Positions 1-64,000 of a stretch of 64,000 nt of DNA are shown here, one piece after another; position 1 is the first letter of the stretch, and each line of letters starts with the position of its first letter. The translations under genes were made by a program, and so were the position numbers. Location of the stretch: the NCBI GenBank assembly GCA_035583355.1, contig DATEZQ010000012.1, positions 24,683 through 88,682 on the forward strand. The letters run 5' to 3'. This stretch comes from Minisyncoccota bacterium. GTDB lineage: Bacteria > Patescibacteriota > Minisyncoccia > Phycocordibacterales > UBA6899. Under the pieces are notes generated by a model. That model did not search any database. It was given only the letters and a program-made list of their open reading frames with translations, and was not told the DNA's origin.

Positions 1-36
1 TACGCGTCCCGAGACCACCCGCAAGAATCACAACTT

Positions 37-1146
37 TCATGGGAGCCTCCCGCTCTGATTTTCGAAGGAAAAGTATTCCTCGATCTGCGCAAGCGTGAAC
101 TCGCGCATATTGACGCTGCCATCATAGTACGCCTGGTACCACTTGATGGTTTGCTCTAAAGCACGTTCCACTTTCCACTGCGAAACCCAACCGAGATGAA
201 CGAATGCTTTCGTCACATCGAGTGCGAGACGACTGGTCTCGTGCTTCTCATGGTCGGGGACAACGCGAAGCTCTCCCACACCTGCACAAGCGATGAGTTT
301 CCTCGTCACCTCACCCACAGAGACCCAAGCATCAACGCTCGGACCAAAGTTCCACGGACCTGAGCACTCCACCATTCCCTCTGCAAGTGACTTTCCAAGC
401 TGCAAATAACCGGAGAGAGGTTCAAGCACATGCTCCCAGGGTCGAATCGCATCGGGGTTGCGGAGTGCAACCACCCCATCTCCAGTAAAAATGGCACGAA
501 TAATATCAGGAACAAGACGGTCTTCAGACCAGTCGCCACCCCCGATGACATTCCCCGCACGCGCGATCGCGACAAGCGTCGAATGTTCAATGCCATATTT
601 TTCGGGATTGAAGTAGGAACGCAGATAGGACTGCGTCACGATATCTGCTGCAGCCTTACTCGCACTGTAGGGATCATATCCCCCAAGCGCATCAATCTCT
701 CGATAGGGATGGACCCACTCTCGGTTCTCATACACCTTATCGGTAGTAACGACCACCGCAGAGCGCACCGTCTGAGTCTCTCGAATACTTTCGAGAACGT
801 GCGTCGTGCCCATCACATTTGTCGAGATAGTCAGCAATGGCTCACGATAACTCCTGCGAACCAGGGGTTGCGCCGCGAGATGAAATACGATCTCTGGTTG
901 TGATTCGATCATGACCTCTCGAAGCGCGCCCCTGTCGCGCACATCGACAACGAAGTTGCGCAATGCCGACCGGAGTTCAAATGCGTCAAAGAGATTCGGC
1001 CCACTAGGTGGCGCGAGTGCGACACCAGTGACCTCGGCACCCCAAGAGGAAAGCAGTAGCGCAAGCCAGCCACCCTTAAAACCGGTATGGCCAGTGATGA
1101 GCACCCTCTTACCTCGATAGAACTCTGCGAGCGAATGACGATACAT
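37..1146 (-). CDS. rfbG: CDP-glucose 4,6-dehydratase
   Basis: 369-aa ORF. N-terminal Rossmann motif KRVLITGHTGFKGGWL and extended-SDR catalytic core (TTDKVY ... YDPYSASK), as in CDP-glucose 4,6-dehydratases (RfbG/DdhB). Confidence 0.75.
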   Translation of the reverse strand: MYRHSLAEFYRGKRVLITGHTGFKGGWLALLLSSWGAEVTGVALAPPSGPNLFDAFELRSALRNFVVDVRDRGALREVMIESQPEIVFHLAAQPLVRRSYREPLLTISTNVMGTTHVLESIRETQTVRSAVVVTTDKVYENREWVHPYREIDALGGYDPYSASKAAADIVTQSYLRSYFNPEKYGIEHSTLVAIARAGNVIGGGDWSEDRLVPDIIRAIFTGDGVVALRNPDAIRPWEHVLEPLSGYLQLGKSLAEGMVECSGPWNFGPSVDAWVSVGEVTRKLIACAGVGELRVVPDHEKHETSRLALDVTKAFVHLGWVSQWKVERALEQTIKWYQAYYDGSVNMREFTLAQIEEYFSFENQSGRLP

Positions 1147-1318
1147 GAATACCTCCCTAATGAACAGAACTTATCGAATACTGCATCAAAAGCAGTAGCG
1201 AGTCAATCTAGAAAATATAACCACACATGAGCAACTTTTGTCCCAATCCTTGTGTTTTACAATTAGATAATATGTGGTAGTGTTTGGCCAGTTCTTTCTT
1301 TTACACAAGGAGCAGTAT

Positions 1319-2518
1319 ATGCGCGTCCCCTACGCTTTTTCATTCCACGGCCAAGAAGAGATCGACGCAGTTGTGAATGTCCTCAAGACAGGTACGGCCG
1401 TCGGCAAAGCCACCAAAGCTTTCGAGGCTGATGTGGCCGTTCGTTTCGGCAAAGCTCATGGCATCATGGTGAATTCCGGTTCGTCCGCGAATCTCCTTGC
1501 CATGGAACTCCTCAACCTCCGGCCTGGCGACGAGGTCATCACACCTCTCCTCACCTTCAGTACGGTCGTGGCGCCCATCATCCAGAAGGGCCTTACCCCA
1601 GTATTCGTCGATGTCGAAGAGGGCACCTACGTTGTCGACCCCAAGCGGGTTGAGGCGGCGATTTCGCCCAAGACCAAGGCGCTCATGATCCCCTCGCTGC
1701 TCGGCAACATCCCGAATCTCCGTGAGCTGCGCGACATCGCGCATCTCCATGACCTCGCCCTCATCGAGGATTCCTGCGACACGCTCGGCGGAATGTTCGA
1801 GGGCGAACCGACTGGATCTTACTCGGACATCACCACCACAAGCTTCTACGGCTCCCACATCATCAATGGTGCGGGCGGTGGTGGTATGATCATGGTCCAC
1901 GACAAAAAACTCGCGGAACGCCTCTTGGTGCTCCGTGGCTGGGGCCGCCAATCTTCGCTCTTCGGCGAAGGTATGGAATCCGAGCGCCCCGAGAACCGCT
2001 TTAATGTGGAGCTCGAGGGTATCGCGTACGATCGCAAGTTCGTTTTCTCGGAAATGGGATACAATTTCCTACCGCTCGAGATCTCGGCAGCCTTCGGTCT
2101 CGAACAGCTCAAGCGTCTTCCGGGATTCATGGATACACGCAGAGAGTCCTTCGCTGACCTCCTGGAATTCTTCGGTCAGTACGAACACCTGTTCACGCTA
2201 CCGAAGCAGACCAAGGGCGCAGATGCGATCTGGCTCGCCTTCCCGATCACCATCAAGGAAGGAGCGCCATTCACACGACTCCAGCTCGCGACCTATCTCG
2301 AAGAGTGCGACATCCAGACGAGGCCCATCTTCACGGGCAACATCCTGAAACAGCCAGGCTTCAAGGATATTCCTCACCGCCTCGCCGAATCGGACTACCC
2401 CGTGACGAATCAGATTATGCGTAGTGGCCTCGTGCTTGCCGCGCATCAGGGCCTCACGAAGGAACAACTTTCGTATATGAAAAACTGCATCTCTGAATTC
2501 ATCGCGCGCAAGTCCTAA
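1319..2518 (+). CDS. rfbH: DegT/DnrJ/EryC1/StrS-family enzyme, E1-type CDP-6-deoxy-D-xylo-4-hexulose 3-dehydrase (RfbH/DdhC-like)
   Basis: ATG at 1319 is preceded by AAGGAG; the ORF track begins at 1274. It has the aminotransferase class V fold. The usual PLP-lysine motif SFxxxK is replaced by SFYGSH (His for Lys), the hallmark of E1 dehydrases of 3,6-dideoxyhexose pathways. Confidence 0.65.
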   Translation: MRVPYAFSFHGQEEIDAVVNVLKTGTAVGKATKAFEADVAVRFGKAHGIMVNSGSSANLLAMELLNLRPGDEVITPLLTFSTVVAPIIQKGLTPVFVDVEEGTYVVDPKRVEAAISPKTKALMIPSLLGNIPNLRELRDIAHLHDLALIEDSCDTLGGMFEGEPTGSYSDITTTSFYGSHIINGAGGGGMIMVHDKKLAERLLVLRGWGRQSSLFGEGMESERPENRFNVELEGIAYDRKFVFSEMGYNFLPLEISAAFGLEQLKRLPGFMDTRRESFADLLEFFGQYEHLFTLPKQTKGADAIWLAFPITIKEGAPFTRLQLATYLEECDIQTRPIFTGNILKQPGFKDIPHRLAESDYPVTNQIMRSGLVLAAHQGLTKEQLSYMKNCISEFIARKS

Positions 2519-2645
2519 TTTTTCTTGCAACGCAAAGACCCGCAACACGCGGGTCTTTTTTTACAAAAACGGTAGCCTTGCCATATCGTAATCAAGTGTT
2601 ATTGTGCTAACAGCACAGTACATTCACAGAAACAAGGAGCGCAAT

Positions 2646-3185
2646 ATGCGCATCGAAACGTTGCAAATTCCCAGCATTTTTCTCATCACCCCTCGCCTCC
2701 TGACCGACAATCGAGGAACGTTCGAGAAATCGTTCATCGCGAGTTTATTTAAGTCTCACGGCATGGATACAGAAATCCAGGAAGAATTTGCATCAACCTC
2801 CGAGAGCGGCGTCATCCGCGGAATGCACTTCCAATCGCCACCAATGGCGTGTGCAAAATATGTTTCCGTGACATCAGGAAGCATTCTCGACGTCGTACTC
2901 GACCTAAGGAGATCTGCATCAACGTACGGCACGCATATCACAATCTTGCTCAGTGCAGAAAATCACCAAATGCTTTATATCCCCCAGGGATTTGCTCATG
3001 GCTTTCTCGCCCTTGAAGACAAAACGGTCGTGCGTTATTTGCAGACGAGGGAGTTTTCACCCGACCACGACAAAGGGATTCACTTTGACTCCTTTGGTTG
3101 TGATTGGCAAGTAAGCAACCCCATCTTGTCGAATCGCGACAAGAGCCATCCCCCGCTTTCAGAGTTTGAAACTCCATTCAAGTAA
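2646..3185 (+). CDS. RmlC-like cupin sugar-nucleotide epimerase (dTDP-4-dehydrorhamnose 3,5-epimerase family; possibly CDP-hexulose 5-epimerase)
   Basis: ATG at 2646 is preceded by AAGGAG; the ORF track starts at 2604. It carries an RGMHFQ motif and size/conservation pattern like RmlC (RGLHFQ). Confidence 0.65.
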   Translation: MRIETLQIPSIFLITPRLLTDNRGTFEKSFIASLFKSHGMDTEIQEEFASTSESGVIRGMHFQSPPMACAKYVSVTSGSILDVVLDLRRSASTYGTHITILLSAENHQMLYIPQGFAHGFLALEDKTVVRYLQTREFSPDHDKGIHFDSFGCDWQVSNPILSNRDKSHPPLSEFETPFK

Positions 3186-3199
3186 TTCAGGGAGGTCAC

Positions 3200-4090
3200 A
3201 TGAAAATTCTAGTCACCGGAGCAACGGGTTTCATTGGCAGTAATCTTGTCGAACGATGCATTGAAAATGGCGACGAAATCACTGCACTCATTCGCCCTAC
3301 CACAAATACGACGAAACTCGACACTCGAGTGCGCACGCATAACTTCACGGGCGACATGTACTCAATCGAGGAACTCTTCGCAAAAAATTACTTCAACGGG
3401 GTGATTCACCTCGCGACGCATTTCCTAGCACAACATCGACCACAAGATATTACGCAACTCCTTGAGAGCAACATATCCTTCGGTACGAAGCTCTTGGATG
3501 TCGCCACGCGGCACGAAACGCCTTGGTTCATCAACACGAGTACGTTTGTGCAATACGCAGCAGACGGCACCTACGCCCCCATGAACCTGTATGCGGCGAC
3601 AAAGCAAGCATTTGCGGATATTGTGCGCTACTACGCAGAAACCTCACCGACGACAATCATTGACATCACACTCTTTGACACGTTCGGGAAGGGCGATACC
3701 CGCAGAAAGCTCGCGAATATCCTCCTTGAGGCTGCACAGAAGAAAATGCCACTTGATATGTCTCCGGGCGAACAGATCCTCGACATCAGCCCCATCGAGA
3801 ACATCATCGACGGATTCGAGAGGATGCTTGAGTTACTTTCAAGTCCAGCGCAGACCAATCTTCGAGGAAAGTCATTCGTGCTCTCGTCAGGGGAACAAAT
3901 GACATTGCGTGACTTCGTGGCGCTCTTTGGTCGCATTTGTGGCCACCCCATCGATGCGCGATTTGGCGCCTTGAACTACCGTCCAAGAGAAATCATGCTT
4001 CCACTACAGCATGGACTTATTGTCCCAGGATGGGAGCCACGACTCACCCTTGAGGAAGCACTGACTTCCTTTATCGGTGTGCAGAAATAA
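3200..4090 (+). CDS. NAD-dependent epimerase/dehydratase (SDR); candidate 4-reductase of the CDP-deoxyhexose pathway
   Basis: MKILVTGATGFIGSNLV Rossmann motif, 296 aa, GGAGG RBS. Confidence 0.65.
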   Translation: MKILVTGATGFIGSNLVERCIENGDEITALIRPTTNTTKLDTRVRTHNFTGDMYSIEELFAKNYFNGVIHLATHFLAQHRPQDITQLLESNISFGTKLLDVATRHETPWFINTSTFVQYAADGTYAPMNLYAATKQAFADIVRYYAETSPTTIIDITLFDTFGKGDTRRKLANILLEAAQKKMPLDMSPGEQILDISPIENIIDGFERMLELLSSPAQTNLRGKSFVLSSGEQMTLRDFVALFGRICGHPIDARFGALNYRPREIMLPLQHGLIVPGWEPRLTLEEALTSFIGVQK

Positions 4091-4145
4091 ACCACACATA
4101 CGGCCCTTCACGGGCCGTTTTTCTTATGTTCCTTCATAAGGCAGC

Positions 4146-5186
4146 ATGGGTGCGGAAACCCACACAGAATGCTATAATCGTCTGATGGAATCTCCAGAAT
4201 CTCCAATCCTCACGGTAGTTTTTCCGGTATATAAAGATCATGATTTTCTTAGGAGAGCACTCACCGCACTCAAGCGACAAACGTTTAGATCTTTCAAAGT
4301 GGTCATCATCGACAATGCATCCCCAGTTGGATTCGATGCACTCAGAGAAGAGTTTAAAGCGGAATTTCCCGTTGAAATCACTCGGAACGAAACAAATATT
4401 GGTGCAATGCCGAATATGCTCAAAAGCATCACCTTCCCTGTTGATACAAAATACATACTCTCTCAACATGCCGACGACTTCCTGAAGTCGGATTATCTTG
4501 AACAAGCAATACTACTCCTCGAAAAAAACCCATCCATCTCATGGGTCACAACTGGACCAGAATGGGTTTCGAAAGATATCACATTCACTGAAAAAAGGAT
4601 GGATAGTACTGAGTACATCACCTTCGATGCAGCTGAATTTGCGGAAGCAGTACTGAACTTCACTCCATTCATCTTTGGTGCGGTCATATATCGTAAGGAG
4701 CAGCGAATTTATGACTGGAAATTCAACCTCTACGATGTATTCTGTGATCGCTTCATGCTGGGGACCATTCTTGAACAGTTCAATGCTCATGGAGCTTTTT
4801 TCACAGGAAGGGGGATATTCGAACGTGACCACACACTTGATGTAAGAGACGATCGTGGCTCCACTCTAACCCCTACACATGCAATCAACCTACTTTCTTT
4901 CTATCGAGGCCTCCTCACAAAGAAGTTTCCCCGAAATAAAGTCGACGTTCTCAGTACGAACGCAGCGCTCTACTACCTTAGCACGTTCCCAAGAAGCTTC
5001 TCGCTTCGAGCATTTCTCAAAGAACAAAAGCCTCATCATCTCATAAGCATACATGCAATACGCGGACTCGGCTTATACGCACTTTTCACACGCCTTCTCT
5101 CAAACAGCGCGAAACTAGGATTACTGCGATTCCGAAAGCGTATAAAAAACCTTTTTCACTATAATCGAGTTATAGAAAACACATGA
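4146..5186 (+). CDS. family 2 glycosyltransferase
   Basis: VVFPVYKDHDFLRRALTALKRQTFRSFKVVIIDNASP motif (GT-A fold; DxD region follows). The start may be the ATG at 4185. Confidence 0.6.
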   Translation: MGAETHTECYNRLMESPESPILTVVFPVYKDHDFLRRALTALKRQTFRSFKVVIIDNASPVGFDALREEFKAEFPVEITRNETNIGAMPNMLKSITFPVDTKYILSQHADDFLKSDYLEQAILLLEKNPSISWVTTGPEWVSKDITFTEKRMDSTEYITFDAAEFAEAVLNFTPFIFGAVIYRKEQRIYDWKFNLYDVFCDRFMLGTILEQFNAHGAFFTGRGIFERDHTLDVRDDRGSTLTPTHAINLLSFYRGLLTKKFPRNKVDVLSTNAALYYLSTFPRSFSLRAFLKEQKPHHLISIHAIRGLGLYALFTRLLSNSAKLGLLRFRKRIKNLFHYNRVIENT

Positions 5187-6112
5187 AAGTCATTACACTA
5201 ATCCCAGTCAAAAATGAAGCATGGATCCTACCCTGGACGCTAAAGAATTTTTCTGACTTCTCTGATGTCATCATCATTGCAGACCAGCAATCAACGGATG
5301 CGACTCGAGCAATCTGTGCGCAATTCCCAAAAGTCAAAGTCATTGATAATAACAATCAAGGCCATTCGAACATGGTACGCTGGCTCCTCCTAGATGAGGC
5401 ACGTAAAATTCCAGGAGAAAAACTGATCGTTTTCCTTGATGCAGACGAACCGATTTCACCAAAGGCAATTGAAGCAATGAAAGCAGCATGCACAAGGAAG
5501 CCACTTGCGTTCGTTGCGGACTGGGTACAGCTCATGAACGATGGCACTGTTCATCGTGTTGATGGCGTATGGCGCAAGAGCCTAAAAGCCTTTGCATTCT
5601 ATGATGACGACAAGGTGAAATTTCCACAACAGGTGGTTATTAATGATCATACCGCACGAATCCCTCCAATCACCGACAGTATCTCGATAAGCCTCCCCAT
5701 CCTCCATCTGCACTTCATGGCACTTGAGAGAAATAAGATTAAGCAGGTTTGGTATATGTGTCATGAACTTGCTGCTGGCATACACCCTTATCGTGTGAAC
5801 AACAAGTATGCAATTGCAAAATTTGAAAAGATAGAAACTGAACCAGTTCCTTCGGAATGGCTCGAAGGAGTAACTCTTCCTCCTCATGATGCATTCAATG
5901 CACCAGATATCGAGAGAGAGGAGCGTATTCAAGAACTGTTCAAAGAAAAAGGCATCGCATTCTTTGAACCACTTGATATATGGAATAACATGACACTGCG
6001 AGCACAATTCGAAAAAGAAGTCGGGCGCGCTCCGAATCCCTCGTTGCCACCAAAGTGGCTCGTATCACTCAATGATATGAAAAACTATATCCGATATAAG
6101 CTTCTCAAATAA
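5183..6112 (+). CDS. GT2-like glycosyltransferase
   Basis: VITLIPVKNEAWILPWTL ... IIIADQQSTDAT ... FLDADE (DxD) pattern. The start overlaps the upstream stop (ATGA), indicating translational coupling. Confidence 0.5.
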   Translation: MKVITLIPVKNEAWILPWTLKNFSDFSDVIIIADQQSTDATRAICAQFPKVKVIDNNNQGHSNMVRWLLLDEARKIPGEKLIVFLDADEPISPKAIEAMKAACTRKPLAFVADWVQLMNDGTVHRVDGVWRKSLKAFAFYDDDKVKFPQQVVINDHTARIPPITDSISISLPILHLHFMALERNKIKQVWYMCHELAAGIHPYRVNNKYAIAKFEKIETEPVPSEWLEGVTLPPHDAFNAPDIEREERIQELFKEKGIAFFEPLDIWNNMTLRAQFEKEVGRAPNPSLPPKWLVSLNDMKNYIRYKLLK

Positions 6113-6133
6113 AAGAGGGCTAGTAATACTCAT

Positions 6134-6994
6134 ATGAAAAGAACCATTATCGCCCTTCTTGAGCGCATACTCAACAAAGCAATCCTTGTACTACCCCCAC
6201 AGGTTGTCCGTGGTAACCTTAAAACCGCCGTATACTCAAAACTCGGTTTTTGGTATGTTGGTAATGTATTTAGCGTAGCAGATATCGCATATGGCATTGC
6301 TTACAGCGGTGGATCCGTTGAAGAAAATGGTACGAAGCTCACAATTAACCTGCTTCGCCAGCTCAAACAAAAGAAACAACATCTTGTTTTCTACGATATC
6401 GGCGCAAATACAGGCTACTATGGAATTCTCGCTGCCGCACAAGACCAATCGATACAAGTGCACTCATTTGAACCGCTAGAGGAGCACCTTGAATGCCTTA
6501 CCGAAACTGTAAAACTCAACAACTTCTCTGACCGCATCACAATTCACCCTATTGCTATCGGAGATTCGAAAACGACCGCAGAAATCACGATTGCAGGATC
6601 AGGTTCCAGTCTCGTCAAAGGTTTCAATGGGGACATGAAACTTGCGAAGCGAAATATCACTGTAGAGACTCTTGATGGACTTTCACTTCCCCCTCCTGAT
6701 TTCATAAAGATTGACGTTGAGGGCTTCGAATACCGAGCATTGCTCGGTGGACGAAAGACGATCGCCGCGGCGCACCCTGTGCTTTATATCGAGATTGCAC
6801 ACTCACTCAGCAAGAGAGCGTATATCAATGAAGATTTCCAGAAAATTTTCGACCTACTCGGCGATGAAGGATACACCGCATATCTCCACAAGGGCGAAAA
6901 CCTTGTGAGTATTCCAGAGGTACCCATCGATGGGGCATATATGTACTTATTTATCCACAAAGAGACACCACTCGATCTTCCTTTCGTAAAGTAA
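6134..6994 (+). CDS. FkbM-family methyltransferase
   Basis: FYDIGANTGYYGILAA SAM-binding motif and FEP motif typical of FkbM methyltransferases. Confidence 0.6.
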   Translation: MKRTIIALLERILNKAILVLPPQVVRGNLKTAVYSKLGFWYVGNVFSVADIAYGIAYSGGSVEENGTKLTINLLRQLKQKKQHLVFYDIGANTGYYGILAAAQDQSIQVHSFEPLEEHLECLTETVKLNNFSDRITIHPIAIGDSKTTAEITIAGSGSSLVKGFNGDMKLAKRNITVETLDGLSLPPPDFIKIDVEGFEYRALLGGRKTIAAAHPVLYIEIAHSLSKRAYINEDFQKIFDLLGDEGYTAYLHKGENLVSIPEVPIDGAYMYLFIHKETPLDLPFVK

Positions 6995-7049
6995 TCAGAA
7001 GATAAGAACACCCGTCGAAAATACACATCTTTTAATCAAACTCATATTC

Positions 7050-8162
7050 ATGAAAAATCAAAATTTTTGGTACGGAAAGCGAGTCCTCGTTACTGGGGCA
7101 GACGGATTTGTTGCCGCAAACCTCATAAAGAAGTTACTTGGCCTTGGTGCCGTAGTTGTCGGAACAGTGCGTCATAATCGCCCAATCAAAACACTTGAGT
7201 TGCTCGACGAGGGAGAAGAGAAGAGCTCATCGCCGGATATTGAGTTCAACGATCTGCTCGACTTTGCTGCAACTCGTAGAATTTGTGATAGGCATCAGAT
7301 TGATACAATCTTCCACCTCGCAGCAATTTCAATCGTAAGTAATGCGGCGAATTCTCCCATCTCAACAATCGAGAATAATGTCGAGACTACCTTGAATCTC
7401 CTTGAGGTTGCCCGTACGAACAATATTCCACGTGTGGTTATTGTTTCAACTGACAAAGTGTACGGTGATCATGCAAATGATACCGAGGAAACACTCCCTT
7501 ATCGAGAACACTATGCACTCCGCGGATTGGACGTCTATAGTTCATCTAAAGTTGCAGCAGATATGATTGCACAAACGTACGCATATCAATACAAGCTCCC
7601 AGTGATGATTACACGAGCATGTAATATTTATGGCCCAGGAGACCTCAACTTCACAAGGCTTATACCAAGAACGATAATGCGTCTTATGGAGGGCAAGGCC
7701 CCTGTCATCAATATCGGCAACGAACATGTCCTTCGTGAATATATCTATGTTGATGATGTTGTTGACGCATATCTCTTGCTTGCAGAGAAGACGAATGAGT
7801 ATTATGGACAGAATCTTGAGAATATGCCCTCAAGCGGAGCAAAAACGTACGGATGGTCAGCCTTCAATATCGGCAATTATGACAAGAAGGATCTTGCGGA
7901 AGTCAAGAAGTGTGATCGCATCCAAAGTGTGACCGACATCATTGCACTCTTGGGTGCCCGTATCAAAAAGATAGAACCAGTCATCATTCCTAAGCCAGTG
8001 AATTTCATCGAAATTCCAGATCAATATGCTGATGCAAGCAAGATAAGACAGCTCGGCTTCAGTCCAAAGACGACGATGAGTGATGGAATCGCAAAAACGG
8101 TTGCCTGGTACACAAAGCACCAAGAGCAACTTGCCCCACTTGCAGAAAAATATATGAACTAA
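7050..8162 (+). CDS. NAD-dependent sugar-nucleotide 4,6-dehydratase/epimerase (extended SDR)
   Basis: GKRVLVTGADGFVAANL, STDKVYG, YSSSK motifs; 370 aa. Confidence 0.6.
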   Translation: MKNQNFWYGKRVLVTGADGFVAANLIKKLLGLGAVVVGTVRHNRPIKTLELLDEGEEKSSSPDIEFNDLLDFAATRRICDRHQIDTIFHLAAISIVSNAANSPISTIENNVETTLNLLEVARTNNIPRVVIVSTDKVYGDHANDTEETLPYREHYALRGLDVYSSSKVAADMIAQTYAYQYKLPVMITRACNIYGPGDLNFTRLIPRTIMRLMEGKAPVINIGNEHVLREYIYVDDVVDAYLLLAEKTNEYYGQNLENMPSSGAKTYGWSAFNIGNYDKKDLAEVKKCDRIQSVTDIIALLGARIKKIEPVIIPKPVNFIEIPDQYADASKIRQLGFSPKTTMSDGIAKTVAWYTKHQEQLAPLAEKYMN

Positions 8163-8163
8163 C

Positions 8164-9399
8164 ATGAGTCTTTCTTCCTTCATAAACACACACATGCATC
8201 GCGGAAAAATTTACTGGAACATTCGAGAAGCATATGTGCGTTCTTTCTCATTCATGAAGATGTTAATTGATAAGCCCAGAAAAAATACGAAGAAAAGATT
8301 GCTTTTCTATCATCTTGCTGGACTCGATTTTGGCGGTACCGAAAAATATCTCCAAATACTGGCAAAGCATCTTGATAAGAATAAATATGATGTATATTTT
8401 CTTCATCCCGAGCTCCATGAGGAAGGAGATAAAAGAAAGAGTCGTTTGAACTACATTCGAGATGGTAAGGTAATCGCGATCCCTTTTGCACACGAAAGGG
8501 CAGATGATGTGCCTCCCCACTTCGTTTCTGGTATGAATCCTGAAATTCATGAACTCATCAAAGCATTAAACATCGACATACTCGTAATGGCAGAGGTGGG
8601 TGGCGCGAACTACCCACTCACGACAGTTCGAAATATCCCCATCATCATGATCAATATTTTTGGTGTACCAAATGTGCAAAAAAATATTGTTTACCATATC
8701 TGCATTTCTGAAGAAGTCTCTGCAAAGCTTGAGGGAGTTGTATCAAAAGAAAAACGGGTCGTCTTTCCTGTCCCCTCTGAACCTCCCCTCCCCGAAATGC
8801 TTGCGCGAGGCAAAGCAATTCGAGAGAAATTTGGAATCAAGGATTCCGACTTTGTATTCGGAAGAATAGGTCGCCCATCAGATGGCATCTTTGACCCCAT
8901 CGGGATTAATGCGTTTGAGCTTATCGTGAAGAACCACCCCGAAGCACATTACATCATCATGGCCCCAATGCCTGCATTGAAATCGATTGTGAGCGAACGA
9001 AATATCCCAAATGTACATTACATTGACCCAAGCTACGAAGAAGAAGATATTTGGGGATTCCATGGATCACTCGATGCGCTTGCACACTTCAGATTCGACG
9101 GAGAATCATTCGGACTAAATATCGCAGAGTCAATGATTGCAGGAAATCCAATACTCTCCCACAAGTCGCACATCTGGAATGCACACCTTGAGTATCTCGA
9201 TAGCAATTTTAGTCTAGTAAGCGAGAAAGATGATTTCGCTACATATGCTAAAAATATGGAGTCATTCATTGCAAAGAAGAAAAATAGCGACTTCCAAAAC
9301 ATGCGACGCGCAGCAGAGAAGAAGGGACGTGAACTTTTTCTCATCGATACGACAATGAAGCGATTTGAAGAACTCATCGAGACGGCATTCAATAAATAG
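8164..9399 (+). CDS. group 1 (GT4-like) glycosyltransferase
   Basis: C-terminal FRFDGESFGLNIAESMIAGNPIL motif (E-x7-E-type GT-B donor-binding motif); 411 aa. Confidence 0.5.
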   Translation: MSLSSFINTHMHRGKIYWNIREAYVRSFSFMKMLIDKPRKNTKKRLLFYHLAGLDFGGTEKYLQILAKHLDKNKYDVYFLHPELHEEGDKRKSRLNYIRDGKVIAIPFAHERADDVPPHFVSGMNPEIHELIKALNIDILVMAEVGGANYPLTTVRNIPIIMINIFGVPNVQKNIVYHICISEEVSAKLEGVVSKEKRVVFPVPSEPPLPEMLARGKAIREKFGIKDSDFVFGRIGRPSDGIFDPIGINAFELIVKNHPEAHYIIMAPMPALKSIVSERNIPNVHYIDPSYEEEDIWGFHGSLDALAHFRFDGESFGLNIAESMIAGNPILSHKSHIWNAHLEYLDSNFSLVSEKDDFATYAKNMESFIAKKKNSDFQNMRRAAEKKGRELFLIDTTMKRFEELIETAFNK

Positions 9400-9402
9400 A
9401 TT

Positions 9403-10230
9403 GTGCACAGTCACCCACTTATGAAATTCAGAAAAGCACTCGACAACCCACTCGTTGTATTCTCCTACATCTGGAGACATACCTACCAAAGACTTGTTGC
9501 CGACAAGGATGCAGACATTTATGGAAAAGTACGTTTCTTAAGCGAAACAGAAACTCTTGATGAGCTAATGAACCATAGTCGCTCTATGATTCGTGCAGGA
9601 GATGGGACGTTTGGATATCTCATGGGGGCGAGTATCTATTTCAATAATTGGCACTTTCGCTACAATCGTGCATTTGCGAGAATCCTCCTCTCGTCCCTTA
9701 AAGAAGCTGAGGCTGAGGGTATACTACTTTGCTTTCCCCATGAACAAATAACCCGAAAGAAAGAAGAATACCGATTGGCGAATATTCCCCACGAGTGGTC
9801 CATCTGGATTTCTGCGAAAATTCTTGCGAGGAAACTGCTTCGCGAAGGGTCTACATATGGAAACTCAATGTGCTTTCATCCGAAACACAATAAACACATA
9901 GACTTCCCCAGAATAAAGCACTTCCTTTCGACGCGACATGTCTATATCGTCACTTCTGGTGTTGAACGATTTACCGATATTAAGCTTGGACTAAGCACAA
10001 CCTTCATCGAGGCACCAGCTAATGACGCGTGGAGAGTCTATACACAGCTTGAAGATTCCGTACTTAGAGTAATCAGGACCAACGGCCACCAAAAGAACGA
10101 GGTGCTCATCATGATCTCAGCCGCAGAGGCAGCAAAAGTCATGATCCTTGATCTGCACAGGCAAGGTTATGTGTGCTGGGACACAGGGCAGTTCTTCGAG
10201 CTTGCATGTAAGCAAATAGCGGCACTCTAA
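9403..10230 (+). CDS. putative GT-D (DUF1792-like) glycosyltransferase / hypothetical
   Basis: GTG at 9403 or ATG at 9421. The pattern ETLDEL...RSMIRAGDGTF resembles the R-x-GDGE-F signature I recall for the DUF1792/GT-D family. The gene sits inside the glycan locus. Confidence 0.35.
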   Translation: MHSHPLMKFRKALDNPLVVFSYIWRHTYQRLVADKDADIYGKVRFLSETETLDELMNHSRSMIRAGDGTFGYLMGASIYFNNWHFRYNRAFARILLSSLKEAEAEGILLCFPHEQITRKKEEYRLANIPHEWSIWISAKILARKLLREGSTYGNSMCFHPKHNKHIDFPRIKHFLSTRHVYIVTSGVERFTDIKLGLSTTFIEAPANDAWRVYTQLEDSVLRVIRTNGHQKNEVLIMISAAEAAKVMILDLHRQGYVCWDTGQFFELACKQIAAL

Positions 10231-10244
10231 AGATTCACACTACG

Positions 10245-10275
10245 CAAAAAAACGGCCACCGAGTGGCCGTTTTTG
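10245..10275. terminator. bidirectional intrinsic terminator
   Basis: aaaaaaacggccaccgagtggccgtttttgc between convergent genes. Confidence 0.6.
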
Positions 10276-10279
10276 CTAT

Positions 10280-11212
10280 CTAGAGCGCACGGATAGAATC
10301 AAGCAAGCCAACCGACGGCTCCCAGCCGAACATCTTTTTCGCAAGAGCACTTTCGACGACAACTGACGCAAGAGCTCCTGGTGTAGATTCTTGCACAACT
10401 AAGGAGACTTTTGTATCAGTGACTTCTTCAACTGCCGCAATGACCTGCTTGAGCGTCGTCGCTTTCCCAGAGCCGACATTGAAAGTACCAGACGGGGCAC
10501 CAGGGAGTAACTGCATGAGCCTCAGCACATCACGAATATCCACGAAATCTCTGGCCATTGAACCATCACTCGTCGGGTGATGAATGCCAGAAAGCGTAAT
10601 TGGCTTACCCTTGCGAGCAGCATCAAGCGCGATATCAAGGAAAGTATTCACGCCAGAAGCAGAGGGGGCTGGCCCTACAAGATTTGCCAGTCGAAGTATT
10701 TGAAAATCCGAAATCCACTTCTTCTCAGCATACTCTTGTATGAAACGTTCGCCGAGCAGCTTAGTGAGCGCATACGTTGATGCTGGACCAACAGGACTTG
10801 ATTCATTGAGTTGTGCAACAGGAGTACATGAAGCATAGACCGCCCATGTCGAAGCGAAAACAATATGCTGCACGCCTGCGGCTTTCATCGCCGATAGGAC
10901 AGCACGTGTTCCGTCGATATTCACCGAGCAATACTCCAATGGTATCCGCTCACTCTCGCCAACATTCTTCAGGGATGCAAAATGAAAAACAGAGTCAACG
11001 CTGTTTTCAGTCATTATCTCTGCCAAGCGGCTTTCGTCCCGAATATCAGCGGTAGCATAAACAGCACCACTAGGAAGCCAGGCTGGAATCACCTTACGGC
11101 GCCCAAGCGCGATAACCCTGTCTCCTCGGGCGCAGCAAGCAACGGTGGCCGCAGAGCCGAGTGTGCCATCTGCGCCAGTAATGAGAATAACGCGTGTTTT
11201 GGTCATATTCAT
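10280..11212 (-). CDS. NAD-dependent epimerase/dehydratase (UDP-glucose 4-epimerase-like SDR)
   Basis: RVILITGADGTLGSA Rossmann motif, 310 aa. A shared bidirectional terminator at 10245-10275 serves it and the convergent upstream gene. Confidence 0.65.
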   Translation of the reverse strand: MNMTKTRVILITGADGTLGSAATVACCARGDRVIALGRRKVIPAWLPSGAVYATADIRDESRLAEIMTENSVDSVFHFASLKNVGESERIPLEYCSVNIDGTRAVLSAMKAAGVQHIVFASTWAVYASCTPVAQLNESSPVGPASTYALTKLLGERFIQEYAEKKWISDFQILRLANLVGPAPSASGVNTFLDIALDAARKGKPITLSGIHHPTSDGSMARDFVDIRDVLRLMQLLPGAPSGTFNVGSGKATTLKQVIAAVEEVTDTKVSLVVQESTPGALASVVVESALAKKMFGWEPSVGLLDSIRAL

Positions 11213-11299
11213 ATGATACTCCTAAGTATCTCAAATGAATATACTCCACAAACACAAGCGTTGCAAACGATAATTCTATCTGCTATAGTTCGAATACTT

Positions 11300-12250
11300 A
11301 TGATTACGGGAGAGCACATTTTCATTACTGGTGGAGCTGGATTTCTTGGGAAAAATCTCGTCCGACGCTACTACAAGGATAATGAAATTACCATCTACAG
11401 TAGAGATGAGGCAAAGCATTATTTCCTGAAGAAGGAGTTCCCAAAAATCCACTGTGTCATTGGCGACGTGAGAGATTTTGAACGTCTCAATAATGCGGCC
11501 AGGGGGTGCACGATAGGAATTTTCACCGCATCACTTAAGCAGGTGGAAGCAGTGGACGAGAATCCCGAAGTTGCAATTGAGACGATTATTCAAGGAGGAA
11601 TCAACTCTCGAAAGGTTGCAATCGCAAACAACTTCAAAGCAGCAACATTCATCTCGACAGACAAGAGTCGTGCAGCAACGACCCTCTACGGAGCGATGAA
11701 ATTCGTTGGTGGAGAACTTTTCATTCTCAATGCTGAAAGAGAAAAGCCACTACTCTCGGCGGTCATCTATGGCAACGTATTTAATTCTACAGGCTCCATC
11801 ATCCCACTCATCTGGGATGCTATCGCAAAAAATTACGAGCTTGCGCTCTACGGAGAAGAAATGACACGTTTCATGATCGAGATTGAGGCTGCAATCGATT
11901 GTGTTGAAGTCGCACTCAAGGATACAGGCGCAAGTATTGTCCCCGCCCTCCACTCTATGCGCATAAAAGACCTCTTTGAGATCTATGCTGAGCGCTTTGG
12001 CCTTCGCTACCACGTCGGAGTACCACGTATCTCAGAAAAGCTCCACGAACAAATGATTGCGCATGCAGAAGCACCGCGAACAAGCTTCAATCCAAGTACA
12101 AATATGTACAGGATTCACTACAAGGAGATATCCGGAACCGTGACACTTCCCATTGAGGGATACAGCTCAGAGCACCACCTCCTCACAAAGCAGGAACTGG
12201 ATGCCTTGCTCAAAAAACACGACTATTACAAAGGGAGTCCGTTCATGTAA
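11300..12250 (+). CDS. PseB/CapD-like UDP-sugar 4,6-dehydratase (polysaccharide biosynthesis protein)
   Basis: In-frame ATG at 11300 gives MITGEHIFITGGAGFLGKNLVRRYYKDNEITIYSRDEAKH, typical of PseB/FlaA1/CapD. The ORF-track N-terminus (10982-) overlaps the convergent gene and is rejected. Confidence 0.6.
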   Translation: MITGEHIFITGGAGFLGKNLVRRYYKDNEITIYSRDEAKHYFLKKEFPKIHCVIGDVRDFERLNNAARGCTIGIFTASLKQVEAVDENPEVAIETIIQGGINSRKVAIANNFKAATFISTDKSRAATTLYGAMKFVGGELFILNAEREKPLLSAVIYGNVFNSTGSIIPLIWDAIAKNYELALYGEEMTRFMIEIEAAIDCVEVALKDTGASIVPALHSMRIKDLFEIYAERFGLRYHVGVPRISEKLHEQMIAHAEAPRTSFNPSTNMYRIHYKEISGTVTLPIEGYSSEHHLLTKQELDALLKKHDYYKGSPFM

Positions 12251-12260
12251 CGTTTCTAAT

Positions 12261-12328
12261 AAAAAACGAACATACCTGTTCGTTTTTTTATTTAGTGGAA
12301 ATAAAAACGCCCACACCATGTGGGCGTT
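12261..12328. terminator. two adjacent intrinsic terminators between convergent genes
   Basis: aaaaaacgaacatacctgttcgttttttt and aaaaacgcccacaccatgtgggcgtt. Confidence 0.55.
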
Positions 12329-12347
12329 AACTGAACAAGATCTGAAC

Positions 12348-13202
12348 CTAGAGGTTCGCGAGACTTTCAGTGATGTAATCCCGAATAGAGCGCTCAGCTT
12401 TCCATCCGAACTCACCACGTGCACGCGCCACCTCTACTGATGCACCCATACGGTTACCAGGACGTGGAGGGAGCATCTCGATCGGGCGATTGAACATCTG
12501 CGCGATTTCGAGCACAGTAAAGGCCTCATCGGAACCGAGGCCATAATCATCCCCCTCTCCCTGCTCACCGACACACACGAGTCCACGCACGATGTCTGCA
12601 ACGTGTGTAAAATTTCTCTGCTGCGTGCCTGGGGCGACTACGGGAAGAGGCTTCCCTTCACGCGCAAATGTAAGATACTTCGCGATCAATGTCGCATATT
12701 GCCCTTCAGCAATCTCTCGTGGGCCATAAGCGTTGTAAAAATACGTGATCGCATATCTCAGCCCGTACCAAGAGTGATAATTACGCACCAGTTCAGTGTT
12801 CGCTGCCTTTGTCCAAGCATACGGACTCTGATCACGACCGAGACCACCATCGCCAAACTTTGTACTGCTCCCCGCATAGACGATTTTTGCGCCATGCTTC
12901 CTGCAGAATTCCAGAACAGCGAAGGTACCTCTTACGTTATAGTGATGGACTAATTGTATATCAGCAAAACTTTGTTCCACGCGCGAATACTCACCAAGAT
13001 GGAACACCAACTCGGGCTTTTCGTCGATGAGTGTGGCGATATGCTCGGTGTCCCCGCGGACGTAACGGGCGCCAGAAAAATGATTTGCCTGCGTGCCCGT
13101 GAAGTAATTGTCCAAAACGGTCACCTCATGCCCACGCGCAAGCATTGCCTCGACAAGATGTGAGCCGATAAAACCGGCGCCACCAGTAATGAGTACTTTC
13201 AT
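12348..13202 (-). CDS. NAD-dependent epimerase/dehydratase (SDR)
   Basis: MKVLITGGAGFIGSHLVEAML motif; 284 aa. Confidence 0.65.
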   Translation of the reverse strand: MKVLITGGAGFIGSHLVEAMLARGHEVTVLDNYFTGTQANHFSGARYVRGDTEHIATLIDEKPELVFHLGEYSRVEQSFADIQLVHHYNVRGTFAVLEFCRKHGAKIVYAGSSTKFGDGGLGRDQSPYAWTKAANTELVRNYHSWYGLRYAITYFYNAYGPREIAEGQYATLIAKYLTFAREGKPLPVVAPGTQQRNFTHVADIVRGLVCVGEQGEGDDYGLGSDEAFTVLEIAQMFNRPIEMLPPRPGNRMGASVEVARARGEFGWKAERSIRDYITESLANL

Positions 13203-13294
13203 GTGTTCTCCTTATAAAGATTATCTACCCCAATAACTACCGCATATAGAGAAAAGTTGCAAGACACTTAGCAAAATGCGAACAGACACATACC

Positions 13295-14197
13295 TCAAGA
13301 ACCCTCAGGGAATTGGACCCCATAGACCTCACCAAGCAGATCGAGGTCCTTCTTACTCTCTCTAAGGTACTGACAATTGCGAGCTTCCATTGCACGCAGT
13401 ATTGCTAAGGTTTTATCGTCATTTGGCAACGACCGCTCAAACATTTCCCGTAGTGCCGCAAAATCTTTAATAAAGCAATGACCACCTGCACCCCTACCCT
13501 GCGCTGCACCTGGATGACCACTCGTATCCATGATACGCAAATGTGACGGACCAATGCGTGGATCAGTACCGATTCCTTTCATAATATTTTCCCAACCAAC
13601 ACCATTCGCCGCAGCAAGATCAGCAATGAGATTTGCATAAAGCACTTTTGTAAAAAGAAAACAATTCGCAGCATACTTTATGAGCTCGGCTTCCTTTGCT
13701 GCACAGATCAGTGTAAAAGGAGAAGCAGGAAGTATCGAGAGTACCTGCTCAGCTTTTTGTCGATACTCGACAGTATCTTTTGGAATGCCAATGATATTCC
13801 TCGTTGGATGAGCAGCATCGTATGCAGCTGTCTTCTCAGCGAGAAATTCTGGTGAATGCATAATAAAGAGATCTGGGTATTCTTTCTGTATAGACTCTGT
13901 AGCACCCACCGCCAACGTCGACTTGATCACAACGATCGTTCCTGGGGCGACGAGTCCAACTGCATTGCGCACAATAGAGTCATCGAATCCATCCGGCGTT
14001 GTAGGCGTCGGGACTGCAATGAATATAATCTTACAATTTTTCAACTTAGCCTTATTCTGCACATACGGTTCCTCAAGCGCATAACGTACTACTGCTATTC
14101 CTCGATTTTCAAAATCATTTGAATAATTTTTTCCAATGAACCCTTGTCCTATAAAACCAACGAACTCAGCTCTTGAATCAACGATTTCAGTTGTCAT
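13295..14197 (-). CDS. UDP-glucose/GDP-mannose dehydrogenase family protein (short, 300 aa)
   Basis: Motifs FIAVPTP, EFLAEKTA and the catalytic-Cys motif GGHCFIKD (GGxCxxKD). It lacks the usual C-terminal UDP-binding domain. Confidence 0.5.
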   Translation of the reverse strand: MTTEIVDSRAEFVGFIGQGFIGKNYSNDFENRGIAVVRYALEEPYVQNKAKLKNCKIIFIAVPTPTTPDGFDDSIVRNAVGLVAPGTIVVIKSTLAVGATESIQKEYPDLFIMHSPEFLAEKTAAYDAAHPTRNIIGIPKDTVEYRQKAEQVLSILPASPFTLICAAKEAELIKYAANCFLFTKVLYANLIADLAAANGVGWENIMKGIGTDPRIGPSHLRIMDTSGHPGAAQGRGAGGHCFIKDFAALREMFERSLPNDDKTLAILRAMEARNCQYLRESKKDLDLLGEVYGVQFPEGS

Positions 14198-14269
14198 ATA
14201 TGTATCATAACATGATACTTCATTCTAAAGTCACGCATGAAACACAGCGCCGGAGCGATGTTTTTCAAC

Positions 14270-14941
14270 CTATTCTTGTAACCACTCGATCTCGCCTCTT
14301 CCTTTTTCCCTTAACCAAATATTTGCCTTGCTAAAATGTTTGGAGCCGAAGAAGCCACGATAGGAGGAAAGTGGTGAAGGGTGCGGGGCGGTCAAAATGA
14401 GATGCTTTATTGGGTCAATGTACTGCGCGTACTGCCCGGCGGGCTTTCCCCAGAGCATAAAGACAGCGGGGTTATTTTGGGCTGAAAGCTTTCTGATGAT
14501 TGTTAGGGTGAAGTCCTCCCAACCCTTCTTGGCATGGGAATTCGCTTTATCTTTCACAACTGATAGCACCGTATTGAGTAGCAGCACGCCTTGCCCTGCC
14601 CAGGGGGTCAAATCGCCCGTTTGTGGCGTTTTTAGGCTCAAATCGGAGCTTACCTCGGAAAGGATATTACGAAGCGAGGGAGGCTGTTTTACGCCCTTTT
14701 GGACCGAAAACGCAAGCCCATGAGCCTCACCCTCCCCATGGTATGGATCCTGCCCAAGAATAACTACTTTCACAGACTTTGGTGGACAGAGATTAAGTGC
14801 GGTAAACAACTGTTCGCGCGGAGGGTAAACTTCACCCTTCCTATATTCCCCATCCAAAAAATCACTCAAATCCATTTCGGTCTTCTTGAGTACTTCCTCT
14901 CCAAGAAATTCCTTCCACTCCTGACTGAGATAACTAAACAT
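14270..14941 (-). CDS. ung: uracil-DNA glycosylase (family 1)
   Basis: VVILGQDPYHGEGEAHGLAFSV motif (GQDPYH water-activating loop); 223 aa. Confidence 0.85.
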   Translation of the reverse strand: MFSYLSQEWKEFLGEEVLKKTEMDLSDFLDGEYRKGEVYPPREQLFTALNLCPPKSVKVVILGQDPYHGEGEAHGLAFSVQKGVKQPPSLRNILSEVSSDLSLKTPQTGDLTPWAGQGVLLLNTVLSVVKDKANSHAKKGWEDFTLTIIRKLSAQNNPAVFMLWGKPAGQYAQYIDPIKHLILTAPHPSPLSSYRGFFGSKHFSKANIWLREKGRGEIEWLQE

Positions 14942-15140
14942 CCCTTCATCCTAACAGATAATAAAAGTGCAACAAGTTCGCATTTTGTATTTCATACCTC
15001 GCGTGTCTAGAAATGTAAAAACCGCAGATTTGAGATGTAATTGTGCTGGCTGGAGCAGTGCCGACCGTCGGAGCCGTAGGTGTTCTACGGTGACGAGGCG
15101 GCACTGGGAAGCCAGTGCAAGTACGCTCAAATATGCGGTT

Positions 15141-16604
15141 TTAAGTTATGTCTTCCAAGTTGGAGTCCAACTCTATAAACGTATATTTCTCTGCTTCCGC
15201 ATCTACTTCCCTATTCGGATTAAATCCTTTCGAGAGTGCAATAATGAGTCCCGCAGCGCCGACAAAGAATGCGGCGAGGACCCAATATCCCCACACAGGA
15301 AAACGAAAGCCTTTTGTTACACTCGACATACTCCAGTCACCGAGTGAGGTTGCTGTCGTTGTCGCTGCCTTCCCCAAGACAGGTGGTTGCAGCGCAGAGC
15401 GTGCAAGCGCAAGCTGTGCTGAAGGATAACTATCAACAACAAGCTCCGCTTCGTCATCACTTCCTACAGCAGACATCAGTCTTCCATCAGCACGGAAGAG
15501 TGCGAGCGTCTGCTGCACATACATACCAGTGATGGCATTTGGAAATGTTGCCGCAACCTTCCCAAAGAGTTGTGTCTGCGGAGGAAAAGCAAATGACACA
15601 TTTCCATCACGAAGTGTCCAGCCGGAGATATCTATATCAACAGGAGAAATAATGGACACGTATCCATCAATCCCGGGAAGTGCGGTCACAATATGCACAT
15701 CTTGTGCAATCACTTGCGCTCGCGCGCGTACTTGTGTGCTCAGTCCCTTATATGCCGCAGTGACGATCACAGGATAGGTCCCTGGAAAACGATACGTATG
15801 TGTCACCGCAGTGCCTGTCGCAACCGCGCCGTCACCAAAGTTCCAAGTCACTACCGCATCAGGAAGCATTTCATCATGGAGACCACTTACACTTGCACGT
15901 AAAGCGGTTGGGATGTCTTTGTATATGCGCTCGTTTGAATGCACGACAATACGATAACTTTCACGAGTGACGGTAGTTTTATTTGTAGCAGAGGCACTGC
16001 CCGAAGAAGTACCTGAAACAGTGATGTCCTGCACATTATCTGGAGTATTCGTTGCACTCGATTCAATGACTGGAGTCGTATTATCACCACTTGTATTGTC
16101 CGAAACAGAAGAAGGAGTTGGTGCACCAGGTGTCCCCGCTGCGGTCACCCAGCCTGAGGTGCTGCGCTGCGCAGTTTCCTTCGAAGAGACACTGCCTCCA
16201 ATATTTTTCCAACTTACTCCCCCGATTACCTCATCCACGACTGCACCACTCGCATCGAGCAGATTGAGGGTCATGCCATCATTACTGAGGCCTGTCGAAA
16301 AAGAGGCAATAAGATCAGCAGGAATTTCTGGGATGACATTATCATTCGAACGTTCGATGAGATAGTAGCCGTCAGCCGCAATGGAACCAGTGAGCGCAAT
16401 AGAAATTTTTGCAGGCACGGAAACAATCTTCCAACCTGAAAGAGTAACATCAGAATTACCAGTATTGTGTAATTCAATCCATTCATTTGAAGAACCTGCA
16501 GAGGTTCCCATCCATGCGATCTCATTTATTTCGACAGCTGCAAAACAAACGCTTGGCAGCAAAAAGAGAACGCTCATCGCCAACATTCGATGTAACATAC
16601 ACAA
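15141..16604 (-). CDS. secreted lamin-tail-domain (LTD) protein with C-terminal TM anchor
   Basis: Signal peptide MLAMSVLFLLPSVCFA; the LTD signature is INEIAWMG...EWIELHN. It has Thr/Ser-rich linkers and a C-terminal hydrophobic helix. Confidence 0.45.
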   Translation of the reverse strand: MCMLHRMLAMSVLFLLPSVCFAAVEINEIAWMGTSAGSSNEWIELHNTGNSDVTLSGWKIVSVPAKISIALTGSIAADGYYLIERSNDNVIPEIPADLIASFSTGLSNDGMTLNLLDASGAVVDEVIGGVSWKNIGGSVSSKETAQRSTSGWVTAAGTPGAPTPSSVSDNTSGDNTTPVIESSATNTPDNVQDITVSGTSSGSASATNKTTVTRESYRIVVHSNERIYKDIPTALRASVSGLHDEMLPDAVVTWNFGDGAVATGTAVTHTYRFPGTYPVIVTAAYKGLSTQVRARAQVIAQDVHIVTALPGIDGYVSIISPVDIDISGWTLRDGNVSFAFPPQTQLFGKVAATFPNAITGMYVQQTLALFRADGRLMSAVGSDDEAELVVDSYPSAQLALARSALQPPVLGKAATTTATSLGDWSMSSVTKGFRFPVWGYWVLAAFFVGAAGLIIALSKGFNPNREVDAEAEKYTFIELDSNLEDIT

Positions 16605-16747
16605 ATTATAGCATGCGTGTAATTCATAGAAAATAGCAAACGGTCAAGAAAATCAATAATACTTTATTTTTTTGCAGTAGACCATAATATATTTTAAGTG
16701 GCAAGAATATTGCAAATAAAAAACCACGATTGCTCGTGGTTGTCTTG

Positions 16748-18163
16748 CTAACCCTCTATCTCTACGATAGGAGGAATTTTCACTTTTATGGGACGAAATT
16801 CGCACTTCGGCGATCCTCCTCCCGCGCACTCCTTATCAACGATTACCTTCTTCAAGCGCGAGTTCTGCAACTTGAGATCGGGAACCGTAAATAAAACACT
16901 TTGCAGCCTCGCCTCGAGTGCTCCGCGGAGCCCGCGTGCCCCCATCTTCTTCGAGACCGCTTCTTCAACAACACTTGCAAGCACTTCTTCAGTGATTTCG
17001 AGTTCAACCCCAGCAATACGGAAAAGTTTTTTGTACTGCTTCACGAGTGAACTCTGTGGCTCGATGAGTACACGTTCGAGGTCTTGTCTTGAAAGCGCAT
17101 CGAGTGTTTCAATAACCGGAAAACGGCCACAGAACTCCTCAATGAAACCGTATTTGACAAGGTCCTCAGGAAGTACCTTCTTGCACGATTCCTGCTCTTC
17201 TGTTTTCTTCACAGACGAACTCATGAAGCCGATCTCTTTTGACGATTTTGGCGCACGCTTGATTTTATTAAGACCAGGAAATGCACCACTTCCGATGAAA
17301 AGAATATTTCTCGTATCCATGACACGCTCGAGCTTCGCGCCACTCGGGAGTGGCACTTCAAACGGAACATCCGCTCCTTCGATGATCTTGAGGAATGTCT
17401 GCTGCGCACCGATGCCGCCGACATCAGCGCCGCTGGTTGTTTCCTTGGCGACGATCTTATCGATCTCGTCAACACAAATGATTCCTCGGCCTGCAAGTGC
17501 GAGGTCACCCTCGGCCTGATAGAACAGCTGCCGGAGCGCATCGTTGGAATTCGCCCCAACATATCCTGATGCGGTCACCATGGATGCATCGATGGTTGCA
17601 AACGGGACTTCGAGGTACCGCGCGATTGCCTGCACGAGCAGCGTCTTTCCGCAGCCCGTCGGACCAATGAGGAGGACGTTCGATTTCTCGATGTTCACCT
17701 CCGCTCCTTGAGCCTTTGGATGCTTCAGGTCTTCGCTCTTGGCACGAATGCGCATGTAATGCTGCCAGACGGCGATTGAAAGTGCCCTCTTGGCACGCTC
17801 TTGTCCAATCACAATCTTGTCGAGCATGGCTTGAATGCGACCCGGAGTCATCTTCACGCTTTTGGCGCGAATCTGATTCGCATCTTCCTGAACCGCTTCG
17901 TCATCGAACCACTCAGCAAGACCATAGACGCAGTCCGCGCAAATGAGCGCGAAGCCCGTTGATTGTGCAACCTTCTTCTCTGGGTCGTACAATCCGACGA
18001 GTGTCAGCGCATCAAGAATGTACTGCTTCGCTTCTCCCTGAAAATTCTCTGCGATACAGGGTCCGCGCATCATTGCCTCTGAATCACTGCCACAGAAATA
18101 ACAGCGGCCGAATTGCGGTGGCACCATATCGACAGGTTCGATCTCGGGTAGGCCATCGTGCAT
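16748..18163 (-). CDS. clpX: ATP-dependent Clp protease ATP-binding subunit ClpX
   Basis: N-terminal zinc-binding CYFCGS...CADC, Walker A LIGPTGCGKTLL, IGF-like loop. The start is likely the Met at 18163, because GGAGGA lies within the first four codons of the 18175 ORF. Confidence 0.88.
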   Translation of the reverse strand: MHDGLPEIEPVDMVPPQFGRCYFCGSDSEAMMRGPCIAENFQGEAKQYILDALTLVGLYDPEKKVAQSTGFALICADCVYGLAEWFDDEAVQEDANQIRAKSVKMTPGRIQAMLDKIVIGQERAKRALSIAVWQHYMRIRAKSEDLKHPKAQGAEVNIEKSNVLLIGPTGCGKTLLVQAIARYLEVPFATIDASMVTASGYVGANSNDALRQLFYQAEGDLALAGRGIICVDEIDKIVAKETTSGADVGGIGAQQTFLKIIEGADVPFEVPLPSGAKLERVMDTRNILFIGSGAFPGLNKIKRAPKSSKEIGFMSSSVKKTEEQESCKKVLPEDLVKYGFIEEFCGRFPVIETLDALSRQDLERVLIEPQSSLVKQYKKLFRIAGVELEITEEVLASVVEEAVSKKMGARGLRGALEARLQSVLFTVPDLKLQNSRLKKVIVDKECAGGGSPKCEFRPIKVKIPPIVEIEG

Positions 18164-18285
18164 GTTGTCCTCCAAAAAGTACGCTCTATGCTAAAACTAC
18201 AAGGTTATTGGAGAGCGTCAAGAAAATATGCAGTACACATCACTATTTCAATGGTTAAAAAAACAATAGTCTTGCGACTATTGTT

Positions 18286-20742
18286 TTATTCATTATCTCC
18301 GAGCACCGATCTGAGCTGATCGAGCGGAACCTCTTTCGGCTGCTGCTTCTCCTCAACTGGAGTAGCAACAAGCTGCACTGGTGGCTCTACTCCATCACCC
18401 TCGAGAGCAGGTGCCGCTGCGGTTTTTTCCTGAAGTTTCTTTAGTGCTTCAGCAAGTGCATCAAGCTTCTCTGGGGTGGGACTCTTGTTATCAACACGGG
18501 GCGCCACATTGCGCGCCTCTGACTTTGCAAGTTCACGTTTGAGATTCTCCGTACGCGTGCGATCGACAGGACGTTCTGTACGCATGGAGTCCTTACGCTC
18601 TTCTTTCTTGCCATCATCACGGCGAGTATCCTCTCGTCGAGACTCCTCCCTACGGGGCTCGCGACTAGGAACTGACGGCGGTGCAACATGTTGCTGCGTA
18701 TGTGTCTTTGGACTTACTGGCACCACTACATATTGCGGCCCAAAGGCATGAGGTGACGGGAGCGGAGCTTGTGCAGGAGGATACGGATACTGCATCTGCT
18801 GCGAAGGATATTGCGGATACTGCGGCGCGTAATGCTGCGGATAATATGATTGTTGCGGCGGCGCAGGATACGGATACTGCGGCATTGGCTGCGGAGGATA
18901 ATAGTGTCCCGGCATAGCAGGTGGCAATGCGTAAGGATATCCCGGATGCTGAGGCTGCGCATAAGGAGCAGGATGATATTGCTGTGGCGGTGCGTACTGC
19001 TGCGGAGGCTGCTGCTGGTATTGCGGCGGCATCTGTTGCTGCGGCGCGGCATACTGCTGCTCCTGCTGTGGTTGTTGAGACGGGCGCTGCTGATCATATG
19101 AACCAAAGTTGTCTCGTGATCCCGCAGGAGCTGCATTCACGCGTGCAAGTGCATCACGCAATGCAGGGCCTCCCGGCATTGGTCGCTCACTCTGACGCGG
19201 TGCATACTGTGGTCGATCCTGTCCACCTCGATCATCACTACGCGGAACATAAGAAGGACGATCACCACGGTCGCGATCATTATCACGAGGAGGATATGAC
19301 GGGCGGGGACCTTGTCCACCACCATCACGTGACCCCGAAGAAGATCCTTCATAACGTGGTCGATCAGGACGTGCACCCGGAGAATATTTCTGCGTCTTTG
19401 GCGCATCACTAGTACTCCCCCCTTCTTTTACTGGCCTGAACCACACATTGATGTCGGCATCAACCTGTTCGCGTGGTCTTCCAAACTGCTTTCGGGAAGC
19501 ATCGATGACTTCTGCAAGATAGGTATGCTCGGGCATTGGCGGACGGTCTTCAGTGCGTGCGGAAAACGGAGCGGAACTTGCTCCACGGATCATGAGCTTA
19601 AGGTAGATCTGCGCAAAACCAAGGCTCACGAAATCATCAACAACGAATACTGGCGCAAATTCTTTCTCCAAAACTTCGGCATCCGTAGAACCCACACGGA
19701 AGGTGATCATTGTACCAACGTTTCCAAACACCGCGGAGCGCACTTCGTCCGTCATCTGATCAATATATTGATGTGCGATTGTGAGACAAAGTTTATACTT
19801 ACGTGCCTCAGAGAGAATATCCGCAAACGACTCATTCGCAAAGGATTGAAACTCATCGACATAAAGATAGAATGGTGGGAGTTCCTTGAGCTCTCCTGGC
19901 GTTACTTCGGCGCGGCTCATTGCAGCCAAATACATCTTCGTGATGAGCATAGCACCAAGGAGCGCAGCATTTCCTTCACCAATGCGGCCCTTACTCAAGT
20001 TCACAATGAAGATCTTTCGATTATCCATCATCCAACGAATATCGAATGTGGACTTCTCTTGTCCAACAATGTTACGAATGAGTGGATTTGCAGAAAATTG
20101 TCCAACCTTGTTTTGGATAGCAGATGCAGCTTCTGTTGCGAACTTCTCGGTATACTTCGCAAACTCATCTACCCAGAATGAACGCACAGAGGCATCTTTC
20201 ACGTTATTCACCACCATTTCACGAAAATCCTTGTCAGCGAACATACGATTCACACCAAGGAGTGTCGAGCCGGGAGTTTCAAGTAGTGCAAGGAGTGCAT
20301 TCGAGAGCAAGTATTCCATACGAGCACTCCATGCATCCACCCACACCTTCTTGAAAGCACCCATGAGCCCTGACGCAATGAGTGGTCGCTTCTCTGGTCC
20401 CATATCCTCAAGCACATTCATCGCAAGTGGATACTCCACATCAAATGGTGCAAAGTAGACGACATCATTCACACGTTCCTTTGGAACATACTGCAAAAGC
20501 GCCTCAGCGGTGCCTCCGTGAGGATCGATAAAACAAACTCCTTCCCCATTCTGAATATCTTGAATTGCGAGGTTTTCGAGCAAGGTAGATTTACCCATAC
20601 CCGTCTTACCGATGATGTACATGTGACGCGCACGATCCTCAGCACGAATGCCGAATTTCACGCGTTGTCCACGGAAGTCAGTTTCAGCGAAATAGGTAAT
20701 CTTTTCTTTGTCGTATTTCCAGCTCATAGTGGCGTTATACAT
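18286..20742 (-). CDS. TraD/TraG/VirD4-like (type IV coupling protein / HerA-FtsK superfamily) ATPase with long P/Q/Y-rich C-terminal tail
   Basis: Walker A IIGKTGMGKSTLLENL is followed by CFIDPHG. The C-terminal ~330 aa are a low-complexity proline/glutamine/tyrosine region (PQQYAPPQQYHPAPYAQPQHPGYPY...). Confidence 0.5.
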   Translation of the reverse strand: MYNATMSWKYDKEKITYFAETDFRGQRVKFGIRAEDRARHMYIIGKTGMGKSTLLENLAIQDIQNGEGVCFIDPHGGTAEALLQYVPKERVNDVVYFAPFDVEYPLAMNVLEDMGPEKRPLIASGLMGAFKKVWVDAWSARMEYLLSNALLALLETPGSTLLGVNRMFADKDFREMVVNNVKDASVRSFWVDEFAKYTEKFATEAASAIQNKVGQFSANPLIRNIVGQEKSTFDIRWMMDNRKIFIVNLSKGRIGEGNAALLGAMLITKMYLAAMSRAEVTPGELKELPPFYLYVDEFQSFANESFADILSEARKYKLCLTIAHQYIDQMTDEVRSAVFGNVGTMITFRVGSTDAEVLEKEFAPVFVVDDFVSLGFAQIYLKLMIRGASSAPFSARTEDRPPMPEHTYLAEVIDASRKQFGRPREQVDADINVWFRPVKEGGSTSDAPKTQKYSPGARPDRPRYEGSSSGSRDGGGQGPRPSYPPRDNDRDRGDRPSYVPRSDDRGGQDRPQYAPRQSERPMPGGPALRDALARVNAAPAGSRDNFGSYDQQRPSQQPQQEQQYAAPQQQMPPQYQQQPPQQYAPPQQYHPAPYAQPQHPGYPYALPPAMPGHYYPPQPMPQYPYPAPPQQSYYPQHYAPQYPQYPSQQMQYPYPPAQAPLPSPHAFGPQYVVVPVSPKTHTQQHVAPPSVPSREPRREESRREDTRRDDGKKEERKDSMRTERPVDRTRTENLKRELAKSEARNVAPRVDNKSPTPEKLDALAEALKKLQEKTAAAPALEGDGVEPPVQLVATPVEEKQQPKEVPLDQLRSVLGDNE

Positions 20743-20809
20743 GCATTATAGCACAATTGCATTATGGAAATAACAAAAAACCCGACCGAGAGGTCGTGTT
20801 TTTCTATCA

Positions 20810-22120
20810 CTATTGTGCAGCGGAAATCGGATTTGCGGGCTGGATATATGCAGCATCAGTATAACGATTCGATGGATCCCAAGCCATGTAGCTTTTTACA
20901 CCCACTTTCACACTGCTATTTATTTCTGCACGCACATCAGCCGCAGTATAAATCTTTCCATAATTGAAATCCTGAATCCAAGTTCTATACTTTTCGGGAC
21001 CAAAGCCCTTCGCCTTTGCACGTTCTACTGCCTTACCCATAACGAATTCCGTCAGTGGTCCGGGCACAGTATTTGGATCTTTCCAGTTATTGAAACCCTT
21101 TGGATAATGTGATGGATAGACCATAGGCGCAACAAAATCAAAGTGTGGGAGTATATCTTCGAGATATTGCCCAATACCAAGATCGTCACTTGCAGTCGTC
21201 ACCATACCAAAGATATCCACAGAAGTTGGGATCTTTCGAGAACGCATCTCCTCACCGATATAAGTGAAGAATGTCTTCATGACCATTTGCTTCGTTGTTG
21301 AACTATTGTGTGCAAAGGACATGTTTGCAAGATTTCCATCAGTTGGGAAGCGTACGTAGTCGAAGTTTACTTCATCGAATCCCGCATCATATGCGGCGAC
21401 AGAGACATCACGAATGTATTTCCAGAAATCTTTTGAACTTGGATCAACAAATGCGAGTCCTTTATTATCCTTCCATATTCCCCCGTTATCTTTGCGCTTC
21501 ACTGCCTCATTAGGATGATGATCAGCATAGTAAGGATCCTGCATCACTGCAACACGAGCAATGCGATAAATACCCTTTGCTCCAAGCTCAGCAAGGAACT
21601 CATGCATATCCTTCACAAGACAAGACTTGCCTCCAGTAGGAAAATTTGGATTCCCTAAGTCAACGGAGATGTACCCCGTATAGTCCTTCACATCGATAAC
21701 CAGTGCATTGAGGCTTGAATCTTCGAGCAGCTTTAACATAGGTGCACGCAAACCCGCACCACTTGCGATACAACTTGTCATATACGCTGCACGCACTACA
21801 TCTGGCGTTTTTTGGTGCACAACTATCGGGCGAGTCTTCGGCGAAGTAGTGCCTGAACTTGTGATACTTTGCGCAGAAATAGGAGCAACACCATCGGTTT
21901 TTACATCGATTGGCGTGACTGAGTTTTGTGTTGTCGATGCAGTCGACGATGCGTTCATTGCGGCATTGCGCGCCTCTTCTGCTGCAATCTCTTTTGCGAC
22001 CGCTGTGCGGTCATACGTTACTGTTGCGCCGCCACCAAACGCCATAGAGATCATCAAAAGTGCTGCCAGGATAAGTACTCCCAGCACAAAGTGCTTCATT
22101 GTAGAGGTTTCAGGTTGCAT
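20810..22120 (-). CDS. secreted putative glycoside-hydrolase-like TIM-barrel protein (DUF4015/GHL-like)
   Basis: N-terminal TM/signal sequence and Ser/Thr-rich linker. The conserved core (YxxxVDVKDYTG ... DEVNFDYVRFP) resembles DUF4015 putative glycosyl hydrolases. Confidence 0.35.
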   Translation of the reverse strand: MQPETSTMKHFVLGVLILAALLMISMAFGGGATVTYDRTAVAKEIAAEEARNAAMNASSTASTTQNSVTPIDVKTDGVAPISAQSITSSGTTSPKTRPIVVHQKTPDVVRAAYMTSCIASGAGLRAPMLKLLEDSSLNALVIDVKDYTGYISVDLGNPNFPTGGKSCLVKDMHEFLAELGAKGIYRIARVAVMQDPYYADHHPNEAVKRKDNGGIWKDNKGLAFVDPSSKDFWKYIRDVSVAAYDAGFDEVNFDYVRFPTDGNLANMSFAHNSSTTKQMVMKTFFTYIGEEMRSRKIPTSVDIFGMVTTASDDLGIGQYLEDILPHFDFVAPMVYPSHYPKGFNNWKDPNTVPGPLTEFVMGKAVERAKAKGFGPEKYRTWIQDFNYGKIYTAADVRAEINSSVKVGVKSYMAWDPSNRYTDAAYIQPANPISAAQ

Positions 22121-22128
22121 GAGGAATA

Positions 22129-22746
22129 TTACGAGTGAGTCTCTGCACGCGAGTCCTCAAATGAATTTGTATTTGGCTGAAAGGGTACATCTGCGGGCTG
22201 TACCTGTGCTTCTTCGCTTAACGTGACACGGGCTACATTCTTTCGTACGCGACGCGGTGTCGTCGGATGCGCATATGGGAGTGTACTCGTTGCTGCAGGA
22301 ATCTCATATTGCGGAGTTGCGGGCTGTGCCATGCGTGCGCGCTTGCGGACAGGCGTTTCGATTGGTGATGGAATCACATACTCAGACTGTCGCTCTGCGA
22401 CAATGACGGGAGTGAAAGCTTCTTCCTTCGGATGCGCAACGGGAAGCTCCTGCATCGATGGAACAAAAGGTGAAGGTTTTGCATCGGGGAGAGCATTAGT
22501 TTTTTCCTGCGGAAGCATCTTTGGGCGCTTCGAAAAAAGCAATACTGCGGCCATAAAAAGTCCGAGCACTGTAGTTACGTAGGTATCGATGGAATGGGAA
22601 AATCCAAACCAAGGAAAAGCAGCGATAACGAGTGCGATGCCGATGAGAAGTTTGCGTGCCATACTCGTATTATAGAGTATGTTCTTGTTTTCTTCTAATG
22701 TGGATAGCGCACGTCCATAGGATAAATGAGTTCCGTCAATGACCAA
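22129..22746 (-). CDS. hypothetical membrane protein
   Basis: Hydrophobic helices (LLIGIALVIAAFPWFGF...LGLFMAAVLLF); no recognisable motifs. Confidence 0.35.
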   Translation of the reverse strand: MVIDGTHLSYGRALSTLEENKNILYNTSMARKLLIGIALVIAAFPWFGFSHSIDTYVTTVLGLFMAAVLLFSKRPKMLPQEKTNALPDAKPSPFVPSMQELPVAHPKEEAFTPVIVAERQSEYVIPSPIETPVRKRARMAQPATPQYEIPAATSTLPYAHPTTPRRVRKNVARVTLSEEAQVQPADVPFQPNTNSFEDSRAETHS

Positions 22747-22789
22747 TTTTCATGTAACAAAAATGTTCTCCGTGGGGAGAACATTTTTA

Positions 22790-23470
22790 CTACATTTGAT
22801 TGATTGCGACCACGAATTCACCTCGGACTTTGTCCGGATGGGCAGCGTAATAGGCACGCACTTCCGCTGCGGTACCAATCTGTACTTCCTCAAACATTTT
22901 TGTGAGTTCTCGGCAGGCCGCAACTTTCCGATCTGCGGGAAGATACTTCTCGAGCGACTCAAGTGTCTTTTCGATACGGTGCGGAGATTCGTAAAATACT
23001 ATCGTGCGCTCTGTTTCTGCTATTTCTTTAAAGAGTGTCTCTCTCCCCTTCTTGTGCGGGAGAAAACCGAGAAAAAGAAACTGTGCTGAAGAGAATCCTG
23101 TCGAGACAAGCGCGGTGAGGAGTGCGGAAGCACCCGGAATTGCAATCACCTGCACGTCGGGCAGATGCTCACGTACAAGCTGGACAAGGAGTACCCCAGG
23201 ATCTGAAAGCGTCGGAGTGCCCGCATCAGATACAAGTGCGAGATCTTGACCGTCACGGAGAAGCTCAAGGATATCATCATGTTTCCCTGAACTACTCTGT
23301 GCGTGGTAGCTCATCGTCGGTACATGGATATCATATTTCGCGAGCAGATTCCTCGTCACGCGCGTGTCCTCACAAAGGATCTTATTGACCGATTTGAGGA
23401 CATTTAGCGCCCGCAGCGTGATATCTTCGAGGTTGCCAATTGGAGTAGAGACTATATATAGTGTCGCCAT
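22790..23470 (-). CDS. rsmI: 16S rRNA (cytidine1402-2'-O)-methyltransferase RsmI
   Basis: LYIVSTPIGNLEDITLRAL...ILCEDTRVT motif of the tetrapyrrole-methylase-fold RsmI. Confidence 0.85.
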   Translation of the reverse strand: MATLYIVSTPIGNLEDITLRALNVLKSVNKILCEDTRVTRNLLAKYDIHVPTMSYHAQSSSGKHDDILELLRDGQDLALVSDAGTPTLSDPGVLLVQLVREHLPDVQVIAIPGASALLTALVSTGFSSAQFLFLGFLPHKKGRETLFKEIAETERTIVFYESPHRIEKTLESLEKYLPADRKVAACRELTKMFEEVQIGTAAEVRAYYAAHPDKVRGEFVVAINQM

Positions 23471-23568
23471 AGAGGCATGTTAGCACAATATCCCAATAAT
23501 CAAAAACAAATATTGTGTGCTAAAAAACTCATATTTGTACACATTGTGCGCATGCCAAGACTCGAACT

Positions 23569-23692
23569 TTCTCGTCTTTACCCGTGAACGACTCAGCGCA
23601 GCTGAATCGTGAGTTGATAGCCGCACGGTGGCGCGACCTTGTCGGGCAAGCCAGCCCCGGTGCCCGAAGGGCCTGGCTTTTCAGTGATGCGC
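23569..23692 (-). ncRNA. structured repeat element, copy A (unclassified family)
   Basis: Shares the core GTCGCGCCACCG(Y)GCG(K)C(W)ATCAACTC plus downstream hairpins with copies B (23756-23850) and E (26871-27010). Hairpin stems differ by compensatory changes. Confidence 0.35.
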
Positions 23693-23755
23693 AAATAAAA
23701 AAGCCTTAAATAGATTCATTGATTTACAAGGTGCGCATGCCAAGACTCGAACTTG

Positions 23756-23850
23756 GGACCTCGTTTTACTGGATAGGGCTAGTGCGCAGCAATAGCCCGA
23801 GTTGATTGCCGCGCGGTGGCGCGACCTTGACCAGCAAGCGAGCCTGGTGT
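23756..23850 (-). ncRNA. structured repeat element, copy B
   Basis: Same conserved core. Hairpin GGGCTA-TTGCTGCGCAC-TAGCCC versus AAGCCA-CTGCTGCGCAT-TGGCTT in copy E, indicating covariation. Confidence 0.35.
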
Positions 23851-23883
23851 AAAGAAAAATCCCTATCAAATATTTATGTTCAA

Positions 23884-23959
23884 GGTGCGCATGCCAAGAC
23901 TCGAACTTGGGACCTCGTCATTATCAGTGACGCGCTCTAACCACCTGAGCTACACGCGC
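23884..23959 (-). tRNA. tRNA-Ile (anticodon GAT)
   Basis: The reverse complement folds as a cloverleaf. Acceptor GCGCGTG/CATGCGC, D-arm GCTC-AGGTGGTTA-GAGC, anticodon arm CGTCA-CTGATAA-TGACG, T-arm CCAAG-TTCGAGT-CTTGG, discriminator A. Confidence 0.8.
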
Positions 23960-24010
23960 ACTTTGAACACAAATATTTAATTGGGATCGATTTTTCTTTA
24001 CCTCGCTTTT

Positions 24011-24047
24011 CAGTGACGCGCTCTAACCACCTGAGCTACACGCGCAC
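24011..24047 (-). other. tRNA-Ile(GAT) 5'-half fragment (acceptor 5' strand to anticodon loop)
   Basis: 37 nt identical to positions 1-37 of the adjacent tRNA-Ile, followed by diverged sequence (CACTGAAAAGCGAGG). Confidence 0.6.
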
Positions 24048-24217
24048 TTTGTAAACCAATGAATATATTTAAGACCTAAATCACTCGCTTTCGCGTAGAG
24101 GCAATATACCAAAAATTCAGTGGAAACGCAATAGGTAAAGGCGCAATTCAGGATTACCCTTGACGCACTAATCTGGTCTGTTATGGTTAAAACAGAACTT
24201 CACCACAAGGAGTCCAT

Positions 24218-24553
24218 ATGGACAACCCCTCACTGCTCCTTTCAGGACTTCGCCTCAACAAAGCCCTCCAAGTTTGTGCTCCCGAAGAGCACAAAGCACT
24301 ACACCGAGCGATTGAAAAATTACTCGAAAGTGCAGGCCTCGAGCGCCCTCCCGGGAAAGAGTATGTCGTCACACTGACTGAAATACTCACCACGAGAGAA
24401 ATCACTGGGTCAGTTCGTGGAATGGTGACACTCGACCTTGCGCTCGACGGATTCTTCGATGCGCTCTTCAAGTTTACCCAGAACCGCTCGGACATCAGCG
24501 CGCTTTGCTGCGCTATCGGCCTCTACCGCTCGCGGATCAATCCGCGATCCTAA
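24218..24553 (+). CDS. hypothetical protein
   Basis: 111-aa ORF with AAGGAG RBS, followed by intrinsic terminator 24550-24583. Confidence 0.45.
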   Translation: MDNPSLLLSGLRLNKALQVCAPEEHKALHRAIEKLLESAGLERPPGKEYVVTLTEILTTREITGSVRGMVTLDLALDGFFDALFKFTQNRSDISALCCAIGLYRSRINPRS

Positions 24554-24583
24554 TCAAAAGCCCCATACGTGGGGCTTTTTCTC
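24550..24583. terminator. bidirectional rho-independent terminator
   Basis: aaagccccatacgtggggcttttt hairpin between convergent ORFs. Confidence 0.6.
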
Positions 24584-24585
24584 TA

Positions 24586-25044
24586 TCACGAACGAATGAT
24601 GAGTTCCGGGAATTGTGCTTGTACGAGCGCTGCAGTGCGCTTGCGATTTTCTTCTGCACCAAACTCACTACTCTTACCTTGCACCGCCCACTGCATATCT
24701 TTATCAACATAGGGATCGATCTTTTCAAAATAGCCTCCACCAATACAAGTCACCTTCTCACCCAATTCACCCCCAAGGATATTTACAATATCAGAGTGCA
24801 ATTCTGCCCTCCTGCGCGGAAGCGTAGCAAACAACTCTTCTCCTGTTGCTGTGCGTACAATAACATACTTCCCATCCACAGGCCCCTCATCCTCTTCTGC
24901 AAAATGATAAAAACTAAGCTCGGGCACTACCTCCTTCACTTCGTGCTTCACGTCCTCCTCTGCATTAAGCATCTGCCCTTCAGACACCTCTTCATTTCCT
25001 ATTCTTTCCATCCTGTAATTGTAGCATATACGGTTATTGTGCAT
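24586..25044 (-). CDS. hypothetical acidic protein
   Basis: 152-aa ORF (the alternative start MERIGNEE is 11 codons in); no recognised domain. Confidence 0.35.
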   Translation of the reverse strand: MHNNRICYNYRMERIGNEEVSEGQMLNAEEDVKHEVKEVVPELSFYHFAEEDEGPVDGKYVIVRTATGEELFATLPRRRAELHSDIVNILGGELGEKVTCIGGGYFEKIDPYVDKDMQWAVQGKSSEFGAEENRKRTAALVQAQFPELIIRS

Positions 25045-25137
25045 ACAAATTCTCGCTAGCCAAAGTACACACTTTGCTTGACATTTAATACAACTATGTC
25101 ATAATTTCCATAGACCACATTTCAACAAGGAGACACC

Positions 25138-25545
25138 ATGTCCACCAGTGATTCGCCCGCTCTCGTCAACACAAGGGATTTCCTCGCCAAGCAAGTTCGT
25201 GCACTGCTCATCTGCCTCGCCGTGCTCACAGCAATCCTCCTCCTCGGTCGACCCGACGGAAGGCATCTTTTCCTGCTGGCGCTCTGGGGATTCACCATGT
25301 TTTTTACCTTTAGCGCGACGGCCGGCTTCATCGCAAATCTCATCTCCATCACAGTCCTACTGACTGGCGGAGAAGTGCATCGTAAGACGATACATGCGTT
25401 CACTGCGATTCTGTCTGTCTTCATCGCAATCACTGCGAGCGTGCTGTTCACTACCCTCCTCGGGAAACCAGCTAACCCCACAATCGCCTTCTTCATGATC
25501 ATCTTCGCGGAGCTCGCTGCACACATCAGTGCATTTCAGGACTAG
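25138..25545 (+). CDS. hypothetical membrane protein
   Basis: AAGGAG RBS and three to four hydrophobic helices. Terminator caaaaacgcccacccgggcgtttttt follows at 25555-25585. Confidence 0.45.
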   Translation: MSTSDSPALVNTRDFLAKQVRALLICLAVLTAILLLGRPDGRHLFLLALWGFTMFFTFSATAGFIANLISITVLLTGGEVHRKTIHAFTAILSVFIAITASVLFTTLLGKPANPTIAFFMIIFAELAAHISAFQD

Positions 25546-25609
25546 CTCCCCCTCCCCAAAAACGCCCACCCGGGCGTTTTTTCTTTTACACTCTCTTCGA
25601 CATTATGAC

Positions 25610-26680
25610 CTAATCGCCCGTATCATACTTTTCGAGATACGTATTTAGTTGTCTGTTAACCATGATGAAGGTTGCGCGCTTTGGGAGCTCCTTGAGGAAG
25701 CTTGCGCCAAGATAGGTTGCAGTGCTACGCAACGCACCAAGGAGATCCTGAACGAAAATATGCAGATCTCCCTTGTGGGGAAGCAGTACATAGCGCCCCT
25801 CGCTCGCACGATGCGCATCTTTTTTCCCATAATGTTCGATCATTGCCTTATTTGAAGAGGAGCCGAAATACTCCTTATAGAGCTTTCCATTCTTCTCGAC
25901 TGTTTCTCCCCCACTCTGTTCAAATCCTGAAAAGAGTGAGCCGCACATATTGAAATCAGCACCACCACAAAATGCTTTTGCGATGTCGGAGATATATTGC
26001 TGTCCGCCATCGGCAATGATTCTCCCCACTCCTTGTGCATTTCGAATACCGTGCGCTGCATCCGCGCATTCAATGACCGCAGAGAGTTGCGGATAACCGA
26101 CACCGGTCATGCGCCTAGTAGTACATGCGGCACCTGAGCCAATACCTACCTTAACGATATCCGCACCCGAGAGAATGATCTCTTCAGCCATTTCGTTGGT
26201 CACGATATTCCCTGCGACGATGATATGTTCAGGAAACATTGCACGCACTGACTTGATCGCATCGATGAAACGCTGCAAATATCCATTGGGCACGTCGAGA
26301 CAAATGAATGAAAAATTCTTCATGAGACCAGCGGCATCCATATCGCGGAGTTTCTGCATGTCTTCGTCTCGTATACCTAGGCTGTACGCAACATAATCAG
26401 GGTTATTGAATTGAGCAAAGAATTCCTTGAAATCATCCACCGTATAATACTTATGGAACGTTGTAATGATCTTATATTCTGAGAGCACCCTCGCCATCTC
26501 AAATGTCCCCGAAGAAGCCATGTTTGCGGTCATGATCGGCATACCAGTCCACTCCTTTGGCGAATGATAGAACGTAAACGTTCGCTCCAGTACAACGTCC
26601 TTTCGTGATTCGAGTGTACTTCGCTTTGGCTTGAGGAGTACATCTGCGTAATCCAACTTCATGTCATTATCTATGCGCAT
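25610..26680 (-). CDS. guaC: GMP reductase
   Basis: Near-collinear similarity to GuaC (MRIxxDxKLxxxDVLxxPKRSTLxSRxDVxLERxFTF ... GADIVKVGIGSGAACTTRRMTGVGYPQLSAVIECADAAHG). Confidence 0.8.
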   Translation of the reverse strand: MRIDNDMKLDYADVLLKPKRSTLESRKDVVLERTFTFYHSPKEWTGMPIMTANMASSGTFEMARVLSEYKIITTFHKYYTVDDFKEFFAQFNNPDYVAYSLGIRDEDMQKLRDMDAAGLMKNFSFICLDVPNGYLQRFIDAIKSVRAMFPEHIIVAGNIVTNEMAEEIILSGADIVKVGIGSGAACTTRRMTGVGYPQLSAVIECADAAHGIRNAQGVGRIIADGGQQYISDIAKAFCGGADFNMCGSLFSGFEQSGGETVEKNGKLYKEYFGSSSNKAMIEHYGKKDAHRASEGRYVLLPHKGDLHIFVQDLLGALRSTATYLGASFLKELPKRATFIMVNRQLNTYLEKYDTGD

Positions 26681-26870
26681 ATATCGCCATTATAGCAGTT
26701 GCGGCAAAAGAAAACATGTAAAAACCTACCGCAATCATGAAATACAACATGTAAAGCCCCCATTCATCGAGTATTTAAATATTTGAAAATTTCAAAAATT
26801 TAATAAAAACCATCCAGTTCTTCCCTACTTTGAATCTAGGCGTATGCAAGTACTTGATCAATTCTTGATG

Positions 26871-27010
26871 TCTACCCGTGAACGACTCAGCGCATGAAAT
26901 TCTCTATCGGAAAAAGCCAATGCGCAGCAGTGGCTTGAGTTGATAGACGCGCGGTGGCGCGACTCCTACCGGTATCAGCGCCTGGTGCCGAGTTCTCGAG
27001 GCCGCTGATA
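26871..27010 (-). ncRNA. structured repeat element, copy E (in 16S downstream spacer)
   Basis: Same core and loop motif CTGCTGCGCA. It shares TGCGCTGAGTCGTTCACGGGTA with copy A. It is present in only one of two duplicated spacer units. Confidence 0.35.
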
Positions 27011-27384
27011 TTGCCTCATTTTACTTCAAATAGCGAGACGTTCCCAAAGGGAACGCCCCGAGCGTTGAGAATTCCCATAACCAATATTTAAACATTTGAA
27101 AATTTAAATATTTAACAAAAAGAAAAACACCCTTCCGGGTATTTCTTTACATTGACTACTGAGTGTTACGCAAGTTCTTAATCAATTCTTGATTCACTAT
27201 CAAGATAAGGTTGGAGAATATAAAATTCTCTATTGCCTCATTTTACCCCCTCGCTAACGTATTTGCGAGGAAATCCGACGTGCGACACCAGCACGTTAGG
27301 TCATGACTTAAATGGAATTTCATGATATCCATGTTTCTTGAAGAAACAATCGACGATCAGTGATCATATAAATATGAATCACGC

Positions 27385-28898
<1,514 letters not shown>

Positions 28899-29417
28899 TA
28901 ATTAAAAGTAAAATGAGACAAGAGAGAACTTTCTTTCTTGACCCAACTTTCAATGCTCTTGATTATTACTGTGTTATCGATTACTCGATTTCTCAAAACT
29001 GGAATTACAAATTGATTATGAAATTTGTTATTTTGGTCATTGCCTTTCGTATTACTCATACGGCAGGTTTGACCAGGATCTTGCGTAACACTCAGTTGTC
29101 AAAGTTCTTTACGTCTTTTCGGGGTTTTTGCTTTCGCTGAACTTCGATTGACGTAAGATGCAGTATATACGAATGCCAGGAATAGTCAAGCGATTTCTCC
29201 CCTTTCTTTTTACTGCCCTAGGACTTTATCACACTGAAATACCTATGTCAATACCTTTCTGTTAGTCACTCTATAGAGTACTTTCATAAGCATACTGACT
29301 GACCATTTGAACCACCCTACGCACCTGCATTTCCTCTCCATATATATGTATGTTTGCTGGTGCAAATTCCATGCAGCTGAGCATGAGAAAAACAAAAAGA
29401 ACGCTCATGCGTTCTTT

Positions 29418-29714
29418 TTAATCGGTGAATGGATTCTTGCGGCCGATCGGCTCATCAGGAATAGTAGCCTGACTAAACTTGAGCGATTTGAATTCCGTCA
29501 GCGAGAAGATAGAGCTATCAAGTTGAATCTTATCAAGCTCATTAAGTGCAAGCGTTGTGCGTGCACCAGGCTCATCTGCCTTTGGAACGTTACCACCGGT
29601 AATAGTTTGGATCAACTCCTGTGTACCACCGATATTGTGCATCGTGATATATCCCACAAATATAAGTGCGGGGACCACCATCACGATAAGCATATCAAAG
29701 AGTGTTTGCTTCAT
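29418..29714 (-). CDS. small pilus-assembly-associated protein (PilP-like position)
   Basis: 98 aa with an N-terminal TM helix; the last gene after the pilM-N-O-like genes on the same strand. Confidence 0.3.
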   Translation of the reverse strand: MKQTLFDMLIVMVVPALIFVGYITMHNIGGTQELIQTITGGNVPKADEPGARTTLALNELDKIQLDSSIFSLTEFKSLKFSQATIPDEPIGRKNPFTD

Positions 29715-29715
29715 A

Positions 29716-30237
29716 TTAGTGGAGTGCGTACGTTACGAAACTAATCGAAATTCTCATTGGAGAAGAAAGTGTTTCGCCCGGAGTAATGGACAGCGACGTA
29801 ATATCACGAATCTGTAACCAATACTGAATATCATTCAGGAAATTACGGAAGGTAACATACGGGGCCTCTATCGAGAATGATACATCGTACTGCTGCAACT
29901 GGCTGCTCTTGTCCACTGAAAGCTTCTTGATTGAAGGGTTTGCGAGTGAGAGACCGTGCGATGCTGCAAGATTAGTGAGGTCCATCGTAAGGCGCACATC
30001 ATCCACAGACTCGGGAATCATGATAGCCATACGCTCACTTGCCCCATCAGGGAACTTACTGTAGATGCTATCGAGATTATTAATCTTATCTTGGGCGCGT
30101 GAAGCCTTCTGAATATAGTCTTGTAGCTCAACTTGGCGTGCCTTTTGCTCTCCGATCTTTTGGTACGTCGGATATGCGTATGCAACAATGAGGCCTGCGG
30201 CAAGCGATGAAAATAGGATTGCGGTAATGTAGCGCAT
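29716..30237 (-). CDS. PilO-like type IV pilus assembly protein
   Basis: 173 aa, N-terminal TM then coiled-coil; position after the pilN-like gene. Confidence 0.4.
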   Translation of the reverse strand: MRYITAILFSSLAAGLIVAYAYPTYQKIGEQKARQVELQDYIQKASRAQDKINNLDSIYSKFPDGASERMAIMIPESVDDVRLTMDLTNLAASHGLSLANPSIKKLSVDKSSQLQQYDVSFSIEAPYVTFRNFLNDIQYWLQIRDITSLSITPGETLSSPMRISISFVTYALH

Positions 30238-30238
30238 A

Positions 30239-31054
30239 TTATTGTCCTACGGGTGTTACTGCGGGCTTAGTAATTGGTGCGACCGCTGGCTTTGTGGTAG
30301 TCGACGGAGACGTCTGTGCAGGTGTTGTCGTTGCAGGTTTAGGAGCAACGGGGGTCACTTGCGTTGGAGGAGTGATGATTACGGGAGCTGCTGCAGGCGC
30401 TGCTGCGGGAGCGGGAGCTGCGACAGGTGCCTCCGAGGCAGCAGCACGCTCACGGACCGTTGCAAAGGTTGCATATGTTGGACGAAGCACGAGCCTCATC
30501 GCGATTGCGACGACACCCGTACGGGGGTCAATATGAAAACTTGAAAGTTCGGTATAGAGAATCACGCGATTCTGCGCACGGAAATGTGCGAGCTGCTGAT
30601 AGAGTGCTCCATACCCAATGGCTTCACCAGTGAGTTCCAATGTGTCTCCTGCGGGCACTCCTTCGGGACTCGCTTTCGCATCAGCAACCATCTTCTTATA
30701 TGAGAATTGCGTCCACCTGATTGAAGAAACCGTATGGTCGCTTAAGTAATCAATCACCAGAGAAGGCATTGAATGCTTGTTGAATATTTCACGAGCGAGA
30801 TTTATGCGTTTATCGAGTTGTGCAAGCGTTGCGATCTTATCGAGATCGAAATTCTTTTCTGTACTCTGCAGTGCTGCAGCATAAGCATCAACCTTTCGCT
30901 TTTCCGCACGCAATGCCCACCAGACATATGCGGTTGCACCAATCGCGATGACCGTAATGAATACCGCAAAAATGGTTGCAGCATAGGATCTGCGCGCGCC
31001 ATACTGATAGGTACCTCCCTGCTCGGGGATAAAGCTTGTTTCGATGTTAGCCAT
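30239..31054 (-). CDS. PilN-like fimbrial assembly protein with Pro/Ala/Thr-rich C-terminus
   Basis: Start MANIETSF at 31054; the ORF-track extension to 31156 is rejected. It has a single TM, a PilN-like periplasmic domain and a PAAAPAAAP/TTP-rich tail. Confidence 0.45.
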   Translation of the reverse strand: MANIETSFIPEQGGTYQYGARRSYAATIFAVFITVIAIGATAYVWWALRAEKRKVDAYAAALQSTEKNFDLDKIATLAQLDKRINLAREIFNKHSMPSLVIDYLSDHTVSSIRWTQFSYKKMVADAKASPEGVPAGDTLELTGEAIGYGALYQQLAHFRAQNRVILYTELSSFHIDPRTGVVAIAMRLVLRPTYATFATVRERAAASEAPVAAPAPAAAPAAAPVIITPPTQVTPVAPKPATTTPAQTSPSTTTKPAVAPITKPAVTPVGQ

Positions 31055-31100
31055 AATATACGTATATATTATAACATAAGAGAACGAGGAATATGATACA

Positions 31101-31265
31101 AATGCGAGGGAATAAGGGGATAAGGGAATGAGGTTATGAGGGTATAAGGCAAACATAAAAACTTCATACGCTTAGCGCATGAAGTTTTATACTGTCTAAA
31201 AATTGTATTTATTTCAAACCTTATCCCCTTATTCCCTTATTCCCTTATTCCCTTATTCCCTTGGA
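31101..31265. repeat. imperfect inverted repeat flanking a hairpin, with tandem 8-mer (cccttatt) x4-5
   Basis: gagggaataaggggataagggaatgagg (31101-31128) versus ccttatccccttattcccttattcccttattcccttattccc (31221-31262). The central hairpin is aaaacttcatacgcttagcgcatgaagtttt. Confidence 0.5.
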
Positions 31266-31278
31266 TTTAGTCTTATCC

Positions 31279-32397
31279 TCACTTCCCCATCTTGCGCAAC
31301 GCAAGACCGAGGGAAACGGCAAATTCTGGACCCGCATCAGCAAGATATGGAGCAAGTGCAGGAGGAGTGGTTAAACGTGAGAAACTATCACTGTAGACAA
31401 TTTCACAATCAAAACCTCCACGGGCTACGTCGGGGAGCCCCTTAATAAGTGAGCCTGCACCACAGAGAATCACACGACTCATAGTGACATGATGCTGTTG
31501 CGCATAGCGACGAACGATACGGACTGCTTCACCCAAGATACGCTCGATTGCAAGGCGTGCGATTTCGGCGATTGCGGGATCATTCGGATCTCCGATAAGA
31601 CCATACTCACGCTTCATCTCTTCTGCTTGGAGGAGCGTCACTCCATGCGCACGTGCAAGTGCCTGGGTCACTTCCTGCGAACCAACGGAGAGTAAGTGTG
31701 CGCCACGCACCACGCCATCTTCAACAAGCACAAGCTTCGAGGATGCGGCACCGATATCGAGAATGGCAACAGGCTGACTTTCGCGACCCATGACGGCGCG
31801 AATCGTACTGAATGCCTCGATCTCAAAGGAAGCGGTTTTTGCACCGAGCCCTGTAGCGATGTCTTGGAAGCGCTTCAAAATGTCGTTGTGCACTGCCGCG
31901 AGGAGCACGTCTACCTTTGGTGGACCATTCTTATTGCGTTCTTCTTCATCAGGATCAACATAGTTACGGACGGCCTTTGGAATCACCCAGTGCGAAAGTG
32001 AAACTTCGTTCACATTCATTGGAATATATTTGCGCGCTTCAATAGGCACAATCTCTGCGAGCCGCTTCTCACCAACATCAGGAAGTTCGATCACCGTAAG
32101 CAATGTCGAAGAAAGTGGAAGCGAAAACACCATGTCAGTCGAAGTCACGTTCGCCTCCTTAAAGAGTCCGCGCAATGCTTCAACAATAGTAGGGACAGGA
32201 AGATTGAGTGCTGCCTGGCCGACTTCTACGCCGGCATAAGGTCCAAGTGCAATCTCACCATAGGTCTCAAGAATTGGCTTTGGACTACCGCGCTTTACCT
32301 GCAATACCTTCGCCGAAGAACCGCCGATGTCCACACCGACGACGCTCGCACTCGATTTGTCTCCAAATAAATTACCAAGTTGTTCGAGAAAGCTCAT
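31279..32397 (-). CDS. pilM: type IV pilus assembly ATPase-fold protein PilM
   Basis: Start MSFLEQLGNLFG at 32397. The actin/FtsA-like motif VVGVDIGGSSAKVLQV is typical of PilM. Confidence 0.75.
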   Translation of the reverse strand: MSFLEQLGNLFGDKSSASVVGVDIGGSSAKVLQVKRGSPKPILETYGEIALGPYAGVEVGQAALNLPVPTIVEALRGLFKEANVTSTDMVFSLPLSSTLLTVIELPDVGEKRLAEIVPIEARKYIPMNVNEVSLSHWVIPKAVRNYVDPDEEERNKNGPPKVDVLLAAVHNDILKRFQDIATGLGAKTASFEIEAFSTIRAVMGRESQPVAILDIGAASSKLVLVEDGVVRGAHLLSVGSQEVTQALARAHGVTLLQAEEMKREYGLIGDPNDPAIAEIARLAIERILGEAVRIVRRYAQQHHVTMSRVILCGAGSLIKGLPDVARGGFDCEIVYSDSFSRLTTPPALAPYLADAGPEFAVSLGLALRKMGK

Positions 32398-32507
32398 TTG
32401 TACTCTATTATACAGGGAGAAAATGCAGAATGCCAGTGAAAATCCAGTCATGAGACATGAGCTTGAGTCATGAGGGAATTCAAAAGTAGACATCACCCAC
32501 TTCAAAT

Positions 32508-32639
32508 CATGAAACGGCGAGGATTTTTGTCGGAGGCATTGGATTCGCGCACCTCACCCTACCCCATGAAACAGCGAGGAATTTTTATCCTCATTCACAC
32601 GCTGAATGTACCTTAATGAAACGGCGAGGATTTTTTGGA
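32508..32639 (-). promoter_or_regulatory. three direct repeats (CATGAAACRGCGAGGAWTTTTT) upstream of pilM operon
   Basis: Copies at 32508-32529, 32565-32588 and 32616-32639, spaced 57 and 51 bp, in the comF-pilM intergenic region. Confidence 0.3.
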
Positions 32640-32828
32640 AAGATGCCATGGTCGGACCGAGGAGCGCCAGCGAGGTGTATAGATATACATTGAGCGCGCA
32701 CCGCAGGGAGACCATGGCAGATTTACGAAAAAGACCGCCGCCACTGTAACGGAGACAGAACAAAGCAGTAGCGCAAGCGGGTACGCAGTACCGCTTAAAA
32801 CAAAAGCAGCTGAATACAGCTGCTTTTG

Positions 32829-33479
32829 TTAATGCGCTACTGCGATACCTATCACTTTTTTGGCTCCTGCCTTCTTAAGCAACGCCCGTGCTGCCCGCAT
32901 CGTCTCCCCCGTCGTCACCACATCATCAATGATGACCACATGCTTACCCTGCACGCGCTCAGGATGTTCGACAACAAATGCATCTTTCATATTCATCTCA
33001 CGTGCGCCACGACTCGCGGTCTTCACCTGCTGCCCCGCGCAACATGCCTTCTTTAGCACATCAATCTCCGCAACAATATTAAGGTCATGGGCCTTTGCCG
33101 CCTTCACTACGCCAAGCGCAATCTCAGCGGCATGGTTGTACCCCTTACGCTGATTGCCCTCAATACTTCCAGGAATTGGAATAAGTACAATCTCACCCGC
33201 CTCCTCGGGCTTACGTGCCAACGGTGAAAAGAATTCACGATACAGTGCATTACCAAAGTAATCAGATACTCCGCGGCAGTGACGATATTTGAGATCCTTA
33301 ATCGCCTTATTCACAATCGGTTGACGATACTCAAAGAGCGCAACAAGCCAATCCCCAAGCATCGTCGGCTTCGTAATGATTGTGCGCTCACAAAAAGCGC
33401 AAAGGCTTGCGCCCTTACGGTTACATGCGATGCATTGCTCAGGATAGAGCGCTTCCACAATCTCCGACCACCAACTCAT
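32829..33479 (-). CDS. comF: ComF-family competence protein (phosphoribosyltransferase domain)
   Basis: Start MSWWSEIV at 33479. It has an N-terminal double Cys zinc-ribbon (CIACN...CAFCE) and a C-terminal PRTase motif VVIIDDVVTTGETM. Confidence 0.7.
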   Translation of the reverse strand: MSWWSEIVEALYPEQCIACNRKGASLCAFCERTIITKPTMLGDWLVALFEYRQPIVNKAIKDLKYRHCRGVSDYFGNALYREFFSPLARKPEEAGEIVLIPIPGSIEGNQRKGYNHAAEIALGVVKAAKAHDLNIVAEIDVLKKACCAGQQVKTASRGAREMNMKDAFVVEHPERVQGKHVVIIDDVVTTGETMRAARALLKKAGAKKVIGIAVAH

Positions 33480-33582
33480 ATAGATAGAGCATACGACAAA
33501 AATAGAACGGCGCAAGTTTTCCCAGCAAAAGGAGCAAATGAAAAAACAGAATGCATTGCATTCTGTTTTAATCATACATAGA

Positions 33583-34422
33583 TTAGCGTCCAAAGAGTCG
33601 GAACATCCAACCAAAGACACTGAATCCACCCTCATGAACGGTAAGTGACGTACTTGCAGCAAGATTCACGTCTTGAAGCAATTTGATCTGCGTATCAATA
33701 ACTGCTTGATCTGTACCTGTAGCCATGCGCGTCTTCAGATCTGCAAGCAACTTGATCTGTGCCTCATTGCTTGCGACAAGCTGCTTTGCACTCTCGATCT
33801 CTGCCTGGTCTGGACCAAAGAAGAACTTACGAATCGCTCCGCGCTCCTCTACCTTCTTGAGGCTCTCGCTGATCTTCTCATGATTATCCTCTTGAGACTT
33901 TGCGATTGTGCGCACCTGCGCTCCGATACCCCCTTCGCGATCAGCAACGCTCAAGAGCTCCTGTACTGCCTTTGCAACAGTACTGCGATGCTCTTCGCGC
34001 GTACGTTCACCTCTTGTTGAAGTTGCGGAGTCATCCTCATCATCCTCACGTGAGGACGTAGCGAACTTATCATCATCACGCTCTCGAGATGAGGTTGCCG
34101 ACTTACGACCCTCTTCTCGCTCACGCGTTGAGGTCCCCTGGACATCATCGTCATTACCATCATCACCACGCCTCTCTCTATTCTCCATCTCGACGCGAGC
34201 TCTTGTTGTTGTCGCAGTGAGGCGAACATCAACACGATCCTCATCGTCACGCTCACCCACCTCTTGTGGTCGTGGAGTGCGTCCTTCGACAGAAATATTC
34301 GTCTTAACCTCGAGGTCTCCCTCGACTTTTGTCTGCGTGAGTGTGCGCTCCGCAGCAAGCGCGCTGCCTGCAGCAAAAAGCGCAACACCGAGTAACCCGC
34401 TAATGAATATTGTATTTTTCAT
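33583..34422 (-). CDS. secreted highly charged (R/E/D-rich) low-complexity protein
   Basis: Signal peptide MKNTIFISGLLGVALFAAGSALAA, then a long R/E/D-rich region; no known domain. Confidence 0.4.
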   Translation of the reverse strand: MKNTIFISGLLGVALFAAGSALAAERTLTQTKVEGDLEVKTNISVEGRTPRPQEVGERDDEDRVDVRLTATTTRARVEMENRERRGDDGNDDDVQGTSTREREEGRKSATSSRERDDDKFATSSREDDEDDSATSTRGERTREEHRSTVAKAVQELLSVADREGGIGAQVRTIAKSQEDNHEKISESLKKVEERGAIRKFFFGPDQAEIESAKQLVASNEAQIKLLADLKTRMATGTDQAVIDTQIKLLQDVNLAASTSLTVHEGGFSVFGWMFRLFGR

Positions 34423-34546
34423 GTGTTTTAAGTTAATGCAAAAGAAGGCTCGTAAGCACGCTCCTTCTCAGGTAGTGCTCGCCCTCTCTACACTATCCCT
34501 ATTATAGCACTATCGTGCGAAATAGGGATAGAAAGAAAATGCGAAC

Positions 34547-35323
34547 TTATTTAACACCAAATGCGGTCTTGAGATCTGCAGTTGCCTTCTGCATATCGGT
34601 CTTGAAGGTTGCGAGTGCAGCCTCCACTGCTGCCTTACGTGTCTTGTTCAGCGCCTCGATGCCCGTCTTGATTGCAGCATCGTTACGATTTGCCTTGAAG
34701 ACATTCTGTGCGGCCTTCGCTGCAGCCATGAGCTGTGTGCGCACGGTTGCTGGGGACACATTTGCAGCACAATCTGCCTTTGCCTTTGCGATTGCAGCTT
34801 CAACAGCAGTCCTCAGTGTTGCAGCGCCTGTATCAAGTGAAGTGAACTTCGACTTAATGAGTGCGTCGACACCATCGCGATACGCCTTCACTGCAGCATC
34901 TACTGCGGCAACGCGCTTTGTGGTTGCGGCACCAACTGCATTCTTGTATGCAGTCACTGCGGCCTTCTTCGCATCAGTATCTGCCTTATTCATCAATGCA
35001 TCGTAGCGTGTATCACGCTTCACCTTTGCATCCTCACGATTCTCTGAGCGCTTTAGGTCATGATCAACACGGAGCCCTGCGAGCTTCTGGATACGTGCCT
35101 TCTCCTTTTCATCCTGCTTAGTAGTACGCTCATCCATCTTTGGCTCAAAGCCACGGAGGAGCTTCTGACTATCTGCCACAAGACGAACACAGAAATTATT
35201 CTTATCGATACGTGGCTTCGTACTCGTTGAACTTGTCGACTCTGCAAATACTGCAAGCGGTGAAAGCAGTGCACTGAGCACCACTGCGCCGACGACTGTT
35301 TTATTAAATTGCGATTTCATATG
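34547..35323 (-). CDS. secreted Ala/Lys-rich coiled-coil protein
   Basis: Probable start MKSQFNKT; signal peptide, then A/K-rich helical repeats. Confidence 0.4.
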   Translation of the reverse strand, partial: HMKSQFNKTVVGAVVLSALLSPLAVFAESTSSTSTKPRIDKNNFCVRLVADSQKLLRGFEPKMDERTTKQDEKEKARIQKLAGLRVDHDLKRSENREDAKVKRDTRYDALMNKADTDAKKAAVTAYKNAVGAATTKRVAAVDAAVKAYRDGVDALIKSKFTSLDTGAATLRTAVEAAIAKAKADCAANVSPATVRTQLMAAAKAAQNVFKANRNDAAIKTGIEALNKTRKAAVEAALATFKTDMQKATADLKTAFGVK

Positions 35324-35840
35324 CGGTTGTTTTAACGGTATCATAATTTGAGAGCTCTGCGTTCACTGCAATCTGATCAGACTGATCGCCGAGCACCGTA
35401 GCGGCATCCATATTCGCATCTGCAAGGAATCCTGCAGTGATGCTATCTATTGACGAGGTGTCGACATTCGCAACCGGTCGTGGTGCGACAGGGGCTGGAG
35501 TTGGTGCTGCTGCCGTAGGAGTCACTGATTCCTCAGCAACTGGTGCAACCGCAACCTTATTATTTTCGCCTACGTTATTAGTAACGTTTGGCTTTAAGAC
35601 GAACATGAGCGCGATCACCGCAACAACGGCAACCGGCACTCCAATGAGCATTGTTTTATTCATTATGAATGATACTACAGACTGATAAGGAGAAGGTATT
35701 GGAGCCTTCTCTAATATATGACGACGAAGCATTTCATTTGTGACAGCATCCTTCGTTTCCTTGAAAGACGATGGCGGTGGCACGATCCGTGCAAGTCGTT
35801 CCTTCAATTGTACCTCAATTTTTTGGTCTTCTTGTTCCAT
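35304..35840 (-). CDS. putative anti-sigma factor (membrane-anchored)
   Basis: Immediately downstream of the ECF sigma gene. It has a cytoplasmic N-terminus, a single TM (MLIGVPVAVVAVIALMFVL) and a Pro/Ala-rich extracytoplasmic part. Confidence 0.35.
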   Translation of the reverse strand: MEQEDQKIEVQLKERLARIVPPPSSFKETKDAVTNEMLRRHILEKAPIPSPYQSVVSFIMNKTMLIGVPVAVVAVIALMFVLKPNVTNNVGENNKVAVAPVAEESVTPTAAAPTPAPVAPRPVANVDTSSIDSITAGFLADANMDAATVLGDQSDQIAVNAELSNYDTVKTTAYEIAI

Positions 35841-35846
35841 GGTCTT

Positions 35847-36377
35847 TTATGTAAGGAAATCATGTGGATTGAGCATCCCACCGACTTTCTTGAGCGCTCG
35901 TGAATAAATCTGACGGGCATTAGCAACAGAAACCCCCGCAACCTCTGCGATCGTCTCATGGCTGACGTCTCCCGAAAGCCGCAAGGATACGATGTCTGCT
36001 TCGAGATGCGATAGTTGTGCGAGCGCTGCACTAATAAATTGCTTATCCTCGTTCTTAATCGCCTCCTCCTCGGGGTTCGGCGAATCACTTGCGAATTCAG
36101 GGACCGTGTCGATGCTCACGGTAACCCTCCTCCCGCGGACACGATAATGATCAATCAATGTCGTGCGCGCAATGGTAAACAATAAGCGATGTGCGGGCTC
36201 TCTTTCTCTTGGCCGCTCTTTTTGAAGGAGGAACTTGAGAAAGACCGCTTGCGTCAAATCATTCGCCACCTCATGATCGCTCGTACGGAAAAATAGGTAA
36301 CGAAAAAGCGGCATGAAGAGCTCTCTATAGAGGGCTTCATCTTCTGAAACGTCCGTGCTTAATCCATTCATTTGCAT
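35847..36377 (-). CDS. RNA polymerase sigma-70 factor, ECF subfamily
   Basis: Region 2 (LTQAVFLKFL ... LFTIARTTLIDHYR) and region 4 HTH (SHETIAEVAGVSVANARQIYSRALKKV). Confidence 0.75.
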   Translation of the reverse strand: MQMNGLSTDVSEDEALYRELFMPLFRYLFFRTSDHEVANDLTQAVFLKFLLQKERPREREPAHRLLFTIARTTLIDHYRVRGRRVTVSIDTVPEFASDSPNPEEEAIKNEDKQFISAALAQLSHLEADIVSLRLSGDVSHETIAEVAGVSVANARQIYSRALKKVGGMLNPHDFLT

Positions 36378-36409
36378 AGCAGTGGGACGCGATCTTCCTC
36401 ACATAAAGT

Positions 36410-37609
36410 ATGACGACAAAGACCGCGCAATGTGACAACTCCATTGTAGCAAACATTAGCGAATATGCCTTGCGCTCACGTTTTGAATATATATTCATTA
36501 TATGGTATGCTCTCCCCTATATGCTATTGTTTTCACTTGAACTCACATTCCTCATCATATTCGCAATTTTGCAGCTCCCACAGTTTGGAAAAGCACCTGG
36601 CGGAAGGCGCAAGAGTCGCATGCTACAGTCAGAGAACTATAAACGCGGGAAATTCCACAATCTTGAACCGACTCCGATGATGATCAAGACCGGTGACCAA
36701 ATCGACATCTTCAAGAAATTCTTTTTCAAGAACGTGGGCGATGCGAAACCAAAGACGCGCATGCCGGGAGTAAAGATTGATCTCCATGCATTCGACCCAA
36801 AAGCGAACGTTATGGTCTGGTTCGGACACTCCTCGTATTTCATCCAACAAGATGGGAAGCGTTTTCTCATTGACCCCGTACTTTCGGGATATGCGTCACC
36901 CTTCTCCTTTGCGGTGAAGAACTTCGCAGGTTCAAACGAGTACAGTGCTGCAGATATTCCCGACATTGATTATCTCGTCATCACTCATGATCATTACGAC
37001 CACCTCGATTATCACACTGCAAAAGCACTCAAGGGTAAAGTGGCCATGATCATCACAGGGCTTGGTGTTGGTGCACACCTCGTACACTGGGGATATAAAG
37101 AGTCGCAGATTAAGGAACTCGACTGGCATGAAGAGCTAAAACTTGATGAAGGATTCACCATCCGTGCACTTCCCTCCCGTCACTTTTCGGGCCGTACGTT
37201 CTTCCGCAATCGCACGCTCTGGTGTGCGTTTGCACTCAGTACCCCTAACAAGAAATTCTTCCTTGGTGGCGATGGTGGGTATGGCAAACATTTCAAGATG
37301 ATCGGAGAAAAGTACGGACCATTTGATGTTGCAATACTTGAGAATGGGCAATATAACGAGAGCTGGCGCTACATCCATGCGATGCCCGAAGAGACTGCAC
37401 AAGCGGGGCTCGACCTTGGCGCAAAACTCCTTATGCCTGTCCACTGGGGTAAATTCATCCTTTCTATTCACAGCTGGGATGAACCGATCCGCCGCATCAC
37501 CAAAGCAGCAACTGCAAAAAACATTCCCCTCCTCACTCCCCGCATCGGAGAGAAGATCAACCTCGACCACCCCGCACATACGCATCCTTGGTGGGATGAA
37601 GTAAAATAA
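36410..37609 (+). CDS. MBL-fold metallo-hydrolase (Lactamase_B_2 / NAPE-PLD-like)
   Basis: HDHYDHLD zinc-binding motif and conserved QFGKAPGG N-region. The true start may lie downstream of an N-terminal TM at 36533. Confidence 0.65.
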   Translation: MTTKTAQCDNSIVANISEYALRSRFEYIFIIWYALPYMLLFSLELTFLIIFAILQLPQFGKAPGGRRKSRMLQSENYKRGKFHNLEPTPMMIKTGDQIDIFKKFFFKNVGDAKPKTRMPGVKIDLHAFDPKANVMVWFGHSSYFIQQDGKRFLIDPVLSGYASPFSFAVKNFAGSNEYSAADIPDIDYLVITHDHYDHLDYHTAKALKGKVAMIITGLGVGAHLVHWGYKESQIKELDWHEELKLDEGFTIRALPSRHFSGRTFFRNRTLWCAFALSTPNKKFFLGGDGGYGKHFKMIGEKYGPFDVAILENGQYNESWRYIHAMPEETAQAGLDLGAKLLMPVHWGKFILSIHSWDEPIRRITKAATAKNIPLLTPRIGEKINLDHPAHTHPWWDEVK

Positions 37610-37874
37610 AACCAAGACAAGCGGCCGCAAGGTCACTTGTCTTGGTTTTATATTTGGGTTTGTATCTACTATCTTCCAATTTTACTTATTCCAAAAATAT
37701 GCTAAAGTAACACCACAAAAGCAAGGAATAACCGACCTTATTCAACCGATTGCTATTTGGAGGAAACAATGCGTGGAATTGCTAAAGTGGTCGCGACGAC
37801 CACTCAGCCACTCTGCTATTTACCTTCCTCGTTAGCGGTACTTTCGCAAGAAAGCGCAGGCTAATAAAATATAC

Positions 37875-37961
37875 GGAGACGTGGCTGAGTGGTCGAAAGC
37901 ACCTCACTGCTAACGAGGCATCCCTTTACCGGGATCATGAGTTCGAATCTCATCGTCTCCG
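37875..37961 (+). tRNA. tRNA-Ser (anticodon GCT)
   Basis: Acceptor GGAGACG/CGTCTCC, anticodon loop CTGCTAA, long variable arm (ATCCC-TTTACC-GGGAT), T-arm ATGAG-TTCGAAT-CTCAT, discriminator G. Confidence 0.8.
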
Positions 37962-38020
37962 CAAAAAGAAAAACAACACGCAAGTGTTGTTTTTCTTTTT
38001 GCGGAGACGATGAGATTCGA
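37940..38020. repeat. 81-nt perfect palindrome spanning the tRNA-Ser 3' end, a terminator hairpin and an inverted copy of the tRNA 3' end
   Basis: gttcgaatctcatcgtctccgc + gcaaaaagaaaaacaacac-gcaa-gtgttgtttttctttttgc + gcggagacgatgagattcgaac. Confidence 0.7.
37959..38003. repeat. 43-bp direct repeat DR-left (second copy 39657-39704)
   Basis: gcaaaaagaaaaacaacacgc(a/g)agtgttgttttt(c/g)ttttt is about 40/43 identical between the two copies. Together they bracket a 1.65-kb two-gene module. Confidence 0.55.
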
Positions 38021-38023
38021 ACG

Positions 38024-38200
38024 GATAGGGGTCGGGAAAGGAAGCCCTTTCCCGTCTAGGAGAGCAGGAACCCCTCTTCCCCGAAGAGGGGTTCCGTCGA
38101 GAACCGTGGGTTCTCGAAGCCTTTGGCAGCGCGAGGCTCCTCCGGAGTGCGCCAGCCAAAGGCTGTGAGATTCTCACCCCTTATTAAACAAAAATCTGTC
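38024..38200. ncRNA. GC-rich multi-hairpin element (candidate small RNA or island-border element)
   Basis: Consecutive near-perfect hairpins: gggaaagg-aagc-cctttccc; ggaacccctcttc-ccc-gaagaggggttcc; tcgagaacc-gtg-ggttctcga; gcctttggc...gccaaaggc. The GC content is far above that of the adjacent AT-rich island. Confidence 0.3.
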
Positions 38201-38246
38201 ACTAGTAGCTCTCCAATTCTCTTAGTCTTAACTAGCCTCCTTGCCT

Positions 38247-38690
38247 CTATGAAATCACTTCTTCCACAATTCTTCCGTCTCTATAAACCCAGACGACGTG
38301 CACGCATCTTTTAAGTACTCCAACGAAGATGCCAATTTGGTAATTTAGATTTCTGTAACTCCTTATTTTATTGATATCCGCTACCCCCAATATTGAGCTC
38401 GGGGAGCATTTTTTTATTTCAAATATTGCAAGATTGCGTTCATTTGAACCTCTTCTGTGAATTATTATATCAGGTCGAACAACTGTTCCATCATCATTCA
38501 TTTTTGGTCCAGCTAAGCTTTTGCTATATTCACAGTCTATGTTAAATTCTTGCCCAAAATTACTTTCTAGATACAGAGCAATCCTATGGCTCAGGGTCGG
38601 CTCGTAGATTTTTACATTCATTAGTTCTACCCAGTCATTATCCATAAATAATCGAATTGCGGAACGAATTCCATTTTTTGTATCCTCCAT
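38247..38690 (-). CDS. hypothetical protein with PD-(D/E)xK-like motif
   Basis: 147 aa. RPDIIIHRRG...NLAIFEIKK fits hD-x(n)-E-x-K of restriction-endonuclease-fold nucleases. It lies in AT-rich DNA. Confidence 0.35.
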   Translation of the reverse strand: MEDTKNGIRSAIRLFMDNDWVELMNVKIYEPTLSHRIALYLESNFGQEFNIDCEYSKSLAGPKMNDDGTVVRPDIIIHRRGSNERNLAIFEIKKCSPSSILGVADINKIRSYRNLNYQIGIFVGVLKRCVHVVWVYRDGRIVEEVIS

Positions 38691-38694
38691 ATTA

Positions 38695-39471
38695 CTAGTT
38701 TTCTAATTTGACATATTTCTCTAGTTCAAGTGCAGCATCTCTAATCCCAGATATTTCATATATTAAATCACTGAGTCTATATATCATATCTGATGTTGCC
38801 ACAGACCACTGTTCGCACTGCTTACTCTGGAGGCTCCACAATTCTTTCTCTTTATCTAGGTTTTCTACGGCCTTCTCTTCCTTCTCCCTCAATAATATAT
38901 TTGCGTAATCCCAGTTAATAGTGTCTTTCAATCCATCTGAATGAAGGATCGAACTAAAGTTTTTTAGAATTTCTACCTCAGTAGCAGGTGCATTTATGTA
39001 GTAGCCAAAATCTCCCTTATTACCACCATGCTTATGATTGTTGCCAATATCTGTTATAGGTTTAAATTGAATATCTATTCTATCAATAAGTCCATTTAAC
39101 GACTCAACAACTTCCTCATCACGAGGGATATTCTTTTTAATAAATTTGATAAATCTTAATAATCTTTCTTTATATGCATACACATCAGCATAATATGAGT
39201 GAATATGGTATTGGAGAGCGTCTCCATCAGGTATTGCATCCAGTTCAACGTAAAAGTATTTAAAATATACAGTATACTTTTTTAATTTATTTTCGAACCA
39301 TTCGATTTCAGTTAATCTGTTTATACACTCATTTATATTAACTGTGTTAACGGTCAATAAAAGTGGTCTAATCTTCTGATTGATTTCTGAGATCATATAT
39401 TCTGTTCCCACATTCGTATCTCTAGATATTGAAAGTATACTTTTTATTCTTTGCAAGTGGCTTATTAACAT
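38695..39471 (-). CDS. hypothetical protein
   Basis: 258-aa ORF in AT-rich DNA. It lies 4 nt upstream of, and in a different frame from, the PD-(D/E)xK-like gene; no known domain. Confidence 0.35.
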   Translation of the reverse strand: MLISHLQRIKSILSISRDTNVGTEYMISEINQKIRPLLLTVNTVNINECINRLTEIEWFENKLKKYTVYFKYFYVELDAIPDGDALQYHIHSYYADVYAYKERLLRFIKFIKKNIPRDEEVVESLNGLIDRIDIQFKPITDIGNNHKHGGNKGDFGYYINAPATEVEILKNFSSILHSDGLKDTINWDYANILLREKEEKAVENLDKEKELWSLQSKQCEQWSVATSDMIYRLSDLIYEISGIRDAALELEKYVKLEN

Positions 39472-39656
39472 ACTTAAATTCTATCATGTACTTGCATAAT
39501 CTAAAGTCTAGAATTATTGCGCACCAATCTATTGAATTAGAAGTGCTACGGCCTTTTTGAAAGTGTGGCTAGAAATACCGACCCGCGAGCCTCATAAAAC
39601 GGATCAATATAATCCAAAATAACCTTACAGTACCTACGCCCACGATTACCTCACTC

Positions 39657-39704
39657 ATATGGCCTGCAAAAAGAAAAAACAACACGCGAGTGTTGTTTTT
39701 GTTT
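39657..39704. repeat. 43-bp direct repeat DR-right
   Basis: See DR-left. Confidence 0.55.
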
Positions 39705-39797
39705 TTCCACAGAATCCAATTAATACGAATACCCTCCTTGTTCAGAAACAGCAATTAAATACTTAAGGAATAAAATATTTCACGTACACAGAGAGTT

Positions 39798-41564
39798 CTA
39801 ATCAATTTCACTGTATACGACTTCCCTAAGGAATCTATCTTTTCGAGTAAACGTTGCCCTGGTATGCGCCTGTATGTCGAGCTTGATTTCTTTAGTCCTC
39901 TCTTCATTCTCAATTTTATCCCTATTTAACGTAAGAATATATTGAAAGTTTGACTTTTCCTCTTGCTCTGCGAGAAAATTAAGGCTCTGCACTAGCGTAT
40001 CTTGGTCCACATCAAAAATATTATCATGCACCAATATTGATGGATGTCGCTTCTTCGTATGATTATTAATCATCAATGCAATGTCATAAATAAATACCTT
40101 TTCCCTATCAACGCTATGACTCCCATCTTCAGGAATACGAAAATCGAATTGAACAATTTTTTTACCCTTACCAGACTTTACCGCGGATATATCAAAAGTA
40201 ATTTTGGCATTGCCCATTATATACGAGTGAATATCAGCAAGTGTCCTGTTGAAATCATCGATAACGCTGTTGTAGGACATTATTTCATCTTCAAGGGCAG
40301 ACACGTAGCCATCTCTCTTGCGTTTTAAGACGTTTATCTCATACTCAACACTCTCATGTTCACGCAAATTTGCTTGAGTAATTGATAAATTTTCTTTCCT
40401 CCTAGACATTAATGCGTAACTTTCTTTTAATGAATCAAGGGAACCATTGAAATTTATCATCACAAGCAATGACGACCTTCTCGCGTCTAAAACACTCAAA
40501 CGACTCTGGATTTTTTGCACCTCACTTCTAATCTCGTGAGCACGACCGTCTATAAGGATCTTTTGATAATTCTCAATTTTTTGCTTAAACGCGACAACAT
40601 CACTAATTGACCTTGCAACCAAATCACCAAGCCCCTTTGCAAATTTGTTATACACAAATTGAACTTCGCTAGTATCAATAATTTCCAACTTAGGTATAGA
40701 TTCAATTCTCTGAAGTTCAAACCTTAATGCCGCCCTCTTAATTCGCAGCTGTTCACATTCTAAATCAATATTCCCAAGCTCCTCTTGGTTATTTTGGAAA
40801 ATTGGTTCCATCTTATATTCATCAAGAAGTGAGTTTATTTTTCCGAGCTCAAGCTCAGAATCATTAACTTCGGCCTTGATGTCAGAAATATTTTGATTCC
40901 CAGAACCAGTCAACCTTTTTGTAATATGATTTTTAGTTTTCTGCTTTTCATCAATTTCCTTAAATACCTTTTTTATTCTCCTTATATAGCTAGGATTAAT
41001 TCCGAAAAGGTATAAATGTGGCTTGGTGAGATCTTGGTCAGGGATCTTTTCCCTCAAATCGTAGCAATTTAAAATACTCTTAAATTCTGAATCCTCAGAC
41101 CGTATTAATGGGCCCATAAACTCTCTGAAACTCGGCCTTTCTATATCATCTCCTGAATTGCTGAAAAGCAAATTTCCTAGGTAGGTAGTCGCATCTGCCA
41201 TATTCTTAAACTTTGTAATCTGGCCCTCACATACAATTTCCGGCTTATTCGGCTCTTTTATGGTTCTCCTCAATGTTAACTCCTTCCCGCCGATTGAAAC
41301 GTCAAGACAAATTATTGCGTTATGCGAAAATTTATCAAGCGGGATTTTCATAACCCTGCTATCACTCGAGTCCTTTAAAAGGCAAAAGTTGATAAATTCG
41401 ACTGAGAGCGACTTTCCGACTCCATTTGTTTTTTTATCCTTCCTGGACGTAGACCTTGATTCTGAATCCGGGACCTTCTCTCCAAGAATAATATTTATAC
41501 CATCATAAAAACTGATGGGCTTGAAAGTCTCTGGTTGGCTATATAGCTTATGTAGACGAATCAT
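39798..41564 (-). CDS. SMC/ABC-type ATPase (ABC-three-component-like / DUF2326-like) with coiled-coil insert
   Basis: N-terminal P-loop KKTNGVGKSLSVEF (xxNGxGKS), then about 300 aa of coiled-coil-like sequence. The C-terminal region has a Walker-B-like SILVHDNIFDVD with D-loop. The start overlaps the upstream stop. Confidence 0.5.
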   Translation of the reverse strand: MIRLHKLYSQPETFKPISFYDGINIILGEKVPDSESRSTSRKDKKTNGVGKSLSVEFINFCLLKDSSDSRVMKIPLDKFSHNAIICLDVSIGGKELTLRRTIKEPNKPEIVCEGQITKFKNMADATTYLGNLLFSNSGDDIERPSFREFMGPLIRSEDSEFKSILNCYDLREKIPDQDLTKPHLYLFGINPSYIRRIKKVFKEIDEKQKTKNHITKRLTGSGNQNISDIKAEVNDSELELGKINSLLDEYKMEPIFQNNQEELGNIDLECEQLRIKRAALRFELQRIESIPKLEIIDTSEVQFVYNKFAKGLGDLVARSISDVVAFKQKIENYQKILIDGRAHEIRSEVQKIQSRLSVLDARRSSLLVMINFNGSLDSLKESYALMSRRKENLSITQANLREHESVEYEINVLKRKRDGYVSALEDEIMSYNSVIDDFNRTLADIHSYIMGNAKITFDISAVKSGKGKKIVQFDFRIPEDGSHSVDREKVFIYDIALMINNHTKKRHPSILVHDNIFDVDQDTLVQSLNFLAEQEEKSNFQYILTLNRDKIENEERTKEIKLDIQAHTRATFTRKDRFLREVVYSEID

Positions 41565-41782
41565 ATCTTGAAAATATAAGGCTCCGAAAAATCAACTACT
41601 CCAGATTGATATAGAAATATCAAAGTAAAAATCAATTGGCGATGATTAACTAAACCAACTTGATCTTTCAAACTCAAAACAAGCTCATCGAGGGTGATTT
41701 TTTTTCTTTTTTGAATTCTCTTCAAAATAAGAAACCCTAGATAAGGGGGCGAAACTCCTATTTTTTCATCTTTTGTAATCAT
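41561..41782 (-). CDS. small hypothetical protein (73 aa), middle gene of three-gene cassette
   Basis: Both ends overlap its neighbours by 4 nt (ATGA), indicating translational coupling. Confidence 0.4.
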   Translation of the reverse strand: MITKDEKIGVSPPYLGFLILKRIQKRKKITLDELVLSLKDQVGLVNHRQLIFTLIFLYQSGVVDFSEPYIFKI

Positions 41783-42738
41783 GGAGCGTTCGGGAAAACA
41801 TTACACTTCACCAATTCGTCGAGTAAGTAAAACCTGATTGCCTGATAATCATACTTTTTCTTTGAATTTTTGGAAATTTCATTCTCGAAATATTCAGTGA
41901 GATTAACAAGTGCAACCTCCGCATCCCCATCAGCCTGGGTAAGAAAATCATCACTTCTAATTCGTAGAAAATTCCTCATATACTCGACCTTGGCAGTATC
42001 AAGGCCTAAGGCTCTATCGACTTCAACTCTTGCTGCGCAGTAAATAGGAAGAAGAGAGACTAGTTGCGATTTTAGAAATTCAGATTTCGAAGAGAATCGC
42101 TGCTCGATTTTCCCCTGAGGGTCTGGCTCCTCGCGATACTGTCCATTCGTTAATTCCTTTTTTTCACTAATGTACAGAACCAAATCTGCGATAGTCTCAA
42201 CCTCAGATGCAATTTTGTTTTCAGTTTTAGAATGAGAGCCACCCGAAAATTCCTCCTCAAAAATTTGTAAAATCCTCATGATCTCCCCAGGGGATCCTTT
42301 TGCCCGAACTAAACCTAAGATATCTGTCAAATCCATAATATCCCCTGAATCAAACTTTATTCCTTTAGGGGCAGTAATTGATTTAATTTTACGCTTTTTA
42401 TCTGCAATAATAATAAATTTCAATGTATCATACGAGGAAGAAAGCCCATTGGCGTCAAAAGCTTTTATTGTTTTATCAATTTTTGTTTTACTATTCTCGG
42501 ATGTAACTTGAACGGAAACGCGTTTCTCTTCATCCCCCAGGTCAATAGAGGGGAAGTTCATTCTTAGAATATTTTTATTTTCGAGATTTAAAGCGAGAAT
42601 TTCATTAAGCAGGCGACAGAAAAAATCTTCTAGGTGACTATTTATATCCGTTAGGCCATTTCCATTACTTATCTTAGTTTGCACTTTTATGCGAGCAAGA
42701 TATGCTGTCACCTCATTAATTAAATCTTGCCTATCCAT
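41779..42738 (-). CDS. SMEK-like domain protein (first gene of cassette)
   Basis: The N-terminal region EVTAYLARIKV...LTDINSHLEDFFCRLLNEILALNL...MNFPSIDLGDEEKRVSVQVTS resembles, from memory, N-termini annotated as SMEK domain in ABC-three-component-type conflict systems. Confidence 0.35.
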   Translation of the reverse strand: MDRQDLINEVTAYLARIKVQTKISNGNGLTDINSHLEDFFCRLLNEILALNLENKNILRMNFPSIDLGDEEKRVSVQVTSENSKTKIDKTIKAFDANGLSSSYDTLKFIIIADKKRKIKSITAPKGIKFDSGDIMDLTDILGLVRAKGSPGEIMRILQIFEEEFSGGSHSKTENKIASEVETIADLVLYISEKKELTNGQYREEPDPQGKIEQRFSSKSEFLKSQLVSLLPIYCAARVEVDRALGLDTAKVEYMRNFLRIRSDDFLTQADGDAEVALVNLTEYFENEISKNSKKKYDYQAIRFYLLDELVKCNVFPNAP

Positions 42739-42843
42739 GCTGCAATTATATCATAATTGAAATTGAATTCTCCTTAGCACGTAGTAATATTGTCGAAAAA
42801 ACCGCCAACGCGGTTTTTATTACCTCTTGCATCCTCCTACTCT

Positions 42844-43443
42844 TCAAAAAGTCCCCGTCTTTACTTCTCCAACACGCTCATAGTTAGCAAAGATCACTCC
42901 GCTCGGGGAAACCTTACTGTCTGTGAGCTTAAAGGCTGCAGGAATCGTCCCCTCAGCGAAAAGACGTTTACCTGTGCCCAGGGTAATTGGGAATATTTTT
43001 AGCCAGAGTTCATCAACCAAGTCGTGCTTCCAGAGAGTCTGGGCAAGGTTGCCACTCCCGTACACATGCAGATCGGGACCATCTTGTTTCTTTAGTTCCT
43101 GAATTTTTTCAACCACAGAAGCACCCGAAATCACTACTGAATTTTCCCAAGTTGGATCAAAGAGTGAATGCGATACAACATACTTTTTCATCGTATTTAT
43201 CCCCTGCCATCCATCCGCATGTGTCGGCCAATAGGAAGCAAAGATGTCGTACGTTTTCCTCCCCAAGAGAAGCTCTGATGGTCTGTTCATCTGCTCTGCC
43301 ATAACCGCGTTCCCCAATTCATCAAAATAGGGGACGGTCCAACCGCCGTACTTGAATCCACCGGAAGTATCTTCCTGCGGCCCTCCCGGAGCCTGCATAA
43401 CACCATCGAGTGTTATAAATGTTAAAACAATAATTTTTCTCAT
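42844..43443 (-). CDS. dihydrofolate reductase family protein (RibD C-terminal domain-like)
   Basis: MRKIIVLTFITLDGVMQAPGG...GGWT...LLLGRKTY pattern of YwjB/RibD_C family. Confidence 0.65.
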   Translation of the reverse strand: MRKIIVLTFITLDGVMQAPGGPQEDTSGGFKYGGWTVPYFDELGNAVMAEQMNRPSELLLGRKTYDIFASYWPTHADGWQGINTMKKYVVSHSLFDPTWENSVVISGASVVEKIQELKKQDGPDLHVYGSGNLAQTLWKHDLVDELWLKIFPITLGTGKRLFAEGTIPAAFKLTDSKVSPSGVIFANYERVGEVKTGTF

Positions 43444-43516
43444 ATATATTGACTGCGCTACATTGATAAAAAGGCTTTGAAAGAGACGAGGCTCCTTACA
43501 ATCCGCTCACTGCTCT

Positions 43517-43756
43517 CTACTTCCTCCACCTCGGCGCAAACCTCACGAGCCACGTGAAAAACCTCGCCTTTATCTCCCCCACCCCATTAGCCCTCATCCC
43601 CTCATAACACCTCTTCTGAAACTCCTTCAAATCATTCCCCTCATAACAAAGCTTCCCATCCTTAAAACAATAACTACAATATTTATCACTCCCACTTACC
43701 CCAGGATCCTTGTCCAAAGGCATCAAGCAACTTTCACACATGGGTTTCTTTTTCAT
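43517..43756 (-). CDS. zinc-ribbon domain protein
   Basis: 79 aa with CESC...CSYC cysteine pairs. Confidence 0.4.
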   Translation of the reverse strand: MKKKPMCESCLMPLDKDPGVSGSDKYCSYCFKDGKLCYEGNDLKEFQKRCYEGMRANGVGEIKARFFTWLVRFAPRWRK

Positions 43757-43769
43757 ATGATTATTATAT

Positions 43770-43797
43770 CAAAAACCAGCACGAGGTGCTGGTTTTT
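43770..43797. terminator. conserved-stem terminator hairpin (AAAAACCAGCAC-loop-GTGCTGGTTTTT family)
   Basis: Other members: 47683-47709, 48866-48889, 49356-49390, 49989-50016. CAACAC variants: 37962-38002, 39660-39703, 51402-51428, 52367-52394. Confidence 0.55.
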
Positions 43798-43799
43798 TA

Positions 43800-44264
43800 T
43801 TATGCAACTTTCTTCAGTTCCTTAAAACGCATCCAGATCAAAACGATATATACTACGAACGGAATCCAAGATACAAACAATGAGAAGAAGAAAAGATACG
43901 CAAATAAAGGGGCAAGCGGTGACATAAGGACCATATAGTACACATTACGCAACACAATAAGGCCATAGATTTTACCATCAAATCGCGATTCCGATGTGGT
44001 GAATTTTTTTCTGAATACGAAACTTTCCAAAACAATAAAAATCAAGAAATTTCTTATGTCTGAAGATATCGAACTAAAGTACGAACTTAATTGAACCGTT
44101 CGATCATGCATTATAATAGTGTCCGCAAGTAACATCACTGCAACCAGAATAAAGGTAATGATGTTTAGTCGAGGAATCTTCTCTGTCCAAAATACATTTT
44201 TGATTGGTGCAGCATTTTCTACTGCACTCGCAGCTGGCACTGCAGTCGCGTTTTCATTTTCCAT
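43800..44264 (-). CDS. hypothetical membrane protein
   Basis: 154 aa with four predicted TM helices. Confidence 0.4.
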   Translation of the reverse strand: MENENATAVPAASAVENAAPIKNVFWTEKIPRLNIITFILVAVMLLADTIIMHDRTVQLSSYFSSISSDIRNFLIFIVLESFVFRKKFTTSESRFDGKIYGLIVLRNVYYMVLMSPLAPLFAYLFFFSLFVSWIPFVVYIVLIWMRFKELKKVA

Positions 44265-44326
44265 AACACTATTATATCAAAAAAATACAGGCATCCTCAG
44301 GATGCCTGTAATCGATTGCAGTATTT

Positions 44327-44521
44327 CTAGTCCTTCATGTAGTTCCACTCGAGATCCTCGGGCGGCTCGCCGAGCACCTTCTTGAGCTCCTCGAGCTTCT
44401 CCTTACAACCCTTGGGCATCACGAACGCACCGACATTATCGGCGCCGCTCGCATTCCAGCGCGGATCGGACTTGCTGTACAGCGTCCAAGTGCCTGGGCG
44501 GAGCAATGGAATGAGTACCAT
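44327..44521 (-). CDS. small hypothetical protein (64 aa)
   Basis: MVLIPLLRPGTW... begins 17 nt after the upstream stop, with an AAGAGAGG RBS. The longer ORF-track version (to 44716) is the alternate frame of the upstream gene. Confidence 0.25.
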   Translation of the reverse strand: MVLIPLLRPGTWTLYSKSDPRWNASGADNVGAFVMPKGCKEKLEELKKVLGEPPEDLEWNYMKD

Positions 44522-44537
44522 GTCGTAACCTCTCTTT

Positions 44538-45101
44538 CTAAAACTTCGTTGAAATATGTATTCGCAATGAACGGTACTTCGCCTTTTCTTTCCCGAAGAG
44601 CAATTCGAGTGAGGCCACCTTAATTCTGAACCACAAGAGGAGCCAAAAGATGAAGATCGTGCTTTCGTGCTCGTAGCCAAAGTGCTCGGGCTCGAAGGTC
44701 TTTGGATCATAGCCAAGGTGATACACCTCGGGCCTGTCCTCCGCCTCGATTTGCGTCGTGAGATCTGACTTCCAGAAGTGATGGAACTTCAGCAGTCCTT
44801 CACCAGATTTCCAAATCTTGTAATGCCCTACGCGGTCTTTCTTGATGCCGTAGGAGTGCTCCTTGTGCGTCTCAGCTTCCTTGTCTTCGATACTGACATT
44901 CCCCTGCTCGGCAGTGTGTCCTGAAATGGCGTCTCCACCAGACTTCGTAGTGACACTACTCTCGAGTGCGAAGAATTTCTCCTTATCGAGCGTATCGCCA
45001 TAGGCGATAATCGTCCGCATGGCTGAGCAGTCGCTGTCTTCGCCTGCGATCAGGCGCTCGAGCGCTGCGTTGAGCATGAGCTTATCGACTACAGGATCCA
45101 T
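44538..45101 (-). CDS. hypothetical protein
   Basis: 187-aa ORF with an acidic N-region and a hydrophobic C-terminal stretch. Confidence 0.4.
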   Translation of the reverse strand: MDPVVDKLMLNAALERLIAGEDSDCSAMRTIIAYGDTLDKEKFFALESSVTTKSGGDAISGHTAEQGNVSIEDKEAETHKEHSYGIKKDRVGHYKIWKSGEGLLKFHHFWKSDLTTQIEAEDRPEVYHLGYDPKTFEPEHFGYEHESTIFIFWLLLWFRIKVASLELLFGKEKAKYRSLRIHISTKF

Positions 45102-45193
45102 GAAACCTCCGTAATATTCCTAGAGTAATATACAATATATACTGCCAATTGTCAATTACATTCTTGTATGATCAATCCTTTATAATATATAGC

Positions 45194-45571
45194 ATGAACT
45201 CAATAACATATTTTGAAATCCAAGCCTCGAACCCTCCCGCACTCGTAAAATTCTACTCTTCTATCTTCAACTGGCATTTTGCGCGCGTAGATGGGCTCCC
45301 CATCGAGTATTACCACATCAGCAATGCAGGTATCAACGGCGGACTCCTCCAGCGCCCCATGAAAGTTCCTCCAATGGAATACGGCACCAATGCATTCACC
45401 AACTCAATCGAGGTCGAAAACTTCGACGCAACCGCAAAACTTATCTTGGAGCATGGCGGAACAATCGCCATGGAAAAATTTGCAATCCCCGGAAAATGCT
45501 GGCAGGGATATTTCCTCGATACCGACAATAACGTTTTCGGATTAGTACAAGTCGACCCCAATGCAAAGTAA
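45194..45571 (+). CDS. VOC (glyoxalase/bleomycin-resistance) family protein
   Basis: Start MNSITYFEIQ; beta-alpha-beta-beta-beta paired-module pattern (YFEIQ...FNW...GG...GT...FGL). Confidence 0.5.
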   Translation: MNSITYFEIQASNPPALVKFYSSIFNWHFARVDGLPIEYYHISNAGINGGLLQRPMKVPPMEYGTNAFTNSIEVENFDATAKLILEHGGTIAMEKFAIPGKCWQGYFLDTDNNVFGLVQVDPNAK

Positions 45572-45851
45572 ACAAGTTATCTGTTCTCGTGGACACGAAT
45601 TCACCAAAACACCTGCGACTCCTGTCTGTCCTATCTGCTGGCCCGGATACAAAAAGAATCAACGCATAGACCTCCCTACCGACCTCTCCGCTCCCGCATA
45701 TCGTGCACTGACCGATGCGAACATAACGACCCTCAAGAAACTTGCACAGTACACGGCAGAAGATATTCTTTCATTACATGGAATTGGACCGAGCTCACTC
45801 CCTAAATTGAAACGAGCCTTAGCAGAAAATAATCTTGCATTCAAGCAATAG
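45561..45851 (+). CDS. hypothetical protein (helix-hairpin-helix-like C-terminus)
   Basis: 96 aa; CxxGH...CPIC zinc-ribbon-like N-terminus and an LHGIGPSSLPKL HhH-like motif. Confidence 0.35.
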   Translation: MQSKQVICSRGHEFTKTPATPVCPICWPGYKKNQRIDLPTDLSAPAYRALTDANITTLKKLAQYTAEDILSLHGIGPSSLPKLKRALAENNLAFKQ

Positions 45852-45854
45852 CAT

Positions 45855-46322
45855 ATGCAAAAAATTACCCCTTATCTCTGGTTCGACAGCAATCTCAAAG
45901 AAATCACGGACTACTATCTCTCAGTCTTCCCTGAAGCAACGCTCCATACGAATGGAACGCTCTCCGATACACCTTCGGGTGAAGTCGAGCTCGCAACACT
46001 CACCATCTTCGGACAAGAATTGAACCTCATGACTGCAGGTCCGATGTTCAAATTCACTGAGGCAATCTCTTTTATGATTCACTGTGACACACAAGAGGAG
46101 ATCGATTACTACTGGGAGAAACTTTCCGCGGTTCCTGATGCTGAGCAGTGCGGCTGGTGCAAAGACAAATATGGCCTCTCATGGCAAGTCGCACCAACCG
46201 CCTTGGAGGAGATGCTCGCGTGTGGCGACAAGAAAAAAGTTGCAAGCGTCACCCAAGCATTTCTCAAGATGAAGAAATTCCATATCAGTTTGCTCGAAGA
46301 AGCATTCAATAATCCACAATAA
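45855..46322 (+). CDS. VOC family protein (PhnB-like)
   Basis: ITPYLWFD ... QCGWCKDKYGLSWQV signature of the PhnB/3-demethylubiquinone-9 methyltransferase-like glyoxalase family. Confidence 0.6.
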   Translation: MQKITPYLWFDSNLKEITDYYLSVFPEATLHTNGTLSDTPSGEVELATLTIFGQELNLMTAGPMFKFTEAISFMIHCDTQEEIDYYWEKLSAVPDAEQCGWCKDKYGLSWQVAPTALEEMLACGDKKKVASVTQAFLKMKKFHISLLEEAFNNPQ

Positions 46323-46323
46323 T

Positions 46324-46746
46324 ATGCCACTCAATGTTCTCGCAATATTTATTGCAGCAATTACCGCATTCGTGCTTGGCTTCATGTTCCATGGACCTCT
46401 CCTCGGGAAGCTCTGGATGCGCCTTGCAGATATCCATCCTACCGGCAACGAAAAGCTCAGTGACATGCTCCCGCAGCTCGGATGGAATTTCCTCACAAAT
46501 CTTATTACTGCAGCAATGCTCGCCGTCCTCTATGCATTCACGGAAACTTCGCCTTATCTCTCTGGAGATGGCGCAATCCGCGGCGCACACTTAGGCGTCA
46601 TGGTCTGGGGAGGATTCATCGCGACCTCGTCCGCAGTCGAGGTCATCTGGATGGGGCGCAAGTTCAACCTCTGGCTTTTTGAAGCATGTTGCTCTATGGT
46701 CATCATGGCAATCATGGGTGCAATCATCGCAAGCATGCCCGCATAA
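46324..46746 (+). CDS. DUF1761-family membrane protein
   Basis: The N-terminus VLAIFIAAITAFVLGFMFHGPLLGKLW matches the DUF1761 pattern; four TM helices. Confidence 0.5.
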   Translation: MPLNVLAIFIAAITAFVLGFMFHGPLLGKLWMRLADIHPTGNEKLSDMLPQLGWNFLTNLITAAMLAVLYAFTETSPYLSGDGAIRGAHLGVMVWGGFIATSSAVEVIWMGRKFNLWLFEACCSMVIMAIMGAIIASMPA

Positions 46747-46779
46747 AAGAAAACCCCGCACTTGTGGTGCGGGGATTTT

Positions 46780-47031
46780 TTATGCCTTCGGACGAGTGAG
46801 CCGTGGGACGATGTACTTCTTCGTGATAAGGAAGACGAGGCCTGAGCTGAGCGCGAAGGACGTGACGACGACGATCAACGGACCATGCTGCCCGAGATAG
46901 CCGGTAACGAACTCGTCGAAGGAAGAGGGTGGCAGAAGCAGCTTCCCGTACAGGAAACCGAGGCCGAAGATGGCGGAGAGCGAGACAATCGTGAAGAACA
47001 AACTTGCGAGCAGAAACTGCTTGATATTCAC
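46780..47031 (-). CDS. small membrane protein
   Basis: 83 aa with two hydrophobic helices. Confidence 0.3.
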   Translation of the reverse strand: MNIKQFLLASLFFTIVSLSAIFGLGFLYGKLLLPPSSFDEFVTGYLGQHGPLIVVVTSFALSSGLVFLITKKYIVPRLTRPKA

Positions 47032-47182
47032 TGTACCTCCAAGTCCCCTGAGGGAAATATGAGCAATCTATTCGTAGACTAATAGATATCACCACAGCAG
47101 TCAATGAGCGCTTTTGTTATTGACAAATATGTTATGTGTGGTACGGTTTTCACAGTTGCACCACTTACCTACAGGAGCCCAC

Positions 47183-47656
47183 ATGCGGCGACAACAGTAC
47201 TTCAGGCGTCTTTACCAAAGCATCTCATGCCTTGCTCAGAAGTCCATGCAAACCACGCATGAACTCGACTACCTCGAATCACTCTGCAGCGCCCTACTCC
47301 GGGATGGCAAAAGAGCGACGGACTTCAAGTTCGTCTATGCTCATGCTCGTCCTCGGTCGCAGTCCCGCGTGCAGGCGTACCGAAATCTGCGTCGCCTCGC
47401 GATGCAGCAGAGCATCCGTGCAGGAAGCGTGGGTGAAATCAAGAAGATCTTCGCGGACACTCCGACTGACGTCCGCCCCGTGGTCATCGAGCACTGGATT
47501 GGCCTCGCACGCACGCGAAATGACTTCATGGAGGCATACCGCGCAACCGAAAAACGCGGCATCGCGAACGAAGTCATGCTCCGCAGAAAATTCATTGCGG
47601 CCGCGAGTGCAGTCGGTGTCCTGCTCACCTTCCCCAAGCTGGCGCAAGTCATCTAA
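47183..47656 (+). CDS. hypothetical protein
   Basis: Reading frame with normal composition, followed by a conserved-stem terminator at 47683-47709. The overlapping 237-aa ORF in another frame is S/R-rich and rejected. Confidence 0.3.
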   Translation: MRRQQYFRRLYQSISCLAQKSMQTTHELDYLESLCSALLRDGKRATDFKFVYAHARPRSQSRVQAYRNLRRLAMQQSIRAGSVGEIKKIFADTPTDVRPVVIEHWIGLARTRNDFMEAYRATEKRGIANEVMLRRKFIAAASAVGVLLTFPKLAQVI

Positions 47657-47714
47657 TGCTCCTCGGCTCGAGAAGGCTCCAGCAAAAAACCAGCACTATG
47701 TGCTGGTTTTGAAT

Positions 47715-48818
47715 TTACGCAAGCCTGCGCATCATGTTCGCGCGATACGCATTGAAATCGATAGTCATGAGCGGTCCAGTTTTTGCAAGGCCAACAGGAA
47801 CACCTACCTTCTCCTCGAGCTCATGAATGAATTCGAGTGCGGAGGGTGAAAGCATTTCCTTGTTGTACAACTGTGCATCGAGGTGATCGAGGAAGGTAAG
47901 TGCGATCTCACTCACTCGATTCACCATACATGCGCGTCGCACATTCTCATAACTGAACGTTGCAACCCTTCGCACGGAGCCCGTCACTGAAGTACGCTCC
48001 GTAATGTCATGTACATTTCCTGCACGCCTTGCGACGGCATCCCAAGAAATCTCTTGCGAGCCTGTGCCAAAGCTTCCGCTTGGGCCACCGACACGAATAG
48101 GATACGTCCGCGCGACACCAATGACTTCAACGTCAAAGCCGTAGGGATTCACGCCGCAGCCTGAAAAGAGCGCTTGTGCTGTAGTGTCCCTGCTCGTCAC
48201 ATAAGGGAAATTCCCATGTTCGAGACTAAGGCCAAATCCTTGCGTACCCTCAAAGATGATGAGCTGGTCGCTGTCGAGTTCCCTGTTCAGGAGTTCAACA
48301 GTATCGACAATGAATGGCCGCAGCACGGGAATATCTTTTGCAAACGTGCAGCGGTCACTACGCATGACTTTGTCAGACATTGCCATGCCGATACCGAGAC
48401 CACTCTTTGCAGAAGTGCTCGAGATTCTCTCGGCAAGCGTTGTCGCCTGCTCGTCACGGATTTGCGCGTCAGTAATGACATGCGCGTGCGCGTCGATGAA
48501 GAGACGGTGCCTGATGGGCTCTATCTTTTCAATGAGTGTGATTTCCTTGAGCAGCACAGGAAGACTAATGATGGAAGAAATTCCAATCACGAGCTTCGTG
48601 AGCGGGTTCACCCAACCACAAGGAATCGTACGCATAACATATGGCACGCCATTGTACATGACAGTATGTCCGGCATTCGCCGCACCAATACGTACACATA
48701 CAGAGGCTGCCGCAGAGAGGTAAGCAGCGATTGCACCCTTCCCCTCAGAGCCGAACTGTAGTCCTACGATGGCGATCGCACGCCCTGCTTTTTCAAGTAT
48801 TCGCATGAGTCGCTCCAC
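47715..48818 (-). CDS. purA: adenylosuccinate synthetase (short, archaeal-type)
   Basis: GLQFGSEGKGAIAAYL P-loop, GHTV motif, and the GDEGKG-family architecture; only 367 aa. Confidence 0.75.
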   Translation of the reverse strand: MERLMRILEKAGRAIAIVGLQFGSEGKGAIAAYLSAAASVCVRIGAANAGHTVMYNGVPYVMRTIPCGWVNPLTKLVIGISSIISLPVLLKEITLIEKIEPIRHRLFIDAHAHVITDAQIRDEQATTLAERISSTSAKSGLGIGMAMSDKVMRSDRCTFAKDIPVLRPFIVDTVELLNRELDSDQLIIFEGTQGFGLSLEHGNFPYVTSRDTTAQALFSGCGVNPYGFDVEVIGVARTYPIRVGGPSGSFGTGSQEISWDAVARRAGNVHDITERTSVTGSVRRVATFSYENVRRACMVNRVSEIALTFLDHLDAQLYNKEMLSPSALEFIHELEEKVGVPVGLAKTGPLMTIDFNAYRANMMRRLA

Positions 48819-48903
48819 GGGAACTGATCTTCTTCCATCATAAGCAAAGCACTGTTCGTGTCAACAAAAAAACCAGCACAGTGTGCTGGCGTGTTTCACT
48901 AGT

Positions 48904-49263
48904 TCACACTGTGCTGCCACCATTAGCCAACTTTGAGACACGCACCAAGTCAAGCAAGATGCGATTAAAATCGCGATGGAGCGCACCCCAACTCTTCGTG
49001 CGAGAAGTGGTTGCGGAATTAACATACTCAAGAGATTCCTTGATAAGCTTTGCAAATGCGGTACGTGCCTCTCGGTGGGCCTCGCTATCCGTAAGCTGTA
49101 AGCCAACCACATTAAAATAGCGTAGTATCACACAACGAAGTTCTAATGCGAGCTCACGCTCCTTTTGATTGCGGGCGATCTTGCGGGCTACGGCCACACC
49201 GATCACGATACTGGCAAGTGCAAGCAAATTCGGAAACCAGGCTGATGCGAAAATATTACTCAT
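48904..49263 (-). CDS. hypothetical protein
   Basis: Probable start MSNIFASAWFPNLL; a single TM then a helical region. Confidence 0.3.
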   Translation of the reverse strand: MSNIFASAWFPNLLALASIVIGVAVARKIARNQKERELALELRCVILRYFNVVGLQLTDSEAHREARTAFAKLIKESLEYVNSATTSRTKSWGALHRDFNRILLDLVRVSKLANGGSTV

Positions 49264-49386
49264 CTCCCTCTCCCTCAAATATGTGGCACAAGGACCACAA
49301 AAACCTTCGTCACAATACCACATAATTCATATTTGGCAATACTCTTCTCATTATGTAAAAAACCAGCACATTGTGCTGGTTGTATT

Positions 49387-49929
49387 TTATCGCCCCGCTT
49401 TAAGCAGTGCAGCACAGACGGTCTCTTCCATCGTTCCGTAAATTGGAAAATTGGAATTCGTTCCTCTACAATAATTGCGCGTAATCTGCTTGAGCCCCGG
49501 AAAGCCTGCCTCGGCGCCGATGACGATGCGCAACTTTGGATTGTGCATAAGGTGCCCCCGCCATTCGGCAATCTCACCGTAGGTCTCGAGCGCGTACGGC
49601 TCACCATTCCCACGTGGACGCTCCTTTGATTCCTCAGGGAGCCAGAATACGAGGCAACCTTTCTCGGCAGCGATTTCGATATAGTGTCGCTCCCAGTATT
49701 GCTGGTGTTCGAACTCCCCCATGTGACCATAGATGGAGTGAGGGAGGAGTGGATGATCCTCGGGATACCTGCACGGAAGTGCGGCAGTGAAATGCGGGAT
49801 ATACCCACGCAAGATCGTGCAGAATTTCTGCTGCCAATCATCGCCACCACGGACGGGGCCAGCAAGAAAAAAGAACGGACCATAACTGAAGTCCACAGGA
49901 CTTACCCGTTTCGGTAAATAGATACGCAT
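49387..49929 (-). CDS. nucleoside 2-deoxyribosyltransferase-like protein
   Basis: PFFFLAGPVRGGDDW near the N-terminus resembles the Rossmann-like NDT/DUF4406 family. Confidence 0.45.
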   Translation of the reverse strand: MRIYLPKRVSPVDFSYGPFFFLAGPVRGGDDWQQKFCTILRGYIPHFTAALPCRYPEDHPLLPHSIYGHMGEFEHQQYWERHYIEIAAEKGCLVFWLPEESKERPRGNGEPYALETYGEIAEWRGHLMHNPKLRIVIGAEAGFPGLKQITRNYCRGTNSNFPIYGTMEETVCAALLKAGR

Positions 49930-50018
49930 AAGACCTCCTTTGCTTCTCCCCCTAAAATACAGGACTTTCCTGAATTGGTCGAGGAAATAAAAACCAGCAC
50001 ATATATGCTGGTTTTTGA

Positions 50019-51367
50019 CTACATCTTCATGGCATCGAATGCCTTATCGAGAATGCCGAGCATCGTTTCGTGCATCGAAGGCTTTGCGTCCTTGCCCTCA
50101 CCTGCTGCTTTTACAATAAAGGAGAGTGGACCACTCACTGCACTACTTTTTGCATCAGTTGCCAGATACAGGGTGTTCCCGACCACTTCCATGGTGAGCT
50201 CAAACGGTAATTCCATGATCTGCTCCATGAAGTCAGGAGTAAGGAGTTCAAATGTCTCCATTGAATCACGTTCATCAGCATACACTTCGAACTCTTTGAT
50301 GAAAGCATTACTTTCCATCTCATGCTTTACCAAGCCACTTGGACCAAACTGGAGCAGGTGCTTGCGGCGTACAAGAATATCATTGTGATGGATTGGAAGA
50401 ATAGCTTGCGCAATGAAACAGCTCTTTACCACTTGCCTATTACTATTCATGATATCCATCGTATAGAACTCGACAATCTTGTCGCGGTAATAGCCAACAA
50501 CATGATTGTTGATATCCGTATTCCCGAATCGTGAGTCCTTAAAGAGCTGGCCCTTGTTCGGTAGCATGAGCCAGCCGAAATCAGGATTGTAGTAGAATCC
50601 GTGCTTCTGTGCAAAATGCGCAATGTTTCCATCAAGACTGAATGGATTCTCGGTAGCCTGATGAATAGCATAGAGCTTCCACGTATCCCCACTACGAATG
50701 AAATCCCAAGTCTCCGTAAAGGAGCTATTATCCACAAAGAGCTTCTCTCCTGTCTCCTTTTCAATCAGTTCATCTTTTGCGTCTGCAGAAAACTCTACAG
50801 AGAATGTATCTTTATTATTGTCCGTTTCGTCAGAGAAATATGAAATGGCAGCGCGATTTATCGATTTGATTGTCGTCGGATTCCTGCGCCCTTCATTGTT
50901 GAGCACCGCAAGCTCAAGTGCGATGCGCTTATACATTGAGGGTTCGAGAATCTTCTCGAGTGCGGGGACATCTATTTCACCCCATGCGCGCTGAAACTCA
51001 AGGAATATTTCCTTCGCAAGCGTAACAAGATGTTCTCTGTTCCATGCAGGGTCGCTACTTGCGACAGCATCGACAGAAGCATTCACTGCAGCATCTCTTG
51101 CATCGCGTGCTTTCTTCACATGGATTGCACTATAGATAACAAGCGCAGCGATACCAAAGACAAAAAGCAGCATGAACCATATACATGCGGGGGACGTACA
51201 ACTTCCGCCGGCTCCACCACCACCGCTATATGAACCGCCACCACCACCTCCGCCTCCACCCCCGCCACCACTTGAGCCGCCACCTCCCGCTCGAGCCCAG
51301 GCAATGACCGGCAATACGCCGAGTACAAACAAAGTTGCCCCCAGCTGATATGCGCGTGTTTGTTTCA
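50019..51367 (-). CDS. Tim44-like domain membrane protein with poly-Gly N-region
   Basis: Start MKQTRAYQL at 51367; the ORF-track extension overlaps the pilin gene. It has a TM, a Gly-rich run (GGGGSSGGGGGGGGGGGG), a second TM, then a Tim44-like block DPAWNREHLVTLAKEIFLEFQRAWGEIDV. Confidence 0.45.
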
Positions 51368-51423
51368 TTTTTCTATTTTCGCATGATTTCGCCCTAGGAG
51401 CAAAAACAACACCGAAGTGTTGT

Positions 51424-51918
51424 TTATTGGCAAGGCGCTGGTGCTCGGTAATCAATGCGTGTGACGGTGTTGGTGAGCTCAGAAGGATACCAAAGGGTGA
51501 CTGTATCAAAACCCGCAAAAGGGTTACTTCCATGGGCAGGCGGATAGCAGTAATAGCCGTATGCATATCCATTCGCTGTCGTTGCCGCAGAGCCAGTATT
51601 ATTATTAATCGGATCTCGAGGAACTTTTGAGAATATACTTGATGTTGCGAGAAATGGAATGAAGTCACCTTGCGCGCTGCTATCGATTCCACTCGTGTTT
51701 GACTCACCATAAGCAGAAGTCTGCGGAAGAAATCCTTTCAAGTCAGCATATATTTCGAGTGCAATCTTTATCTGATCGATATCGTGCTTGCGCCGTGCAT
51801 CTCGTGCTTTCGCGCGCGCAGACGTGAGGGTCGACGTGATCATACTCGAAAGCAGCGCGATAAGCGCAATGACGACAAGCAATTCAATCAATGAGAATCC
51901 CTTGGAGTACCTCTTCAT
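51424..51918 (-). CDS. type IV pilin-like protein (prepilin N-terminal cleavage/methylation domain)
   Basis: MKRYSKGFSLIELLVVIALIALLSS class III signal. Confidence 0.7.
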   Translation of the reverse strand: MKRYSKGFSLIELLVVIALIALLSSMITSTLTSARAKARDARRKHDIDQIKIALEIYADLKGFLPQTSAYGESNTSGIDSSAQGDFIPFLATSSIFSKVPRDPINNNTGSAATTANGYAYGYYCYPPAHGSNPFAGFDTVTLWYPSELTNTVTRIDYRAPAPCQ

Positions 51919-51935
51919 ATGATGAGTGTAATATA

Positions 51936-52325
51936 TTAATTCTGCTCTCGTGCTGCGAACAATGGATGTAATTTCTCGTAGCTAAGATACGATACGACGA
52001 GTAGAGCGAATGCACCCACAGAGTAGAGTATCTCAACCTCAAGACCTTCAACGACCAAATGACTAATGAATGCGGAAATGAAATCGAACGCAAATCCAAC
52101 ATATGCCCACTCTCGAATGCGTCGTGGTGTCTGTGGGAGTATGAGCGCTATTGCACCGAGCACCTTGAACGCCATCAGCATGAATGCAAAATAAATAGGA
52201 TAGCCCAGGCTCATAATATCGGTAAGCGCCTCAGGTGACTGCCAATTAATGACCGTGAGTACACCCTCGAAAAATACGAGTGAGGCCGTTGCAATCCAAA
52301 ACAAAGTATAGTACTTCTGCATCAC
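51936..52325 (-). CDS. DoxX-like family membrane protein
   Basis: 129 aa, four TM helices with DoxX-like pattern. Confidence 0.45.
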   Translation of the reverse strand: MMQKYYTLFWIATASLVFFEGVLTVINWQSPEALTDIMSLGYPIYFAFMLMAFKVLGAIALILPQTPRRIREWAYVGFAFDFISAFISHLVVEGLEVEILYSVGAFALLVVSYLSYEKLHPLFAAREQN

Positions 52326-52390
52326 TCTATTTTACACTATAAAATGGAAAAGTTTGATAATAATGCAAAAACAACACCTCCGTGTTGTTT

Positions 52391-53146
52391 TTACAATTTT
52401 CGCCACAAGAGCTCGAATATCTTCTTCTGAAACATTGCTACGGTCTTATTTTGGATAACAGTTGCAGTCTCCGTGTTGTAGTCGATGACCGCCACCTTAT
52501 CTCCATAGATAACTTGGGAGACATTATATTCAAAAAGATCGAAGTCCGGAGGAACCACTTTCACCTCCCTGTCTAGATTGAGCAACTTCGAATTCTTGTT
52601 TTGCTCGTTAGTGATCACGAGCCGCTCGAGCTGCTTCTTATTGCGCAAGAGTCGATATTTCTTTGAAATATATGTCCCTCCCTCGCGCTCGCCATTACGC
52701 ACCTTCGTAGAGCTGTAGCGATAATAGGTGTCTCCAGGATGAAGGCTCATGGCAACATCATCATAGATTGCCTTTATTGCCTCACGCCCCTCACTGTACT
52801 CAACGATTGGTTTCGCACTTCCCTCCCTATGTGCGAGTGCAGTGAGCGTAGCAATATGCTCGTCAAACTTATTGGAGAGCTGCACAAAACGATCCTCGAG
52901 TTTGCGGGGTGGAGCTGCCGCATAGACTTTGTATTTTCCTTTCGGGCGCACAACAACCAGTCCCTCCTGCATGAGCTCTTCGAGTGTTGCGTAGATGACC
53001 ATACGTGTGAGCTTCATTGCACGCGCAATCTCAGAAACACCCGCGGCGCCACTTTGGAGGAGATGCAAATATATCTGACTTCCCCGAACAGTAAGCCCCA
53101 TATTCGCTAAAAACTCTTCGTGTGCTTTTTGTGGATTGATTTCCAT
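52391..53146 (-). CDS. TrmB-family-like HTH transcriptional regulator
   Basis: The N-terminal winged HTH (IYLHLLQSGAAGVSEIARAMKLTRMVIYATLEELMQEGLV) resembles TrmB sugar-responsive regulators. Confidence 0.45.
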   Translation of the reverse strand: MEINPQKAHEEFLANMGLTVRGSQIYLHLLQSGAAGVSEIARAMKLTRMVIYATLEELMQEGLVVVRPKGKYKVYAAAPPRKLEDRFVQLSNKFDEHIATLTALAHREGSAKPIVEYSEGREAIKAIYDDVAMSLHPGDTYYRYSSTKVRNGEREGGTYISKKYRLLRNKKQLERLVITNEQNKNSKLLNLDREVKVVPPDFDLFEYNVSQVIYGDKVAVIDYNTETATVIQNKTVAMFQKKIFELLWRKL

Positions 53147-53302
53147 AAGTTGTATAATTTATATACAACTTAATTAAAGCATAATACCTATATTTATCAA
53201 CGAATTAATTTTGTCTTAATGGAAATTAGTACATATCTGTATATTTTGTGAGCAGATTTCTCTAGTGGTGTTAATATAAAACCAAGAAATAACACCATTT
53301 AT

Positions 53303-53857
53303 ATGAATACCACAGACCCACTCACCATTCTTGTTGATATGGACGGCGTACTCTGCGATTACGCAGGAGCACACATGACAAAGGTCGCGGAGCGCTACCC
53401 ACACCTTACTCCATATATTGGGCAGGCACAGCAGTTCTGGAGCAGCGAACTCGCCTTCCCTGAGGAACACCGTGAAGCAATCGAAGCCATTGCACTCGAA
53501 CCCGGTTTCTTCGAGAACCTTGCGCCAATCGACGGAGCCATCGAGGCTCTACAAGCACTTGTAGCGAAGGGGCACAATGTACGCATCTGTACAGCACCGA
53601 AGAAAATTCATACCTACTGTGTACCCGAGAAATATAACTGGGTCAGAAACCATCTTGGACAAGCATTCGTTGAGCGCGTTATAATGACACGTGACAAAAC
53701 GCTCACCCATGGTGATCTCCTTATTGATGACAAGCCAGTAATCACTGGAGCAGTGAAGCCTCGCTGGGAGCACATCGTCTTCAATCAGCCGTATAATAAG
53801 GAGGTGCCGAATCGACGTATTGACTGGTCAAACTACAAGGATGTCCTCGGAGTCTAA
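53303..53857 (+). CDS. 5'(3')-deoxyribonucleotidase (HAD superfamily, NT5C-like)
   Basis: ILVDMDGVLCD motif I and LLIDDKP motif of NT5C-type deoxynucleotidases. Confidence 0.6.
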   Translation: MNTTDPLTILVDMDGVLCDYAGAHMTKVAERYPHLTPYIGQAQQFWSSELAFPEEHREAIEAIALEPGFFENLAPIDGAIEALQALVAKGHNVRICTAPKKIHTYCVPEKYNWVRNHLGQAFVERVIMTRDKTLTHGDLLIDDKPVITGAVKPRWEHIVFNQPYNKEVPNRRIDWSNYKDVLGV

Positions 53858-53920
53858 AAAATCTGCACTATGCAGATTTTTTGATTGAATTTTCTCATGA
53901 CTTTCACTCATGACTCATGA

Positions 53921-54427
53921 CTATTGCTTGATGGGGCATTTCCCAAACCAGTACGCAGTAGCATCACAGACCTCACTGCTTCCCGGTGGCGTGCAGGTAC
54001 CTACTTCCGTACGTACATCTCCGGGCTTGATTGTCGTATAGGTACCACCATGAATCACGCAATAACGTCCTGCAGGAGACTTGAGCGATGCAACGTTCGC
54101 GCCGGCTTTGGGACATTGGCCTCGACTGAGTGCCCATTCTTCGCATTGATTGCCATTAGGGAAAATACAAACTCCATATTGTGCACCATTAGGATCCGAC
54201 TCTATCTTGAGCACTCCCCCGAGTTGCACACAGTTCTCTGATGCGGGATTTGCCCTATTGACGCCTCCACGAACTACACCTGAGGGCTTCCAGTGCACTG
54301 CAATCGATGGAGTATTCTGCTCGATCTCTGCAACTTGATCCGCTATCTGCCCATAGACAAGTACTGTTAACAATACACCGGAGATAACAAGCACCGCCCA
54401 GCGCGCTTTATCTGAATTAAGGTTCAT
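53921..54427 (-). CDS. DUF333 (putative hemolysin-like) domain protein
   Basis: Signal anchor followed by two Cys-containing DUF333-like repeats (ANPASENCVQLGG...CIFPNGNQCEEWALSRGQC; AGRYCVIHGG). Confidence 0.45.
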   Translation of the reverse strand: MNLNSDKARWAVLVISGVLLTVLVYGQIADQVAEIEQNTPSIAVHWKPSGVVRGGVNRANPASENCVQLGGVLKIESDPNGAQYGVCIFPNGNQCEEWALSRGQCPKAGANVASLKSPAGRYCVIHGGTYTTIKPGDVRTEVGTCTPPGSSEVCDATAYWFGKCPIKQ

Positions 54428-54780
54428 AATAATAAGTTAGATAATAATTAATTGAGTATTATGCGAGTGATGCATACACGAGCAAGCAAAGTGCAAGAAT
54501 AATGACCGATCCAACTGAAAAGACGATAATAAAGTATGGCCTTCGAGAGCTCCATTCTTCGCGCAATTGCACAATGAATGAGGGCTGCGGCGCGCGACTG
54601 ATGTTCTTGCGTAGCTGCAAGCGTTGTCCATTTGTATGCGTACCAAGGTCAACAAAAGCAACGCCAGTTTTGTCTTGCCAGGGTCTGGGATTATAAGAGC
54701 GCGACATAATACTATTCTATTATATAGTGACGAAGGCGCAAGGGGATAGCGTTTTTGAAAAACAAAAATTCTAGCTTACG

Positions 54781-55041
54781 CTAGAATTTTGCAGTACGTA
54801 GAAACTCCGGAATAAGGAACCCGAAACCGATAAGCGGAAGAATCACCAGCGCGGCGATTAGGTAAGATTTCAGTAAACGCTCGCGCCTATAGAGCACGAG
54901 TTCATGCTCGATTCGGCCCAGCATTTCGAGCACGGCACCCAAATCATGCTTCTCGGGCATTGGATCTTCGATGGCAACAAGGGATTTCGCAAATTCCTTT
55001 AGCGGTCCATCATTCCCCTCCTCATGTAACTCCTCTTTCAT
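54781..55041 (-). CDS. small membrane protein
   Basis: 86 aa with a C-terminal TM (LIAALVILPLIGFGFLI). Confidence 0.25.
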   Translation of the reverse strand: MKEELHEEGNDGPLKEFAKSLVAIEDPMPEKHDLGAVLEMLGRIEHELVLYRRERLLKSYLIAALVILPLIGFGFLIPEFLRTAKF

Positions 55042-55217
55042 GCATATATTATACCCTAGGAAGAAGAGGAGAACTAGAGTTTCATCCTTACTTGACCACG
55101 ATTACACTTGTGCTAGTTTCGGTGAAGAACTTTCACAGAGGAGGGTATACGCGAAAAGCCAAAATACACTCTCAAAAACCCAGGTGGCGGAATACCGCAG
55201 TGTTCCGCGGAATACCG

Positions 55218-55625
55218 ATGAATCTCGAGCAGCTCCACGCCCACAAGGCACATCTCAAGAAAATACATAACGACACAATGAGCGCGATCAATATACAGAT
55301 TGCTGCCGCCATAAAGAAGCGTAAAGCAACGTGTGCTATGTGCAATTTCAAGGGAACCCTCGAAGACTGGATCTTCGTACAGACGTTCCGAAATTCCCCA
55401 GGCGAGGGCGTACTGTGCGATACTTGGGAAAAGCTTCCCCCTACCGCATGCATCGTAATCTGCCCCGCCTGTGACGCACACGTTAATGTTGCGGACCACC
55501 TCTTTCATACCGAGTTCATCGAAACGATTGAGGAGGAGGATGTTTCTCCCGATATGGTCTTCTGGAAGCTCTTCGAAAAGTACGGGGATCAACCCATCGA
55601 AACACCAATTCCCGATTCCGACTAA
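55218..55625 (+). CDS. hypothetical Cys-rich protein
   Basis: Start MNLEQLHAHK; CAMC...CPAC pairs suggest a zinc ribbon. Confidence 0.3.
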   Translation: MNLEQLHAHKAHLKKIHNDTMSAINIQIAAAIKKRKATCAMCNFKGTLEDWIFVQTFRNSPGEGVLCDTWEKLPPTACIVICPACDAHVNVADHLFHTEFIETIEEEDVSPDMVFWKLFEKYGDQPIETPIPDSD

Positions 55626-55648
55626 CAAAAACCGCCCCAGGGCGGTTT

Positions 55649-57838
55649 TTATTCATGGTGCGATTGCCCGCGTGCAGCAAGCACTTCGAGAATTGTAGGA
55701 TACTTTTTCAGATTGATATCTGCAGCAAGCATCGCTTTCGCTTCATTGCGTGCCGCTTCCACCATCTTGATATTCTTGATGGCTTCCATACCAATATCTG
55801 AGATACCCCACTGCTTTCCACCACCAAGCTCTCCTGCTCCGCGGAGCATAAGATCCATTTCAGAAAGTTCAAAGCCATTCTTCGCAGTCGTCATGGCTTT
55901 TAATCGTTCGAGTGTCTTTCCCGTCTTTGACTCAGTAAACAAATAACAATGCGCCTGATGTGTACCGCGAATAACGCGACCACGCAATTGATGTAACTGC
56001 GCAAGACCGAAACGCTCAGCGCCTTCAATAAGGATAATCGTTGCATTCGGCACATTCACTCCGACTTCGACGACACTCGTTGCAACGAGAATATCAATCT
56101 TGTGCTTCGAAAACTCATCCATCACCTTATCTTTTTCCGCAGGTTTCATCTTGCTATGTAGTATGCCAATGCGTTTTCCAGGAAAAACGGACTTTCGGAG
56201 ACGCTCGGCTTCTGACTTCACATTACGCATCTGCAAGGCTCCCTCCTTTGCCTCATCTGGCTCATCAATGCGAGGACAAATGACATATGCCTGCCTGCCC
56301 TCGGTCATCAATTCCCGCATATGTTGATAGACGTTCTCTCTATCTTGTGGCGCGACAACATTCGTGATGATCGGCTTACGTCCACTCGGCATCACATCAA
56401 GTAACGTAAGGTCGAGATCACCGTAAAGCGTAAGCGCAAGCGTACGCGGAATCGGCGTCGCCGTCATCGACAAAAGATGCGGGATACGCCCATCTTTCTG
56501 CAAAAGTTTCGCACGCTGATTGGTGCCGAAGCGGTGCTGCTCATCAATAATGACATAGGCGAGATGTTCGAATTCCACCGTCTTAGTCATGAGTGCATGT
56601 GTACCGATGACTACGGCAATCTCGCCATTGGCCACCCACTTAAGGAGTTGCGTGCGTGATATATCGGTCCAACCACTCGGATTCACTTTTGAGGGGAATT
56701 TACGACAGCCTGATCCCGTCATGAGCGCGATTTGAATCCCTGTACCGACGAAATATTTAATGAATGATTCGAAGTGCTGCCCCGCGAGAATTTCTGTTGG
56801 GCACATGTAGGCGACCTGAAGTGTGCCAAAGTTCTGCTGCGGTGGGCGTGTCTTGATGGCTGCGAACACCGTCGCAGCAGCCACTGCAGTCTTTCCTGAG
56901 CCCACGTCTCCCTCAAGAAGGCGGAGCATTGGATGCTCTGAGGCAAAGTCATGAAAGATTCCATCAATTGCGCTTTGCTGTGCATCCGTCAGTGGGAATC
57001 CAAAACACTTCACAAAGTTCGCAACATCCTTTTTGGGAATATCAATTTTCCATGAAGGTGATGCGGCATACTCCATACGTGCCTTCCAGCGCTCGAGTTG
57101 AATAAGGAATATCTCCTCGAATGCGAAACGCTTGCGTGCAACTTCTGCGTGCTTGAGCTCACGTGGCGTATGCAGCCAAATGAGTGCGGTTCCAAGAGGT
57201 GGAAGATTATAACGGGCGAGAATTTCCTCGGGTATTGGATCAACAATACTATCTGCAACACCAGAGGCGAGGATCTTTTTGATCTTATGATAGATCCATG
57301 TCGAAGTGATGCCCTTAGTCTCTGGATAGACAGGGAAAAATCGATCATCACTCGCAAGGCCACCATCGGCAAAAAGTGAAGGAACAAGTCCATTGGGAAT
57401 TTCGGCGATCTTTTCAATCTCCGGATTAATAAGTGTCATGACTCCACTCCTCTGCGAAAGCTCCCCTGATGCGCGCACCTTATCGCCGACCGCAACAAGC
57501 TTTGCCATATAGGGTTGATGGAACCATACGAGTTTTATCTTTCCCGAAAGTTCGCGCATTGTCGCCTCACCCATTGGGACTTTGCTACGGAAACTTTTCT
57601 TCGTTTCTACTTTTTCGATTTGTCCGTAAAGACTGACACGTGTACCGAGCGCAGCGAGATCTGCGGAGGTAGCCTTCCCTGCATCGACATGTCGCGCTGG
57701 GAAATGATAGAGAATATCGCGGACCGTCAAAATTCCTAAGCGCTTTAGTGCAGTTAATTGAGCGGGAGCAATACGGCCAGTTTTTGAAATCGGGTCATCG
57801 GGATGCATGATAATCCTATTATACATGACGGCAATCAT
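55649..57838 (-). CDS. recG: ATP-dependent DNA helicase RecG
   Basis: Wedge domain, SF2 helicase motifs (GDVGSGKT, DEQHRFG, TATPIPRT) and 729-aa length. Confidence 0.85.
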   Translation of the reverse strand: MIAVMYNRIIMHPDDPISKTGRIAPAQLTALKRLGILTVRDILYHFPARHVDAGKATSADLAALGTRVSLYGQIEKVETKKSFRSKVPMGEATMRELSGKIKLVWFHQPYMAKLVAVGDKVRASGELSQRSGVMTLINPEIEKIAEIPNGLVPSLFADGGLASDDRFFPVYPETKGITSTWIYHKIKKILASGVADSIVDPIPEEILARYNLPPLGTALIWLHTPRELKHAEVARKRFAFEEIFLIQLERWKARMEYAASPSWKIDIPKKDVANFVKCFGFPLTDAQQSAIDGIFHDFASEHPMLRLLEGDVGSGKTAVAAATVFAAIKTRPPQQNFGTLQVAYMCPTEILAGQHFESFIKYFVGTGIQIALMTGSGCRKFPSKVNPSGWTDISRTQLLKWVANGEIAVVIGTHALMTKTVEFEHLAYVIIDEQHRFGTNQRAKLLQKDGRIPHLLSMTATPIPRTLALTLYGDLDLTLLDVMPSGRKPIITNVVAPQDRENVYQHMRELMTEGRQAYVICPRIDEPDEAKEGALQMRNVKSEAERLRKSVFPGKRIGILHSKMKPAEKDKVMDEFSKHKIDILVATSVVEVGVNVPNATIILIEGAERFGLAQLHQLRGRVIRGTHQAHCYLFTESKTGKTLERLKAMTTAKNGFELSEMDLMLRGAGELGGGKQWGISDIGMEAIKNIKMVEAARNEAKAMLAADINLKKYPTILEVLAARGQSHHE

Positions 57839-57909
57839 TCTCTAGCTATATATATTTATAGCCGTTTCTGGGCATTTTGTGATAAAAGTACATGCTATAC
57901 TGTTGCATT

Positions 57910-58494
57910 ATGGACTGTACAAATAGAAAAAAGGGATTCACGCTCATTGAACTCCTTGTCACCATCGCGATCATTTCCCTACTCTCCTCCATCGTCCTTG
58001 CAACACTGAGGACCGCAAAAGATAAGGCGAAGGTTGCGCAGACTATTGCACAGGTACATCAAATAGAAACGGCATTTAATCTTATCTATGATAAGTATGG
58101 ATGCTGGCCGCTGGAAGCGACAACCTCGGCTGCATGCGCGAGTACGACAATCATCAACCCTTGGATCTACACGGAACTCTACCCCACCAATGTCTGGTCT
58201 ATTCGTGATTACATGACCACAAAGACCTCATTCCCTTTTGATCCTACAAAAGAGTGGGCATACAGTAATAATGGGACAGACGAAACGGACTGCACGAGTG
58301 AAACCGATGGGGTTATCATCTATGTGCTTGATGCTCCGTACACCGCATACGAGAAACTTGAAACCGCTATCGACGAGACTACTGAAGCGAATCTCTATTC
58401 TGCGCAAGCGAAATATTGTGGACACATACAGTTCGAGTGGGCGAATGCGAGTGGAGGAAATATCTACTATCAGATATCGAGAACAACAAGATAA
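57910..58494 (+). CDS. type IV pilin-like protein
   Basis: KGFTLIELLVTIAIISLLSSIVLATL prepilin signal; start MDCTNRKKG. Confidence 0.7.
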   Translation: MDCTNRKKGFTLIELLVTIAIISLLSSIVLATLRTAKDKAKVAQTIAQVHQIETAFNLIYDKYGCWPLEATTSAACASTTIINPWIYTELYPTNVWSIRDYMTTKTSFPFDPTKEWAYSNNGTDETDCTSETDGVIIYVLDAPYTAYEKLETAIDETTEANLYSAQAKYCGHIQFEWANASGGNIYYQISRTTR

Positions 58495-58533
58495 AGAAAA
58501 CGCCCCCAATTGGGGGCGTGTTTTCGTGTTGTA

Positions 58534-59964
58534 CTACTTCATCGCGAGCAACTGGCTCGCCTTTTCGGACAGCGGTGAGCGTTCCGACTTCTCGAGCGTG
58601 ATGTGCGCGAAACGAGTGGTGCCGCGGAACCTGCTGATCAGGAACGAGAGCCCGCTCGTGTGTTCGGAAACGTAGGCGGTCTCGTCAATCTGCGCGAGGT
58701 TGCCTTCGATAACGAACTTCGTACCCTTTCCTGCACGAGTAATGAGCAGTTCGATATCCTGGGGAGTTCGGTTCTGCGCTTCGCCAACAATAACATAGCG
58801 GCGATGCCTCGTCCGTCCGCGCTCATGCGCGATTGCTTCGGAGGTAATGTAGGCCTCCTCGGTAGCCTTACGAGTAACGTTACGCACGCCATCATCAGGG
58901 TCGAAGAGCACGTCGAGACTGTCCGCGTACGGGGCCATCCACGGCTTCAGCTTATCCCCCACGTCTCCGGGGAGGAATCCGAGCTCCTTGCGCCCGACGA
59001 CATCCTGGGAAAGCATGATATTGATTTCGTCGTAACGCTCAGGGCGATCCCCTCCTTCAGCAGTCTGTTCGAGACCTGCGGCGAGAGAGAGGAGTGTCTT
59101 GCCTGAACCAGGCAATCCGTTGAGCACCACGATGTCGATTTCCGGATTCATGAGTGCCCACATTGCCAAACCCTGCCTCAGATTCTTTTCCTTGAGGCCG
59201 AAGACGCGATGGCCGTTTGAATACGACCAGACCGTGACGAGCTCGACGCCGACCTCAGTAGAGGAGAGCACGAATGCTCTCTTGAAAGGGGCGCCGGGAT
59301 CGGCCGAGATGGCGAAGTTGCCGGTCAGGAAACGCGGATCAGGTGGCAGGAAATAGTGCTCGATCGAGTTGATGTTCTCGGTCCTGAAGTCAAGACCTTG
59401 GAAATACCCAATCGGGAGCTCTTCGACACCAGAACCGAGCAGCACGCTGTCATCGAAAACTGCGCCCGTCGAATATTCTTCGGCGACGAATCCGAGCAGT
59501 CCGCACTTGATGCGGAAGTTGGTGTCCATGGATACCACGATGATTTTGTGGTCCTGGAAACGGGCTTCTTTCTGAAGCCCATCGACGATGCTCAGAATGA
59601 GGTTATCCTTCTTGCGCTCGTCGAAACATTCGAGTAGGCTGACGCGCACGCGCACGTCTTGGAAGAAGATCTTGCCGGTGGCATCGCCCGCACGTTCGTG
59701 TTCGGTGATCGAGATTCCTGCGGTAGCGGGAAGTTTTTCCCTCACGGCGATCGCGCGGAACTGGTCCAGCGAATTTGCGGACATGCGCGCATGGCGCTGA
59801 GCCATCGTGCCGCCCTTCTTGTTGTTGTCGAGTTCTTCGATAACCGGGAGGCAGATGAAAATATCATTGTCCTGGAAATGGAATAGAGACAGCGGATTGT
59901 GCATGAGCACATTCGTATCGAGAACGAACAACTTCTTGCGATCAGCGGCCGGAGTCTTGGGCAT
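58534..59964 (-). CDS. PhoH-like ATPase with N-terminal PIN domain (YlaK/PhoL-like)
   Basis: PIN motif LFVLDTNVLMHNP...EELD; P-loop LNGLPGSGKTLLSLAAGL. Confidence 0.8.
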   Translation of the reverse strand: MPKTPAADRKKLFVLDTNVLMHNPLSLFHFQDNDIFICLPVIEELDNNKKGGTMAQRHARMSANSLDQFRAIAVREKLPATAGISITEHERAGDATGKIFFQDVRVRVSLLECFDERKKDNLILSIVDGLQKEARFQDHKIIVVSMDTNFRIKCGLLGFVAEEYSTGAVFDDSVLLGSGVEELPIGYFQGLDFRTENINSIEHYFLPPDPRFLTGNFAISADPGAPFKRAFVLSSTEVGVELVTVWSYSNGHRVFGLKEKNLRQGLAMWALMNPEIDIVVLNGLPGSGKTLLSLAAGLEQTAEGGDRPERYDEINIMLSQDVVGRKELGFLPGDVGDKLKPWMAPYADSLDVLFDPDDGVRNVTRKATEEAYITSEAIAHERGRTRHRRYVIVGEAQNRTPQDIELLITRAGKGTKFVIEGNLAQIDETAYVSEHTSGLSFLISRFRGTTRFAHITLEKSERSPLSEKASQLLAMK

Positions 59965-60118
59965 GGTCGGAATCCTCTAGAAAGCGCTGGTCACTACTGT
60001 GGCTCAGCGGGGTTGTTGGGAAAGTACGATTTACTGCATTAGTTCTACCACCATCACCGAACCTGGCAAGGGATAATTTGTATAGCTAAAAAGACACTGT
60101 GGTATACTTCTTTATACC

Positions 60119-60589
60119 ATGTCTTCCATCCACAACTTTGAAGAGCTCGCTATGTGGCAAAAAGCACGCCTACTTACCAAGGGTGTATATATCGCACTAC
60201 GAGAATGCCGCGATGGTGGATACAAAGACCAAATACAGAGAGCGAGTGTTTCGGTCATGAGCAACATTGCGGAGGGATTCGAGCGGGGAACGAAAAATGA
60301 ATTTATTAATTATCTCTATATCGCAAAAGGGTCTGCGGGTGAAGTACGTGCGCAGCTCTATGCAGGGCTTGATATCGGATATTTAAATATTGAAACATTT
60401 GAATATTTAAAGGATCTCGCGACGCAATGCTCAAAGCTCATACATTCGTTCACGGAAAAAGTAAAAGCGAATGATAGAAGCGGCATTCAATACAAACGCC
60501 CAGAATACATAGACCCGATGGAATCCATTACGAAGGAGCATGATCCGGCGTTGTGGGAAAAGCTGTATGGGAAGAAAGGGTCTACATAA
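60119..60589 (+). CDS. four-helix-bundle protein (23S rRNA intervening-sequence protein family)
   Basis: Signature WQKARLLTKGVY...QIQRASVSVMSNIAEGFERGTKNEFINYLYIAKGSAGEVRAQL. Confidence 0.65.
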   Translation: MSSIHNFEELAMWQKARLLTKGVYIALRECRDGGYKDQIQRASVSVMSNIAEGFERGTKNEFINYLYIAKGSAGEVRAQLYAGLDIGYLNIETFEYLKDLATQCSKLIHSFTEKVKANDRSGIQYKRPEYIDPMESITKEHDPALWEKLYGKKGST

Positions 60590-60627
60590 AACCAAGGAAA
60601 TGCTTTCGCATTTCCTTGGTTATTTTG

Positions 60628-60676
60628 TCCATCCAGCACGACTCGAACGTGCGACCGGCCGTGTATAACATCGGCC
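60628..60676 (-). other. partial tRNA 3' copy (anticodon arm through acceptor 3' strand), diverged from adjacent tRNA-Ile(TAT)
   Basis: TTATACACGGCC-GGTC-GCACG-TTCGAGT-CGTGC-TGGATGG parallels the 3' two-thirds of the neighbouring tRNA. It lacks a D-arm and a matching 5' acceptor strand. Confidence 0.45.
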
Positions 60677-60682
60677 ATTTTG

Positions 60683-60755
60683 TCCGCCCTGCAGGACTCG
60701 AACCTGCGACCAGTCGTGTATAAGACGACCGCTCTACCAACTGAGCTAAGGGCGG
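60683..60755 (-). tRNA. tRNA-Ile (anticodon TAT; AUA-decoding)
   Basis: The reverse complement folds as a clean 73-nt cloverleaf. Acceptor CCGCCCT/AGGGCGG (C1:G72), D-arm GCTC-AGTTGGTA-GAGC, anticodon arm GTCGT-CTTATAC-ACGAC, T-arm GCAGG-TTCGAGT-CCTGC, discriminator A. Confidence 0.6.
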
Positions 60756-61012
60756 ATATATTTGAGAAAGGGCGGACAATGACGCCAGGCGATGTTGCTG
60801 GTCACAGTCTCGCCACCGCGAGGCAAATCAACTCACGGTAATGCATACATTACCGTTTTCCAGTAAGACGCTGCACCTTATTTGCGAAAGAATACCTCGA
60901 TTTCTCTTGGATGCTTTGTAGTTTAGCAGAATACGCAAACCTCGCAACCTGAATCCCCTCCCAATCCACACCCATACATCCTCCATAGTATTTTATGTTA
61001 TACTAATGGCAT

Positions 61013-61699
61013 ATGGAAAATGACATTCAAACCCCACGCGACGAGGTGACCGAAACCTCATCAGTCGCACAGAGTCTCACTAAGGAGCTCGCTATTACGC
61101 GCATCACAAAGGAGTTCGCAGCACAGATTGCACGCGAGGTAACCGCAGCGGAGATTATTCTCTTTGCAGCAGCATTCGCTACATTGCCACTCATGGATTT
61201 CATTGCAAAGGCATTTGGCTCACTCGGTAGCGCAACACAAGTTCTGTATGCAATCGTTCCAGCAGCAGCATTTGCACTTGGCTACTGGTTCTCAAAGGAT
61301 AAAGTAACCGCGGTTGGAGTATTCCTCCATTCAATCGCTGCGATTGCACTCCTCATGGCCGCAATCGCACTCCTTCCTATGGTTCCAGGAATGCAGCAGG
61401 TACTCACTGGTCCAGGCACCATCGCACTTGGCATGCCAATCTTGACCTTTATCTTCCTTTTCGCAGCAGCACGTGTACCAAACACAGGCGCAAGCTACAT
61501 CTTTGCTTCTATCGCAGCAATGATGATCTTCTTCCTTTCTGCAGCACAGCTCCTTGGCATTCCATGCAACAATGCACTCCTCAGCAACTCAGATAAGGCA
61601 GCACAGATCTGTTCTGCAACTCCTTATGTCCAGAACACACTCATCCCTGTAGCGATCTTCATCCTTGGCTACTTCACGTTCCAAGCAAAGAAGGCATAA
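61013..61699 (+). CDS. hypothetical membrane protein
   Basis: 228 aa, about five TM helices, followed by a terminator at 61700-61738. Confidence 0.4.
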   Translation: MENDIQTPRDEVTETSSVAQSLTKELAITRITKEFAAQIAREVTAAEIILFAAAFATLPLMDFIAKAFGSLGSATQVLYAIVPAAAFALGYWFSKDKVTAVGVFLHSIAAIALLMAAIALLPMVPGMQQVLTGPGTIALGMPILTFIFLFAAARVPNTGASYIFASIAAMMIFFLSAAQLLGIPCNNALLSNSDKAAQICSATPYVQNTLIPVAIFILGYFTFQAKKA

Positions 61700-61735
61700 T
61701 AAAAAATAACCACTCATGTGAGTGGTTATTTTTTA

Positions 61736-63958
61736 TTATTGATTCATATCATTACGCTTCACCCGCTTTTGCGTTCGTGACGCATTTGGGGTAATAGTGT
61801 GTTCCACTGAATCATGACGTACAACAGGTACGACCGGTTGTTCTCCGGGAGGGATGACGTGCTCCTCTGGTGCGCGCTCTACCGCCTCTGGAGTAGGTAC
61901 TTCATCCACTGAGGCAGATTTAATGACCTGCGTGCGCTCATTTTTTGCGGGTGCGATTGGCTTCGCTACACCAGCAATACCGCTACGCGAAATCAAATAT
62001 GCTTCTTCACCATGGCGCTTCTTTGGACGAATGCCTGAGAGAATAAGAATCTGCTCGTACTCTTCACGCTCCATCGTCTCCTTCTCCACAAGTGCAGTCG
62101 CGATTGCATCAAGTACGTTCTTATACTGCGCAAGAAGTGCACGCACGCGCTTTAATTGTTCATTCATGATACGCGACACCTCAGAGTCTATGCGAGATGC
62201 AACCTCTTGAGAGTAATCACCGTCATATCCTCTGCGGTTAAGCATCGGTACTCCACCTTGTTCAAAGGCAACGGGCCCAATGAGTGCGGACATGCCGTAC
62301 TTCGAAACCATGTCTCGTGCAAGATTTGTCGCAACCGCAAGATCATTTGATGGACCAGTAGTAAGGTCATCGAACATCATCTCCTCAGCGACATATCCCC
62401 CAAGTGACACTGCAATATCATCGAGAAATTCGTTACGCGTATGGAAACGACGTTCCTCTGTGGGAAGCTTGAGTGTATAACCCGCAGCATGGCCACGAGA
62501 AATGATTGAGATCTTATGGACAGGATCAGCATACGGAAGCAGTGATGCAACAAGTGCATGACCTCCCTCGTGATACGCAGTCACCTTCTTCTCATCCTCA
62601 GAGAGAATATGACTCTTACGCTCTGGACCAATCATTACCTTCTCTATCGAACGAATGAAGTCGAACTGTGCGACATGCTTGCGATTCTCTCGCGCAGCCA
62701 AGATTGCTGCTTCATTCACGAGCGAATAGAGGTCAGCCCCTGAGAATCCAGGTGTACGCTCTGCAACCGTACGCAGCACCACATCTTCTGCGAGTTTCTT
62801 GTTACGTACATGGACGCCGAGAATTTCCTCACGGTCCGCAAGATCAGGAAGATCGAGCGTCACGCGACGATCGAAGCGACCGGGACGGAGCAGCGCAGTG
62901 TCGAGCACATCAGGGCGATTCGTTGCAGCCATGACGATAACTTTTTCGTTTGGCTCAAAACCATCCATCTCAACGAGGATCTGATTGAGCGTTTGCTCGC
63001 GCTCATCATTACCACCACCCATACCTGCACCACGCGCACGACCTACGGCATCGATTTCATCAACGAAGATGATGGCGGGAGCCTCTTTCTTTGCAAGACG
63101 GAAAAGGTCACGTACGCGACTTGCGCCGACTCCGACAAACATTTCAACGAACTCCGAACCAGAGAGATGGAAGAATGGTACCCCTGCCTCACCTGCAACT
63201 GCACGCGCAAGCAACGTCTTTCCTGTTCCTGGTGCGCCCATGAGCATGACACCCTTTGGAATCTGCGCACCAATATCGAGGAACTTCTTCGGCTCTTTAA
63301 GGAAATCCACGATCTCTCGCAATTCCTCCTTCGCCTCCTTCGCACCTGCGACATCTGCAAAGGTGATGCGCTGCGCAGTATCATCAGGATAGATGATGCG
63401 TGCCTTGCTCTGACCAAATGAGAATGCCTGCATTGGACCTCCTTGTTTTGACTGTCTCGTCATGAACCAAAGAATTCCAAAGAGAAGTAGTATAGGGAAA
63501 AGGAATGGCGCAAGTGCCATGAACCAATATCCAAATCCAGATGGCTCTACAAGCGTGAGTTTGAATGTCGCAAGATCCTCAGCAGTAAGGCCGAAGTTCT
63601 TGAACGTCTCAGTGAGTGATGACTCGAGCTCTTTCTTTGCAGTCTTCTCGATAGACTTTCCTGTAGCGGGATCACTCTCGTGATAGATAACGGTAAGTGC
63701 GTCACCATCTACCTTCACTTCACTCACTGCCTGATGATGAATATCAAGAGCAAGCTGCGAAAGCGGAATGACACTATTATCTGCCGTCTTACGATGATCC
63801 GTAAAATATGAATATCCCCAAGCAAAGAGGAGGAATACGATAATCAAGGTCAACAAATTCGAAAGAAAAGGAGCGGGGGTCGGAAGCTGCGGCTGCTTGC
63901 CATTTCCATCTTCACCCTGCCCCTTTTTCATTGGGTTTGGTAGCTGCATATGTGGCAA
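61736..63958 (-). CDS. ftsH: ATP-dependent zinc metalloprotease FtsH
   Basis: Two N-terminal TMs, AAA module ([17 protein letters not shown], second region of homology) and zinc-binding HEGGHA. Confidence 0.9.
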
Positions 63959-64000
63959 TTATAACACAGGAGTTTCTTGGCGCGTAAGGTGTTTATATCA

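Follow-up and report, generated by a model that had tools for sequence, protein, structure and literature searches.

The left end of the 64-kb stretch of DNA analysed here (the window) raises the question of whether a Parcubacteria (CPR) genome encodes a pathway to a CDP-3,6-dideoxyhexose, and whether the dehydratase in that pathway is served by the E3 reductase (ddhD/ascD) that partners E1 enzymes. The left 4.1 kb, together with a gene that crosses the window edge, is a five-gene nucleotide-sugar module with the following features.

1..40, minus strand: 5' end (first 13 codons) of glucose-1-phosphate cytidylyltransferase, the remainder beyond the window edge
37..1146, minus strand: CDP-glucose 4,6-dehydratase (TIGR02622, 450.7 bits, cut-off 278.45)
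1319..2518, plus strand: E1-like PMP-dependent NDP-4-keto-6-deoxyhexose 3-dehydratase without the [2Fe-2S] motif, 399 aa, DegT family
1940..2002, plus strand: loop WGRQSSLFGEGMESERPENRF in the E1-like protein (alignment to E1)
2646..3185, plus strand: RmlC-like cupin epimerase (PF00908; TIGR01221, 160.9 bits, cut-off 155.75)
3200..4090, plus strand: extended SDR (PF01370; no NCBIfam family at cut-off)
4100..4118, plus strand: terminator-like GC-rich hairpin with T-run

Every gene named in the first-pass annotation was found in its place through Pfam and NCBIfam profile matches, and the CDP-3,6-dideoxyhexose-type pathway proposed there is the best reading of the CDP-glucose 4,6-dehydratase, His-type PMP dehydratase, RmlC-like protein and SDR taken together. 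It is reasonably probable that the module makes a CDP-3,6-dideoxy-L-hexose (ascarylose type), with a 3-dehydratase that is probably ColD-like, free of E3 and reliant on an amino donor for PMP regeneration. The terminator-like hairpin appears to close this sub-operon and coincides with a drop in the GC profile.

The cytidylyltransferase had been expected just upstream of position 1 and wholly outside the window. The first expectation held, as the complete gene lies at 11107-11883 (TIGR02623, 345.4 bits, cut-off 300.25) of L001, a public contig 100% identical to the window across 11,146 nt. The second did not, as codons 1-13 (MKVVILAGGLGTR) lie inside the window (minus strand, 40->2), where this gene shares 4 bp with the end of the dehydratase gene. 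Compared with the genes of known E1/E3 systems, identity is 50% for the cytidylyltransferase, 45-49% for the CDP-glucose 4,6-dehydratase (49% to Sphingomonas rfbG, 45% to Salmonella rfbG) and 37% for the E1-like dehydratase. Of 83 related loci, 37 have both CDP-glucose genes next to the E1-like gene. Nucleotide specificity within the E1-like clade may vary, because CDP-glucose genes are present in only about half (32/61) of those related loci whose flanks are complete.

The E1-like gene, whose start at 1319 is preceded by AAGGAG at 1307-1312, encodes the motif SFYGSH at nucleotides 1841-1858. Its His180 (codon 1856-1858) aligns to His220 of E1, confirming the earlier description of an E1-type dehydrase with His in place of Lys. 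The best match in a PDB search was E1 (3bcx, 1.4e-72, 248 bits), followed by ColD (1.5e-50, 176 bits), and an AF2 model (pLDDT 86) gave a TM score of 0.85 against E1 and 0.81 against ColD; the protein is nearer to E1 than to ColD by both sequence and fold. Three of the four cysteine ligands of the E1 [2Fe-2S] cluster are absent from it. The E1 spacing C-X57-C-X1-C-X7-C is consistent with the 3bcx sequence, and where E1 has the Fe-S motif WGRDCYCAPGCDNTCKKRF, the window protein has the cysteine-free loop WGRQSSLFGEGMESERPENRF, a region of low AF2 confidence. The residues replaced in the alignment, by S, G and P, are C251, C253 and C261, which we take to be cluster ligands after Agnihotri et al. 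2004. The RfbH equivalog score, at 343.6, lies below the NCBIfam cut-off of 423. With three of the four ligands missing, the protein is, as judged from its sequence, not a canonical E1.

This pattern of a kept His and lost Cys ligands was observed in all 120 homologues at 62-100% identity, each with 1-4 Cys in total, and in 85 of 85 loci from related genomes. In a nearest-relative search covering 1.84 billion cluster representatives (50%-identity clusters), the 28 nearest (41-54% identity) all lacked the Fe-S motif, the intact C-H-C-C-C signature appearing first at rank 29 (39% identity). A neighbour-joining tree placed the window protein in a 42-leaf clade with zero Fe-S members, and the Cys-less clade spans CPR bacteria and cultured Proteobacteria. 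Thirteen loop residues are invariant across 35 homologues (W208, G209, R210, S212, S213, L214, G216, E217, S221, E222, N226, R227 and F228), and because the replacement loop is itself so highly conserved, the Cys-less form appears to be a maintained design and not decay. The residue before the His, Ser in the window protein and Ala in the E1/E3 system, is Ser in 60 of 78 Cys-less proteins and in ColD (12/12), and Ala in 53 of 60 Fe-S proteins.

The E3 gene had been suggested to lie just upstream of the window. A search of 1.65 Mb of sequence, taking in the 64-kb window, the 9,963 nt that adjoin position 1 outside it and 83 related loci, detected no E3 homologue; its two positive controls recover each other at 1e-60. 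A missing neighbouring E3 is weak evidence by itself, because E3 lay within 10 kb in just two of eight control loci with a canonical Fe-S rfbH. A distant E3 is therefore not unusual, and the other six control loci favour the explanation that the window encodes an ordinary E1 whose E3 (ddhD/ascD) lies elsewhere in the genome, in the manner of the AscC/DdhC/RfbH and AscD/DdhD pairs that make 3,6-dideoxyhexoses in Yersinia and Salmonella. Such a system has the same pathway context and presumed substrate as the window, E1 is the best sequence and fold match, and JGI labels the homologues "E1". We nevertheless consider it very unlikely, as three of four cluster ligands are gone here and in every close homologue, leaving no cluster to accept E3 electrons, the protein scores under the RfbH cut-off, and the search of 74 kb here and of the related loci yielded no E3.

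Calling E3 an obligate partner is not warranted for a protein that lacks three of the four ligands and falls below the RfbH cut-off, and E3 is probably unneeded here because the dehydratase seems to have lost its iron-sulfur cluster. Nor does the absence of E3 speak against the pathway, as the first-pass annotation had held, since the premise of an E3 partner is inapplicable to an apparently non-canonical E1, and C3-deoxygenation proceeds without E3 in ColD (review PMC8987622).

An E3-free 3-dehydratase of the PLP/PMP type that precedes a C5-epimerase and a C4-reductase has precedents in ColD and in the GDP-3,6-dideoxyheptose pathway of C. jejuni, where the C3-dehydratase is succeeded by the same two activities as are predicted for the window. 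Like these enzymes, the window protein has a Ser-His dyad in place of Lys, apparently lacks an Fe-S cluster and seems to have no reductase dedicated to it. Unlike them, it sits in a CDP-glucose context, not one of GDP-mannose or heptose. It shares only ~30% identity with ColD, the two fall in separate clades of the neighbour-joining tree, and the conserved, E1-length loop of the window protein corresponds to a short RAHGWxR loop in ColD. As the protein is nearer to E1 in sequence and fold, we infer ColD-like turnover from the missing features and the one shared Ser, and on these grounds the ColD mechanism is the most likely one for this dehydratase.

Under the proposed scheme, the cytidylyltransferase would form CDP-glucose, which the 4,6-dehydratase would convert to CDP-4-keto-6-deoxy-D-glucose. 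The E1-like enzyme, with bound PMP and His180 as general base, would then remove the C3 hydroxyl. Hydrolysis of the PMP-glucoseen adduct would release PLP and an enamine sugar, which would tautomerise and lose ammonia to give the 3-deoxy-4-keto sugar, while an amino donor such as L-glutamate would regenerate PMP. Inversion at C5 by the RmlC-like epimerase and reduction at C4 by the SDR would give a CDP-3,6-dideoxy-L-hexose, either ascarylose or its C4 epimer.

Without a [2Fe-2S] cluster, the dehydratase would be unable to accept electrons from E3 or ferredoxin as E1 and SpnQ do. This bears on the explanation that the glucoseen is reduced by general ferredoxin/flavodoxin reductases or by a nicotinamide-dependent partner, such as an adjacent or fused SDR, and not turned over with an amino donor. 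The SpnQ-type dTDP-4-keto-2,6-dideoxyglucose 3-dehydratases of actinomycete antibiotic pathways are likewise His-type PMP enzymes with no dedicated E3 nearby and no requirement for one, and Cys-less homologues of the window protein often carry fused SDR domains. SpnQ-type proteins, including a Streptomyces control, retain the Fe-S motif that the window protein lacks, and their genes adjoin NDP-hexose 2,3-dehydratase genes, none of which is present here. The fused SDR domains resemble ordinary 4,6-dehydratases or 4-reductases (the one in P0121 matches GDP_Man_Dehyd at full length, 229 bits), and we know of no case in which NAD(P)H reduces a PMP-glucoseen directly. SpnQ-like reduction is thus quite unlikely.

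The two genes that follow would carry the later steps of the preferred, E3-free pathway. The RmlC-like protein is predicted to be a CDP-4-keto-3,6-dideoxyhexose 5-epimerase with an AscE-like role, and the extended SDR at 3200..4090 an NAD(P)H-dependent C4-ketoreductase with an AscF-like role. Both have homologues in the two genes after E3-rfbF-rfbG-rfbH in the ascarylose-type module of a Sphingomonas hengshuiensis plasmid (E3-rfbF-rfbG-rfbH-RmlC-like-SDR-wzx), which also occurs in Qipengyuania spongiae. The epimerase shares 47% identity with the gene after the canonical rfbH of Sphingomonas (34% with Salmonella RmlC), and the SDR shares 38% with the SDR after it (26%, 8e-32, with Salmonella CDP-abequose synthase). 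The set and order of dehydratase, epimerase and reductase are the same in these modules. Their RfbH has an intact Fe-S motif, accompanied in Sphingomonas by an adjacent E3, whereas both features are absent here, and in the window rfbG-rfbF is transcribed divergently. The order of the three genes is kept in several CPR loci, and all three occur together in 11 related loci. Cys-less dehydratases are found fused to RmlC-like or SDR domains, including a Rosetta-stone RmlC-like::E1-like fusion in P0124, and never to E3 domains. Downstream of the E1-like gene, two Kaiserbacteria and some further CPR loci carry TPP-enzyme or transketolase genes, which fit a branched-chain (yersiniose-like) sugar from the 3,6-dideoxy-4-keto intermediate.

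These arrangements also bear on two further explanations. If the RmlC-like protein and SDR acted directly on CDP-4-keto-6-deoxyglucose, their product would be either 6-deoxy-D-gulose or a CDP-6-deoxy-L-hexose of the 6-deoxy-L-altrose type, and the E1-like protein would serve another branch or be dispensable. Y. pseudotuberculosis makes L-Altf from ddhA/ddhB and altA/altB without DdhC/D, the RmlC-like protein clears the NCBIfam dTDP-RmlC threshold, and its best PDB match is 5buv, which we take to be WbcA, the CDP-sugar 3-epimerase of the 6-deoxy-D-gulose pathway. The conserved three-gene order in CPR and canonical modules, the 11 loci and the direct fusion make this unlikely. The other explanation is that no C3-deoxygenation occurs and the enzyme performs different PMP/PLP chemistry, such as a slow C4 transamination to CDP-4-amino-4,6-dideoxyhexose. 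The protein folds like sugar aminotransferases, and SpnQ acts as an aminotransferase if supplied with PLP and glutamate but no reductase, but ColD and E1 show no such activity under these conditions. Replacement of the Schiff-base Lys by His in all members is a hallmark of dehydratases, the conserved and sometimes fused epimerase and 4-ketoreductase need a 4-keto product, and in the homologous canonical module this position is occupied by a true RfbH. We regard transamination as doubtful.

The genes beyond the hairpin are listed below, the starts of the GT1-like and GT-D genes being taken from the L001 gene calls.

4146..6112, plus strand: two GT2 glycosyltransferases, 4146-5186 and 5183-6112 (PF00535)
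6134..6994, plus strand: FkbM-family methyltransferase (PF05050, TIGR01444)
7050..8162, plus strand: second NDP-hexose 4,6-dehydratase-like SDR (CDP-Glc model 155 bits, dTDP-Glc 151 bits)
8194-9399, plus strand: GT1-like (GT-B) protein (PF00534 25.8 bits, a weak match just under cut-off)
9421-10230, plus strand: GT-D-fold glycosyltransferase (PF08759, 34.1 bits)
10280..11212, minus strand: GalE-like NDP-sugar 4-epimerase-type SDR (TIGR01179, 162 bits, below the cut-off of 262)
11300..12250, plus strand: Polysacc_synt_2 (PseB/CapD/FlaA1-like) UDP-HexNAc 4,6-dehydratase-type SDR (PF02719, 140 bits)
12348..13202, minus strand: extended SDR resembling UDP-glucuronate decarboxylase or 4-epimerase
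13295..14197, minus strand: short UDP-glucose/GDP-mannose dehydrogenase (UGDH)-like protein, N-terminal and central domains only

The second 4,6-dehydratase-like SDR falls under both model cut-offs, with RmlB as its best PDB match, and has 34-37%-identical homologues that neighbour E1-like genes of the Cys-less kind elsewhere among CPR loci. The GalE-like SDR matches PDB UDP-glucose 4-epimerases at 8e-35. The Polysacc_synt_2 dehydratase reaches 176 bits with the PseB model (cut-off 408) and matches 4tqg and 2gn4; its true start is probably 11300, because the N-terminus of the open reading frame overlaps the neighbouring gene. The UGDH-like protein, described earlier as truncated, does lack the C-terminal UDP-binding domain, but only that domain, and retains GxGxxG and the catalytic GGHCFIKD. 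It has short or fused homologues in L059 and L075 and, since a second Parcubacteria genome encodes a homologue of 294 aa, it appears to be a conserved short form and not a fresh pseudogene. Horizontal acquisition had been suggested from low GC over 4.1-10.2 kb. This argument is weak, as the GC of 4101-10230 (0.437) is ~1 sd below the window mean (0.472, sd 0.038, 2-kb windows), the true outliers being the CDP-sugar genes, with high GC (0.54-0.57), and an island of low GC at 38-42 kb.

In its wider setting, the module is best read as part of a Wzx/Wzy glycan locus. The same-strand genes 3' of the module (GT2, GT2, FkbM, GT1-like and GT-D) and, farther upstream on the contig, Wzx, a Wzy-like protein, MBOAT and more methyltransferases would together build and export a methylated, acylated surface glycan, with additional UDP-sugars supplied by the remaining SDR and UGDH-like genes. 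If the proposed pathway is correct, an ultra-small CPR bacterium would produce a rare sugar of the 3,6-dideoxy class through a key dehydratase that appears to have no iron-sulfur cluster.

ORF listing and profile searches bore out the gene list of the first-pass annotation, which had read this locus as a CDP-3,6-dideoxyhexose pathway.

Genes of the nucleotide-sugar locus (window positions and strand; bit scores with profile cut-offs where available)
37–1146 (−): CDP-glucose 4,6-dehydratase; TIGR02622, 450.7 bits, cut-off 278
1274/1319–2518 (+): DegT-family protein (E1-like); PF01041, 264 bits
2604/2646–3185 (+): RmlC-like protein; TIGR01221, 160.9 bits, cut-off 155.75
3200–4090 (+): extended SDR; assigned by profile searches
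3' of the SDR, in order: GT2, GT2, FkbM methyltransferase, second 4,6-dehydratase-like SDR, GT1-like (weak), GT-D
After GT-D: GalE-like SDR (−), Polysacc_synt_2 dehydratase, further SDR, short UGDH-like ORF

An exact-protein look-up retrieved a 38.9-kb public contig (L001) that is identical to the window over 11,146 of 11,146 shared bases and reaches 9,963 bases beyond window position 1. The glucose-1-phosphate cytidylyltransferase that had been guessed to lie just upstream of that position is present on this contig (TIGR02623, 345.4 bits, cut-off 300.25), sharing 4 bp with the end of the dehydratase gene, and the 13 codons at its 5' end, MKVVILAGGLGTR, fall inside the window at 40->2. These two genes, rfbF and rfbG, both score above their cut-offs (TIGR02623 and TIGR02622) and adjoin the E1-like gene, from which they are divergently transcribed. 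Farther upstream, L001 encodes two methyltransferases, a Wzx-type flippase, a GT2, a Caps_synth-type glycosyltransferase, a GDSL-like protein, an MBOAT protein and a Wzy_C-TPR protein, and no E3-like gene was found among the upstream genes. A terminator-like hairpin at 4100–4118 marks the end of the nucleotide-sugar sub-operon, where GC falls from ~0.52 to ~0.44; the earlier argument for horizontal transfer from the GC dip was judged weak.

The E1-like gene probably starts at ATG 1319, with AAGGAG 5' of the start at 1307–1312, which yields 399 residues against 398–402 in homologues. Its PF01041 match and AlphaFold model (pLDDT 86.2) identify a fold-type I (DegT/aspartate aminotransferase-like) PMP enzyme. 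Among solved structures the closest is 3bcx, the E1 of Y. pseudotuberculosis (1.4e-72), followed by ColD (1.5e-50), and the model superposes with TM 0.85 and 0.81 on these two, respectively. The reported replacement of the Schiff-base lysine by histidine held up, as His180 (SFYGSH at nt 1841–1858; His codon 1856–1858) aligns with the catalytic His220 of E1. The [2Fe-2S] cluster ligands of E1, reported to be C193, C251, C253 and C261 (Agnihotri et al. 2004), follow the spacing C193-X57-C251-X1-C253-X7-C261, confirmed on the 3bcx sequence. The E1 segment WGRDCYCAPGCDNTCKKRF holds three of these four ligands; its counterpart in the window protein, WGRQSSLFGEGMESERPENRF, contains zero cysteines. 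S, G and P stand in place of C251, C253 and C261, respectively, and only the C193 equivalent is kept, a residue that is retained in ColD too. S179-H180, with a loop free of cysteine, forms a ColD-like Ser-His dyad, and the protein scores 343.6 bits on the NCBIfam RfbH equivalog NF011936, short of its 423-bit cut-off.

In textbooks, 3,6-dideoxyhexoses arise by the radical chemistry of the E1/E3 pair, and one reading is that the window protein is a canonical E1 whose E3 is encoded at a distance. It shares with E1 the fold, the catalytic His and the adjoining CDP-glucose supply genes, but has neither the [2Fe-2S] motif nor a score at the RfbH cut-off. We searched with authentic E3 sequences from the Salmonella rfb region and a Sphingomonas hengshuiensis plasmid, which detect each other at ~1e-60. 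The best E3 match across the window, its 10-kb upstream extension and 83 related loci (1.65 Mb in all) had E=0.085; no homologue of the E3 that had been suggested to lie just upstream of the window was found in either the extension or the window itself. Pattern matching for plant-type ferredoxin motifs, which this homology search superseded, had given matches, all spurious, in non-coding frames or unrelated proteins. However, E3 was likewise absent within 10 kb in all six further plasmid loci with an intact-motif rfbH (Azospirillum, Methylovirgula, Qipengyuania, Desulfobaculum, Sulfitobacter and Streptomyces). Because E3 lies within 10 kb in only 2/8 intact-motif control loci, compared with 0/83 related loci, a missing neighbour E3 alone is weak evidence. 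The main argument is the loss of the cluster ligands rather than E3 adjacency: the Fe-S motif is intact in 8/8 control RfbH proteins, and a distant E3 accounts less well for the window protein.

A related reading, in which other partners reduce the intermediate, would recall the SpnQ type with its general reductases, and it too fits less well. Cys-less dehydratases occur fused to SDR domains or, in P0124, to an RmlC-like domain, and none of these fusions carries a ferredoxin or FNR domain. SpnQ-type enzymes differ in having an Fe-S motif together with 2,3-dehydratase and dTDP-glucose neighbours, whereas the window protein lacks the Cys motif, and profile searches found neither a Nudix-type 2,3-dehydratase nor a thymidylyltransferase in the window locus (compare the Streptomyces control).

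The Cys-less signature extends well beyond this genome. All of the 120 closest cluster representatives (62–100% identity) retain the His but none of C251, C253 and C261, with only one to four Cys in total each, and the loop that replaces the motif is strongly conserved among homologues. Searching 1.84 billion representatives with HMMER yielded 1,149 matches at E<=1e-30. Among the best 150 of these, the nearest 28 (41–54% identity) all lack the Fe-S motif, rank 29 (39% identity) is the first with an intact signature, about 60 carry the motif, and about 12 resemble ColD, having a short RAHGWxR loop. In a neighbour-joining tree built without bootstrap, the query falls in a 42-leaf clade with zero Fe-S members, and 48 Fe-S proteins form one pure clade. 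The residue preceding the His is Ser in 60/78 Cys-less and 12/12 ColD-like proteins, and Ala in 53/60 Fe-S proteins. Several true E1-type representatives (P0169, P0195, P0197, P0209, P0212, P0223, P0256 and P0266) carry inteins of ~350–400 aa exactly within the Fe-S cysteine motif (WGRxC...intein...HNCWC), and one Cys-less protein (P0128) has an intein at a different site.

At least 575 species-representative genomes encode a relative. This genome scan used a narrower alignment (A1), the mixed Cys-less and Fe-S alignment (A2) being too diverse, and the Fe-S controls were therefore taken from plasmids. The best 80 of these genomes include many CPR lineages at 58–68% identity and, at 53–56%, the cultured Proteobacteria Paracoccus isoporae DSM 22220, Ruegeria, Aliiruegeria, Stappia, Leisingera, Ensifer and Allopontixanthobacter, along with Bacteroidota, Legionellales and one Methanosarcinales MAG. 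Among proteins extracted from the fetched loci the His is present in 85/85, and the motif region has zero Cys in 82 and one Cys in three. Databases label Cys-less E1-like proteins as E1 or generic aminotransferase; four NCBI records of such PMP enzymes (P0002, P0008, P0040 and P0061) are named 'NarL family transcriptional regulator', which is an annotation error propagated among CPR MAGs.

The gene neighbourhood recurs together with the protein. Homologues of both the cytidylyltransferase and the CDP-glucose dehydratase occur in 38 of 83 distinct loci, within 5 kb in 37 of them, and the RmlC-like and SDR pair is additionally present in 11 of the 83. In P. isoporae the module order is cytidylyltransferase, dehydratase, Cys-less E1-like gene, SDR and GT2, with the E1-like gene at 10001–11194 of L037. 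Precomputed Pfam contexts showed four independent loci sharing the same core, two of which have additional TPP-enzyme or split-transketolase genes, as would be expected if a branched sugar is made from a 3,6-dideoxy-4-keto intermediate. TPP-dependent enzyme or split-transketolase genes stand beside Cys-less and canonical 3-dehydratase genes at 4052–7941 of L002/L003, 5713–7915 of L005 and 11262–13015 of L090, hinting that CPR bacteria and Methylovirgula make branched-chain (yersiniose-like) sugars. The second 4,6-dehydratase-like SDR of the window, at 7050–8162 (+), scores equally on CDP and dTDP models, and its homologues (34–37% identity) adjoin Cys-less E1-like and cytidylyltransferase-like genes in other CPR loci (L020, L026, L027, L028, L043 and L051); it may belong to an alternative CDP-hexose 4,6-dehydratase family.

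The Sphingomonas hengshuiensis plasmid, in which E3-rfbF-rfbG-rfbH is followed by RmlC-like, SDR and wzx genes, provides a canonical counterpart. Identities to it are 50% for the cytidylyltransferase, 49% for the CDP-glucose dehydratase, 37% for the 3-dehydratase, 47% for the RmlC-like protein (34% to Salmonella RmlC) and 38% for the SDR (26%, 8e-32, to CDP-abequose synthase), and we therefore regard the window locus as the same module minus E3 and minus the cluster. As in the ascarylose-type pair (AscE 5-epimerase and AscF 4-reductase), the RmlC-like and SDR genes lie directly 3' of the 3-dehydratase. These two genes could also serve a 6-deoxyhexose route that bypasses the dehydratase, and a PMP enzyme of this fold could catalyse transamination instead of C3 deoxygenation; both readings fit less well, and no rival accounts as well for conserved ligand loss together with conserved gene order.

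Three types of 3-dehydratase are recognised in the review literature: E1, which acts on a CDP substrate with an Fe-S cluster and E3; SpnQ, which acts on a dTDP substrate with an Fe-S cluster and general reductases; and ColD, which takes a GDP substrate and has no cluster. In the ColD type the PMP-enamine adduct is hydrolysed, ammonia is released and PMP is restored from glutamate (PMC8987622). The window protein resembles ColD in its Ser-His dyad and the lack of an Fe-S cluster, but is only 30% identical to it, below its identity to E1, falls in a separate clade of the neighbour-joining tree, and sits in a CDP-glucose rather than a GDP-mannose (gmd, colC, manB/manC) context. From the missing cluster, the dyad and the downstream epimerase and reductase, we infer that the enzyme would act on CDP-4-keto-6-deoxyglucose by ColD-type turnover, and that C5 epimerisation and C4 reduction would then yield a CDP-3,6-dideoxy-L-hexose, with either ascarylose or the C4 epimer of ascarylose as the sugar. 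The product stereochemistry is reasoned from established carbohydrate chemistry. In the C. jejuni GDP-3,6-dideoxyheptose route, a C5 epimerase and a C4 reductase likewise come after a ColD-type enzyme.

The window also contains a full-length 16S rRNA gene at 27389–28905 (−), and no 23S rRNA gene was found anywhere in its 64 kb, so the rRNA genes are unlinked. This layout, the marker genes ClpX, FtsH, RecG, PhoH2 and PilM (31279–32505), and the named relatives of RecG (Candidatus Lloydbacteria at 69%, and Paceibacterota/Parcubacteria) identify the host as a CPR (Patescibacteria) bacterium. The glycan locus is a cell-surface glycan cluster, not an LPS O-antigen cluster. Its short UGDH-like protein, at 13295–14197 (−), retains the N-terminal and central domains along with the catalytic Cys motif but lacks the UDP-binding C-terminal domain. 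The short form recurs in other Parcubacteria: one locus has a 294-aa form followed by a GT1-type protein (L059 12893–14814), and in another it is fused to a Glyco_trans_1_4 domain within a 674-aa ORF (L075 2777–4801). A recent pseudogene was ruled out because these short and fused homologues are conserved; a GT-B half-domain may substitute for the lost UDP-binding domain. Elsewhere in the window are tRNAs at 23886, 37875 and 60683 and, at 15141–16604 (−) and 18286–20742 (−), a lamin-tail-domain and PKD protein adjoining ung and an 818-aa ORF with a weak TraD-like coupling-protein match. The strongest compositional anomaly of the window is at ~38000–42000 (GC 0.34–0.38 against a mean of 0.472), where a 588-aa ORF, 39798–41564 (−), has no NCBIfam match.

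Taken together, the comparative evidence is consistent with an Fe-S-free, E3-independent enzyme, and we give roughly even odds to the proposal that the Cys-less, His-containing E1-like proteins constitute a fourth mechanistic class of NDP-hexose 3-dehydratase. Such a class would be of E1 lineage, would serve mostly CDP-glucose pathways, would need no Fe-S cluster or reductase and, like ColD, would use an amino donor for turnover. It would then be the main route to 3,6-dideoxyhexoses and the branched sugars derived from them in CPR/Patescibacteria, rather than E1/E3, and would be found in many Proteobacteria and Bacteroidota as well, in at least 575 species-level genomes. No CDP-hexose 3-dehydratase that is both E3-independent and Fe-S-free is described in the literature searched, the coverage of which was incomplete. 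If the proposal is true, the enzyme and glutamate would make a simpler two-component tool for producing CDP-3,6-dideoxy sugars in vitro, and the family would be a natural experiment on a one-electron, cluster-dependent enzyme converting to, or descending from, a two-electron, transamination-driven one. Both annotation pipelines (KEGG/JGI 'E1') and pathway surveys assume that any E1 homologue needs E3. Predictions that demand E3 would then under-call dideoxyhexose synthesis, particularly in CPR bacteria, about whose surface glycans almost nothing is known.

Follow-up and report, generated by a model that had tools for sequence, protein, structure and literature searches.

The stretch of DNA analysed here (64,000 nucleotides, hereafter the window) comes from an ultra-small bacterium of the CPR/Paceibacteria and carries at 18286–20742 a gene for an ATPase that resembles T4SS coupling proteins (T4CPs) and ends in a long disordered tail. 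The gene, its expression signals, domains, blocks and motifs, and the three neighbouring genes described below all lie on the reverse strand. Counted from the first ATG, the protein has 818 residues, and this numbering is used throughout. Translation probably begins at a later ATG, at 20727, which gives an 813-residue protein with the N-terminus MSWKYDK; homologues begin MSWKYDK, and the open reading frame is 100% identical to an 813-residue NCBI protein (P0001) encoded in a Candidatus Paceibacterota MAG. The existing annotation of the gene is T4SS DNA-binding-domain protein.

An extended −10 promoter-like box (TGcTATAAT, 20745–20753), assigned by reading the sequence, ends 2 nt ahead of the first ATG. 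It is absent from the output of a consensus promoter scan because no −35 box lies at 16–18 nt. At the other end of the gene, a terminator-like hairpin, AACAATAGTC-GCAA-GACTATTGTT followed by a T-run (18253–18287), overlaps the stop codon, and a scan found the same inverted repeat on the opposite strand. Judged from these signals, promoter and terminator both appear to be the gene's own.

The upstream neighbour (20810–22120) encodes a DUF4015 putative glycosyl hydrolase (Pfam E-value of 2.9e-80) and is followed by a terminator at 20783–20796; among 65 related loci, 22 have a DUF4015 gene immediately upstream of the T4CP-like one. Downstream is a ClpX-like AAA+ ATPase (16748–18175; Pfam AAA_2 and ClpB_D2-small), and beyond it a surface protein with LTD and PKD domains (15141–16604). 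The ClpX-like adjacency is confined to the closest clade (loci L001, L002, L084 and L085) and is found in none of the 71 more distant loci. It was therefore treated as a local insertion, and ClpX was rejected as a functional partner. The earlier note had placed the ATPase next to a type IV pilus and competence system. These three genes are its actual neighbours, however, and the PilM, ComF-like and metallo-beta-lactamase-fold genes lie 10–18 kb away.

The folded core of the ATPase (residues 1–440, 19423–20742) belongs to the FtsK-HerA superfamily of P-loop ATPases and combines a RecA-like nucleotide-binding domain with an all-alpha insertion. AF2 modelled this core confidently (pLDDT of 84.7, pTM of 0.87). 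The Walker A P-loop, GKTGMGKST (residues 45–53, 20584–20610), contains the invariant residues G45, K46, G48, G50, K51, S52 and T53, and the Walker B motif, FYLYVDEF (residues 291–298, 19849–19872), contains F291, L293, V295, D296, E297 and F298, both read from the sequence. In the AF2 model the all-alpha insertion (residues 119–240, 20023–20388) consists of eight helices flanked by strands 94–97 and 244–248, and 348 residues superimpose on TrwB.

The proposal that this is a TraD/VirD4-like ATPase is borne out by Pfam, in which PF10412 (33.4 bits, cut-off 20.5), PF02534 (23.8 bits, cut-off 20.1), PF12696 (23.8 bits, cut-off 22) and PF01935 all score above their cut-offs, and by NCBIfam, in which the best matches are TraD models. 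Both TraD and VirD4 models score far under their equivalog cut-offs, so the protein is no orthologue of a named T4CP. The protein thus has the Walker A/B nucleotide-binding domain, the T4CP profile match and the all-alpha domain within the nucleotide-binding domain that are found in T4CPs. It lacks the N-terminal transmembrane domain, which in VirD4-type proteins comprises two or more helices. No transmembrane segment or signal peptide was found anywhere in the protein; the highest 19-residue Kyte-Doolittle score is 1.38, inside the fold, compared with 1.6–1.9 for the N-terminal helix of anchored paralogues, and Walker A already begins at residue 45. Linkage to virB4, a T4SS or a relaxase was absent from the scanned window ORFs and from the annotated neighbourhoods L001–L003, L084 and L085.

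Several other identities were considered for the gene and set aside. The N-terminal VirB4 domain (CagE_TrbE_VirB) of a VirB4/TraC ATPase is missing, as are the N-terminal HAS barrel and the NurA or defence-effector partnership of a HerA helicase, and the FtsK_SpoIIIE motor, gamma and N-terminal membrane domains of an FtsK/SpoIIIE translocase. A split gene was rejected, with tblastn searches using the DUF8128 N-terminal extensions of five anchored paralogues giving no match in the window. A defence system was also rejected: PADLOC returned only generic P-loop matches, and its mad8 profile also matches the adjoining ClpX-like protein. The window holds no second copy or paralogue of the core.

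The tail spans residues 446–818 (18289–19407). The earlier note had described a tail of ~330 residues forming the C-terminal third of the protein; a long tail is indeed present, but it measures 373 residues, or 46% of the protein, and begins near nucleotide 19407 rather than 19300. Its description as low-complexity sequence rich in Pro, Gln and Tyr holds. Compared with 25 other genes in the window, the tail has 18.2% Pro (4.6% elsewhere, binomial p of 3e-22), 12.1% Gln (2.9%, p of 2e-15) and 6.7% Tyr (3.2%, p of 5e-4), and contains no Ile, Trp or Cys. In its richest 60-residue stretch these three residues together make up 77% of the sequence, compared with at most 30% in all other window ORFs of at least 100 residues. 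PQY, PQQ and PPQ are its most frequent tripeptides, and the DR dipeptide occurs seven times. The suggested disorder was confirmed both by the Uversky measure, with a mean hydropathy of 0.338 that falls below the boundary of 0.417 while the core (0.482) falls on the folded side, and by AF2, in which pLDDT is below 50 at residues 466–528, 536–688, 690–730, 745–753 and 778–799. When the tail was scanned by itself, no Pfam family was returned. Tandem Repeats Finder detected no meaningful DNA tandem repeats in the tail, which is therefore not a recent expansion.

Composition changes along the tail. Residues 446–545 are rich in Arg, Pro, Gly, Asp and Ser (17% Arg, 12% Asp), and include an Arg/Gly/Asp/Ser/Pro-rich block with RD/DR dipeptides (residues 463–523, 19174–19356; pLDDT below 50), which carries indels relative to the two nearest homologues. 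The Pro/Gln/Tyr-rich block follows (residues 546–700, 18643–19107), with 42% Gln in residues 546–590, then 30% Pro, 14% Gln and 14% Tyr in residues 591–700. Residues 701–818 are of Glu/Arg/Lys mixed charge; the block at 701–748 (18499–18642) contains a helix predicted by AF2 at residues 731–744 and, with a dN of 0.65–0.75, is among the fastest-evolving parts. Non-synonymous divergence is ~10 times greater in the whole tail (dN of 0.27–0.37) than in the core (0.03). Only dN was compared, and not dN/dS, because synonymous sites are saturated (pS of ~0.7).

Four short motifs stand out against this background. Motif A (DAPKTQKYSPGARPDRP, residues 446–462, 19357–19407) directly follows the core, has the consensus P(E/K)T(K/R)K(Y/F)(A/P)PGxRP, or PxT(K/R)K(Y/F)xPGxRP, and can be aligned in the more closely related half of the family; its regular expression matches 64% of 118 homologues, and its dN is 0.05–0.13. 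Motif B (GGPALRDALARV, residues 524–535, 19138–19173) is specific to a subclade, alignable only in P0002–P0007, P0053 and P0056, and includes a short AF2 helix (residues 529–534). Motif C (RVDNKSPTPEKLDALAEALKKLQEK, residues 749–773, 18424–18498) is a conserved amphipathic helix, modelled by AF2 at residues 757–775 with a pLDDT of ~88. Its aligned block has the consensus K(K/R)DKGPSxENLxxL(K/R)xAL, with L763 invariant and K753 and L767 kept in at least 90% of 61 sequences. A loose regular expression for motif C matches 109 of 120 sequences, and its dN is 0.05–0.15; the dN of motifs A and C is 5–10 times below that of the flanking linkers. A search of the motif C profile against PDB sequences gave no significant match (best E-value of 0.07). 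Motif D (KEVPLDQLRSVLGDNE, residues 803–818, 18289–18336) is a conserved helix near the C-terminus (AF2 helix at residues 807–814, pLDDT of ~74) with the consensus KE(V/I)PEDxL(R/K)xxL, in which E804, P806, L810 and L814 are kept in at least 90% of sequences. Its regular expression matches 94% of the 118 homologues and no other ORF in the window. With its low complexity, low hydropathy, fast divergence, indels and conserved islands, the tail has the character of a disordered region carrying short linear motifs.

All 118 close homologues examined have a tail, of 115–527 residues (median of 270), and tails in 80 genome loci are mostly 82–354 residues long. The earlier note had reasoned that its case would fall if this tail were the product of a frameshift and missing from homologues, or if the ATPase belonged to an unrelated family; neither is so. 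The motifs are conserved in frame as far as the stop codon, and the two nearest relatives can be aligned over the full tail. Between 18441 and 19412, six further ORFs of at least 80 residues occupy the opposite strand or alternative frames. As the conserved motifs occur in the main frame only, these are by-products, as had been suspected. A few relatives of 420–456 residues appear to be tail-less. At least one of these is flagged as partial, so they do not demonstrate loss of the tail. Pro, Gln and Tyr together exceed 30% of the tail in only ~10 of the 118 homologues, and the family medians are 1.1% Tyr and 5.7% Gln. Pro/Gln/Tyr richness is a trait of one small subclade only, and the family-wide constant is a set of short motifs within fast-evolving disorder. 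The core is far more uniform, with 67–94% identity across homologues and 158 invariant columns. The ATPase is found in at least 596 species-level genomes, of which the best 80 belong to Parcubacteria/Paceibacteria lineages.

We think it fairly likely that the gene encodes a chromosomal, anchor-less T4CP paralogue of the VirD4/TrwB/TraD kind, whose tail is a cytoplasmic tether displaying docking motifs. With neither a signal peptide nor a transmembrane segment in the protein, the tail is cytoplasmic. Since every relative has a tail and the end motifs recur, this tail is probably not junk but a flexible arm with which partner proteins are caught. Like its structural relatives, the core is presumed to form a ring-shaped hexamer, and would hydrolyse ATP. 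The tail could then act as a fishing line that draws a partner, whether substrate, adaptor or membrane receptor, towards the ring. Motif A after the core, the amphipathic helix of motif C and the acidic-hydrophobic helix of motif D near the C-terminus would be the docking elements that bind such putative partners. The low-complexity blocks would serve mainly as spacer. The length and composition of the tail drift fast between lineages; here it is Arg/Asp-rich and then Pro/Gln/Tyr-rich. Sub-blocks of the Pro/Gln/Tyr block (HPGYPYALPP... and QYVVVPV) are kept in the closest relatives, so this block may be more than a passive spacer.

The LTD/PKD protein is a candidate membrane partner, and the two proteins may be functionally linked. 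Its C-terminal transmembrane helix is followed by a short cytoplasmic end, EKYTFIELD.... It is possible, although we would not count on it, that this surface protein holds the anchor-less ATPase at the membrane through the tail motifs or the core, forming a T4SS-free module for, for example, uptake or export across a single membrane. In 37 of 78 loci the next gene downstream of the T4CP-like gene encodes an LTD/PKD protein and starts less than 200 bp away, often overlapping, and in the clade of the window only clpX intervenes. Past the transmembrane helix, ~21 of 38 LTD/PKD proteins carry an acidic-aromatic cytoplasmic motif, [YFW]-x-I-[IVE]-[ED], and five loci with variant ATPase tail ends (...ERSPF and similar) all lack it. 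A separate membrane protein has also been postulated for T4CPs without a transmembrane domain (PMC7434980). However, the adjacency is seen in about half of the loci and might be inherited gene order, and here clpX and terminator-like hairpins separate the two genes. Moreover, the co-variation of tail end and LTD/PKD motif comes from one clade, so these loci are not independent.

The Arg-rich block followed by a Tyr/Gln/Pro-rich block also has the look of a prion-like sticker-and-spacer sequence which, displayed six-fold on a hexamer, might drive phase separation or clustering within the subclade, a reading we regard as doubtful. The change from 17% Arg in residues 446–545 to 11–14% Tyr and 14–42% Gln in residues 546–700 agrees with it. 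Tyr–Arg sticker grammar and SSB condensates are known. Repeats of Gly/Gln/Tyr or Asn/Gln/Gly/Tyr in close relatives recall low-complexity domains of the FUS type (for example P0005, GGYQPQGGGQGGYQPQGG), and the Tyr/Pro sub-blocks are kept within the subclade. Most of the family is nevertheless almost free of Tyr and only moderate in Gln, as the medians given above indicate, and condensation cannot therefore be the family-wide function.

Another reading, which we consider unlikely, is a conventional Patescibacteria T4SS coupling protein encoded apart from virB4, with a tail that recognises secreted substrates. T4CP genes often lie at a distance from virB4 (PMC12102498), C-terminal domains of T4CPs bind substrates or adaptors (PMC7434980), and the profile matches are to T4CP families. 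Yet the T4CP-like clade has no transmembrane segment, and it is the anchored DUF8128 paralogues beside T4SS pilin genes that look like the T4SS-linked form. The core identity of 67–94% also contrasts with 15–20% among VirD4-type T4CPs (PMC7434980). In S. epibionticum the t4cp gene is non-essential while the T4SS is essential (PMC12102498), although that t4cp may belong to another clade.

Elements of these readings could be combined in an undescribed, Paceibacteria-specific envelope module that is not part of a secretion system. In it a tail-tethered ring would meet the cytoplasmic motif of the LTD/PKD protein, possibly as a condensate in the Pro/Gln/Tyr lineages, and move macromolecular cargo such as DNA across the one membrane that these host-dependent cells have; we hold this to be improbable. 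The notion that the tail spans the envelope or is exposed at the surface in the manner of TonB, raised in the earlier note, is very improbable. Extended Pro-rich sequence would suit it, but there is no export signal or membrane-spanning segment, the core is necessarily cytoplasmic, and the conserved motifs occupy the extreme C-terminus, which has no anchor. Finally, a normal ~440-residue ATPase extended by frameshift, mis-assembly or read-through, for which the many open frames in low-complexity DNA and the short relatives might speak, is hardly credible and is already contradicted by tails in the same frame in all of the closest homologues, ending with motifs C and D, by the two relatives that align throughout, and by the terminator after the stop codon.

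The favoured reading, an anchor-less T4CP paralogue with a tethering tail, finds its nearest parallel in TraD of the F plasmid, where the last residues of the tail bind TraM (PMC7555446). Both proteins have a PF10412/PF12696 core, a long flexible cytoplasmic C-terminal extension and a short conserved acidic-hydrophobic end motif, which in TraD is a docking site (PMC7555446). TraD, however, has an N-terminal transmembrane domain and is plasmid-borne among tra genes, with a relaxosome partner, whereas the ATPase described here is soluble, chromosomal and highly conserved, with a tail 2–3 times longer that bears two or three motifs. No TraM-like or relaxase gene lies near it. The all-alpha insertion in the nucleotide-binding domain is shared with TrwB (R388), DotL/IcmO and Cag-beta, and the C-terminal extension of DotL likewise binds adaptors (PMC7434980); sequence identity to these proteins is only 12–16%, and the T4CP-like ATPase has no membrane anchor. 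T4CPs in general have variable acidic C-terminal domains, and one recognised subfamily lacks the transmembrane domain (PMC7434980). This subfamily, described by Llosa and Alkorta, has the same combination of nucleotide-binding and all-alpha domains (PMC7434980), but its known members reside on conjugative elements, whereas the gene of the clade described here is part of the core chromosomal set in Paceibacteria, and its product ends in a long disordered tail.

Closer at hand are the anchored DUF8128-T4CP paralogues of the same phylum, with ~50% core identity. They differ in having one transmembrane helix and a ~350-residue DUF8128 domain ahead of the ATPase, a different C-terminal end (I-x-PG-[DE]-x-[IV]-x-F), and a location adjoining T4SS pilin genes.

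A folded NTPase or DNA-binding domain followed by a variable linker and a short conserved partner-docking end is also the arrangement of FtsZ, with its C-terminal linker and peptide, and of SSB, with its linker and acidic tip. FtsK, which shares the ATPase superfamily of the T4CP-like protein, contains a long linker rich in Pro and Gln. Motif D, as KEVPEDVLRKVLAD, loosely resembles the FtsZ peptide DIPAFLRKQAD, with gaps needed in the comparison. The folds of FtsZ and SSB are unrelated to that of the T4CP-like ATPase, and the domain order of FtsK is different.

Disordered C-terminal extensions of T4CPs were already known, and the protein described here is best seen as an informative variant, not as a system of a new kind. 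Among Patescibacteria, 5,713 T4CP homologues have been counted, of which only 148 lie near virB4, and exaptation to other functions is possible (PMC12102498). From these thousands of orphan coupling-protein homologues (PMC12102498), one soluble clade with housekeeping-like conservation can now be set apart, recognised by its disordered tail with fixed docking motifs and distinct from the DUF8128 paralogues that accompany T4SS pilins. It adds a further bacterial case of a folded NTPase joined by a variable linker to a terminal peptide, and its Tyr/Gln/Arg-rich versions could be used for the study of bacterial condensates. The motifs offer handles for finding the partners of this ATPase, and the recurrent LTD/PKD neighbour is the first candidate.

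The ATPase (18286–20742, minus strand; 818 residues) combines a coupling-protein-like core with a long C-terminal tail. Pfam searches matched TrwB_AAD_bind (E 3e-8) and also DUF87, T4SS-DNA_transf and TraG-D_C, the three families suggested in the earlier note, each modestly above its gathering cut-off, and the top NCBIfam matches were TraD models, with scores far under the equivalog cut-offs. Against the PDB, phmmer matched TrwB around the P-loop only. AF2 gave a confident model of residues 1–445 (pLDDT 84.7, pTM 0.87), a RecA-like sheet with an all-α insertion (residues 119–240). By its predicted fold the protein belongs to the VirB4/VirD4/HerA branch, with no discrimination between VirD4 and VirB4; only sequence profiles favour VirD4/TraD. 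Neither Walker A (GKTGMGKST) nor Walker B (FYLYVDEF) varies among the aligned homologues. Among the hallmarks of T4CP membership, the ATPase has the nucleotide-binding and all-α domains and lacks the transmembrane domain and, among the window ORFs scanned, the genetic linkage to a T4SS or relaxase. We regard it as a divergent T4CP paralogue that has no transmembrane domain rather than a bona fide coupling protein.

Translation probably begins at the second ATG (20727), since homologues start with MSWKYDK and an extended −10 box (TGcTATAAT, 20745–20753) stops 2 nt short of the first ATG; the position of this box points to a very short leader. A deposited 813-aa protein from a Candidatus Paceibacterota MAG is identical to the ATPase. 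A terminator (hairpin and T-run, 20783–20796) follows the DUF4015 gene just upstream, and a terminator-like hairpin and T-run (18253–18287) spans the ATPase stop codon. With these on both sides and the −10 box, the gene looks monocistronic in this genome, as judged by consensus signals.

A word-indexed search for family members returned at least 8,000 matches, and 1.84 billion cluster representatives, searched exhaustively, yielded 22,033 at E ≤1e-3 and 5,949 at E ≤1e-30. The ATPase clade is present in at least 596 species-representative genomes, the best 80 of which come from Lloyd-, Yonath-, Zambryski-, Taylor-, Nomura-, Kaiser-, Adler-, Campbell- and Niyogibacteria and similar lineages. Homologues from the word-indexed search share 67–94% core identity with the window protein, with 158 invariant columns, compared to just 15–20% reported among VirD4-type T4CPs (PMC7434980), and on this measure the clade appears closer to core cellular genes than to genes of mobile elements.

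The earlier note was right that the tail is Pro/Gln/Tyr-rich, but had put it at ~330 residues, one third of the protein, from 19300; it begins near 19407 and spans ~373 residues (446–818), or 46% of the total length. Relative to 25 other window genes, the tail is enriched in Pro (18.2% vs 4.6%, p 3e-22), Gln (12.1% vs 2.9%, p 2e-15) and Tyr (6.7% vs 3.2%, p 5e-4), and Ile, Trp and Cys are absent. An Arg/Pro/Gly/Asp/Ser block with RD/DR dipeptides (446–545) leads into a 42%-Gln block (546–590), a Pro/Gln/Tyr block (591–700) and a mixed-charge Glu/Arg/Lys block (701–818). P+Q+Y reaches 77% in the richest 60-residue stretch and is at most 30% in every other window ORF of ≥100 aa. A Pfam scan of the tail matched no family, and its DNA contains no tandem repeats. 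The disorder proposed from its composition was borne out by mean hydropathy (0.338, below the Uversky boundary of 0.417 and so in the disordered range; core 0.482) and by AF2, with pLDDT <50 across nearly the whole tail.

Comparison of tail lengths, likewise proposed in the earlier note, revealed a tail in each of the 118 closest homologues amenable to anchoring (115–527 residues, median 270), and mostly 82–354 residues in the genome loci. Composition varies widely (medians Pro 15%, Gln 5.7%, Tyr 1.1%), while short motifs are conserved. Motif A, P(E/K)T(K/R)K(Y/F)(A/P)PGxRP (446–462), is kept in the closer half of the family. Motif C, (S-L-L-K-x3)-K(K/R)DKGP(S/T)xExLxxL(K/R)xAL (749–773), has an invariant L763 and K753 and L767 conserved at ≥90%, and a loose regular expression matches 109/120 sequences. 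Motif D, (K/R)E(V/I)PE(D)xL(R/K)xxL (803–814), lies a few residues before the C-terminus; E804, P806, L810 and L814 are ≥90% conserved and its expression matches 94% of homologues. AF2 places helices at motif C (757–775, pLDDT ~88) and motif D (807–814, pLDDT ~74), both with unstructured flanks. Divergence was measured between the window gene and the two relatives nearest to it, L084 and L085; synonymous sites are saturated, and thus only the non-synonymous values are informative. dN was 0.03 in the core, 0.05–0.13 in motif A and 0.05–0.15 in motif C, rising to 0.24–0.37 in the Pro/Gln/Tyr block and 0.35–1.0 in the charged block and C–D linker. Minor clades have alternative endings, ...ERSPF or I-x-PG-[DE]-x-I-x-F, the latter also found on membrane-anchored paralogues. 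The family consensus of motif D (18289–18336), KEVPEDVLRKVLAD, loosely resembles, with gaps, the conserved FtsZ C-terminal peptide DIPAFLRKQAD, a docking site for FtsA, ZipA and ClpX.

We propose, as the reading that is best supported and more likely than not, a soluble, probably hexameric T4CP-type ATPase, presumably active, whose disordered tail would serve as a cytoplasmic tether presenting docking motifs to a partner. Known coupling proteins match this model. In TraD, a conserved acidic-aromatic peptide at the end of the flexible tail binds TraM (PMC7555446). Across T4CPs the C-terminal domain varies and is acidic, and it engages adaptors or substrates, DotL and VirD4 being examples; for a T4CP subfamily lacking the transmembrane domain, reliance on a separate membrane protein has been postulated (PMC7434980). 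In working mode, a motor with a flexible recruiting tail, the ATPase would resemble TraD and DotL. FtsZ and SSB resemble it in layout, a variable linker followed by a terminal peptide.

Docking of the ATPase to the nearby LTD/PKD protein is a possible but rather unlikely variant of the tether model. The minus-strand order of RsmI-like methylase (22790–23470), small membrane protein (22129–22746), DUF4015 (20810–22120), ATPase, ClpX-like AAA+ (16748–18175), LTD/PKD (15141–16604) and uracil-DNA glycosylase is exactly kept in L084 and L085. The C-terminal half of the small membrane protein is Pro-rich. It matches no Pfam family, and neither does the similar-sized gene at this position in both relatives. 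Across 80 more distant genomes, DUF4015 lies immediately upstream in 22/65 loci and ClpX downstream in 0/71, and the LTD/PKD gene starts <200 bp downstream, often overlapping, in 37/78. Loci listed with this observation include L010, L013, L014, L018, L025, L026, L038, L040, L047, L064, L065, L069, L073, L074, L078 and L079. An intervening ClpX-like gene is confined to the clade nearest the window (L001, L002, L084, L085); the window's ClpX-like protein has a long N-terminal region with widely spaced Cys pairs. The LTD/PKD proteins encoded next to the ATPase combine a signal peptide with extracellular LTD and PKD domains and, towards the C-terminus, a transmembrane helix, and in ~21/38 the short cytoplasmic end carries [YFW]-x-I-[IVE]-[ED] (EKYTFIELD in the window). 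This motif is missing in 5/5 loci with variant ATPase tail ends. Adjacency and the conserved cytoplasmic motif are the two grounds for regarding the LTD/PKD protein as a candidate partner in the membrane for an ATPase that has no anchor itself.

A role in condensates is doubtful for the Arg-then-Tyr/Gln-rich tail and would concern the window's subclade, since P+Q+Y exceeds 30% only there (~10/118 homologues). Within it, the sub-blocks HPGYPYALPP... and QYVVVPV of the Pro/Gln/Tyr block are shared, and Gly/Gln/Tyr or Asn/Gln/Gly/Tyr repeats replace Pro/Gln/Tyr in some relatives.

Similarly unlikely is a conventional T4SS coupling role exerted from a distance. Neither T4SS nor relaxase genes were found among the window ORFs scanned, nor an ATPase paralogue or DUF8128-like gene in the window. 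Relatives at ~50% core identity have a single transmembrane helix at the N-terminus and, ahead of the ATPase, a ~350-aa domain annotated as PF26449 (DUF8128); at least one such paralogue is from Patescibacteria, and in locus L086 a T4SS pilin gene is flanked by two (10001–12826 and 20701–22826). In anchored paralogues P0178, P0184, P0188, P0206 and P0213, I-x-PG-[DE]-x-[IV]-x-F takes the place of motif D at the C-terminus, and distant relatives P0217, P0232 and P0267 (~1,200 aa) hold two tandem ATPase cores. Both groups, the clade and the DUF8128 paralogues, fit the published picture of 5,713 T4CP homologues in 2,918 Patescibacteria genomes, just 148 of them near virB4 (PMC12102498). The pilus and competence genes once placed beside the ATPase gene are 10–18 kb away: PilM (31279–32505), a ComF-like gene (32829–33662) and a metallo-β-lactamase-fold gene (36410–37609). 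Beyond them, 38000–44000 is a possible acquired island (GC 0.36–0.41 vs ~0.48 elsewhere) with DUF2326 (39798–41564) and SMEK-domain (41779–42738) genes.

An envelope-spanning tail is very improbable; the protein has neither a transmembrane segment nor a signal peptide. That the tail is an artefact is scarcely credible, and the six overlapping off-frame ORFs at 18441–19412, suspected to be spurious, are by-products of its biased sequence. LTD/PKD docking, a condensate role and distant T4SS coupling are each compatible with the tether model. The tail first noticed from sequence is a real feature, and its first interpretation was right in part. Orphan T4CP homologues in Patescibacteria and disordered T4CP tails were already known; what is new is a delineated soluble T4CP-like clade with conserved tail motifs, and the recurrence beside it of an LTD/PKD protein whose cytoplasmic motif is conserved.

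Follow-up and report, generated by a model that had tools for sequence, protein, structure and literature searches.

We find the array around the tRNA-Ile(GAT) gene in the 64-kb stretch of DNA analysed here (the window) best explained by X, a small non-autonomous element that targets TA. Variants of X which carry a tRNA gene would replace the essential gene destroyed by their insertion, and recombination would build the arrays. We regard this explanation as probable, if only modestly so. Small-genome bacteria of the CPR typically possess few or single copies per tRNA gene, and an insertion into the anticodon loop of such a gene is expected to kill the cell. The escapes known so far are self-splicing introns and integrases that rebuild the tRNA 3' end. 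If our explanation is true, a non-coding element bringing a whole replacement gene would represent a third escape for DNA that occupies an essential gene, and X would explain the allele turnover and the local inversions at tRNA-Ile loci. The locus comprises the following parts, given in the orientation of the gene.

24103-24113, minus strand: extended -10-like promoter motif TTTGGTATATT, ahead of the entire array (read from the sequence)
24046-24076, minus strand: delta' arm, the 5' flank of the outer gene, complementary to the delta arm at 23693-23729
24010-24045, minus strand: outer 5' half of a split tRNA-Ile(GAT) pseudogene, positions 1-35 (identity to the intact gene)
24001-24009, minus strand: left junction (mutated T36) and 5' strand of the X hairpin H0, AAGCGAG (24002-24008), which pairs with CTCGCTT
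23960-24000, minus strand: beta' arm, the 5' arm of the long stem carrying the nested tRNA, starting TA-AAGAAAAAT (inverted repeat and fold)
23884-23959, minus strand: intact nested tRNA-Ile(GAT), the sole functional-looking copy (ARAGORN; Rfam tRNA, 69 bits)
23850-23883, minus strand: beta arm, long-stem 3' arm with ATTTTTCTT-TA at its end (inverted repeat and fold)
23768-23849, minus strand: right part of X copy A (covariance models, 82 bits with R1 and 97 bits with R2)
23730-23767, minus strand: right junction (TAAA) and outer 3' half of the split tRNA-Ile(GAT) pseudogene (35/35 identity)
23693-23729, minus strand: delta arm and T-run, the 3' flank of the outer gene, terminator-like (nearly identical flank in L019 and L039)
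23681-23692, minus strand: older 5'-truncated tRNA-Ile copy, anticodon-stem 5' strand and loop remnant GCGCATCACTGA (sequence)
23580-23680, minus strand: X copy B, plain form (R1, 104.5 bits, E ~1e-25)
23546-23579, minus strand: oldest, decayed 3' half, T-stem 5' strand lost (24 nt identical)
23521-23545, minus strand: flank alpha, next to the oldest 3' half (in L020, a related locus, alpha follows the live gene)

As the earlier note had stated, the gene at 23884-23959 is the only intact tRNA-Ile(GAT). The two additional 3' portions are real as well, as confirmed by BLAST with the tRNA. Since the gene lies on the minus strand, both are located downstream of it and not upstream as had been claimed, and the additional 5' half lies upstream. 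Hereby, the 3' portion at 23730-23764 (35 nt) is 100% identical to the gene from the anticodon-stem 3' strand to the 3' end, and the one at 23546-23569 (24 nt) is 100% identical from the T-loop to the 3' end; a degenerate similarity extends as far as 23579. Their start-to-start spacings are 154 nt, as given before, and ~185 nt instead of 187 nt. The 5' half (24010-24045; 36/36 identical by BLAST, up to anticodon position 35) measures 36 rather than 37 nt and lies 51 nt off the gene. These pieces are above chance, as 0/100 shuffles gave any such match. Three further features of the locus had gone unremarked: a GC-rich block of ~100 nt, repeated with 80% identity 5' of each additional 3' portion; a 29-nt inverted repeat bracketing the intact gene; and a 12-nt piece of the anticodon-stem 5' strand (23681-23692) ahead of the second GC-rich block. 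Equivalents of the latter remnant occur in L019, L020, L025, L039 and L044.

The 5' half and the nearer 3' portion are the halves of one gene with an insert of ~241 nt in its anticodon loop. The break in this outer tRNA-Ile(GAT) falls at positions 35/36, and the insert consists of X with a complete, stem-flanked tRNA-Ile(GAT) inside H0. The uninterrupted locus that the earlier note had proposed to look for in related genomes exists in L019 (RsmI 93% identical), where the same flanks enclose an unsplit tRNA-Ile(GAT); the window is longer by ~241 nt. The suggestion of a split or decayed tRNA array thus came closer to the truth than that of an att site, the outer gene being a split pseudogene nested around a live gene. 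In its 3' half the anticodon-stem positions 39-40 are mutated. The delta' and delta arms flank the uninterrupted gene too, in L019 and L039, homologous beta' arms are found in L038, L041 and L044, and the beta arm also precedes X remnants in L020 and L039. In the MFE fold the outer 5' half pairs with the outer 3' half (acceptor and T arms), and H0 and the long stem around the nested gene form a helix which resembles a processing stem. The -10-like motif TTTGGTATATT occupies the same relative position in L020, L038, L039, L041 and L044, and a transcript started from it would span the outer 5' half, X and the nested tRNA; it is not called by a simple promoter/terminator scan, which was uninformative.

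X is a non-coding structured element of ~95-105 nt. It comprises H0 with a conserved (A)CCAGG bulge, followed by P-a, which encloses H1 (loop CACC) and H2 (apex GCUGCGC). H0 and P-a abut without a spacer, which places the X ends next to each other. According to the covariance-model structure and folds, the junction at X is three-way: anticodon stem, H0 and P-a meet there, leaving 5, 0 and 2 nt unpaired. Within copy A the order at 23768-23849 is CACCAGG bulge, H0 3' strand, P-a, H1, junction AAUCAACUC, H2 and P-a 3' strand, and its H0 is formed by AAGCGAG (24002-24008) and CTCGCTT (23836-23842), with 98-100% of cells paired and 6/7 pairs covarying across copies. In copy B, the best-scoring copy for R1, which is identical in two independent Logan assemblies (L001, L002), H0 is closed by a short GCCC-UUCG-GGC hairpin (fold z = -3.5). 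Across 8 X copies 83.9% of cells are paired and 19/33 pairs change on both sides, compared to 6-9 in slid controls, and 0/500 shuffles match. With 12 copies, 85% of cells are paired and 23/33 pairs (72 cells) change on both sides, compared to 8-12 pairs (11-17 cells) in slid controls. H0 alone occurs in six compensated forms among the copies. P-a is closed at the 3' boundary by G.U in 9/12 copies, and the bias of G.U over A.C in X is only ~2:1 (23 vs 12); either strand of X may be the acting one, as RNA or as DNA.

The window contains four X copies and one remnant, and a covariance-model search with default filters found no further copy in it. Away from the tRNA-Ile(GAT) array, the following features were identified.

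26905-27010, minus strand: X copy C, not in a tRNA, with ATA repeats at both ends (R1, 58.6 bits; R2, 78 bits)
26873-26893, minus strand: 21-nt X remnant corresponding to the copy B 3' end, at a second GATA site (sequence identity)
60627-60666, minus strand: outer 3' portion of the split resident tRNA-Ile(TAT) (allele comparison)
60667-60864, plus strand: X copy D, antisense in the tRNA-Ile(TAT) anticodon loop (R1, 56 bits; R2, 81 bits)
60682-60755, minus strand: intact nested tRNA-Ile(TAT) (ARAGORN; Rfam, 71.5 bits; allele differs from that of the split resident gene)
60865-60876, minus strand: outer tRNA-Ile(TAT) 5' remnant (reverse complement TAAGACG, the anticodon-stem 5' strand, then decayed sequence)

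The 16S rRNA gene precedes copy C by ~390 nt, and an IMPDH-family gene follows the copy at 220 nt. A paralogous empty site at ~27225-27250 lacks exactly its 104 nt, and the copy C site is filled in L038 too. The empty paralogue of the remnant site at 26873-26893 reads CTTGATA followed by GTGAATCAAG. In copy D, H0 is made up of the strands 60667-60673 and 60790-60796 and holds the intact tRNA-Ile(TAT) in its loop, and the three-way junction covers 60797-60864. The MFE fold does not form this H0, of which the L046 variant AGCAUCG/CGAUGCU is a compensated version. The outer 3' portion at 60627-60666 matches the L046 allele in 39/42 positions, the L045 allele in 36/42 (acceptor 3' strand identical) and the nested gene in 35/42. 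Its allele is thus that of the relatives' resident gene and not that of the nested gene, which points to replacement and not duplication. In L045 (FtsH 88% identical) the tRNA-Ile(TAT) is unsplit, and no X turned up in the stretch around that gene, from RecG to SmpB, or in the L043 locus. A further X copy, in L022, is located right at the stop codon of Sua5, facing a convergent gene.

All six independent X sites are NATA/TA sites with a repeat of 2-3 nt (TA, TAA, ATA). NATA stands directly 5' of X at every site, the ends of X are folded, and its last 2-3 nt change along with the target. The tRNA-Ile anticodon loops are natural X targets, CUGAUAA in the sense orientation (GAU) and UAUAA in the antisense orientation (UAU). 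The mutated right junction TAAAACGAGG is common to four copies, which suggests that X spread at the tRNA locus by homologous recombination and not by fresh transposition.

A tRNA-Ile(GAT) nested in H0 is present in the window and in the relatives L038, L041 and L044, all three more distant than L019. The nested tRNA-Ile(TAT) is borne by H0 in copy D and by H2 in L046, there with a 17-bp stem, so that nesting is seen in five genomes. Both X copies of L046 are antisense to the tRNA they interrupt. The tRNA gene seemingly entered an X hairpin three separate times. Decay of the outer halves in L041, L038 and L044 indicates that selection does not maintain the outer gene. Plain X occurs solely in dead (5'-truncated) tRNA copies or between genes, and in no case was it seen to interrupt a full-length tRNA. 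The 5' remnants of the truncated copies all begin near the anticodon-stem 5' strand, at positions 22-28, which fits fragments of an integrase attP or a structural role of the stem no less than random decay.

Since no transposase, integrase, reverse transcriptase or homing endonuclease was found in the window, the mobility of X is deduced solely from presence/absence and dispersal. The Pfam scans, which covered 59 of the 63 window ORFs of at least 90 aa, revealed no recombinase gene, and none was called in the relatives' loci examined. X probably moves as DNA, helped by an enzyme encoded elsewhere. X might be moved by an HUH/Y1-type enzyme that works on single strands, by a small recombinase of the serine or tyrosine type with a TA core as its substrate, or by reverse splicing. 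Upon insertion at NATA/TA, X would split the resident tRNA-Ile into two halves, which then decay. An X that occupies a formerly live gene carries a complete tRNA-Ile with its own long stem in one of its peripheral hairpins (H0 or, for one relative, H2), and selection would fix such cargo-bearing variants. The cargo tRNA would take over, be read from the resident promoter and presumably be cut from the long helix by ordinary processing enzymes. Repeated hits together with homologous recombination or gene conversion among the halves, including an assumed unequal recombination between alleles, could then yield the tandem arrays of X plus displaced 3' half. A single sequence of events deriving every array (L020, L039, window unit B) was sought and not obtained.

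The earlier note had taken the locus for the classic att footprint of serial integration and excision. Spelled out for X, this account would have an attP-borne tRNA 3' portion displace the host 3' end, deletions leave attR-like scars, and X be the element arm by the core. Integrative elements that target tRNA genes (phages, ICEs, islands) carry a tRNA 3' portion in attP; like X they often hit the anticodon loop, preserve function by a replacement tRNA sequence and leave the displaced fragments as direct repeats. The displaced fragments here do run from the anticodon stem/loop to the tRNA 3' end, as at anticodon-loop att sites, and are direct repeats, bounding 120-150 nt of non-coding DNA; the most decayed copy is the one farthest from the gene, and the region past the array varies among relatives (PaaX_M cassette in L020 and L025, Bro-N gene in L039, inverted locus in L019). 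Repeated hits of mobile DNA at the tRNA gene, with the oldest copy most decayed, are indeed recorded. The att-site part of the claim does not hold, however: no integrase was found in the 64 kb or in the relatives' loci examined, and the units measure only 150-190 nt. Compared to integrative elements, X is a non-coding element of 100-245 nt, and it lies inside the tRNA-derived segment, between the anticodon-loop copies, instead of alongside it. It brings a whole nested tRNA gene and not a 3' end fused at the junction, and both target halves remain. The duplicated 5' half together with a nested live gene is not producible by integration that restores a 3' end. X also lands outside tRNA genes, at one such site with a clean paralogous empty site, and antisense in a second tRNA gene, and compensatory changes conserve its structure, which is unexpected for a protein-binding att arm. 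The nested architecture and the non-tRNA copies already largely refute this explanation, which we consider very unlikely. X might instead be a new small intron or intervening sequence of tRNA genes, acting at the RNA level (self-splicing, self-cleaving or host-removed) and spread by reverse splicing or homing. Its location at anticodon-loop positions 35/36-38/39 overlaps position 35/36, at which group I introns in Patescibacteria tRNA anticodon loops are enriched (PMC13011429). Thus, both occur in the same phylum and the same loop at overlapping positions, as structured RNA-like inserts whose exons could be joined seamlessly: a single junction brings together the ends of X with those of the exons, and the 3-nt repeat permits a seamless exon junction. 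The strong covariation and the G.U closing P-a at the 3' boundary agree with an intron as well, X is co-oriented with the flanking genes at three sites checked (copy B/rsmI, copy C/16S rRNA-IMPDH, L022/Sua5), and copy D has same-strand ORFs on either side. Against this, X is about half the minimal size (95-105 nt, compared to ~200 nt or more for group I introns), too small for a group I core and without an RF00028 or other Rfam match. The 5' exon of a group I intron ends in U and the intron in G (PMC13011429), which cannot both hold here: the TAA repeat allows four boundary choices, and in these A(-1) goes with a G at the intron end and U(-1) with a U. Moreover, tRNA-Ile(GAU) is absent from the 25 intron-containing Patescibacteria tRNA genes in Table 1 of that study (PMC13011429). 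Copy D and both L046 copies are antisense to the interrupted tRNA (in tRNA-Ile(UAU)), no bulge-helix-bulge motif is present, and an intergenic X would gain nothing from splicing. Genes interrupted by X are pseudogenes with decaying outer exons, always rescued by a second, intact copy and not by splicing. An intron is therefore unlikely in our view.

Improbable to a similar degree is a resident functional RNA motif which was locally duplicated, for instance a processing or regulatory structure of tRNA/rRNA or a leader of rsmI, IMPDH and further genes. The covariation shows selection on structure, all copies lie near rRNA/tRNA-Ile or shortly precede co-oriented genes (rsmI by 75 nt, IMPDH by 220 nt and ORF 61013 by 136 nt), the IMPDH-upstream copy occupies the same site in L038, and H0 with the long stem around the nested tRNA resembles a processing stem. 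A resident motif does not account for filled and empty sites which are base-precise with repeats of 2-3 nt, nor for X in both orientations relative to the interrupted tRNA, for truncated remnants, for the L022 copy after a stop codon and facing a convergent gene, or for the L045 and L043 loci, in which no X was found. The two objections raised by the earlier note itself, namely that the array was misassembled or that it encodes a working tRNA of the split, permuted or intron-containing kind, are hardly credible. Short-k assemblies do break at the repeats: a tRNA 3'-half repeat holds the start of each of the Logan contigs L001, L002, L021 and L025, the end of the 193-kb L019 contig falls within an X copy, and the edges of an N-gap in L038 are duplicated. 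Yet the same nested order is present gap-free in independent samples and pipelines (the window, L041 from JGI and L044 from NCBI), and the repeats of 35-36 nt are shorter than the usual final k-mers. For a functional split tRNA speaks the pairing of the outer halves into acceptor and T arms in the MFE fold; against it, ARAGORN, which models intron-containing and permuted genes, calls the nested gene alone, the outer anticodon stem is mutated, and the halves have decayed in relatives.

Returning to X as a mobile element with a replacement tRNA, several known systems lend themselves to comparison. Disrupted tRNA genes of archaea comprise split genes (Nanoarchaeum), permuted genes and genes with mobile bulge-helix-bulge introns (Thermoproteales). 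As in the window, tRNA halves lie apart in the DNA, long complementary flanks join the pieces, and mobile units occur among tRNA genes; in contrast to these, the window locus belongs to a bacterial host, of Paceibacteria type, and combines decaying pseudogene halves with an intact gene, without a bulge-helix-bulge. Rickettsia palindromic elements, Correia/NEMIS, RUP and REPINs are small structured bacterial repeats that land inside genes; Correia elements duplicate TA, and a Rickettsia palindromic element in tmRNA is an example of a repeat inserted in an RNA gene. X shares with them a length of ~100 nt, the lack of coding capacity, the multi-copy nature and a stable fold. It differs in consisting of a hairpin and a three-way junction instead of a simple palindrome with inverted repeats, in its preference for tRNA-Ile anticodon loops and in the tRNA gene carried by some variants. 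A short target duplication, small size, absent coding capacity and several copies are also typical of DDE-type MITEs. Inspection of five copies showed no terminal inverted repeats, and X is consequently not a standard DDE-type MITE; the nested tRNA cassette, unlike X, has arms (AAGAAAAAT/ATTTTTCTT) flanked by TA. Miniature derivatives of the IS200/IS605 family (PATEs) and IStrons offer further parallels (PMC4227781, PMC10690162). PATEs likewise lack terminal inverted repeats, have strand-specific folded ends, to which the folded ends of X may correspond, and insert by a short motif (NATA in X), and as small non-autonomous elements they depend on an enzyme encoded elsewhere, as we propose for X. 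IStrons follow the same logic of harmless insertion, which X would achieve by its cargo gene and not by splicing. Measured against PATEs, no Y1 transposase or TnpB was seen in the window, X has a different end geometry with H0 beginning directly at the junction, its last 2-3 nt co-vary with the target in a duplication-like manner, and its strand bias is weak.

It is conceivable, if rather doubtful, that X constitutes an undescribed class of small structured mobile elements in candidate-phyla bacteria, whose own fold guides movement and whose successful, gene-replacing variants knock out a single-copy, essential tRNA gene and make the cell dependent on a hairpin-borne tRNA. Hereby, an internal splint would juxtapose the X ends and, in the form of RNA or single-stranded DNA, pair with the TA target. 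In literature on MITEs in anticodon loops, structured Patescibacteria repeats and replacement-tRNA elements the arrangement was not found described; the coverage was incomplete and provides weak evidence of novelty. X gave no Rfam match (E <=10 for 23300-24300, E <=5 for 26740-27300, gathering threshold for the whole window) and no blastn match in phage and plasmid collections. A scan of genome contigs with the H1 hairpin pattern AAGGTCGCGCCACCGNGCGGC returned 16 matches, all by chance in GC-rich genomes, the pattern being too specific; the pattern ATCAACTY-N8-GCTGCGC-N14-GTAA gave 12 chance matches in metagenome contigs and 0 in viral contigs. So far, the X family is known from ~8 related genomes only.

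Several other identities of X were considered and dropped: tmRNA-like, Y-RNA-like and SRP-like RNAs (no Rfam match), an integron attC (R'/R'' motifs absent), an IS110 bridge RNA (no recombinase, wrong architecture), the template repeat of a DGR by an Avd-like ORF (no reverse transcriptase; differences between copies compensatory and not adenine-specific), and T-box-like tRNA sensing via the CACC loops. As a well-supported structured motif without family assignment, X is a candidate for work on self-cleavage, recombinase recognition and precursor processing. Arrays of this kind also pose an annotation problem, breaking short-read assemblies and yielding spurious ORFs and tRNA fragments. The 99-aa and 84-aa "genes" called over the L020 array are such spurious ORFs.

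Both isoleucine tRNA genes of the window share one arrangement, in which the resident gene is split by X, a discrete, structured, multi-copy element of ~100 nt with a preference for NATA/TA sites, and a hairpin of X encloses an intact gene for the same tRNA. The nested tRNA is co-oriented with the split gene and thus with its promoter. The split halves decay; in its plain form, X was observed only within truncated copies or in intergenic positions.

ARAGORN predicts three tRNA genes in the window and confirms the intact tRNA-Ile(GAT) of the earlier note at 23884-23959 on the minus strand, in which Rfam concurs (69 bits). Searches with both halves of this gene recovered a second exact copy of its 5' half (24010-24045, 36/36 identical), a second exact copy of its 3' portion (23730-23764, 35/35 identical) and a third, partly decayed 3' portion (23546-23579, 24 nt identical), with no such match in shuffled sequence. 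The tRNA pieces had hence been described correctly. Their positions hold as well, while their sense has to be reversed: the gene lies on the minus strand, the 3' copies are downstream of it and the 5'-half copy is upstream. A repeat finder additionally revealed two features absent from that description, a GC-rich block ahead of each extra 3' portion (80% identity between copies) and a 29-nt inverted repeat bracketing the intact tRNA. The resulting layout is as follows, with delta'/delta denoting the flank arms of the outer gene and beta'/beta the arms of the long stem bearing the nested tRNA.

Layout of the tRNA-Ile(GAT) array, minus strand, 5' to 3'
Part 1: promoter-like TTTGGTATATT, delta' flank arm, outer 5' half ending in CACUGA
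Part 2: AAGCGAG, long beta' arm, intact tRNA, complementary beta arm
Part 3: CACCAGG, CUCGCUU (pairs with AAGCGAG), three-way junction of ~65 nt
Part 4: UAAA, outer 3' half, delta flank arm with T-run
Part 5: 12-nt anticodon-stem remnant (5' strand), then a second, uninterrupted structured block
Part 6: this second block, AAGCCAG ... CUGGCUU closed by a short GCCC-UUCG-GGC hairpin, then UAAAG and the decayed 3' portion

In the fold of the upper unit, which includes X copy A, the two outer halves pair with each other and a very long helix carries the intact tRNA at its tip (z = -8.2); the lower unit (copy B) folds into a hairpin plus three-way junction (z = -3.5). The stem arms around the nested gene (window 23850-24000, likewise in the related loci L038, L041 and L044) read TA-AAGAAAAAT ... 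ATTTTTCTT-TA, i.e. a TA-flanked inverted repeat, so that the tRNA cassette may itself have been a TA-inserting element in the past. An ORF of 62 aa across the array (23681-23869, minus strand) is almost certainly spurious, as are the genes of 99 and 84 aa in the public record over the tRNA/X array of the relative L020 (2743-3277).

X consists of a hairpin H0, a helix P-a that follows H0 directly without a spacer, H1 (loop CACC), the junction AUCAACUC and H2 (apex GCUGCGC). In an alignment of eight X copies, 83.9% of the cells are paired in the proposed helices and 19 of the 33 pairs show double-sided change, compared to 6-9 with the partners slid; no shuffle matched the observed values. Realigning 12 copies to the model gives 85% paired cells and double changes in 23/33 pairs (72 cells) versus 8-12 pairs (11-17 cells) in slid controls, although this alignment, being fitted to the covariance model, is biased towards the structure. 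H0 alone occurs in six compensated versions (AAGCGAG/CUCGCUU, AAGCCAG/CUGGCUU, AACCCAG/CUGGGUU, AACCGCG/CGCGGUU, AAGCAAG/CUUGCUU and AAGCAAA/UUUGCUU), and compensation persists where its strands lie ~160 nt apart around a nested tRNA. P-a is closed by a G.U pair in 9 of the 12 copies; over the whole of X, the excess of G.U over A.C pairs (23 vs 12) favours the X strand only mildly. Rfam yielded no match to X at permissive thresholds and none anywhere in the window at gathering scores, and phage and plasmid collections contained nothing similar. X lacks terminal inverted repeats. Because the stack of H0 and P-a forms along a single continuous strand, the first and last bases of X are adjacent, and the target TA can pair with the same internal bases. 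This geometry would suit a folded single-strand recognition as in IS200/IS605-type or attC-type reactions, and a reaction of RNA equally well.

With the covariance model we located two X copies in the window beyond the tRNA-Ile(GAT) array:

27010-26905, minus strand: copy C, with the 16S rRNA gene ~390 nt upstream of it and an IMPDH-family gene 220 nt downstream
60667-60864, plus strand: copy D, at the tRNA-Ile(TAT) locus

Approximately 230 nt around copy C are present twice in tandem, so that the empty paralogue (GTAAAATGAGGCAATAGAGAATTT) can be read against the filled site (GGCAATA[104 nt]...CGATAGAGAATTT). The relative L038 carries X at the same site, with a different but compensated H0. 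About 15 nt beyond copy C, a 21-nt piece that matches the 3' end of copy B exactly lies at a second GATA site, whose empty paralogue is intact. In L022, X begins exactly at the TAA stop codon of a Sua5 gene. NATA is present at each of the six independent X sites, along with a repeat of 2-3 nt (TA, TAA or ATA). The 16S rRNA gene itself (27389-28905, minus strand) is followed by neither a 23S gene nor spacer tRNAs within the window; downstream of it (26745-27290) are the two tandem non-coding units of ~230 nt, one bearing copy C, and then the IMPDH-family gene.

To the left of copy D stands the reverse complement of the tRNA-Ile(UAU) 3' portion (...CCGTGTAT); to its right, the anticodon stem is represented by its reverse-complemented 5' strand (AAGACG), beyond which the sequence is decayed. 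Hence, X was inserted antisense at the opposite-strand TATAA of the UAU anticodon loop. Its H0 strands, AACAUCG/CGAUGUU, are 116 nt apart and enclose the intact tRNA-Ile(TAT) (60682-60755, minus strand); the MFE fold of copy D does not form this long-range helix, the pairing being based on position and on the compensated variant AGCAUCG/CGAUGCU in the relative L046. The outer tRNA fragment agrees with the resident allele of relatives (L046: 39/42 positions, with an identical acceptor strand, CUGGAUGGAC) and less closely with the nested gene (35/42, acceptor strand AGGGCGGAC). The live gene is thus not a local duplicate of the split one. In L045 (FtsH 88% identical) the tRNA-Ile(TAT) gene is plain, uninterrupted and free of X. 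In L046 (FtsH 76% identical) X lies antisense in the anticodon loop with the intact tRNA in the H2 hairpin on a 17-bp stem (z = -6.3); the same contig holds an older, decayed and truncated copy of the X-tRNA composite (8229-8360) and two tandem 61-nt repeats composed of the last 24 nt of X and the reverse complement of the tRNA 5' half (8618-8740). A tRNA-Ile with a TAT anticodon is an uncommon isoacceptor in bacteria; its presence here, as in L045 and L046, suggests that AUA may be decoded without the lysidine route. Adjoining the split gene is an ORF for a '23S rRNA intervening sequence protein' (60119-60589, plus strand; PF05635, E = 3e-30), a family related to DGR Avd proteins, with no reverse transcriptase nearby.

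We compared GAT loci fetched around homologues of RsmI, which neighbours the window array along with a DUF4015 protein, a TrwB-like ATPase and an IMPDH-family enzyme. Together with their closest homologues, these proteins assign the window to a Paceibacteria-type candidate-phyla bacterium. The uninterrupted locus that the earlier note had suggested looking for among relatives is present in L019 (RsmI 93% identical): here one tRNA-Ile(GAT) lies between the same delta'/delta flanks, and after it come the same spacer and a plain X with H0 AACCCAG/CUGGGUU. The window has ~241 extra nt; the anticodon loop of that gene was thus the insertion point of the window's upper unit, unless L019 represents a precise loss. 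The nested architecture recurs, with visibly decayed outer halves, in L041, L038 and L044 (RsmI 81%, 80% and 76% identical; JGI and NCBI assemblies). In L020 and L039 (88% and 80%), two units of X plus 3' portion follow an intact gene, the first X being complete with a short anticodon-stem remnant ahead and the second unit having the beta arm and right-hand part of X at its start. This second unit would be the expected product of the nested form after deletion of its left part by recombination between the two 5' halves. In L025 (95%), X is shortened by a PaaX_M gene cassette flanked by palindromes. Such a gene lies between array and rsmI in some relatives (L025; L020 3283-3879) and not in the window; the flanks in L025 (135-180 and 788-833) are two near-identical palindromes of ~40 nt (AAATGCGACGGCCGTCGCATTT). 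Between close relatives, each of the two tRNA-Ile loci differs in orientation relative to its neighbours: GAT is inverted in L019 (1-280) relative to window 23471-24120, and TAT in the window (60600-61000) relative to L045 and L046.

The same order in independent assemblies excludes an assembly artefact for practical purposes. Four Logan contigs (L001, L002, L021, L025) start inside the tRNA 3'-half repeat, and the 193-kb L019 contig terminates within an X copy. A run of 100 N in L038 (3270-3369), within the outer 5' half of the split tRNA and bordered on each side by the same 42 nt, resembles a scaffolding artefact due to the repeat.

Integrase scars from serial integration at tRNA-Ile, as proposed in the earlier note, would account for the boundaries of the 3' fragments and for the variable DNA beyond the array. 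Left unexplained are the nesting of the live gene, the second 5' half, the position of X inside a tRNA fragment, the X copies outside tRNAs and the covariation; we regard such scars as very unlikely. That X is a new small intron appears improbable, given its copies in antisense and between genes, the decayed outer exons and the lack of a full-length gene with plain X, even though the junction geometry, the closing G.U pair and the position fit, 35/36 being an enriched intron site in this phylum (PMC13011429). A resident regulatory or processing motif, which would agree with the covariation and the co-orientation with neighbouring genes, does not fit the base-precise filled and empty sites and is likewise improbable.

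We instead favour X as a non-autonomous mobile element whose moving enzyme would be encoded elsewhere; Pfam scans of 59 of the 63 ORFs of at least 90 aa in the window revealed no recombinase, reverse transcriptase or homing endonuclease. As the gene is essential, presumably only tRNA-carrying variants of X could become fixed in a live copy. The arrays would have been built by recombination among the repeated halves and by allele replacement between relatives; a mutated right junction, TAAAACGAGG, common to four X copies in three genomes, counts in favour of spread by recombination. In its logic, X is similar to integrative elements rebuilding the tRNA they enter and to introns or IStrons rendering insertion harmless, in its form to small structured repeats and IS200/IS605 miniatures. 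It does not show the full set of features that defines group I introns, BHB introns, integrase att scars or DDE-type MITEs. In the literature, which was covered incompletely, and with two large sequence scans whose patterns were too narrow, we found no account of a non-coding element that carries a complete replacement tRNA within one of its hairpins and homes on the anticodon loop of the tRNA it carries. The arrangement would belong among small non-autonomous insertion elements, with a real chance that its mechanism is new.

Elsewhere in the window, a stretch of low GC content (37875-44300; 36-41% vs ~48%) starts directly after tRNA-Ser(GCT) and encodes DUF2326 and SMEK-domain proteins along with several ORFs without family; it may represent a distinct island inserted at this tRNA gene. 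An 818-aa protein (18286-20742, minus strand) with weak matches to type IV secretion coupling proteins (TrwB/TraG) adjoins the DUF4015 gene and is conserved in the four relatives for which the region was fetched (L019, L020/L021, L038).
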